From: Verrucomicrobiota bacterium | GTDB lineage: Bacteria > Verrucomicrobiota > Verrucomicrobiia > Limisphaerales > CANJSG01 | Reading direction: 5' to 3' | Assembly (NCBI GenBank): GCA_038209745.1 | Contig: JBBQXJ010000046.1 | Coordinates: 1 to 36,146 of the forward strand | DNA length: 36,146 nt | Part shown: one piece after another, positions 1 to 36,146 of the stretch | Numbering within the stretch: the stretch's first letter is position 1 | How the letters are laid out: the number at the start of each line of letters is the position of its first letter | Made by a program: the position numbers and the translations under genes | Notes under the pieces: model-generated | Database searches by the model: none | Seen by the model: only the letters and a program-made list of their open reading frames with translations | What the model was told of the DNA's origin: nothing

Positions 1-305
1 CGATCCCGGATGCCACGCTCGCTCGGCGCAAGCTACGCGCCTGGTGCCGCTGGGTGCGCTGGATTGCGGGCCGGCATCCGCCCGCGCTGTTCGCCGCCAT
101 GGTGAAAACCGCGAAGATGATCGAGCGGCACCTCGGGGGAGTCATGGCGCATTGGTTGCGCCGCACGACCAACGCCTTCCTGGAAGGCCTCAACAGCGTC
201 TTCTCCGCCGTCAAGCGCAAGGCCCGCGGCTTCCGCTCCACCAAGAACCTCATCACCATGCTCTACTTCACCGCCGGCCGCCTCGACCTACCCTCCACCC
301 ACTGA
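1..305 (+). CDS. ISL3-family transposase, C-terminal part (runs off left edge)
   Basis: Frame open from nt 3 to TGA 303-305; TTNAFLEGLNSVFSAVKRKARGFRS matches the ISL3 C-terminal TNA..EG.N....IKR.A.GFR motif. Confidence 0.9.
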   Translation, partial: IPDATLARRKLRAWCRWVRWIAGRHPPALFAAMVKTAKMIERHLGGVMAHWLRRTTNAFLEGLNSVFSAVKRKARGFRSTKNLITMLYFTAGRLDLPSTH

Positions 306-320
306 AAACAGCGAGGAACC
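294..320 (+). mobile_element. Right terminal inverted repeat of the ISL3 element
   Basis: TCCACCCACTGAAAACAGCGAGGAACC overlaps the transposase stop; its reverse complement begins GGTTCCTCG, an ISL3-like GG terminus. A near-identical inverted copy is at 35657-35683. Confidence 0.75.
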
Positions 321-808
321 ACAGTTGTCTCCCGAAAACGGCCCAAGCGAAAGCCTGGGTCTCCAAATTGAAAGCGGCGTCTGCGGGGGGCGACTTTCCG
401 GACACAACGGTGCTCGGCCCAAGTCCGACCGACGCATTGGGATGGATGGTCAAAGCCCTCGTGGCCGACGGCGAGATTCATCCGGAAGAATGGGTGGCGG
501 CGCTTCAGGTCGCCAGCCCGGCAGGAGTGGACGTGCCGTAGGCGATGGTCGACGGCCTGATCCAAGTGGCGGTTCGCGGTGAACTCGATGCGCCCCGTCC
601 TCCGGATGCGGCTTCCGGTCGGGCTTGGCTGGAGCCCATGGCGGATGTGGCGTGGGTCGATGGAGTCGTCAAACCGGCGGAGGCGGAGGCGGAGGCTCTC
701 ACGGAATTGGGCTCGTCCCTCGGCTACGTCCGGGCGGACAGGATGATCCTGATGAACAAGCGACGCGTGCGGCATTTCCAGCACGAGAAGCCTCCAGGCC
801 CCGGGTGA
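321..808 (+). pseudogene. TerB-like (tellurite resistance/DjlA N-terminal type) tandem-domain protein remnant
   Basis: Two TerB-like motifs (ALVADGEIHPEE; VAWVDGVVKPAE) in one frame, split by in-frame TAG at 539-541; no start of its own after the IS end. Confidence 0.6.
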
Positions 809-1010
809 TCGGCGGGCTTCTGGACCCTTCCTGCGGTCTGCTTCATTGAATTCAAATCATTCAGTCGCCCGATTGATGGCCGCGACGCAGGGGACTAAAT
901 CTTCGTTTGAACTGGATTCGAGGAATCACCGGAAACACGGCTCACGCATGGGGCGAATGTCGAGAGGCCTTGCGCGCGGCGCGCGGCTGCGGCGCTCGAC
1001 AGGCACAACG

Positions 1011-1041
1011 AAAAAGGCCGGGCTGTTTCAGCCCGGCCTTT
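1011..1041 (-). terminator. Rho-independent terminator after gyrA
   Basis: 13-bp inverted repeat AAAGGCCGGGCTG-TTT-CAGCCCGGCCTTT (1013-1041) with a T-run on the minus strand, 15 nt past the gyrA stop. Confidence 0.85.
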
Positions 1042-1056
1042 GATCGTTGCAACGTA

Positions 1057-3684
1057 TTATTCCAGGGGCAGGACGCCTTCGCCGGTCGCTTCGTCTTCCT
1101 GGTTTTCAGAAATGACGGGGGCGATGGCCTGGAGCTTGTCGTTGTCGGCCAGGTTGATGAGCTTCACCCCCTGGGTGTTGCGGCCGGCTTCCCGGATGGC
1201 CTTCACTCCGGTGCGGACCATCTGGCCACCATTGGTTATGAGCATGATCTCGTCGGTGTCACGCACGGTGAGGGCGCCGACCACGTTGCCGGTCTTGTCG
1301 CCGGTCTTCATGGTGATGATGCCCTTTCCGCCGCGGCTTTGGACGCGGTATTCGTCGAAACCGGTGCGCTTGCCGATGCCGTTCTCGCCGGCCACCAGCA
1401 GGGTGGTGTCGGCGACGACGATGGCGCAGGCGACGACGGCGTCCGACTTCTCCAACGCGATGCCCCTCACGCCGGCGGCGTTGCGGCCCATCGAGCGGAC
1501 CTGGTCCTCATGGAAGCGGATGCTCTGTCCTTCTTTGGTGATCAGCACGACGTCGTCGTTGCCGCCGGTGAGCTTCACTTCCTTGAGGTCGTCGCCCTGT
1601 TCCAGGGTGATGGCGATGATGCCGCCCTTGCGGACGTTCTGGAAGTCGCTCAACGCGGTGCGCTTCACGGTGCCCTTGCTGGTGACGAAGAAGAGCTCGT
1701 GCGGCTGCTGCCACGTCTGGTCCTCCTTGTTCGCGCCATAGCTGGCGACGACGCGCACGAGGGTCTCGATCTTCTCCTCGGAACGGAGTTCCAGAAGGTT
1801 GGCGATGGAGCGGCCCTTGGCGGCCCGGCCCATGTCGGGGATCTCGTGCACCCGCTCGACGTAGACCCGGCCGAGGTTCGTGAAGAACATCAGGTAGTCG
1901 TGCGTGCTGCAGGTGAAGAGATGCTCGATGAAGTCGGCGTCCTCGGGTTTCTCGGCTTCCCGGGTGGTCATGCCGATCACACCTTTGCCGCCACGGTGCT
2001 GGGCCCGGTAGCTGGAGACGTTGGTGCGCTTGATCAGGCCGTTGTGGGTGAGGGTGACGATGACGCCCTCGTTCGCGATCAGGTCCTCGATGTTGATCTC
2101 GCCCTCGTCGGGAACGATCTCCGACATCCGCGGCGTGGCGTGCTTGTCCTTGATGGCCTTGAGCTCGTTCTTGATGATGGTGAGGACGCGCAATTCCTTC
2201 GCCAAGATGTCCATCAGGTCTTTGATGACCTTGATCAGCTCGTTGTATTCGCCGGTGATCTTGTCGATTTCAAGACCGGTCAAGCGGTAGAGCTGGAGTT
2301 CGAGAATGGCATCCACTTGGCGCTCGGTCAGGGCCCACTGCCCGTTGACGAGGCGGCCTTCCCGCCGGACGAGGATGCCCCAGCGCTCGACCTGGTCGCG
2401 GGTCCACTCGAAGGCGATTAGCTTGACCTTGGCTTCGTCGCGGTTCTTCGAACTGCGGATGATGCGGATGAACTCGTCGAGGTTCCTCAGCGCGGCGATG
2501 TAGCCTTCCAGCAGTTCGGCCCGGTCCTCGGCTTTGCGCAGCTCGAAGCGGGTCCGGCGCAGGATGACTTCGCGGCGGTGCTCGATGTAGCAGTTGATCA
2601 GCTCCTTGAGATTGAGCGTCTTGGGACGGCCGCGATCGATGGCGAGGACGTTGCAGCTGAAGCTGCCTTCAAGCTGGGTGTGCTTGAACAGGTTGTTGAT
2701 GACGACCTTCGGGACGGCGTCGCGCTTGAGCTCGATGACGAGGCGGGTGTTGTGGTCCGACTCGTTGCGCATGCCCGAGATGTCGGTCAGCACCTTCTCG
2801 TTGACGAGGTCCGCGATGCGTTCTTCGAGCGCCGCGCGGTTCACGTTGTAGGGGATCTCGGTGATGACGAGCTGTTCGCGGTTGCCCTTCATCTGCTCCA
2901 CCCCGACGCGGCCGCGGAGCTTCACGCCGCCACGTCCGGTGTGGAAGTAGTTCTTGATGCCCTCGGTGCCGCAGATGATGCCGCCGGTCGGGAAGTCCGG
3001 ACCTTTGATGAACTTCATCAGCTCCGGAATCGTGATCTCCGGATTGTCGATCTGGGCGCAGATGCCGTCGACGACCTCGCCGAGGTTGTGCGGGGCGATG
3101 TTCGTGGCCATGCCGACCGCGATGCCGGTGCCGCCGTTGACCAGCAGGTTCGGGAAGGCGGCGGGGAAGACGGTGGGCTCGGTCAGACGTTCGTCGTAGT
3201 TCGGGACGAAATCGACGGTGTCCTTTTCCATGTCCGCCATGAGGGCGGTGCCGAGATGCGTCAGGCGCGCCTCGGTATAGCGCATCGCCGCCGGGGGGTC
3301 GTTTTCGATCGAGCCGAAGTTGCCCTTGCCGTCGACCAGCTTCTCGCGCATCGCCCAGGCCTGGGCCATGTGGACGAGCGTCGGGTAGATGACGGCTTCA
3401 CCGTGGGGATGGTAGTTGCCTGAAGTGTCGCCGCAGATCTTGGCGCACTTCATGTGCTTCCGTCCGGGATAGAGCGACAGCTCGCTCATCGCGTAGAGAA
3501 TGCGGCGCTGGGAGGGCTTCAATCCGTCGCGCACGTCGGGCAGGGCGCGCGAGATGATCACCGACATCGAGTAGTCGAGGAACGAGGCCTTGATCTCGTC
3601 GGCGACGTTGATCTTGGCGACCTTTTCGTTCGGCGCGTAGACGGAACCGGGACTCTGGCTGGGGGGGACAATATCGTCTGGCAT
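1057..3684 (-). CDS. gyrA: DNA gyrase subunit A
   Basis: 875 aa; [24 protein letters not shown] (catalytic Tyr), GyrA-box QHRGGKG, pinwheel repeats and acidic tail; adjacent to gyrB. Confidence 0.98.
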
Positions 3685-3745
3685 TGTGAAAACTCTGTGG
3701 TTGGACGGGAGCCGTCGGCGGGACGGCCATGGGTCGGTGTTCCGC

Positions 3746-6421
<2,676 letters not shown>

Positions 6422-6431
6422 TTACGGGCCC

Positions 6432-7871
6432 TCAGTCCGACGCCGATTCGGCTCCGCCCAGGGCCTTGTAGACCGCCACGAGCCGGGTGGCAGACCGGGT
6501 CTCGCTGGTCACCACCTGTTCCTGGACCGAAAGAAGCGTCCGCTCGGCGTCCAGCACGCTCAGAAAGTCCGCCACACCGTCCCTGTATCGCTGGCGCGCG
6601 AGCGCCACGGCTTCATCGGCCGCTCGCGCGGATTCCAGAAGGTAGCCCAAGCGGCGGCGTTCCCGATCAAGCGCCACCAGACTGTCCTCCGCCTCTTCCA
6701 GGGCGAGAAGAACGGTTTTTTCATAGACCGCGAGCGCGGCCTCGGTCCGGGCATCCGCCGCGCGGATGTGTTGGCGGACCCGTCCGAGGTCCAGCGCGGC
6801 CCATGAGAGGTGCGGGCCGAAGCCCCAGGTCTCGGTCCCGGAATCGCTGAAGCCCGAGAGCCGGTTCACTTGGAGCCCGACGGATCCAACGAACGTGACT
6901 GCCGGGAAAAGATCCGCCGTCTGGGCCCCGATCCGGGCATTGGCGGCCGCCAACGAACGCTCGGCCGCGCGAACGTCCGGCCGATGACGCAGAAGATCGC
7001 CGGGATTCCCGATGGATAGAATCGACGGGCCCTGGGGAAGCGGAGCGTTCGGCGCCAGCTCCGCCCGTAAAGCGCTCGGGAGTTGGCCGCACAGGACAGC
7101 GATGCGATTGAAGCCCTGCTCGATCGCCGCTTCGAGCGGGGGAATGGCCGCCAGTGTCGTGTTCAGCTGGGCGCGGGCCCGGGCAACGTCGAACTGGGTG
7201 CCTTGGCCGCCATCGCGCAGGGTCTCGGCGAGCTTCAGGGTTTCGGTCTGGTTGGTCGCGTTCTGGAGCGCCACGGAGAGCTGGGCCTGGGCCCCGCGCA
7301 ATTCGAGATAGCTCGCCGCGACCTCGGCCCGGACGACGACCAACACGTCGTCTCGATTCGCCCGGACGGCTTCCACGGTGGCGCGAGCGGCTTCGACATT
7401 GCGTCGGACGCGGCCCCAGAGATCCAGCTCCCAGGTGGCGTCGAAGCCCACTTGGTAGACTTCGTTGTGCCGGCCATCGCGGGTCACCGCGGGTTTGGTG
7501 GCGATGCTGGCCTGGGTGTTCTCGTAGAAGTTGTCGCTGGTGACGGTCGGCGCGAAGTCGAACCGGGCCGCCGTCCAGAGGGCGCGGGCTTCATGCAGCC
7601 GGGCGCTGGCGATTCTCAGGTCGTGGTTGTTGGTCGAGGCCAGCGTGACGAGACGCTCCAGCTCGGAGTCGTTGAAGCCGCGCCACCAGTTCGTCTCGAT
7701 GGCCGTGGTCCGGCCGACGGAGCCGTGGGTAAACGCAGCCGGTTCCGGCGTGGCCGGCCGTTGGTAGTCGGGCCCCGCGGCGCAGCCCGAGGCGAGCACG
7801 ACGACCCCTGCCACGAGAGGACCCAGGCCACGGCGGCGGATTGCTTGGCAGGATCGGATCAGATTCATCAT
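6432..7871 (-). CDS. Outer membrane efflux lipoprotein, NodT/OprN family
   Basis: Lipobox LASGC followed by GPDY; WWRGFND.EL, WELDLWGR, RPDVRAAER motifs; third gene of an RND operon. Confidence 0.93.
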   Translation of the reverse strand: MMNLIRSCQAIRRRGLGPLVAGVVVLASGCAAGPDYQRPATPEPAAFTHGSVGRTTAIETNWWRGFNDSELERLVTLASTNNHDLRIASARLHEARALWTAARFDFAPTVTSDNFYENTQASIATKPAVTRDGRHNEVYQVGFDATWELDLWGRVRRNVEAARATVEAVRANRDDVLVVVRAEVAASYLELRGAQAQLSVALQNATNQTETLKLAETLRDGGQGTQFDVARARAQLNTTLAAIPPLEAAIEQGFNRIAVLCGQLPSALRAELAPNAPLPQGPSILSIGNPGDLLRHRPDVRAAERSLAAANARIGAQTADLFPAVTFVGSVGLQVNRLSGFSDSGTETWGFGPHLSWAALDLGRVRQHIRAADARTEAALAVYEKTVLLALEEAEDSLVALDRERRRLGYLLESARAADEAVALARQRYRDGVADFLSVLDAERTLLSVQEQVVTSETRSATRLVAVYKALGGAESASD

Positions 7872-7872
7872 C

Positions 7873-10800
7873 TCAGGGATGGCTTTCGGGCGTGGGGGAC
7901 GGAGCGGTCACGAAGCGTTTGTGGCGTGCCTGGATGCGGGCGGTCGCGGCGCGGATGGTCAGGTAGAAGACCGGCGTCAACAGGAGGCCGAAGAACGTCA
8001 CGCCGATCATGCCGTAGAAGACGGCGGTGCCCAGCGCGCGGCGCATCTCCGCTCCGGCTCCGCTCGCCAGCACCAGAGGCAACACGCCGAGAATGAAGGC
8101 GAAGCTGGTCATCAGAATCGGCCTGAGGCGCAACCGGCAGGCCTCGACGGCGGCGGCGAAGCGGCCCACTCCGGCTTCCTCGCGTTGCCGGGCGAATTCC
8201 ACGATCAGGATGGCGTTCTTCGCCGCCAAGCCGACCAGCACCACCAGGCCGATCTGGGTGAAGATGTCGTTGTCGCGGCCCGTGAGCCACACACCGCCGA
8301 TGGCGCTGAGCAGACACATCGGCACGATCAGGATGACGGCCAACGGCAGACCCCAGCTCTCGTATTGGGCCGAGAGCACGAGGAAGACGAAGACCACGCA
8401 GAGCGGGAAGATGAAGAAGATCGTGTTGCCCGCGAGGATCTGCTGGTAGGTCAGGTCGGTCCATTCGACCGAGAATCCTTCGGGCAGGCTTTCGCGGCCG
8501 ATCTGTTCCACCCGCTTGATCATGTCGCCGGAACTGACGCCCGGGACCGTGCTGCCGCTGATGTCGGACGAGTAGAAGAGGTTGTAGCGCTGGAGACGAT
8601 CGGCGCCGCCGGACTTCTCCACCTTGGCCAGCGCGCCGATCGGCACCATTTCGCCCTTCGCGTTGCGCGTCTTCAGCTGGGTGACGTTCTCCGGATCGAT
8701 GCGGAACTCCGGATCCGCCTGCGCGTAGACCTGCCAGGTGCGGCCGAAGAGGTTGAAGTCGTTCACATAGACCGAGCCGAGGTAGGTCTGCAGCGTTTCG
8801 CCAATGTCGGCCATGCTCACGCCCATCGTCTTGGCCTTGGCCCGGTCGATGTCCACCTTGTATTGCGGCACGTTCGCCCTGAAACCGGAGATCAGGGAAA
8901 TGAACCGGGGATCTTTCTGGAGGCCGTCGAGCATCCGCCGGGTGGCGCCTTCCAGCGCGGGCAGTCCGGCGTTGTTCAGGTCCTGCACCTGGATCTTGAA
9001 TCCGCCCGCGTTGCCCAAACCGCGCAAGGGCGGCGGCGGCAACACGAGCACGCGTCCTTCGCGCACGACCGAGAGTTTCTTGCGGACGATGGCAAGCAGC
9101 TTTTCGCCGTGCAGATCGGGGGCTTTGCGCTTGTCGAATTCATCCAGCACGAGGAACGCGGCTCCGACGTTCGGCTGGTTGGCCTGGAGGACGGAGGAAT
9201 AGCCCGAGATGCCGAAGGTATGCGCCACGCCGGGAATGGTCTGGGCCATCTCGGTCACCTTGCGCACCACCGCGTCCGTCCGTTCGAACGAGGACGCGTC
9301 GGGCAGCTGGACGACGATGATCAGGTAGCCCATGTCCTGTCCGGGAATGAAGCCGGTCGGCACCTTGGCGAAGGCGAAGATGCCCAGGCCGACGAGGCCG
9401 AGGTAGCCGACGAGGACCACGACCGCCATCCGCAGCAGCCGTCTCACGAGTCCGGCATAGGCGTCGCCGGCGCGGTTGAAGAGCCTGTTGAAGCGCCCGA
9501 AGAACCAGCCGAAGGTGAAATCCAGCAGACGCGTGACCTTGTCCTTCGGGGCGCCGTGTTCCTGCAGCAGCAGGGCACAGAGCGCGGGGCTGAGGGTCAG
9601 GGAATTGAAGGCCGAGATGACGGTGGAAACCGCGATGGTCAGCGCGAACTGCCGGTAGAACTGGCCGGTGATGCCGCTGATGAAGGCCGTCGGCACGAAG
9701 ACCGCGCAGAGCACCAGCGCCACGGCCACCACGGGTCCGGTCACTTCCTTCATGGCTCTGATCGTGGCTTCGCGCGGCTTCAGCCCGGACGCGATGAAGC
9801 GCTCCACGTTCTCCACCACGACGATGGCGTCGTCCACCACGATGCCGATGGCCAGCACCAGGCCGAAGAGCGAGAGGTTGTTCAGCGAAAAGCCGAAGAC
9901 CTTCATCACCGCCAAGGTGCCGATGAGCGACACCGGCACCGCCAACAGCGGGATGATCGAAGCGCGCCACGTTTGAAGAAAGACCACCACGACGATGACG
10001 ACGAGGAGCAAGGCCTCCAACAGGGTGTGGAGCACGGCCTCGACCGACGCCCGGATGAAGCGCGTCGGGTCGTAGTTGATCGAGTAGGCCACGCCGGGAG
10101 GGAAGGACTTCTTGATCTCGGCCAATACGCGATAGACCTCGTCCGAGGTTTCCAGCGCGTTGCTTCCCGGCAGCTGGAAGACGCGCAGCGAGACGGCGTT
10201 TTGACCGTCCATGTAGGTCTTGCTGGCGTAGTCCTTGGCCCCGAGTTCGACCCGGGCCACGTCCTTCACCCGGGTCACCTCGCCATCGGAGCCGGTCTTG
10301 ACGACCACGTCGCCGAATTCATCGGCCGTGAGCAACCGACCCTGGGCCACGAGCGTGTATTGGAAGTCCGTGCCGGACGGAACGGGCGGCTGGCCCAGCG
10401 AGCCGGCCGCGATCTGGAGGTTCTGTTCACGGAGGGCCTTGGTCACGTCGCCGGCGGTGAGGCTGCGCGATGCGAGTTTCTCAGGGTTCAGCCAGATCCG
10501 CATGGTGAAGTCCTGGCCGCCGAGCGAATTGGCATCGGCCACACCTTTGATGCGGGAGATGCGGTCCCGGACCTGGAGCGTGACGAAATTCGCCAGATAG
10601 GTGACGTCGCGCGAGCCGTCGGGACTGTAGAACTGCGCGGCCAATGTGAGATCGGGCGACTGTTTGCGGGCGGTGATGCCTTGGCGGCGGACGTCCTCGG
10701 GCAAGCGGGGCAGGGCGGAATTGACGCGGTTCTGCACCAGCACCTGGGCTTGGTCCAAATCGGTGCCCAGCTCGAAGGTGATCGTGATCTGCACCTTGCC

Positions 10801-11061
10801 GTCGCTCGTGCTGGAGGACGACATGTAGAGCATCCGTTCGACGCCGTTGATTTCCTGTTCCAGCGGCGTGGAAACCGTCTCCGCCAAGGTCTTGGCGTCC
10901 GCGCCGGGATACGCGGCCGAAACGATGACGGTGGGCGGTGCGACCTCGGGATATTGCGCGATCGGCAATTGGACCAGGGCCAGTCCCCCGAGCAGCGTGA
11001 TCACGATGCTCAGGACCGCCGCGAAGATCGGCCGGTCCACGAAGAAACGCGGCAGGTTCAT
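7873..11061 (-). CDS. RND (HAE1) multidrug efflux permease, MexF/BpeF-like
   Basis: 1062 aa; FFVDRPIFA, QYPEVAPP, GIVVDDAIVVVEN, KNAILIVEF, RLRPILMT proton-relay motifs. Confidence 0.96.
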   Translation of the reverse strand: MNLPRFFVDRPIFAAVLSIVITLLGGLALVQLPIAQYPEVAPPTVIVSAAYPGADAKTLAETVSTPLEQEINGVERMLYMSSSSTSDGKVQITITFELGTDLDQAQVLVQNRVNSALPRLPEDVRRQGITARKQSPDLTLAAQFYSPDGSRDVTYLANFVTLQVRDRISRIKGVADANSLGGQDFTMRIWLNPEKLASRSLTAGDVTKALREQNLQIAAGSLGQPPVPSGTDFQYTLVAQGRLLTADEFGDVVVKTGSDGEVTRVKDVARVELGAKDYASKTYMDGQNAVSLRVFQLPGSNALETSDEVYRVLAEIKKSFPPGVAYSINYDPTRFIRASVEAVLHTLLEALLLVVIVVVVFLQTWRASIIPLLAVPVSLIGTLAVMKVFGFSLNNLSLFGLVLAIGIVVDDAIVVVENVERFIASGLKPREATIRAMKEVTGPVVAVALVLCAVFVPTAFISGITGQFYRQFALTIAVSTVISAFNSLTLSPALCALLLQEHGAPKDKVTRLLDFTFGWFFGRFNRLFNRAGDAYAGLVRRLLRMAVVVLVGYLGLVGLGIFAFAKVPTGFIPGQDMGYLIIVVQLPDASSFERTDAVVRKVTEMAQTIPGVAHTFGISGYSSVLQANQPNVGAAFLVLDEFDKRKAPDLHGEKLLAIVRKKLSVVREGRVLVLPPPPLRGLGNAGGFKIQVQDLNNAGLPALEGATRRMLDGLQKDPRFISLISGFRANVPQYKVDIDRAKAKTMGVSMADIGETLQTYLGSVYVNDFNLFGRTWQVYAQADPEFRIDPENVTQLKTRNAKGEMVPIGALAKVEKSGGADRLQRYNLFYSSDISGSTVPGVSSGDMIKRVEQIGRESLPEGFSVEWTDLTYQQILAGNTIFFIFPLCVVFVFLVLSAQYESWGLPLAVILIVPMCLLSAIGGVWLTGRDNDIFTQIGLVVLVGLAAKNAILIVEFARQREEAGVGRFAAAVEACRLRLRPILMTSFAFILGVLPLVLASGAGAEMRRALGTAVFYGMIGVTFFGLLLTPVFYLTIRAATARIQARHKRFVTAPSPTPESHP

Positions 11062-12233
11062 GGCTTGGCGGCTTTGGTGGACGAGTTGGTCGAGGCCATC
11101 GGGACGAGTTGCGGCGTCACGACGGTTCCCGGTCGGACCGACATGAGGCCGTCGACGACGACCCGGTCTCCCGCGGCGAGGCCCGTGCGGATGACGCGCA
11201 GGCCGTCGACCATGGGACCCGTCTTTACCGCGCGGTAGGAGGCGAGATTCTTGTCGTCGAGGGTCACCAGGAACGATCTGCCCTGGTCGCTGCCCAAGGC
11301 GTTGTCGCGGACCAGCACGGCCTGATATTCCCCATCACCGGGAATCCGGACGCGGGCGAAGAAACCGGGGGACATCAGCCGGTCCTTGTTCTCGAACACG
11401 GCCCGGGCGCGGATGGTGCCGGTGGCGGGATCGAGTTGGTTGTCGACGAAGTCGATCGTGCCCTTGTGCGGATACCCGGACTCGTTCCCGAGCGCCATCT
11501 CGGCCGGAATTTGGTCGAACAATGCGCTGACACGGCGGCCTTCGCGGAACAGCTGTCGATACTTCAGCGCCGAGGCTTCATCGACCTGGAGGTAGCAGTA
11601 GATCGGGTCGAGCGAAACGACGGTGGTCAGCAACGTGGTGGCGGCCGTGCTGCCGCCGGTGACGAGATTGCCGGCGGTGACCCGGGCATTGCTGATGCGG
11701 CCGGCGATCGGGGAACGGACTTCGGTGAACTCAAGGTCCAGCTCCGCGGCTTTCAGGGCTGCATCGGCCGAGTTGACCGCTTCGGCGGCCCCGGCCGCGC
11801 TCATCAACCGGGTCTGGTAGGTGTCGGTCGAAATGGCCTTGGAAGCGGCGAGGCTTTCACCCCGTTTGGCTTCGCCCTCGGCCAGTTCGGCGCGGGCCTT
11901 GGCGGCCCCGCGGTCCGCGCGGGCCCGGTCGACGATCGCCTGGTAGGGGCGGCGGTCGATGGTGAAGAGCAAGTCGCCCGCCTTCACGTCGCCGCCTTCC
12001 TTGAAGTGGACCTTGTCGATGTAGCCGGAAACGCGTGCCCGGATCTCGACCATCTCGGGGGAGACGAGGCGTCCGGTGAACTCGTCCCATTCGTTGACGG
12101 AGCGGGGAACGGGGTTCGCCACCGATACGGTCGGTGAGGAAGGTCGTGCCGGAGCGGCCGCCGGTCGACCACAGCCGGAGAACGCGGCGGCCAACAGTGC
12201 TGCCAGAACGGCAGCCAAGTGATGTGTCTTCAT
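11058..12233 (-). CDS. RND periplasmic adaptor (membrane fusion protein), MexE-like
   Basis: Lipobox FSGC; WDEFTGRL, RARVSGY, SPIAGRIS, FVDNQLDP; 4-nt overlap with the RND start. Start taken at ATG 12233. Confidence 0.94.
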   Translation of the reverse strand: MKTHHLAAVLAALLAAAFSGCGRPAAAPARPSSPTVSVANPVPRSVNEWDEFTGRLVSPEMVEIRARVSGYIDKVHFKEGGDVKAGDLLFTIDRRPYQAIVDRARADRGAAKARAELAEGEAKRGESLAASKAISTDTYQTRLMSAAGAAEAVNSADAALKAAELDLEFTEVRSPIAGRISNARVTAGNLVTGGSTAATTLLTTVVSLDPIYCYLQVDEASALKYRQLFREGRRVSALFDQIPAEMALGNESGYPHKGTIDFVDNQLDPATGTIRARAVFENKDRLMSPGFFARVRIPGDGEYQAVLVRDNALGSDQGRSFLVTLDDKNLASYRAVKTGPMVDGLRVIRTGLAAGDRVVVDGLMSVRPGTVVTPQLVPMASTNSSTKAAKP

Positions 12234-12304
12234 TGGGGGGCCGGCGCGGACGCCGGAGCAAAGCGGATTGTTGCTCCGTTTTGCTCTTTGCATAGGCGTG
12301 ATCT

Positions 12305-12331
12305 GGAATATCGGTTATTCCGTTTGTGCAT
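12305..12331. promoter_or_regulatory. Candidate LysR-type binding site in the divergent promoter
   Basis: GGAATA-N5-TATTCC palindrome (12305-12321) and a T-N11-A box ATTC-N7-GCAT (12317-12331) overlapping the LysR start codon. Confidence 0.4.
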
Positions 12332-13283
12332 GACGGGTCTCGAAGATTTGCGCCTCTTGCGGGCGTTTGTGCGGATCGCGGAGAGCGGAAGCATCTCCGC
12401 GGCGGCGCGGGTGCTGAACACCACCCAGCCCACGCTCAGCCGGCAACTCAGTCTGCTGGAGCGCACGGCCGGCGTGGTGCTGGTCCGCCGCGACACGCAT
12501 TCCATGAGCCTGACCGACGCCGGCCGCGCGTTGTTGTTGGATGCGCGGGAGTTGTTGGGTTTGGCGGAATCCGCTAGCCAACGGCTGCGTGCCGAGAAGG
12601 AGATTCCTCGCGGACACCTGCGGCTCGTGGCGGTGCTGGACTTCGGCCAATGGATGGTTCCCCGGCTGCTCGCCGGATTCCGCGGGCTGCACCCCGAGAT
12701 CACCGCCGAGCTGCATCTGATCAATCGCCCCAGCAAGTTCATCGAGGAAGGCTTTGACTGCGGGATCTTGGCCGGAGGCTTGACCGATACCTCCGTGGCG
12801 GCGCGCAAGGTGGCGGATCTCCGGCGGATGTTGGTGGCGTCGCCGGCGCTGTTGAAGAAGCTGGGGATTCCCGGCAGGCCCGTCGATCTGAAGAACTGGC
12901 CCTGGATGGGCGTGCTCCAGCCCCACTTCTATTCCCGGGACAACGTGGTCTTGATGCGCGGCAAGGAGCGCCAGACCCTCCGCTTCGAACCGGCGCTGAT
13001 CCTCGACAGCATGACGGCGCTGCGAGAAGCCGCCATTCTCGGAGCCGGCGTCACGGTCCAACCGGAATGGCTGGTCGGAGACGCTTTGGCCAATGGAAGC
13101 CTCGTTCGAATCTTGCCCGACTGGGACCTGCCGACCGTCGAATCCCACGTCGTCTTCACCGCCGGCCGACATCTGCCGCTGCGCGTGCGGACCTTCGTGG
13201 ATTTCGCCGCCGTGAAGATTCCCGAGCTGCTCGACCAGATGATCCATCCCGCGCTGAAGAACGGGCGCGGATTGGTTTCGTGA
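12330..13283 (+). CDS. LysR-family transcriptional regulator (CrgA-like substrate domain)
   Basis: HTH FVRIAESGSISAAARVLNTTQPTLSRQLSLLE..G..L..R; EEGFD, LVRILPDW; divergent from the efflux operon. Confidence 0.95.
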   Translation: MTGLEDLRLLRAFVRIAESGSISAAARVLNTTQPTLSRQLSLLERTAGVVLVRRDTHSMSLTDAGRALLLDARELLGLAESASQRLRAEKEIPRGHLRLVAVLDFGQWMVPRLLAGFRGLHPEITAELHLINRPSKFIEEGFDCGILAGGLTDTSVAARKVADLRRMLVASPALLKKLGIPGRPVDLKNWPWMGVLQPHFYSRDNVVLMRGKERQTLRFEPALILDSMTALREAAILGAGVTVQPEWLVGDALANGSLVRILPDWDLPTVESHVVFTAGRHLPLRVRTFVDFAAVKIPELLDQMIHPALKNGRGLVS

Positions 13284-13328
13284 CGGCGGGTATTGCCCGC
13301 CGCGCTCATTGCCCGCCACCATGCCGGC

Positions 13329-14285
13329 ATGGCAGACGCTGCACTGAAATCCCGGGCGACCCGCGGGCTGATCCTCGCGACAGCCTGTTGGGGGCTGAGC
13401 TTTCCGGTGATGAAGTCGCTCTTTCTCCTTCAGGAACCGGCGTTGCCCGGGCGAAGCACCTTCTTCGTTTCGGCCCTGTGTCTCGTCTACCGGTTTGGTC
13501 TCGCCGCGCTGGTGATGTCGGCCATGACCGCGCACACGCTGCGGAAACTGACCTGGAACGAGGTCTGGCACGGGCTGGGCGTCGGCGTGTTCGGCGGTGT
13601 CGGGATCTTTTTCCAGATGGACGCGTTGGCCAGCACCTCGGCCAGCACCTCGGCGTTTCTTACGCAGACCTATTGCCTGATCCTGCCGTGGTGGGTGGCG
13701 GCGAGGGACCGACGCTGGCCTTCCTGGCAATTGCTGTCGGGCAGCGTGCTGGTGGTCACGGGCATCGCCGTGCTGTCGGGAATGAGCGTGGGAGAACTCA
13801 GGATGGGCCGGGGAGAACTGGAGACCATCCTGGCCTCGGTCATCTTCGTCGGGCAGATCCTGTGGCTGGAGCGCCCACGGTTCGTCGAATGCCGAACAGA
13901 ACACACCACTCTGGTCATGTTCGCGGCGACGGCGCTGGTCTGCCTGCCGGTGGCCCTGGCCACGACGCGCGAGGCGGGCGATTGGGCGACGGCCTACAGC
14001 ACTCCCGGATCGTGGGTCCTGCTGGGGCTGCTGGTCGGCGTCTGCACGCTGGGAGCGTTTCTGCTGATGACCCGTTGGCAACGCCACGTGGGTGCGGCGT
14101 TGGCGGGATTGATCTATTGCTGCGAGCCGCTCTTCGCCAGCTTTGTGGCGCTCTTCGTGCCGGGCTGGATCAGCCAATCGACGGGCATCGCCTATCCCAA
14201 CGAAGAACTCACCCGGAACCTCCTGTTCGGCGGTGGTCTCATCCTCGCCGCCAACGCGCTGGCGCAGTGGCGGCCGAAGGGGTGA
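13329..14285 (+). CDS. EamA/DMT family transporter
   Basis: About 10 hydrophobic segments; WGLSFPVMK, YRFGLA, IYCCEPLFA motifs. Confidence 0.88.
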   Translation: MADAALKSRATRGLILATACWGLSFPVMKSLFLLQEPALPGRSTFFVSALCLVYRFGLAALVMSAMTAHTLRKLTWNEVWHGLGVGVFGGVGIFFQMDALASTSASTSAFLTQTYCLILPWWVAARDRRWPSWQLLSGSVLVVTGIAVLSGMSVGELRMGRGELETILASVIFVGQILWLERPRFVECRTEHTTLVMFAATALVCLPVALATTREAGDWATAYSTPGSWVLLGLLVGVCTLGAFLLMTRWQRHVGAALAGLIYCCEPLFASFVALFVPGWISQSTGIAYPNEELTRNLLFGGGLILAANALAQWRPKG

Positions 14286-16934
14286 TCAATTCCGAGGAGG
14301 ATCGAAGATCCCCGCGAGCCGGATGGGTTTGCGGGAGGGTGCGAGCACGGTGGACGACGGCATTCGGTTCATAGCCGGATCCAAAAGCCAAAGCCCACCG
14401 TCGGCGGCCAGTGCGACAATGCCCCCCAGCGAATCGCGGTAGGTCTGCGACACCCAGTCCGAGTTGCGGCTCAGTCGAACCGGTTTGGGCTGCTTGCCGT
14501 TATGCAGGTTCGACCATGTTGCGGCCATGTCCCACATCCAGAGGGATCTGTCGTTCTTGAGACCGACTACGCTGTTGCCCCACGGCAGACCGAGACTCTC
14601 TTTGAATCCGATCAGGGCACCGCGTGTCCCCATGGGCAGGACGGAGAACGACCGCCAATCCGTCGAGGAGTCCAGCCGGTGCACCGAGTTGGAGAAGGTG
14701 ATCCAGCCGGATCGTGAAAAGTTGGTTTGATAGTTGAACTGGACCTCGGGAGGCGCGTTTGGCGGCGTCTTCACGAGGAACGACGCGAACATCGACGAAC
14801 CGCCCAAGGAGTAGATGTAACCAGAGAGTTGGGGACCGTCCCGGGTTTTTTGGAGCCAGTTTCCGCCAGGGTTCGGGTATTGGTCCGCGCTCTTGGGATC
14901 GTTGTTCCAACGCCAGATATTGCCTTCGGAATCTTCGACCAAGGATTGCCAATTGAAACGTTGCCGGTCGTCCACGATGCGTCGCCATGTTTGACTGCGA
15001 TTCACCTGGACGGGGTTTCCGGAAAACTCGCTCTTGGCCGGGGTTCCCTTCATCGGCCAACACCAGAGCGTGTGGTCGGCGCGGATCGCGAGCAGGTAGT
15101 TCGGGCCGTCTCCGATGTCGATCCACTTTTCCCCTGACGATCCAGGCATCTCGGTGGGAGCCAGCTTGCTTCCGTAGCCGTTGGTGGCCGCTAGAAACCA
15201 GAGCGATCCGTCGCTCTTTAGGGCGACGACGGGGCCGTTGGCCGTCGTCGCCAACGCGGTCCAGTCCTTTCCAGGAACCATGCCCTCGGAGCCGGACAGG
15301 AACGCGGGGGAATCCCACTGTTGCTTGGCGGCGGTCCAGATCTGTCCGCTGGGAAGCAGGACCAGCGCCCGATCCCAGCGAGCCACGATCATCGCTTCGC
15401 CCTTCTCCACCATTTGCGCCGGGCCGTGGGCCGGTTCGCGATAGGTCAGGACCTCCCAGCAGCGATTGTACGTGAGCGAGGCGGCCGTCATGGAGACTGG
15501 CAGCAGCAGGGACCATTTCACCAGGCTCTTCAGCCCATCGGGCGCACCTACTGCGGGACGGACGGCATATCGGAAAATCTGGCGGAGAAGGAACACCCCG
15601 ATGGCGGACCAGATGATCCAGCGTCCGAGAGTCTCTGAGTAAAACGGCGGCGGAAGATGAGCTGCCAAGACAGTTCCCGCCAGCAGGAGCGCCGCCGGAA
15701 GAATGATCGCGAACGCCGCCAGAAGCCCCCGACTCAGCGTGGAGGCGTAGATCCCGGCGAGGGTCAGCAGCGCGGAAATCAACATGCTCGCCTCGAGAGC
15801 CTGGAGAGAGATGGACCGGGCCATGACCGAATCCGCGACGCCGAGGACGGGCTTCAGCAGTTCGATGGTTCGAGGAATGACCGCTCCGAGCGCCACTCCC
15901 AGCAACAGGCTTACGGAGAGTTTGACGGCGAGAAACTTCCAGCGGGCGATGGGCAGACAAAGCTGGCCTACCAAAGTGTGATGGTGCCGCTCTTCCGCGA
16001 TGGCCCTGCCACCGATGACCATTGGAAGCAGTTGCCAAAGAACCCAGAAATGGGCGAGGAGGGTCTCGAAGAGGCTGGCGTCTGATTTGGCGGATATGTT
16101 GCCGACCCGCTGAAGGACAATGACTGCGACTTGGACGATGGCGAAGCCCGTCGCCATTAGCAGGCTCTCCCGCTGGAACTGGAACTCCTTTCGAACCTGC
16201 GCGGCGATTGGACCCATCGGAGATACGAACGTGCCGGAGTCTTTCGATAAGGCTTCGGGACGTCTTGAGATCCAGTTGACTAGACCGCGCTGCGGGGCCT
16301 CCTGCCAATGAAGGAACAGGGCTGCAGCCGCGATCAGCCCCGCCCCACTGTAGCCAAGAAGGAACACCGTGGAGAGAAAAGCGGAAGGATTGAGCGTCAC
16401 CGGGGTAATCGCGCTGACGAACCACGCGCCTTGTGCCCACTCCAGCCCCAATCGCAACAGCAACGGCAAAAGCACCGCTACCCAGAACGCGGTCGATACC
16501 TGGCGGAAGAGCAAGGTGGCCCAGAGGCCGCCGCTGACCGTGACCAGCAAGGGGACGACCGCAAAGCCGCCAATCCCTCCGGATTGATTCAGGATTACCG
16601 ATTCGCTGCTTCCTGTTCGGGCGATCAGAACCGTGATCAGCCAAAGGCTGAGGACGGCGATCCCGAGCACGGAAAATTTGGCGGCCAAGAGCCGCTGCCG
16701 CGCTGCCGGCATCGCCAGCAACTGCGACAGCGTTTCCCCTCCCAGCTCTTGGCCAAAAGTGGTCAATCCGAGAAACAATCCGGCCGCGCCCAACAGCAGC
16801 CCCGCCCAACCGGACAGTTCAAGTCCGTGGGCTGGGCCTATTGCCATCAGGCACCCCGCGATCAGCGCGAGAACAGTGGCGGGAATCCAACTGGGAAGGA
16901 GCAGCCGGACCTCCTTCTTCAAAAGCGCGTTCAT
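14286..16934 (-). CDS. ABC-2-type permease (duplicated membrane domain) with C-terminal RCC1-like repeat domain
   Basis: Two copies of KE...E...TL..L..P..R..L..K; C-terminal repeats ALKSDGSLW, AIRADHTLW, GLKNDRSLW, ALAADGGLW; overlaps the ATPase stop by 4 nt. Confidence 0.75.
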   Translation of the reverse strand: MNALLKKEVRLLLPSWIPATVLALIAGCLMAIGPAHGLELSGWAGLLLGAAGLFLGLTTFGQELGGETLSQLLAMPAARQRLLAAKFSVLGIAVLSLWLITVLIARTGSSESVILNQSGGIGGFAVVPLLVTVSGGLWATLLFRQVSTAFWVAVLLPLLLRLGLEWAQGAWFVSAITPVTLNPSAFLSTVFLLGYSGAGLIAAAALFLHWQEAPQRGLVNWISRRPEALSKDSGTFVSPMGPIAAQVRKEFQFQRESLLMATGFAIVQVAVIVLQRVGNISAKSDASLFETLLAHFWVLWQLLPMVIGGRAIAEERHHHTLVGQLCLPIARWKFLAVKLSVSLLLGVALGAVIPRTIELLKPVLGVADSVMARSISLQALEASMLISALLTLAGIYASTLSRGLLAAFAIILPAALLLAGTVLAAHLPPPFYSETLGRWIIWSAIGVFLLRQIFRYAVRPAVGAPDGLKSLVKWSLLLPVSMTAASLTYNRCWEVLTYREPAHGPAQMVEKGEAMIVARWDRALVLLPSGQIWTAAKQQWDSPAFLSGSEGMVPGKDWTALATTANGPVVALKSDGSLWFLAATNGYGSKLAPTEMPGSSGEKWIDIGDGPNYLLAIRADHTLWCWPMKGTPAKSEFSGNPVQVNRSQTWRRIVDDRQRFNWQSLVEDSEGNIWRWNNDPKSADQYPNPGGNWLQKTRDGPQLSGYIYSLGGSSMFASFLVKTPPNAPPEVQFNYQTNFSRSGWITFSNSVHRLDSSTDWRSFSVLPMGTRGALIGFKESLGLPWGNSVVGLKNDRSLWMWDMAATWSNLHNGKQPKPVRLSRNSDWVSQTYRDSLGGIVALAADGGLWLLDPAMNRMPSSTVLAPSRKPIRLAGIFDPPRN

Positions 16935-17833
16935 GGTTTCGCGGGGGCGAGGGTTTTGGAGGCGACGAAGATCTCCTCCAGGGTGAGGGATTCGCAGCGG
17001 AGGTCTTCGGGCCCGTGGCTGCGGAGGGTGTCCATCAGCCGGTCGGTGGCGCCGTTGGCCAGGATCTCCATTTCGCGGCCGAAGTGGCGGACGCTGAGCG
17101 AGCCGGTCAGATCGAGTTGCGGCGGGGATTCGGCGAAACGGGCTCGGATCTTCCGGAAACGACTACGGGCTTCGTCGGCGTTCATGGTGAGCAGTTCCCG
17201 GCCGTGGTCGATGATGGTGAAGTCGTCGATCAGACCCTCGAACTCGGCGATCAGATGGGTGGAGACGAAGACGGTCCGGGCGCCTTCGCCGGCGGATTGG
17301 TAGGCGCCGATGACGGTCTCGATGAACTCGCGGCGGACGATGGGATCGAGGCCCGAGGTAGGTTCATCGAGCAGCAGCAGGTCGGGCTCGGGACAGACGG
17401 CGACTATGAGCGCGAGCTGGGTTTTCTGGCCCTTCGACATGCTGGCGGCATTCTGCGCCGGGTTCAGATCGAGGCGTTTCAGCAGGTCCGTTTGGAGGTC
17501 GCGGTTCCACTTCGGCCGGAAGCTGGCGAAGTAGTGGAGCGTGTCCATGACGGTCATCCATGGATAGAAGGCGACGGCGTCGGGCACGTAGCTCAGGCGG
17601 GACTTCACGGCGACTTCATCGCGGCGCGGATCGAGGCCGAAGACGCGGACCTGGCCGGAGTCGGGCTTCAGGAGGTTGAGCAGGCACTTGATGGTGGTGG
17701 TCTTGCCGGCGCCGTTGCGGCCGAAGAAGCCGTAGCAGCGGCCGGGCGGCACGGTGAGGCTGAGTCCGTTGACGGCGTCCTGTTTGCCGTAGCGTCGGAC
17801 GAGTTGGTCGATGGCGATGGCGGGGGTGTTCAT
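16931..17833 (-). CDS. ABC transporter ATP-binding protein (YtrB-like)
   Basis: Walker A GRNGAGKTT, signature MSKGQ, Walker B LLLLDE, STH; ATG 17833 overlaps the GntR stop. Confidence 0.95.
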   Translation of the reverse strand: MNTPAIAIDQLVRRYGKQDAVNGLSLTVPPGRCYGFFGRNGAGKTTTIKCLLNLLKPDSGQVRVFGLDPRRDEVAVKSRLSYVPDAVAFYPWMTVMDTLHYFASFRPKWNRDLQTDLLKRLDLNPAQNAASMSKGQKTQLALIVAVCPEPDLLLLDEPTSGLDPIVRREFIETVIGAYQSAGEGARTVFVSTHLIAEFEGLIDDFTIIDHGRELLTMNADEARSRFRKIRARFAESPPQLDLTGSLSVRHFGREMEILANGATDRLMDTLRSHGPEDLRCESLTLEEIFVASKTLAPAKP

Positions 17834-18237
17834 GGGGTCTCCTTGGCTGAAGCGGCTTTGTCTTGGAAGTAGTCGAGGCGTTCGTCGACCAGCTTGAGGA
17901 ACGCGGCCCGGTCCACCTGGAGGTGGTGGGCCGTGACGACCGCTTCGTCGATCTCGGTCATCAGCAGCTTCTGCTTCACCTGCTTGGTGAAGGGCGTCGC
18001 GGCATCGGTCAGGAAGCAGCCCTTGCCCGGCAGCGTCTCGATGACGCCCTGGCCCTCCAGTTCCGAATAGGCCTTGGCGACGGTGTTGCGATTGACGCGG
18101 AGCTGCTCGGCGAGAACGCGGACGGAGGGCAGGGGTTCGCCGTTGCGAATGACGCCGGAGGCGGCGGCGTAGCGGACTTGATCGACCAACTGGAGATAGA
18201 CCGGCTTGCCTGACTTGAAATCGATCTCGAGTAGCAT
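17830..18237 (-). CDS. GntR-family regulator, YtrA subfamily
   Basis: 135 aa; PVYLQLVDQV, LPSVRVLA, VNRNTVAKAYSELE..G; short C-terminus; heads an ABC operon. Confidence 0.93.
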   Translation of the reverse strand: MLLEIDFKSGKPVYLQLVDQVRYAAASGVIRNGEPLPSVRVLAEQLRVNRNTVAKAYSELEGQGVIETLPGKGCFLTDAATPFTKQVKQKLLMTEIDEAVVTAHHLQVDRAAFLKLVDERLDYFQDKAASAKETP

Positions 18238-18249
18238 GGGATTCCTTAA

Positions 18250-18287
18250 CTGTCATAGGACAGTATGACGGCTGGAGATTTGGTCAA
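18250..18287 (-). promoter_or_regulatory. Sigma70-type promoter with overlapping YtrA-type operator
   Basis: Minus strand TTGACC (18282-18287)-N16-TACTGT (18260-18265); palindrome GTCATA-N6-TATGAC (18252-18269) covers the -10; AAGGA just before the ATG. Confidence 0.7.
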
Positions 18288-18368
18288 GGAAGAATGTGGG
18301 ATTGGGTTGGAGCGGCGGGCGTTTTCGTGACTCGAAGTGTTCCTCGGTTGGGGGTTTTTCGGATCCAA

Positions 18369-18474
18369 GCCGGAACGGTGCAGTGGGGATTGGGGAGCGC
18401 GCCCGGTCCGGGGTGCGCCGGACACCAAGCGAGGCGGCTGCGCTCCCCATTCATTTCCACTGCCTCGTTCCGGC
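18369..18474. repeat. Long imperfect intergenic palindrome (REP/MITE-like)
   Basis: Nested arms GCCGGAACG/CGTTCCGGC, GCAGTGG/CCACTGC and TGGGGAGCGC/GCGCTCCCCA. Confidence 0.75.
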
Positions 18475-18698
18475 CAGGGGCGAACGACGGGAGTGGGTTG
18501 TGGTGCGGGCCAGACGGGATGACCGCTCTTACGAATCGCTGTGCTTGGCCCCACGAAAAGGGAAGGCGGCAGATTCTGGAAACGGAACCGGCCTGGTGTG
18601 CGTTTTCCATGGAACGAACGAACAGGCGGGTCTTTTCCGTTTGTTCTCCGGCTGGTTTTGAACACCTTGCCCGGAGTGTCCGTCACAAACCCAGCGTC

Positions 18699-19886
18699 AT
18701 GACCGAACAGAGACCTTCAGTTCCAGCCGGTTCCTTAGCCGGATTCGACTTTCTACCGCGGCAACGGCTGGTCTTCGGGGCCGGCACGGCGGCGCGTGTC
18801 GGTGAACTGGCGAAGGAGCTGGGCGCGACGCGGGTCCTGTTGGTGACCGATCCAGGCATCGTGGCGGCGGGCCACGCGGCGCGGGTGGAGACAAGCCTCA
18901 AGGAGGCGGGCCTGTCTGTCGCGGTCTTCGACCAGGTTCGGGAAAATCCCTCCACCGCCGACGTGGCGCGCTGCTTGAAGGTGGCCCAGGAGGCGCGGAT
19001 CGACTTCATCGTGGGACTGGGCGGCGGCAGTTCGATGGACACGGCCAAGGGGACGAACTTTCTCCTGACGAACGGCGGCGAGATGAAGGACTACTGGGGC
19101 GTCGGCAAAGCGACAAAGCCGATGCTGCCCATGATCGCGATTCCCACGACTTCAGGGACGGGCAGCGAATGCCAGTCGGCCGCGCTGATTGCGGACGAGG
19201 CGACGCACCAGAAGATGGCGTGCCTCGATCCCAAGACGATCGCGAAGGTGGCGTTGCTGGATCCGGACCTGACCGAGTCGTTGCCGAGGGGTGTGGCGGC
19301 CTGTACCGGGACCGACGCGATCGCCCACGCGGTCGAAACGGCGGTCTCGCGGAAGCGCACCCCATTGTCGCGAATGTTTTCCCGGGAGGCGTTCCGGCTC
19401 TGCGCGCACCGTTTGCCGGAGATTCTGGTCCGGGGAGCTTCGGCGGAAGCGCGGGGCGAGATGCTGCTCGGCGCGGCGTTTGCCGGCACGGCGATCGAGA
19501 ACTCGATGCTGGGGGCGGCCCATGCGGCGGCCAATCCGTTGACGGCCCACTATGGGATTGTCCATGGGCAGGCCGTGGGATTGATGCTGCCACACGTGGT
19601 GCGGTTCAACGGAGAGGAACCGGGTTGCGAAGAGGCCTACGCCGAACTGTTGGCCGCTCTCCGTCTCGGCCTCGATGCCGACAAGTCGGCGGCGGAGCAG
19701 CTGGCGGTCTTGCTGGAGCGGCTTCTTCGGGAAGCGGGTCTGAACGCGCGGCTGCGCGATCTGGGACTTCCCGAGTCGGCGCCGGCCAGCTTGGCTTTGG
19801 AAGCGTCGCAGCAATGGACGGCCACCTTCAATCCGCGGCCCGCCGACCCCAAAGATTTCCAGCGACTGTACCAGGCCGCGTGGTAG
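18699..19886 (+). CDS. Iron-containing alcohol dehydrogenase
   Basis: LLVTDPG, GGGSSMDTAK, PTTSGTGSE, DAIAHAVE, H...HG metal-ligand pattern. Start taken at ATG 18699. Confidence 0.93.
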   Translation: MTEQRPSVPAGSLAGFDFLPRQRLVFGAGTAARVGELAKELGATRVLLVTDPGIVAAGHAARVETSLKEAGLSVAVFDQVRENPSTADVARCLKVAQEARIDFIVGLGGGSSMDTAKGTNFLLTNGGEMKDYWGVGKATKPMLPMIAIPTTSGTGSECQSAALIADEATHQKMACLDPKTIAKVALLDPDLTESLPRGVAACTGTDAIAHAVETAVSRKRTPLSRMFSREAFRLCAHRLPEILVRGASAEARGEMLLGAAFAGTAIENSMLGAAHAAANPLTAHYGIVHGQAVGLMLPHVVRFNGEEPGCEEAYAELLAALRLGLDADKSAAEQLAVLLERLLREAGLNARLRDLGLPESAPASLALEASQQWTATFNPRPADPKDFQRLYQAAW

Positions 19887-19905
19887 AGCCGATGCGATGG
19901 TGAAA

Positions 19906-19943
19906 TGAAACGGCCGGCAACCCGAGGGTTGCCGGCCGTTTCA
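19906..19943. terminator. Bidirectional terminator-like hairpin
   Basis: Perfect 18-nt arms TGAAACGGCCGGCAACCC / GGGTTGCCGGCCGTTTCA between two convergent genes. Confidence 0.85.
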
Positions 19944-19965
19944 CTGTCCGCGACGGAGGGGACGG

Positions 19966-20352
19966 TTATTTGGCTTTGAGGATCTTCAACGTGTATTCGT
20001 CCGAGAGGAGGCTGTTCTTCTGCAGTTGGGGAAACCGCTTGTTTTCGAAATCAAACTTGAAGAAGTAGTGGACGAGAGAATCGCCGGGCTCGATCGGGAT
20101 GAACGCCTCCCAGCGGTCTTTCACGAAGGGCGTGCGCTTCATGGGATAGCTCTCGGTTCCCACCACCACATGTCCCTCCAGCGTGCTGGTCTTGAGGCTC
20201 TGGTCCCGGGTGTGCCACTGGGCTTCGATCGGGTAGAAACCGTCCGGGGCGCGGCTCATCTGGGACGAGGTGAGGTTCGTGATGGAGGAGCAGCCTGCAA
20301 AGAGGAGGGCGGCCAGGGCCACCGGCGCGGTCTTCATCAACGTCATTCGCAT
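19966..20352 (-). CDS. Hypothetical lipoprotein
   Basis: Signal peptide with lipobox LFAGC; beta-rich mature part; start uncertain (ATGs at 20352, 20346, 20337). Confidence 0.75.
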   Translation of the reverse strand: MRMTLMKTAPVALAALLFAGCSSITNLTSSQMSRAPDGFYPIEAQWHTRDQSLKTSTLEGHVVVGTESYPMKRTPFVKDRWEAFIPIEPGDSLVHYFFKFDFENKRFPQLQKNSLLSDEYTLKILKAK

Positions 20353-20497
20353 GGGTTTCAAATAGCCGGGCGCCGTTCGGGTTGTCGAGATGGGAGTTGT
20401 GCGGCCTCGGATGCAGCGGTTGTTTCCTGCGGCGACACGGAGTCGGCATCAAAGATGTTTTGCATCGGTGCCGGCCGGTGCGGAACATCGCCGCACG

Positions 20498-21628
20498 ATG
20501 TTGAAACGGACCCCCCTTTTCGAGGCCCACCAGCGGCTCGGCGGCAAACTGATCGAATTCGGCGGCTGGGAGATGCCGGTGCAATACACGTCGATCTCGG
20601 ATGAACACCATTGCGTCCGGAAGGCCGCCGGCGTTTTCGACATCTCCCACATGGGCGAGGTCTTCGTCGGGGGCGACGGGGCCGAGGCGTTCCTCAACGC
20701 CACTCTGACGAACGACGTCCGCAAGCTCGCCGTCGGGCTCGGGCAATACACCCTCATGTGCAACGAGGCCGGCGGGGTGATCGACGACCTCTACGTCTAC
20801 CACGTCGCCCCGGGCGAATACCTGCTCATCATCAACGCGTCCCGGATCGATGCCGATTGGGAGTGGTTGCAGGAGCGCCACCGCGCCTTCGCGGCAGCGG
20901 CGTCCGTCACGATGGACCAGGCTTCGGACCGGTTCGGGGCGATCGCCGTGCAGGGGCCCAGGGTCGCGGAATTCATCGACAAGGTGTTGCCCGGTCCGTC
21001 GCTGGCCGGCACCCCCGCCACGCTGGTGACGGATCTGGCCAAGAACCAGGTGGGCGACTGGATGGTCGATGGAAAACGGGTCTATGTGGGACGGACCGGC
21101 TACACGGGCGAAGACGGATTCGAGATCGTCGCGCCTGCGGAGACCATCGGCGATGTCTTCGACCGCGTGCTGGCGATCGGCCGGGATTTCGGAGTGCGGC
21201 CCAGCGGCCTCGGGGCCCGCGACACGCTCCGCACGGAAGCGTGTTTTCCGCTTTACGGACACGAACTCGACGAGAAGAGGACGCCGATCGAAGCCGGTGT
21301 CGGATTCTTCGTGTCGTTGGGCAAGGGCGACTTTGTCGGTCGTTCCGTGCTGGCCGGGCAGAAGGCCGACGGGGTCGCCCAACGCTGTGTCGCCTTCAAA
21401 ATGGTGGGTGCTGCGCCGCCGCCGCGACCGGGCTATGCCATCTTCGTCGGTGGCGAGTCCGTTGGCCTCGTGGTCAGCGGCACGCAGAGCCCGACCCTCG
21501 CGTGTGGCATCGGCATGGGCTATGTGCCTTCGGGCGTCGCCGTGCCGGGCACCGTCGTCGAGATCGAGATCCGTGGCCGACGCTTTCCGGCGGAGGTCGT
21601 TAAAAAGCCCCTCTACAAGAAGGCCTGA
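20498..21628 (+). CDS. gcvT: Glycine cleavage system aminomethyltransferase T
   Basis: LKRTPL, FGGWEMPVQY, FDISHMG, RTGYTGEDGFE, GLGARDTLRTEA, LYGHEL. Confidence 0.97.
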   Translation: MLKRTPLFEAHQRLGGKLIEFGGWEMPVQYTSISDEHHCVRKAAGVFDISHMGEVFVGGDGAEAFLNATLTNDVRKLAVGLGQYTLMCNEAGGVIDDLYVYHVAPGEYLLIINASRIDADWEWLQERHRAFAAAASVTMDQASDRFGAIAVQGPRVAEFIDKVLPGPSLAGTPATLVTDLAKNQVGDWMVDGKRVYVGRTGYTGEDGFEIVAPAETIGDVFDRVLAIGRDFGVRPSGLGARDTLRTEACFPLYGHELDEKRTPIEAGVGFFVSLGKGDFVGRSVLAGQKADGVAQRCVAFKMVGAAPPPRPGYAIFVGGESVGLVVSGTQSPTLACGIGMGYVPSGVAVPGTVVEIEIRGRRFPAEVVKKPLYKKA

Positions 21629-21716
21629 AGATCCAGCCGCATTTGGGGCGACGCCGAGGGAACAACGGCGTTGACCCCGCTCACACGCCGTCGTCAATCT
21701 CAGCCCCCAGAACACT

Positions 21717-22100
21717 ATGACCAACGTCCCCGCCGATCTGAAATACGCCAAATCCCACGAATGGGTCCGGGTGTCCGGTGACACCGCCACCGTCGGAATC
21801 ACCGACCACGCCCAGCACGAATTGACCGACATCGTCTTCGTGGAGCTCCCGGCCGCCGGCCGCACGGTCAAGGCCGGGGAAGCCTGCGCCGTCGTCGAGT
21901 CGGTCAAGACCGCCAGCGACATCTATTCGCCCGTCGGCGGCGAGATCCTGGAAGTGAACGGCGCGCTGGCTGGGAATCCGGCCCTCGTGAACAAGGAGTC
22001 CTATACCGGCGGCTGGTTCTACAAGGTCAAGCTGGCGAACCCCGCCGACGTGTCCGCGCTCATGAACGCCGACACCTACAAGTCGCAGATCGGCGGTTGA
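21717..22100 (+). CDS. gcvH: Glycine cleavage system H protein
   Basis: YAKSHEW, GITDHAQ, VESVKTASD (lipoyl-Lys), GWFYK. Confidence 0.97.
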   Translation: MTNVPADLKYAKSHEWVRVSGDTATVGITDHAQHELTDIVFVELPAAGRTVKAGEACAVVESVKTASDIYSPVGGEILEVNGALAGNPALVNKESYTGGWFYKVKLANPADVSALMNADTYKSQIGG

Positions 22101-22138
22101 AGAAGATGGTCACGGTGGTCGAGCCGCGGCTCCTGCCT

Positions 22139-22480
22139 TCAGTGCCCGCTCGGCCGCTTCCTCCGGAGCAAACTCAGCCCCACGATGGCGAAGCCGCCTG
22201 CGGCCACGGTCACCGTGTCGGTGACGAGGAACGTCACCGGGGCGGGTTGGCTGGGGAGATCGTCCGAGAAGCTCGTGAAGTCCGGTTCCGGCGCCGGGTG
22301 CTTGTCTGGACCCTTCCATGAAGCTCCCTTGGCCGGAGTCGCCGCGGTCAGCGGGAATCCGTCGTCGAGCGCAGTCGTCCGCCGGAACGATTCGCCGCCA
22401 TTCACCCAGAGAACAGCCAAGGAGAAGGTCAGCAACGCCGCTCCGGCGGTCCGCTGCGGATTATGGAACCATTTCCTCAT
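22139..22480 (-). CDS. Small hypothetical protein with N-terminal signal and C-terminal TM plus basic tail
   Basis: 113 aa from ATG 22480; hydrophobic N-region, Pro-rich middle, AAGGFAIVGLSLL-RRKR end. Confidence 0.55.
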   Translation of the reverse strand: MRKWFHNPQRTAGAALLTFSLAVLWVNGGESFRRTTALDDGFPLTAATPAKGASWKGPDKHPAPEPDFTSFSDDLPSQPAPVTFLVTDTVTVAAGGFAIVGLSLLRRKRPSGH

Positions 22481-22674
22481 CCGAGGGAGGTGATCGGCTG
22501 GAAGCGGACGCGCGTTGAGGCGAGAAATTGGGCATGGAGTGCCTTCAGTGTCGCTGGAGCGCAGATCCTGAAGCGGTTCCGCTTTTCTCGCGCATTGAAC
22601 TTTAGTGGCGGGTCGGCTACAGACTGGGCTCCCGGTTGTCGCGGAAAACCAACCGGCCCCGAACCAAAAACCGC

Positions 22675-23859
22675 ATGACCCGAAACGACGCATCCTTTGC
22701 CGGCTTCATCGACCGGCTTCAAACCCGGCTACGAGCCTTGGGCGCCAACGCCGGCACGACTCTCGCCGAAGACGAGTTCAACGGGTTTTCTTTGGAGCTG
22801 TTTCGCCTCCAGTTCGCTTTTGTGGGTCCCTACCGCCGATTGTGCGAAGCGCGCGGGATATTGCCCGACAACATTGTTGGCTGGAGGAATGTTCCCGCCG
22901 TCCCCGCCTCCGCGTTCAAGGAACTCGAACTCACCAGTCTGCCGCCCGAAGAGCGCGTCGCCTGCTTTCATTCCAGTGGCACGACCGGCTCCAAACCGAG
23001 CCGACACATTCATGGCACGGCCTCCCTCGCACTCTACGAGACGTCGTTGCTCGGGTGGTTTCGTCGGCATGTGCTGGGCGATTGGGACCGGCTCGCCGAG
23101 GACGAGGTCATCGGTCCGCTGGACAAGCCCGGCCTCCTGATCCTGACGCCGTCGGCGGACAAGGCGCCCCATTCGTCGCTGGCCCACATGTTCGAGACCG
23201 TGCGGCGCGAGCTCGGCGCCCGTGACTCCGTCTTCACCGGCCGAGTCGGCGCGGACGGCGGCTGGGAGCTGGACATCGAGGCCACGCTCTTCGGTCTGCG
23301 GAAATCCATGTGCGCAAACCGGCCCGTTACGTTGTTGGGAACCGCGTTTTCCTTCGTCCACCTGCTCGATCATTTCGCCGCGAACAACATCCGCTATCGC
23401 TTGGCCGAAGGTTCCCGCGTGATGGAGACCGGCGGTTACAAGGGCCGTTCCCGGGAATTGCCCAAGGCAGAACTCCACGCCCTGATCACGAAGCATCTCG
23501 GCATTCCCGCCGCCCGTATCGTGGTGGAATATGGGATGAGCGAGCTCGGTTCTCAGGCGTATGATCGAGGAGCGTGTTGGGGCGGGACGACGACGGACGA
23601 CGGATCCCAGATGCCGGATGCCGCAACGCGGACGCTCCACTTCCCTCCGTGGACCCGCGTGCGCTTGATCTCGCCCGAGACCGGAGAAGAATCGTCGATC
23701 GGCCAACCCGGACTGGTGAGGATCCATGACCTGGTCAACGTCGCGTCCGTCCAAGCGCTCCAGACCGAAGACCTGGGCATTGTCCGTGGCGGTGGCTTTG
23801 AACTGCTGGGCCGGGCCACTGCTGCGGAGGCGCGGGGATGCTCTTTGATGCCCGCATGA
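22675..23859 (+). CDS. LuxE-family acyl-protein synthetase
   Basis: FHSSGTTG, ETGGYKGR, YGMSEL, DLVN...LQTEDLG, FELLGR, C-terminal ARGCS with the conserved Cys. Confidence 0.88.
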   Translation: MTRNDASFAGFIDRLQTRLRALGANAGTTLAEDEFNGFSLELFRLQFAFVGPYRRLCEARGILPDNIVGWRNVPAVPASAFKELELTSLPPEERVACFHSSGTTGSKPSRHIHGTASLALYETSLLGWFRRHVLGDWDRLAEDEVIGPLDKPGLLILTPSADKAPHSSLAHMFETVRRELGARDSVFTGRVGADGGWELDIEATLFGLRKSMCANRPVTLLGTAFSFVHLLDHFAANNIRYRLAEGSRVMETGGYKGRSRELPKAELHALITKHLGIPAARIVVEYGMSELGSQAYDRGACWGGTTTDDGSQMPDAATRTLHFPPWTRVRLISPETGEESSIGQPGLVRIHDLVNVASVQALQTEDLGIVRGGGFELLGRATAAEARGCSLMPA

Positions 23860-23881
23860 CCGCGACCCGGGTTCTTTTTCC

Positions 23882-25123
23882 ATGGTGACCACCTCTCCCC
23901 ATCACACCCGCACGCTCTGGCTCATCGGTGCGCTCCACGCGTTCACCCATCTGAGCTCGGTCATCCTGCTTCCGCTGTATCTGCCGATCGTCCGCGACCT
24001 GAAACTCTCCGGTGAAAACGAGGCGACCGCCCTGGTCTCGGTCATCATGGTTTCCTACTTCCTGCCCAGCTACCTCATGGGCGTGCTCGCCGACAAGGTG
24101 TCGCGCAAAGGCCTGCTCGGCTGGGGGCTCGCCTTGAACGCGCTCGGCTTCATCGGTCTGAGCCAGGCGCCGTCCTACGGCTGGGCCATCGCGGCGTGTG
24201 TGCTGGCCGGGTTCGGCGGCAGTTTCTTCCATCCGGCCGCGACGGCGCTCATTGCCCGGTTGTTTCCGATCGGAACCGGCCGCGCCCTGGGCCGCATCGG
24301 CATCGGTGCGTCGGTCGGGTTCGCCATCGGTCCGACCTACGCGGGCTGGCGCGCGGAAGCGGCGGGTTGGAGGCAGCCCGTGCTGGAATTCGGCATCCTC
24401 GGTCTGGTGATGGCGGTCGCGTTTTGGTGGCTCGGCGAATCGGCGCCCAGTGTCCCGAAGAAGCCGGCCGCCGCCGCCCCGGCCTCTCCGCTGAAGCTCG
24501 GTTCATCGCAAACGCGGGTGCCGATGTTCCACGGTGCGGTACCGTGGATTTTGTTCCTGTTCGCGGCCCTGTTTTTTACCCTGCGCGACTTCGCCGGATT
24601 CGGCATGGGAAGCCTGGGGTCGTTGTTTCTCCAGCACGTCCACCACTTCTCGCTGAAGGAAACCGGACTGACGTTGAGCGGCCTTTTCCTCGCGTCGGCC
24701 ATCAGCAACCCGCTGTTCGGTTCCCTCTCCGACAAGCACCGCACCGGCTGGATCGCCTTCGTCCTGATCGCGGCGGCGATCCTGGTCGCGGTGGTGCCGT
24801 TCGTGCCGCCGGGCTCGATCGTCTTCGTTCTGCTGGCCTACGGTTTTTTCTTGATGGCGAGCTATCCGATGGTCGAGGCCGCCCTCATGCAAGTGGTGCC
24901 CGATGCCGTGCGCGGCCGCGTCTTTGGTCTGTGGATCACCATCGGCGGACTCATCAGCAACCTCTCCCACTGGATCATCGGCACCTGGGTGAAATCCCTC
25001 GGACCGGCCGCCGATGTGGAATCGAGCTACTATCCCGCCTACGGACTGCTCGCCGCGTTCGTCCTGGTCTCCATCGGTGGCGCGTTCTGTCTGAGAGCGC
25101 TGGCGAAGCGGCAGAGTCCTTAA
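23882..25123 (+). CDS. MFS transporter (Fsr-like)
   Basis: About 12 TM segments; GVLADKVSRK, FFHPAA, GSLSDK motifs. Confidence 0.92.
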   Translation: MVTTSPHHTRTLWLIGALHAFTHLSSVILLPLYLPIVRDLKLSGENEATALVSVIMVSYFLPSYLMGVLADKVSRKGLLGWGLALNALGFIGLSQAPSYGWAIAACVLAGFGGSFFHPAATALIARLFPIGTGRALGRIGIGASVGFAIGPTYAGWRAEAAGWRQPVLEFGILGLVMAVAFWWLGESAPSVPKKPAAAAPASPLKLGSSQTRVPMFHGAVPWILFLFAALFFTLRDFAGFGMGSLGSLFLQHVHHFSLKETGLTLSGLFLASAISNPLFGSLSDKHRTGWIAFVLIAAAILVAVVPFVPPGSIVFVLLAYGFFLMASYPMVEAALMQVVPDAVRGRVFGLWITIGGLISNLSHWIIGTWVKSLGPAADVESSYYPAYGLLAAFVLVSIGGAFCLRALAKRQSP

Positions 25124-25126
25124 CCC

Positions 25127-25261
25127 CAGATGGACACCGATGAACACAGACCGGGAACTCCCGAAGCCGCCGCAGCGATTGGACGGGCGGCTGTCTCCAA
25201 TTCGTTGGACCGTCAGTTTAGCATGGTCGGCACGACCTCTCTGTTCATCTGTGTCCATCTG
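25127..25261. repeat. Inverted-repeat element with 10-bp periodic arms (REP/MITE-like)
   Basis: CAGATGGACACCGATGAACA (25127-25146) matches the reverse complement of TGTTCATCTGTGTCCATCTG (25242-25261) at 19/20. Confidence 0.8.
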
Positions 25262-25278
25262 TCGTTGTTCCAAAACGT

Positions 25279-26643
25279 ATGATCCACGAACTGCCCAACT
25301 ATTTCCTCGCCGACCTGCCTCCGGAACCCCCACTGGCGGCTTCGACCGTGACCGAGGCGTGCCGGACCCTCCGGCGCAATCGCGCCAAGTATCTCGCCGA
25401 TCGTTCGACGGCCGACATGGTGCGTTCTCTCAGCCGGCTCGCGGCCGATTGGCTCGATCCGGAATTCTCCTTTCGGCAAACGGCCCTGGGCGAAGGTCCC
25501 GCCGCGACGGGCTTCTCGCGGGAAACCTTGGAGGCGGGGCTCGATGCGTTCTTCCGCTCCGTCACGCCCGAGTCGTTGAACACCCTCCTGCTCCAGGAGC
25601 TGGGCCACGTCGAGCGGCTCGATGGACCCGTGCAGTCGGACTTTGAATGGGAAACCGGCCGCGCGGCCATGGCCATCGGCCCGGAACTGATCGTCCACAT
25701 TGCCGGCGGTGTGCTGCCGAATCCGGTCTTCACCTCGATGATCCACGGCCTGTTGGTACGTTCGGCGCAGTTCGTGAAGTGCGCATCCGGCACCGCGTTC
25801 CTTCCGCGCCTCTTCGCGCATTCGATCTATCAACTGGACTCCAAGCTCGCCTCCTGTCTCGAAGTCGCCGAATGGCGCGGCGGCAGCGAAACCCTGGAGC
25901 ACGCGCTCTTCGCCGAGGCCGACATCGTGACCGCCATGGGCAGCGACGAGACCCTCGAAGCGCTGCGCAATCGGGTGCCCGGGAAGCTTCTCGGGCATGG
26001 CCATCGCGCCAGCTTCGGCTACGCCACGCTCGAAGCCGTTTCGGGCCTGAACGTGGCCAAGCTCATCACGCGCGCCGCCGAAGACGTCGCGGCTTGGGAC
26101 CAGCTCGGCTGCCTCTCGCCGCATGTGATCTACGTGGAAGGCGGCGGCAAGGTGACGCCCGAACAGTTCGCCGAACGGTTGGTCAACGAGCTCAAGATCC
26201 TGGAAGGGCGACGTCCACGCGGGTCCTTGTCCACCGAGGCCGCCGCAGCCCTCGCCATCCGTCGATCCGTCTTCGAAATCCGAGCCTCCCAGTCCGCCGA
26301 GACGCGGCTCTGGACCAGCTCCGGGACCTCGGCCTGGACGGTCGTCTTCGAGGCCGAGCCGGTCTTCTCGCTGTCTTGTGGACACCGCTTCATCTTCGTC
26401 AAACCCGCTCCGTCGCTGACCGAAGTCCTGCGTCAGGCCGAGATGCAGCGCGGCAAGATCTCCACCGTCGGACTGGCGGCCACCGAGGACCGCGCCCCGG
26501 TCCTCGTCCGCGAACTGGCCCGGTGGGGCGTGACGCGGGTCTGCCCGCTTGGCGAGATGCAGAACCCGCCGCTGACGTGGCGCCACGACGGACGCCCCGC
26601 ATTGGGCGACCTGGTCACGTGGGTGGATTGGGAACAGGGATGA
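25279..26643 (+). CDS. LuxC-family acyl-CoA/acyl-protein reductase
   Basis: [35 protein letters not shown] (catalytic Cys), [11 protein letters not shown]...HDG motifs. Confidence 0.9.
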
Positions 26644-27011
26644 ACATCATGGAACTACGAAAGACATTTCACTTCGAGGCCGCCCATCGGCTCCCGCTGT
26701 TGGCGGAGGGCCACAAATGCTGGCGTCTGCACGGCCACAGCTTCGCGGTCGAGATCGCGGTCGAAGGACCGGTCGATCCGAAGCTCGGCTGGGTCATGGA
26801 CTACGCCGACATGAAGGCCGCCTTCAAACCGCTCTGGGACCAGCTCGACCACAACTACCTCAACGAGCTGCCCGGCTTGGAAAACCCCACCAGCGAAATC
26901 GTCGCGGTCTGGATCTGGGACCGCTTGAAGCCGAGGTTGCAGTTGTTGACTGAAGTGGTCGTCGCCGAGACCTGCACCGCGCGCTGCGTGTATCGGGGTG
27001 AGAAGAACTGA
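26640..27011 (+). CDS. queD: 6-carboxy-5,6,7,8-tetrahydropterin synthase
   Basis: [16 protein letters not shown] (C-x3-HGH), LDHNYLN, NPTSE, ETC; ATGA overlap with the luxC-like stop. Confidence 0.93.
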
Positions 27012-27045
27012 TTCGCGGGCGCAGAAGGGCTGTCGGCGATACGCG

Positions 27046-27768
27046 TCAGCCCAGGGCCAGAATGTCGTGAAGGATTTCCGGAGGGTGCCCGGCTCCAGAT
27101 TTCACTGCGATGGCGACGGCGTTTTTCCCAGACAGACGCCGGCGCCAAAAGAACCAATCGGCGGGGTCGTCGTTCAAGACCTGGCCGAATCGCACCTGCG
27201 TTTCGTGTTCGGGAAGGAGATGGAAGGCGCAAGCTTTGAGGTCCAATCCCAGACCTTCACCGCGCGCTTTGGCGTATGCTTCCTTCAGCGTCCAGAAATC
27301 ATAGAAGCGAGCGGTGCGTTCTTCCGGCGGCAACTGGTCCAGAGCGTGGAGTTCCGTTGCGGAAAAGACCGTTTCGGCGGCGTCCAGCAGATCGGCGTGG
27401 GCGCAGATTCGCTCCACGTCGACTCCGATTGCGGAGGTTTGGCTCGTCGCGCAGACGATCATGCCGTCGGTGTGGGCGAGGTTGAAGCGGATGCCGGTTG
27501 CGGCCTCGGGCCGCGCGACCTCGGGCTTGCCGAACGCGCTTCGGCGGAAACGCCATTCGCCCGGCGCTATCGGTAGACTCCGGGACAGGGCGAGCCGCAC
27601 AACGGTGCGGCCGAGGAGGAACCGGGCACCGTCGGTTGGCTTTCGGAAGCGCCGGGCTTCTCCCCGTTCTTCGGCGGAGACGACGTTCAGAGACTCGTGG
27701 AGGTCGGCCAAGGCAACGGGATCTCCCACTTGCAAGCTGAAGAGGTGGATGAGTCCGGGACGGTTCAA
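27046..27768 (-). CDS. Sfp-type 4'-phosphopantetheinyl transferase
   Basis: GKP, FNLAHT, IGVDVE, WTLKEAYAKARGEG; probable TTG start overlapping the NRPS stop (TTGA 27765-27768). Confidence 0.92.
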   Translation of the reverse strand: MNRPGLIHLFSLQVGDPVALADLHESLNVVSAEERGEARRFRKPTDGARFLLGRTVVRLALSRSLPIAPGEWRFRRSAFGKPEVARPEAATGIRFNLAHTDGMIVCATSQTSAIGVDVERICAHADLLDAAETVFSATELHALDQLPPEERTARFYDFWTLKEAYAKARGEGLGLDLKACAFHLLPEHETQVRFGQVLNDDPADWFFWRRRLSGKNAVAIAVKSGAGHPPEILHDILALG

Positions 27769-30700
27769 GAGGAACCTCTGTTCCTGCGGGCCATGACTTC
27801 GCCGATCGCTTTGGCCAGCGCCGCGCGATGGGGTTCTCGCTGGAACATCGAGTGGTGTTCGCCTTCGACAGGGACGATCTCCACACCGTCCGGGTGCAGG
27901 CGGTTCCAGCCGAGGCTTTCGTCCATGCCGTGGAGTTCGTTTTCTTTGGCGTGGATCGCCCGGAAAAGCGCCACCGATCCGGGAAGGGGTTTGGCCCGAA
28001 GATTGGCGAAAATCTTTTGGTAGATCGCCAGCATGCACCCAACGGTGATGCCTTCTCCCTCGTCGTCGATCAGGGAGGTCACGGCGTGCATGTGGGGCTC
28101 CGGAGGAAGCTTCTGAAACCAGGCCCAGAGGCGGCGCTTCTGACGGACGACCACCTCCCAGGTAAGCTTCCAGGTCGCGCGAAGGTTTGATCGAAACGTG
28201 GAAAAGACCTCTTTCCAGGGGCCTTCGACGGGGTGTTGCCTCCACAACTGAGCAACGCGGTGATTCCAGATCTGGAAGATGGACGGATCGTAGGCCCAGG
28301 CGTCGAAGAGGAAAAGATCGTCGACCCGGTGACCGGAACGGCGGAGTTGGCGGGCGGCTTCGTGAGCCATCAATCCGGCGAAGGAGAACCCGGCCAAGAT
28401 GCACCCGGAGGCGTCGGGCGATTTCCGGATCTCCGCCGTATAGGGGGCGACGAGTTCTTCGAGCGTTGGCAGGGCCGAGGTCCGGCCTTCCGCGGCCGCG
28501 GCATGCCATTCCTTTCGCCAGGGGACCTGGATGCCGAAGACCGGCCCCGCTTCATGGAACAAGCTGGCCAGATTCCACTCGTCCGGTCCGGCATAGAGGA
28601 AGAACACCGGCCTGGTTCCTGAGCCTCGCCGCAGCGGCACGATGCGGGCCGTCGGAGCCGTTCCGGGCCCGCGAGAAGCGAGGCAATGGGCGAGCTTCTC
28701 GATCGTCGGGTGGTTGAAAAGGTCGACTGTGCCGAGACCCGCTATGAGGTCTCGGTTGATCCGGTGCACCATCCTCACTGCGAGCAGGGAATGTCCGCCG
28801 AGCGAAAAGAAGTCCTCCTCGATCCCGATCCCGGACAGTCCGAGCAGTTCCTCCCAGATCGCCGCGAGCCGGCTCTCCATTTGGGATCGCGGCGCGGTGA
28901 CGGCGGCTTCGGGTCGTGCATTCCATCCGTCCAACGCGCCCAAGGCGCGGCGGTCGATCTTGCCGTTGGGGGTCAGCGGAAACGCGGCCACGGCGAGGAA
29001 TGCCGATGGCTGCATGTGGTCTGGAAGTTTACCGGCGAGGAATTGGCGCAGTTCGCCTTTGGTCGGAGCCGGCTCGGACCGTGCCACGAAACAGGCGGCG
29101 AGGGTCTTGCCCCGGGGGTCGGTCCGGACGATCGCCGCGACCTGGCCCACGTGCGGGTGGGAAGCGAGGACCGCTTCCAGTTCGCCGAGTTCGACGCGGA
29201 AGCCGCGGATCTTCACCTGGTCGTCCACGCGTCCGAGAAACTCGATCGATCCGTCCGGTCGATAACGGGCGCGGTCTCCGGTTCGATAGAGACGTGAACC
29301 CGGTCGTGAGGAGAACGGATCGGCGACGAATTTTTCCCGGGTCAGCTCCGGGCGATGGAGATAGCCACGGGCGAGGCCGTCGCCGCCGATGAAGAGTTCC
29401 CCGGGCATGCCCACCGGCACGGGTTGGAGGTGCGCGTCGAGCAGATGGACGCGGGTGTTGGCGATTGGCCGGCCGATGGGTACGGAACGTTCCGCGTCGT
29501 CGGACTCGTGGATGTCGTGGCAGCAGGCGAAGGTGGTGCTCTCGGTCGGGCCATAGCCGTTGATCAAACGGCAGCCGACCAATGCCTTCCGTGCGCGGAC
29601 GACGTGGGAGGGCGACAACGCGTCGCCGCCGGCGAGCAATTGGCGCAGCGGCTTCAGGTCGTCCAGCCGTTCCTCGACCATCAGATGGAACAGTCCCGAC
29701 GTAAGCCAGAGGGTGGTGATACCGCGCGCTTTGATTTCACGGCCGATGTCCTCCAGACCCGGGCGGCCGGGAGGCATTAGCACCAATCGGCCCCCGTTCA
29801 GCAGCGGACCCCATATCTCGAAGGTGGAGGCGTCGAAGGCCAGGGGCGCCATCTGGAGGAAGACTTCGTCCGGACCGAACGATGCGTAGCGGGTGCCCTT
29901 GACCAGACGGACCACGCCACGATGGGGAATTTCGACGCCCTTGGGTTGCCCGGTCGAACCGGAAGTGTAGATCACGTAGGCGAGATCGTCCGGCGAGCCG
30001 CCGCGAAGTCTGGTCGAGGGTTTTGCGTCGGGCGGCTCGTCGTCGAGATCGAGCGTCGCCGGGGGCTTGAACGACCCGTCTTCGGCTGCGGCTGCAATCC
30101 ATCGGGCGGCTTCGGAGTGGAGACGCGTTTGGGTCAGCAACACCCTGGGCGAGGCGTCGCGCAACATGAAGACGAGACGTTCGCGCGGGTAGTCGGGATC
30201 GAGCGGAAGGTAGGCGCCGCCGGCCTTGAGGATCGCAAGCAGGCCCACGACCATCTCCATGGATCGCTCGACACTGATCCCCACCAACACATCGGGGCCC
30301 ACGCCGAGATCGACGAGGGACTTGGTCCAACGTTCTGCCTGTTGGTTCAACTCGAAGTAGGTGAGGGATTGTTCGCCGATTTGAACCGCCACCCGGTCAG
30401 GGGTGCTGCGCGCCTGTTGTTCGAAGAGTTCATGCACCCGCCGGTCGCGCGGGTAGTCGTCCGCAGTGTCGTTCCATTCGACCACGAGCTGGTGGCGTTC
30501 CGCTTCGGAGAGAAGGGGCAGAAACGAGATCCGCTGCTGCGGTTGGGCCACGACGCTTTGCAGCAGCGCCATGAGATGCTTTGCCCATCGGGCGGCGGTA
30601 GCGGGCAGGAACAGTCCGGAGTCGTATTCGAGAAACCCTTCGAGGCCATCGCCGGTCTCCGTCAGGACGAGGGTGAGGTCGAACTTCGCCGTGCCGGTGC

Positions 30701-33700
30701 AGACCGGGTCCCAGCGCCATGAGATCCCGTCCATTTGTCCCGTGCTTTGGGGCGTGTTCTGCAGCACGAAGACGGATTGGAAGAATGGGTTGGTGCCCGC
30801 GGTCCGACCGGGGAGCAGCGTTTCGACGAGTTGGCCGAAGGGCAGGTCCTGGTGGTCCTGGGCCTCCCACGCGGTGTGGTGGACCTCGGCGAGGAGAGCC
30901 TCGAACGTCGGATTGTCGGCGCAGTCGGCCTTCAGCGGAAGGACGTTCACGAACATCCCGACGAGATCCTCAGTCTCGACCCTCGTCCTTCCCGCAAGCG
31001 GCGTGCCGACAACCACGACCGGTTGGCCGGAGAGGCGGTGCAGCAAAACATGGAATGCCGAGAGGAGGACCGAGAACAAGTTGCAGCCGCGGCTGAGCGC
31101 CAGCCCCTTCAGGCCGGCGGCGAGCGATGGGGATATACGCACCGGTTCCCAGGCTCCGGGCCGCCGTCGTTCTGAGTTGCGGGGCCGATCCGCAGGCAGT
31201 TCGAGTTCCGCCGGAGCCTCCGCAAGTTGATCGCGCCAGTAGGCGAGATGGCCGGCGGCTGGCGCGGAACGCTGGCCGTCGCGCTGCCAGCCGGCGAAGT
31301 CGGCGAACCGGAAGCCCTTTTCCGGAAAAGAAGCAGGTCTGTTCGCGCGAAAGGAGTTGTAGCTCTTGGCCAAATCCCGCGCGATCACGCCCAGCGACCA
31401 GCCGTCGCAAACGGCGTGATGGGCGACCAGAAGAAGGATGTGGAATTGCCCGCCGGTTTGAATCAGGTGGGCCCGGAAGAGGGGGCCATGGGCGAGATCG
31501 AAAGGCGCAATGGCGCGGTCCGTCAGGACTTGATCCAGGCTTTTTGAAGCCTCCGGTTCGGTCCCTTTAACGAACGCCAATTCCTCGAAGCTGCAGGAGC
31601 CGGCTGGATGGACCGTCTGCATGAGTCCGCTGCCATGCAGGGTGAAAGTGGTCCTCAGCGGTTCGTGGCGACGAACGAGAGCGTCCAGCGCGGCCCGAAG
31701 CGACGGTTTGTCCAAAGAGCCGTCGAGATGGATCGCCGTGGGCAGATTGTAGGCCACGTTCCCCGGATCGAGCTGGTCCAGTAGCCAGAGCTGTTGCTGG
31801 GCGGTGGAGGCGGGAAACTGTCCAAGCTCGGTGCCCGTATTCTGCACTGGCATTTCCGGGGCGTGCGCCGCTCCCCGCTCGGGGGCGTCGACGAACGCCC
31901 CGAGCCGAGCAATCGTGGGGTGCTCCAAAAGAGCGCGGACGGGAAGATCGATCGCGAACGCGGCGCGAACGCGGGAGACGACGCGGACCGCCTTCAAGGA
32001 ATGGCCTCCCAGTTCGAAGAAATTCTCGTTCGCGGCGACGGTTTTCAGACCGAGGATCTCGCCCCAGATTTCGGCGAGTCCGATTTCCGTGGGGGTGCTG
32101 GGCGGAGTTTGTCCGCCAGCGGTGCGGACCCTGTCCTTGGGCAGCGCAGCCAGGGCTCTGCGGTCGACCTTGCCGTTCGGGGTCAGCGGCATCGCCGGCA
32201 CCCCAACGATGAACGACGGGATCATGTGTTCGGGAAGCCTGGATCGGATGAAAGCCCGCAGCGTGACGGGTGCGACCGCTTCGGGGGATTCTCCTTCCAC
32301 GTAGGCGACGAGACAATTCTCGCCGTCTTCTTCCTGGGCCGTGACCAGCGCCTGACGGACTCCGGGAGATGTTTCCAAAACGGCCTCAATTTCCCCGAGT
32401 TCGATGCGGAAGCCGCGGATCTTCACCTGGTGGTCGAGGCGACCGAGGAACTCGATGTTGCCGTCGTCGAGGTATCGGGCGAGGTCGCCGGTGCGATAAA
32501 GCCGCGCCCCCGGCGACAGGTCGAAGGGATTGGAGACAAACTTCTCGGCCGTGAGATCGGTCCTGTTGAGGTAGCCCCGGGCCAGGCCTTCGCCGCCGAG
32601 GAAAAGCTCTCCCGGAACACCGATGGGCTGGGGTTGGAGATGGCGGTCCAGGATGTAGGCCTGCGTGTTGGCGATGGGTCGTCCGATGGTCGTCGGGCCC
32701 CCGCGGGTCCGCAGGGTGAAGGTCGAATAGACCGTGTCCTCGGTGGGGCCGTAGAGGTCGTAGACTTTCTGGACGTTCGACTCCGCGTAGATCCTTTCGA
32801 CCAACGCGGCGGGCAATGGTTCTCCGGCGAGATTGACCGTCTGGACCGATGGAGGAAGCGGCGAGGATCGGAGCAGTTCGGCCAGGGCCGATGGCACGGT
32901 GTTGACCAGCTTGACCTCGCTCCGTGCGGGCAGCGTCGGAAGCTGGAGGATGTTGTCCGCCAGCAGGACCGTCCCGCCCAAGCTGAGTGGAACGAAGAGT
33001 TCGAACACCGAAAGGTCGAAGCAGATGGAGGTCGCGAACAGGACTCCGGCGAGTTCCTCGGGGCCAAAGACGGTCCGGGCCCATTCGACGAGGGCGACCA
33101 CGCTGCGATGTTCGATGGCCACGCCCTTCGGCCGACCGGTCGATCCCGAGGTGAAGATGACGTAGGCAAGATCACCCGGGCTGCCGGTGCAGACCCAATC
33201 CCCTTCGCTCTCCTCGGAAACGTCCAGCGAATCCAGACAGACAACCTGCGCACGGTGGTTAGGCAGGGCGGAAAGGTGGCGATCCTCGGTCAACAATATC
33301 CCGCAGTCTGCGTCCTCCACGATGAACGCGATGCGATCCCGGGGGTAGGCGGGGTCCAGCGGGACGTAGGCGGCCCCCGTCTTCAGGATCGCCAAGAGCC
33401 CGATCACCATGGCCCGCGAGCGGTCCATGAATATGCCGACCCGCCTTTCCGGACCCGCTCCAAGCCGCGTCAGGTGGTGGGCCAAACGATTGGCGGCCGA
33501 GTTGAGCTCGCGATAGGTGAACCGCTTCTCGCCCGCGACGAGCGCGATCGCGTTCGGCGTCCGATCCGCCTGGGCCTCGATCAATTGATGCAGACAGCGA
33601 TCGCGCGGATACGCGAGGGACGTGTCGTTCCACTCCACGAGGACCCGGCGCCGTTCCGTTTCGGGCATCAGCGGGAGTTCCGCAACACGCATCTGCGGAT

Positions 33701-35084
33701 CCGCCGCAACCGCGTCGAGCAGCGTCTGGAAATGGACGAGCAGGCGGGAAATGTCGGGCGCGTCGAAGATCAGGGCGTCGTATTTCAACGCGCCGTGCAG
33801 TTCGCCGGCCGTTTCCTTCAGCGCCAGGCTGAGGTCGACCATCGCCTCGGCATCGACCGGAGTCTCCACGCGGCAATCCACACCGGGAACTTGCCACGAA
33901 CTGTCCGACGCCTCTTCCAGCACGACCAGCACGTTGAAGAGCGGGCTTCGTCCGGGTTGTCGGACAGGCTGCGTCGCCTCGACGATCTTAAGGAGCGGGA
34001 CGTCCTCCGTTTCCATCGCCGCCAGCAGGGTGTCCCGCACCTGCACCAAGATTTCCGAGAAGGTGGGATCGGAGGCGAAGTCCGCCTTCAAGGGCAAGAA
34101 ATTGACGTAGAAACCGACCTGGTTCTCGGCTTCGAACCGACTTCTGCCGGCGAACGGCGATCCAACCACGATCTCGGATTGCCCGGAGCAACGGTGGAGG
34201 AGCGACTGGAAGGCGGCGAGCAGGGTCACGAACAGGCTGCAGCCGTGGCGTTGTCCCACGGCGCGGATCGCGGCCAAACGGCCCGGAGACAAACGGAACT
34301 CCTTCTGGTGGGTTCGTCCCGCGCGGTTCGTCCCGGCAGGCTTCGCGATGGGCAGCGCCACGGAGGACGGAGCTCCGGCCAGTTGGCGTTTCCAGTAAAC
34401 GAGGGCCGTTTCGAAAGAAGAGTCCGACTCGGCGCTTCGCTGCCACGCGGCGAAATCCCGGTATTGTCGAGCCAGTTCGGGCAGTCGGGCTGTGGGGCCG
34501 GACGTGCGCTCTTGGTAGAGCGCCGCCAAGTCACGCAGCATGACCCCTATGGACCCGCCGTCGCAGACGATGGGGTGCATCGCCAACAGCAACACATGGT
34601 CAAGGGCGTCGATCCGGAAAAGCTTTGCCCGGAGCAAGGGCCCTTGTTGCAGGTCGAACGGGAGCACGGTCTCGTCGGTCACCTGGTGGACTATCGCGGC
34701 TTCCCGTTCGGTGCGGGGAAGGTCTTCGAGGTCGATGGACGCGAGCTTCGTGGTCGGTTCAGGCCCGATCCGGCAGCGGGGTTCCCCGTCGATCGACAAG
34801 AACGTTGTCCGAAGCGCTTCATGGCGCCGGACCAATCCGTCGAAGGCGGCGACCAGAGCGAGTTCGTTGAGCGGGCCGGTGAGCCGGACCGACTTCACCA
34901 CATGATAGGCCACGCTGCCGGGGTTGATCTGGTCGAGAAACCACAGTTGGCCTTGGCCATACGACACCGGGAAGTGCGGAGCCGCAGAGTCTGGGGCTCG
35001 ACCTCGTCCGGTGGTTGGCACGCTCTCTAGAATATTCAAATTGGTGGGGTCAAGCGGTTGCGTGGTGCGACCGGTAGGTTTCAC
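27765..35084 (-). CDS. Two-module non-ribosomal peptide synthetase, C-A-T-C-A-T-TE
   Basis: 2439 aa; two TSGSTGxPKG/YGPTE/LYRTGD A domains, two GGHSL carrier domains, C motifs HPIVCDG and HHAVCDG, TE GFSFAG...GEH. GTG start uncertain. Confidence 0.96.
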   Translation of the reverse strand: MKPTGRTTQPLDPTNLNILESVPTTGRGRAPDSAAPHFPVSYGQGQLWFLDQINPGSVAYHVVKSVRLTGPLNELALVAAFDGLVRRHEALRTTFLSIDGEPRCRIGPEPTTKLASIDLEDLPRTEREAAIVHQVTDETVLPFDLQQGPLLRAKLFRIDALDHVLLLAMHPIVCDGGSIGVMLRDLAALYQERTSGPTARLPELARQYRDFAAWQRSAESDSSFETALVYWKRQLAGAPSSVALPIAKPAGTNRAGRTHQKEFRLSPGRLAAIRAVGQRHGCSLFVTLLAAFQSLLHRCSGQSEIVVGSPFAGRSRFEAENQVGFYVNFLPLKADFASDPTFSEILVQVRDTLLAAMETEDVPLLKIVEATQPVRQPGRSPLFNVLVVLEEASDSSWQVPGVDCRVETPVDAEAMVDLSLALKETAGELHGALKYDALIFDAPDISRLLVHFQTLLDAVAADPQMRVAELPLMPETERRRVLVEWNDTSLAYPRDRCLHQLIEAQADRTPNAIALVAGEKRFTYRELNSAANRLAHHLTRLGAGPERRVGIFMDRSRAMVIGLLAILKTGAAYVPLDPAYPRDRIAFIVEDADCGILLTEDRHLSALPNHRAQVVCLDSLDVSEESEGDWVCTGSPGDLAYVIFTSGSTGRPKGVAIEHRSVVALVEWARTVFGPEELAGVLFATSICFDLSVFELFVPLSLGGTVLLADNILQLPTLPARSEVKLVNTVPSALAELLRSSPLPPSVQTVNLAGEPLPAALVERIYAESNVQKVYDLYGPTEDTVYSTFTLRTRGGPTTIGRPIANTQAYILDRHLQPQPIGVPGELFLGGEGLARGYLNRTDLTAEKFVSNPFDLSPGARLYRTGDLARYLDDGNIEFLGRLDHQVKIRGFRIELGEIEAVLETSPGVRQALVTAQEEDGENCLVAYVEGESPEAVAPVTLRAFIRSRLPEHMIPSFIVGVPAMPLTPNGKVDRRALAALPKDRVRTAGGQTPPSTPTEIGLAEIWGEILGLKTVAANENFFELGGHSLKAVRVVSRVRAAFAIDLPVRALLEHPTIARLGAFVDAPERGAAHAPEMPVQNTGTELGQFPASTAQQQLWLLDQLDPGNVAYNLPTAIHLDGSLDKPSLRAALDALVRRHEPLRTTFTLHGSGLMQTVHPAGSCSFEELAFVKGTEPEASKSLDQVLTDRAIAPFDLAHGPLFRAHLIQTGGQFHILLLVAHHAVCDGWSLGVIARDLAKSYNSFRANRPASFPEKGFRFADFAGWQRDGQRSAPAAGHLAYWRDQLAEAPAELELPADRPRNSERRRPGAWEPVRISPSLAAGLKGLALSRGCNLFSVLLSAFHVLLHRLSGQPVVVVGTPLAGRTRVETEDLVGMFVNVLPLKADCADNPTFEALLAEVHHTAWEAQDHQDLPFGQLVETLLPGRTAGTNPFFQSVFVLQNTPQSTGQMDGISWRWDPVCTGTAKFDLTLVLTETGDGLEGFLEYDSGLFLPATAARWAKHLMALLQSVVAQPQQRISFLPLLSEAERHQLVVEWNDTADDYPRDRRVHELFEQQARSTPDRVAVQIGEQSLTYFELNQQAERWTKSLVDLGVGPDVLVGISVERSMEMVVGLLAILKAGGAYLPLDPDYPRERLVFMLRDASPRVLLTQTRLHSEAARWIAAAAEDGSFKPPATLDLDDEPPDAKPSTRLRGGSPDDLAYVIYTSGSTGQPKGVEIPHRGVVRLVKGTRYASFGPDEVFLQMAPLAFDASTFEIWGPLLNGGRLVLMPPGRPGLEDIGREIKARGITTLWLTSGLFHLMVEERLDDLKPLRQLLAGGDALSPSHVVRARKALVGCRLINGYGPTESTTFACCHDIHESDDAERSVPIGRPIANTRVHLLDAHLQPVPVGMPGELFIGGDGLARGYLHRPELTREKFVADPFSSRPGSRLYRTGDRARYRPDGSIEFLGRVDDQVKIRGFRVELGELEAVLASHPHVGQVAAIVRTDPRGKTLAACFVARSEPAPTKGELRQFLAGKLPDHMQPSAFLAVAAFPLTPNGKIDRRALGALDGWNARPEAAVTAPRSQMESRLAAIWEELLGLSGIGIEEDFFSLGGHSLLAVRMVHRINRDLIAGLGTVDLFNHPTIEKLAHCLASRGPGTAPTARIVPLRRGSGTRPVFFLYAGPDEWNLASLFHEAGPVFGIQVPWRKEWHAAAAEGRTSALPTLEELVAPYTAEIRKSPDASGCILAGFSFAGLMAHEAARQLRRSGHRVDDLFLFDAWAYDPSIFQIWNHRVAQLWRQHPVEGPWKEVFSTFRSNLRATWKLTWEVVVRQKRRLWAWFQKLPPEPHMHAVTSLIDDEGEGITVGCMLAIYQKIFANLRAKPLPGSVALFRAIHAKENELHGMDESLGWNRLHPDGVEIVPVEGEHHSMFQREPHRAALAKAIGEVMARRNRGSS

Positions 35085-35656
35085 GCCAGGGCGCGAAGAA
35101 GGGGGGTAATCCTATTTTTTGCCTGGCATGCTAATTTAAATCTCGAAAAGTCGATCGACATAAATCTCGTGCGGCTTGAGGTAGGTGGCGATGACGATGG
35201 CAAGTTTTGCGCGACCTGTATCCGTGTAACGCATCGAAATGCGGATAAACCTCTTGTCGCTGGATGTCAATCGCTGGGACTAAGTTCCGTTCGAATGTTG
35301 GCTGGAAGTGCGGAAATGGGGGAGTAGGAATCGCAGGGTTTCAAAGGTTCCACAAATATGTCCTTCGCAAAATGTGCCGGGTATTCTGGCTGAACGCCGA
35401 GGAGTCGGTTGAACTTGATCCAGCTGGATAAACCGACTTTCTGGCAGATTCCGGCGTTATCTCCATTCTCTGATCAAATAGTCGCCGCGAAAGAGCCGTG
35501 GCTGGCCACGGAAAGTAAATTGATGGTCAACAGTTTGGAGTCGACGGCCTGCGGAACAGAATGCCTCCGAATCAGGGTCATGTGACGCCTTACAGACGAC
35601 CAAAAAGGGGCCGTTTCTTGACTGTAAACACCATCGAAGTAAACCTTGTTATTTGA

Positions 35657-35700
35657 GGTTGTCCGCTGTTTTCAGTGGGTGGATGGCGGCAGCGCAGACA
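35657..35700 (-). mobile_element. Orphan ISL3 right-end remnant
   Basis: 24/27 match to the reverse complement of 294-320, including 20 consecutive identical bases; minus strand reads ...LPPSTH* like the transposase end ...LPSTH*. Confidence 0.75.
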
Positions 35701-35818
35701 TCGCCCGATTGTAAATAAAGGCCAAGTATATTTTTTAATATGAGTTGCAGAGACTGCGATTTCGCAGCGGCTTTGGCCGGCTCATCAAAGTAGTGTTTTA
35801 CAAACTAAAACAAACGAT

Positions 35819-36146
35819 AAACCTTATTTAGTAGCTTTGGCCGGAGTGATCTACCGGGAGAACCAGTTGATCCTTGGAACGGTCGTGTTGGTCCAAGCGT
35901 CCAGCGCCTCGGGCAATCCATTTCTCTTCCTCACCAACAATGCCGCGCCGACCGGCGAGAATCTCGCCGTGCACCTGAAGCGCCCCGACATCCACCGACT
36001 GTCACCGAAAAATTTCTACACCCCGGCCATGAACACGGCCGACTTCCTCAGCGAAGCCGATGCCGGTTGCCCCGGGTTTGCGTTGGGCGAAGGGGCCGTC
36101 TCCATGGAACGGGTGGCCAAGGCGCACGGATGCCCGGAGACGGGCG
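35819..36146 (+). pseudogene. Degenerate HAD-IIA (NagD-like) hydrolase, runs off right edge
   Basis: Manual translation: KPYLVALAGVIYRENQLI...PFLFLTNNAAPT...FYTPAMNTADFL...ALGEG; motif II LTNN intact, motif I DxD reads AxA. Confidence 0.7.

Follow-up and report, generated by a model that had tools for sequence, protein, structure and literature searches.

The locus analysed here raises the question of what a LuxE/LuxC reductase pair does next to queD and without a luciferase partner. We propose that the cluster probably contributes to a hitherto undescribed pathway for 7-aminomethyl-7-deazaguanine (preQ1), since the reductase pair is joined to queD in bacteria in which QueC and QueF were, with few exceptions, not found. 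No paper on this LuxE/LuxC-queD route to preQ1 was found in the literature.

The luxE-MFS-luxC-queD cluster and its conservation

Analysis of the window, which is the whole stretch of 36,146 nucleotides, confirmed the four co-oriented genes of a preliminary description made from the sequence: all four ORFs are present and each matches a Pfam family. The cluster, together with the RNA leader that precedes it, is composed as follows.

22631-22677, + strand: leader RNA, riboswitch candidate (alignment of 65 distinct sequences)
22675-23859, + strand: luxE-like acyl-protein synthetase, adenylate-forming (PF04443 LuxE, 49.8 bits; C-terminal ...ARGCSLMPA)
23882-25123, + strand: MFS transporter, optional within the unit (PF07690 MFS_1, 136.8 bits)
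25279-26643, + strand: luxC-like acyl-thioester reductase, ALDH-like (PF05893 LuxC, 225.5 bits; cysteine in WDQLGCLSP)
26640-27011, + strand: queD, 6-carboxy-5,6,7,8-tetrahydropterin synthase (PF01242 PTPS, 121.5 bits)

The luxC stop codon and the queD start codon overlap in the ATGA at positions 26640-26643, as previously described; a second in-frame ATG is located at 26649, where the alignments of most homologues begin. The queD product scored above the cut-off of the NCBIfam QueD model TIGR03367 (102.9 against 89.25), and its motif KCWRLHGH corresponds to Cys-x3-His-Gly-His, the signature of QueD. This is the sole PTPS-family gene of the genome (a single PF01242 hit). PTPS-III (COG0720) replaces FolB in folate synthesis and occurs in genomes that lack FolB; the hypothesis that this queD is a PTPS-III was discarded, FolB having been found in 39 of the 41 genomes of the order, including the one studied here.

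The LuxE-like and LuxC-like proteins were far below the respective NCBIfam equivalog cut-offs (49.9 against 550 for LuxE and 45.2 against 750 for LuxC), and the MFS protein reached the cut-off of no NCBIfam model. The catalytic cysteine attributed to each of the two enzymes was verified by alignment to the solved LuxC-LuxE complex 7xc6: DQLGCLSP of the LuxC-like protein is aligned with DQQACFST of chain 7xc6_A, and the C-terminal ARGCSL of the LuxE-like protein with QKGCSL of chain 7xc6_E. The LuxC cysteine motif is conserved in 80/80 orthologues and the C-terminal GC of LuxE in all 72 orthologues whose alignment extends to the C-terminus. The database names met for such proteins were "acyl-CoA reductase" and "hypothetical protein", and the names of ten distant LuxC relatives were uninformative. 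No luciferase or LuxD family match was obtained among the 16 ORFs scanned, in agreement with the reported lack of luxA, luxB and luxD in the window; the genome contains one generic Bac_luciferase-family gene, on a different contig.

Synteny was counted in 80 species loci and in a set of 29 loci from relatives, and gene presence in 41 genomes of the verrucomicrobial order; a locus survey from a smaller alignment gave only members of this order, some of them recorded under other names. An orthologue of luxC was found in 40 of the 41 order genomes (48-66% identity). The linkage to queD, on which the preliminary description had staked its reading, was borne out: queD follows luxC immediately in 74 of the 80 species loci (median gap 44.5 nt), four of the remaining six end at a contig boundary, and queD adjoins luxC in 27/29 relatives' loci. 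The luxE gene is upstream of luxC in 69/80 species loci, and an MFS gene lies between the two in 39/80 species loci and 11/29 relatives' loci. One locus of the order continues luxE-MFS-luxC-queD with a QueE-like gene. Conservation on the scale of an order puts the arrangement well beyond chance, and the luxE-luxC-queD unit can be counted among the core features of this verrucomicrobial order.

Genes for an NRPS and a PPTase neighbour the cluster in this window. These two, as well as gcvT, gcvH and the Fe-ADH gene, were rejected as members of the unit, being near the cluster in 0/80 species loci. The Fe-ADH at 18699, which had been suggested to reduce the aldehyde further, is never near the cluster in these loci and therefore does not belong to the unit.

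Queuosine genes in the order and in other families of the phylum

QueD, QueE, TGT and QueA were each found in 40 of the 41 order genomes. Neither canonical QueC nor QueF was found in the genome that carries the window; full-length QueC was found in two of the 41 (G011 and G024) and QueF in the same two, adjoining QueC, so that both systems, QueC/QueF and LuxE/LuxC, are held by these two genomes. Since the genomes are drafts (the one studied here is 92% complete), absences are read as "not found". With QueD, QueE, TGT and QueA present and QueC and QueF mostly not found, the cells appear to make 7-carboxy-7-deazaguanine (CDG) and to use preQ1 without the known enzymes between them. This gap and the conserved RNA leader before luxE had both been missed in the preliminary description. 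The YhhQ importer family was found in 1/41 order genomes.

In the genome studied here queE is located on another contig (C27), outside the window. An orphan class-III aminotransferase gene follows queE in 26 of 29 loci. Its product is under every NCBIfam cut-off (best score 305 against 552) and shows 27-32% identity to paralogues encoded elsewhere in the genome, namely ArgD, HemL, BioA and two others. The QueE of the order scored 236, below the equivalog cut-off of 300, and was matched by the model in two stretches, indicating that it carries an insertion.

QueC was found in 120 of 150 further genomes of the phylum, and LuxC (PF05893) in six: four of family f42, G048 and G100, the match of the last being weak (57 bits). 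The QueE model was matched in seven of the 30 genomes without QueC, and five of these seven have LuxC; in G104, QueE is present and neither QueC nor LuxC was found. Family f42 also holds QueD, TGT and an orthologue of the aminotransferase (45-46% identity), with the genes scattered. In G048, which belongs to a distant family of the phylum, queE and the N-terminal part of the aminotransferase gene lie at the end of one contig, and a second contig starts with the C-terminal part of an aminotransferase gene, followed by luxE, luxC (24% identity) and queD. The order queE-aminotransferase-luxE-luxC-queD appears contiguous across the two contigs, a join that we infer between ends that have no sequence overlap; a metagenome scan with the G048 LuxE gave six loci, none of which bridged them. 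The G048 QueE scored 277 bits.

The RNA leader upstream of luxE

The leader consists, in this order, of P1 (CCGGUUG/CAACCGG), a U as L1, GCGG, AAAAC as L2, an A-rich L3 and CCGC, which abuts the luxE AUG. The GCGG and CCGC segments could form the second helix (P2) of an H-type pseudoknot. In P1, both partners are substituted in five of eight pairs. The covariation score was 0.098, compared with 0.059 in shuffles, and 0/500 shuffles reached it. The four pairs of P2 are 100% complementary and invariant; because P2 never varies, the pseudoknot receives no support from covariation. The U of L1, the "AC" that precedes the P1 3' strand and the A-rich L3 are all invariant in the alignment as well.

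A covariance model built from this alignment found the leader as a single copy, on the luxE strand, in 60/80 species loci (1.25 Mb searched), and the leader is present in 60 of the 62 loci that contain the luxE 5' end plus upstream sequence. Rfam yielded no riboswitch match in positions 19800-27600 of the window, in the queE locus or in the loci of 15 relatives, and no match at E<=10, preQ1 classes (RF00522) included, in two 100-nt leader stretches. Neither a regular expression nor the covariance model found the motif upstream of queE, in f42 or in the G048 loci. According to the review PMC11625349, the hallmarks of class-I preQ1 riboswitches are an H-type pseudoknot in which L1 contains a U, L3 is rich in A, and "AC" stands ahead of the P1 3' strand. 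The leader is a candidate for an uncatalogued RNA pseudoknot with these hallmarks.

A proposed route to preQ1, its alternatives and related systems

The reading that we favour, to which we give a probability of roughly 0.6, is that the unit supplies one half of a route to preQ1 that does without QueC and QueF, with the aminotransferase encoded beside queE completing it and the leader as its putative control. It builds on computed gene identities, synteny, distribution, catalytic cysteines and P1 covariation. We regard as slightly better than even the more specific version, in which LuxE/LuxC and the class-III aminotransferase would replace QueC/QueF by way of free 7-formyl-7-deazaguanine, and a new, uncatalogued relative of the preQ1-I riboswitch would place the operon under feedback control.

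For the substrate, the step order, the cofactors, the RNA ligand and import by the MFS, we infer the following scheme. In line with the known pathway, QueD and QueE, the latter encoded on contig C27, would make CDG. LuxE would activate the carboxylate of CDG with ATP and carry the thioester on its C-terminal cysteine; the acyl group would next move to the cysteine of LuxC, where reduction with NAD(P)H would give 7-formyl-7-deazaguanine, and the aminotransferase encoded beside queE would convert this aldehyde to preQ1. TGT and QueA would then act as usual, TGT inserting preQ1 into tRNA as a step towards queuosine. The leader would fold into a preQ1-I-like pseudoknot; its second helix would end at the start codon, and ligand binding would therefore stop translation of luxE-(MFS)-luxC-queD. 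The MFS protein may serve for import.

The acids used by LuxE/LuxC pairs are diverse, and the LuxE and LuxC sequences contain nothing that identifies CDG as the substrate. The chemistry fits: conversion of the acid to the aminomethyl group needs exactly an activation, a reduction and a transamination. The proposed intermediate, 7-formyl-7-deazaguanine, is a known compound that QueF mutants release, according to an excerpt of PMC13740343. Comparative genomics upholds two parts of the earlier reading: that an acid is reduced to an aldehyde outside bioluminescence, and that a downstream deazapurine acid, named there as a speculation, could be the substrate. The part that did not stand is the Fe-ADH. 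Transamination of the aldehyde is more likely than its reduction, and the queE-linked aminotransferase encoded on another contig would carry it out.

LuxE and LuxC might instead reduce 6-carboxy-tetrahydropterin, the aminotransferase giving 6-aminomethyl-tetrahydropterin and the QueE homologue contracting the ring directly to preQ1. Such a sequence of steps would suit the coupling of luxC to queD and not to queE (the ATGA overlap and 74/80 loci), the coupling of the aminotransferase to queE, and the sub-threshold score and insertion of the order's QueE (236 against 300). Gene order within an operon, however, is a poor guide to the order of reactions, and the five genes appear contiguous in G048; moreover, the scores of QueD and QueE are typical of their families, with 277 bits for the G048 QueE, and QueE would have to accept a substrate without the carboxylate. 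We consider this unlikely. Equally improbable in our judgement is that the enzymes lead to a different 7-deazaguanine or pterin compound, for instance an aldehyde or amine serving as cofactor, signal or secondary metabolite, while preQ1 is salvaged from the surroundings, perhaps through the MFS. The MFS gene within the operon in 39/80 loci would agree with this, as would the NRPS and PPTase genes beside the cluster in this window, but the latter are conserved beside the unit in none of the 80 loci. In addition, half of the loci have no MFS gene, yet QueA, which needs preQ1-tRNA, is found in 40/41 genomes, and the known importer YhhQ in one. An order-wide core set complementary to QueC/QueF better fits a housekeeping tRNA modification.

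That the pair is an ordinary fatty-acid reductase, giving fatty aldehydes for lipids or waxes with queD as a chance neighbour, seems very improbable to us. The sole characterised LuxC/LuxE pair (7xc6) does reduce fatty acids; against this, both proteins are far from the NCBIfam cut-offs (LuxC 45 against 750, LuxE 50 against 550), luxA and luxB are not nearby, the linkage to queD persists in a second family of the phylum, where LuxC identity is down to 24%, the leader resembles a preQ1 switch, and the distribution is complementary to that of QueC.

To our knowledge, queuosine synthesis is held to be solved, with one route from CDG to preQ1 and, in it, the only known biological nitrile reduction. 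If correct, the QueC/QueF-independent route would explain tRNA modification in lineages that have QueD, QueE, TGT and QueA and lack QueC and QueF, correct the automatic annotations as acyl-CoA reductase or hypothetical protein, and revise predictions of which members of soil and water communities make queuosine precursors and which scavenge them. It would also provide the first heteroaromatic-acid function for LuxE/LuxC enzymes, another natural acid-to-amine cascade for biocatalysis, and a riboswitch variant absent from current RNA catalogues.

Compared with the LuxC-LuxE fatty acid reductase of Photobacterium phosphoreum (PDB 7xc6; PMC9157457), the two Pfam families are shared and both cysteines align; the chemistry expected to be common is activation by ATP, transfer along a thioester relay and reduction to the aldehyde by NAD(P)H. 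Both proteins are very remotely related to the solved chains (E 4.6e-5 and 3.3e-10), and the present unit differs in having no luciferase partner, in its linkage to queD, in the RNA switch candidate that leads it and in its proposed substrate, a 7-deazapurine carboxylate instead of a fatty acid.

With the class-I preQ1 riboswitch (RF00522), as portrayed in the review PMC11625349, the leader would share a small H-type pseudoknot, the U after the P1 5' strand, the "AC", the A-rich L3, the pairing of a 3' tail with a loop at the translation start and a position before queuosine genes. In contrast, it has no Rfam match, its P1 is longer and its L3 often contains an inserted hairpin; its P2 is an invariant GCGG/CCGC that ends at the AUG and not at a Shine-Dalgarno sequence.

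The canonical preQ1 pathway runs FolE-QueD-QueE-QueC-QueF, as outlined in PMC5372724. The proposed route shares its start, QueD and QueE leading to CDG, and its end, TGT and QueA. QueC, which converts CDG to the nitrile preQ0, and QueF, which reduces the nitrile to the amine, were not found in 39/41 genomes; the replacement would proceed through an aldehyde, not a nitrile, and take its nitrogen from transamination. In biocatalysis, cascades of a carboxylic acid reductase (CAR) and an omega-transaminase convert acids through aldehydes to primary amines. The same acid-aldehyde-amine logic would apply here, with a two-protein LuxE/LuxC reductase in place of a single-chain CAR with its phosphopantetheine arm; unlike those cascades, the proposed route would be natural and would serve a housekeeping function.

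The luxE-luxC-queD unit and its conservation

The contig analyzed is C46 of a 4.58-Mb draft genome (G000; completeness 92%). The following features were noted on it:

12315-14177, minus strand: ORF of 620 aa without a Pfam match, flanked by an RND efflux operon (6432-12293) and a pair of ABC-2 transporter genes (14286-18256)
22139-22693, minus strand: ORF of 184 aa that matches no family and lies across from the luxE leader and from the 574-nt gap that follows gcvH
22631-22677, plus strand: leader RNA, just 5' of luxE
22675-27011: four co-oriented genes, of the LuxE family, the MFS_1 transporters, the LuxC family and the PTPS family
27046-35084, minus strand: two-module NRPS (C-A-T-C-A-T-TE, 2439 aa) and HetI/Sfp-type phosphopantetheinyl transferase (PPTase)

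The four-gene luxE-MFS-luxC-queD unit claimed in the preliminary description was confirmed by family matches, by the ATGA at 26640-26643, where the luxC stop codon overlaps the queD start, and by aligned cysteine residues: the Cys of LuxC in WDQLGCLSP and the C-terminal Cys of LuxE in ARGCSL match their counterparts in the solved LuxC-LuxE complex 7xc6. The PTPS-family gene, the only one in the whole G000 genome, scored over the NCBIfam QueD equivalog cut-off (102.9 vs 89.25); the LuxC-like and LuxE-like proteins both fell far short of the thresholds that define true LuxC and LuxE in NCBIfam. The unit is flanked upstream by gcvT and gcvH and downstream by the convergent Sfp-type PPTase and NRPS genes, a neighbourhood not kept in relatives.

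Analysis of 41 genomes from 35 families of the verrucomicrobial order identified a LuxC orthologue in 40 of them (48-66% identity). A LuxC orthologue is recorded for a cultured relative as well, Pedosphaera parvula Ellin514. Among the 29 loci fetched from relatives, queD was found 3' of luxC in 27, luxE immediately 5' of luxC in 17, and an MFS gene between these two in 11. The linkage of queD to luxC held in 74 of 80 further species-level loci, and in four of the other six the contig breaks off within 115 nt. In the same 80 loci luxE was present upstream in 69 and the MFS gene in 39, whereas Fe-ADH, gcvT, gcvH, PPTase and NRPS genes were found beside the unit in none. Since luxE, MFS, luxC and queD recur and the other genes of the window never do, the conserved unit is luxE-(MFS)-luxC-queD. 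The transporter belongs to the unit in some species and is missing from the remainder, and the Fe-ADH proposed earlier as an aldehyde-reducing partner was not supported.

Several loci with the unit bear MAG names of other phyla (Bifidobacterium, Chitinophaga pinensis, Methylomirabilota, Limnocylindria), probably through mislabelling or mis-binning of the records.

Queuosine genes, with QueC and QueF rarely found

Neither QueC nor QueF was found in the G000 genome. The distribution of related functions in the order was as follows.

Genomes of the order with each function (41 genomes)
FolB: 39
QueE: 40
TGT: 40
QueA: 40
QueC, full-length: 2 (G011 and G024; 213 and 207 bits; next best match 35 bits)
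QueF: 2 (G011 and G024, adjoining their QueC)
YhhQ importer family: 1

From these counts, the organisms of the order should make 7-carboxy-7-deazaguanine (CDG). A role of queD as a PTPS-III in folate synthesis was ruled out because FolB is present in 39 of the 41 genomes. QueA requires preQ1-tRNA, yet both enzymes known to lead from CDG to preQ1 (7-aminomethyl-7-deazaguanine) went unfound in the gene content of nearly all these genomes.

The two exceptions have compact canonical queF-queC clusters as well as luxC, at 26492-27642 of G011 contig C67, together with a queE-like piece, and at 5118-6007 of G024 contig C680. These could reflect horizontal transfer, redundancy or bin contamination; the contamination of G024 is 6%.

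The queE gene of G000 (236 bits vs TIGR04349; best matches all QueE models) was located in the following region:

G000 contig C27 (locus L040), 6895-9244, minus strand: queE and an orphan class-III aminotransferase gene

The aminotransferase gene lies directly 3' of queE on the same strand. Its product is under every NCBIfam cut-off (best 305 vs 552) and shows 27-32% identity to ArgD, HemL, BioA and two more paralogues encoded elsewhere in G000. Among 29 loci of relatives, 26 retain the pair, which is likely a second operon of the same pathway as luxE-luxC-queD. G000 QueE aligns to its model as two separate segments and thus carries an insertion. In one species of the order (locus L111, 5041-10186), the leader RNA and luxE-MFS-luxC-queD are followed by a diverged radical SAM gene of the QueE family (70-88 bits vs QueE models).

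The association was also analyzed in 150 other genomes of the phylum, each at least 90% complete. QueC was present in 120. Six carry a LuxC-family match at E<=1e-12: family f42 (all four of its genomes), G048 and G100, the last with a weak match (57 bits) and with QueC. Seven of the 30 genomes without QueC matched the QueE model (the four f42 genomes, G048, G104 and G174), and five of these seven have LuxC. The G174 match is partial (50 bits), of the same kind as the second match in many QueC-bearing genomes. G104 is an exception: it has QueE, and neither QueC nor LuxC was found in it. Its family comprises five genomes, of which four have QueC, so the assembly of G104 may have a gap here.

The f42 genomes also have QueD, TGT, a luxE-luxC pair and the aminotransferase at 45-46% identity, well over the paralogue level, although the genes are scattered. 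In G048, queE and aminotransferase residues 27-210 stand at the end of contig C420, and contig C120 opens with residues 302-476, then luxE (39% identity), luxC (24%) and queD (65%). The simplest reading is a single five-gene cluster broken by assembly, a join that we infer, since no overlap exists between the contig ends.

A proposed route from CDG to preQ1

To get from the CDG carboxylate to the preQ1 aminomethyl group, exactly three steps are needed: the acid must be activated, reduced to the aldehyde and transaminated. In the proposed pathway, GTP would be converted to dihydroneopterin triphosphate, then by QueD to 6-carboxy-tetrahydropterin and by QueE to CDG. LuxE would adenylate CDG and hold it as a thioester, LuxC would reduce the thioester to 7-formyl-7-deazaguanine, and the aminotransferase would convert this aldehyde to preQ1, queuosine being completed by TGT, QueA and an assumed epoxyqueuosine reductase. 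Transporters occur in preQ1 regulons, and the MFS protein may, as a guess, import a 7-deazaguanine.

Other activities could be assigned to the same genes. LuxE, LuxC and the aminotransferase could act on the pterin acid, ahead of QueE; the unit could make a different product, with queuosine precursors being salvaged; or it could be a plain fatty-acid reductase. Among the substrates proposed, the deazapurine acid, put forward speculatively in the preliminary description, is the best supported by genome comparison.

Full-text search outside subscription journals and supplements found no paper that connects queuosine synthesis with LuxC/LuxE or with an aldehyde or transaminase step. None of the terms Verrucomicrob-, LuxC, LuxE and "alternative" occurs in a QueC-family paper of 2026. 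In the literature searched, 7-formyl-7-deazaguanine occurs solely as a hydrolysis product that QueF mutants release (PMC13740343).

A leader RNA preceding luxE

Rfam searches at first gave no match at the loci examined. Alignment of the luxE leaders of the order (65 distinct sequences) revealed a conserved motif immediately 5' of the luxE start codon: a hairpin, P1, of 5-8 bp; a loop, U-N-GCGG-AAAAC; an A-rich stretch that varies and in many leaders contains an extra hairpin; and AAAACCGC, which directly abuts the AUG. A compact form of the motif lies at 8363-8404 of locus L088. The GCGG is complementary to CCGC, and with this second pairing, P2, the RNA would fold into an H-type pseudoknot that covers the start site. 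In P1, both sides change at five of eight pairs, and the covariation score was above that of all 500 shuffles. The four pairs of P2 showed no variation, so this pairing is compatible with the sequences but unproven.

A covariance model made from the alignment found exactly one copy, always on the luxE strand, in 60 of the 80 species loci (1.25 Mb); the motif was present in 60 of the 62 loci holding the luxE 5' end plus upstream sequence. By pattern search, the whole genome has only one full copy. Pattern and model found the motif neither upstream of queE nor in f42 nor in G048. In a few members of the order (loci L086, L150, L024 and L028), luxE has upstream sequence in which the motif was not detected. 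As the leader covers, on the other strand, the 5' end of the 184-aa ORF at 22139-22693, this ORF is probably not a gene.

An extra small hairpin in the A-rich L3 was observed in loci L108, L111, L125, L129, L139, L091, L105, L107 and L140. The inserted sequences differ by lineage, and this variable element could be a second regulatory feature.

The leader may sense preQ1 or a close relative, which would block luxE initiation. Class-I preQ1 riboswitches are described in a review (PMC11625349) as H-type pseudoknots with a U in L1, an A-rich L3 and, in an "AC" step 5' of the P1 3' strand, a cytosine that confers specificity. All the sequence features listed there are present and invariant in the leader, with P2 as a predicted pairing, but no Rfam model, RF00522 included, matched it at E<=10 in 100-nt searches. 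The leader is therefore a preQ1-I-like candidate standing outside the RF00522 family.
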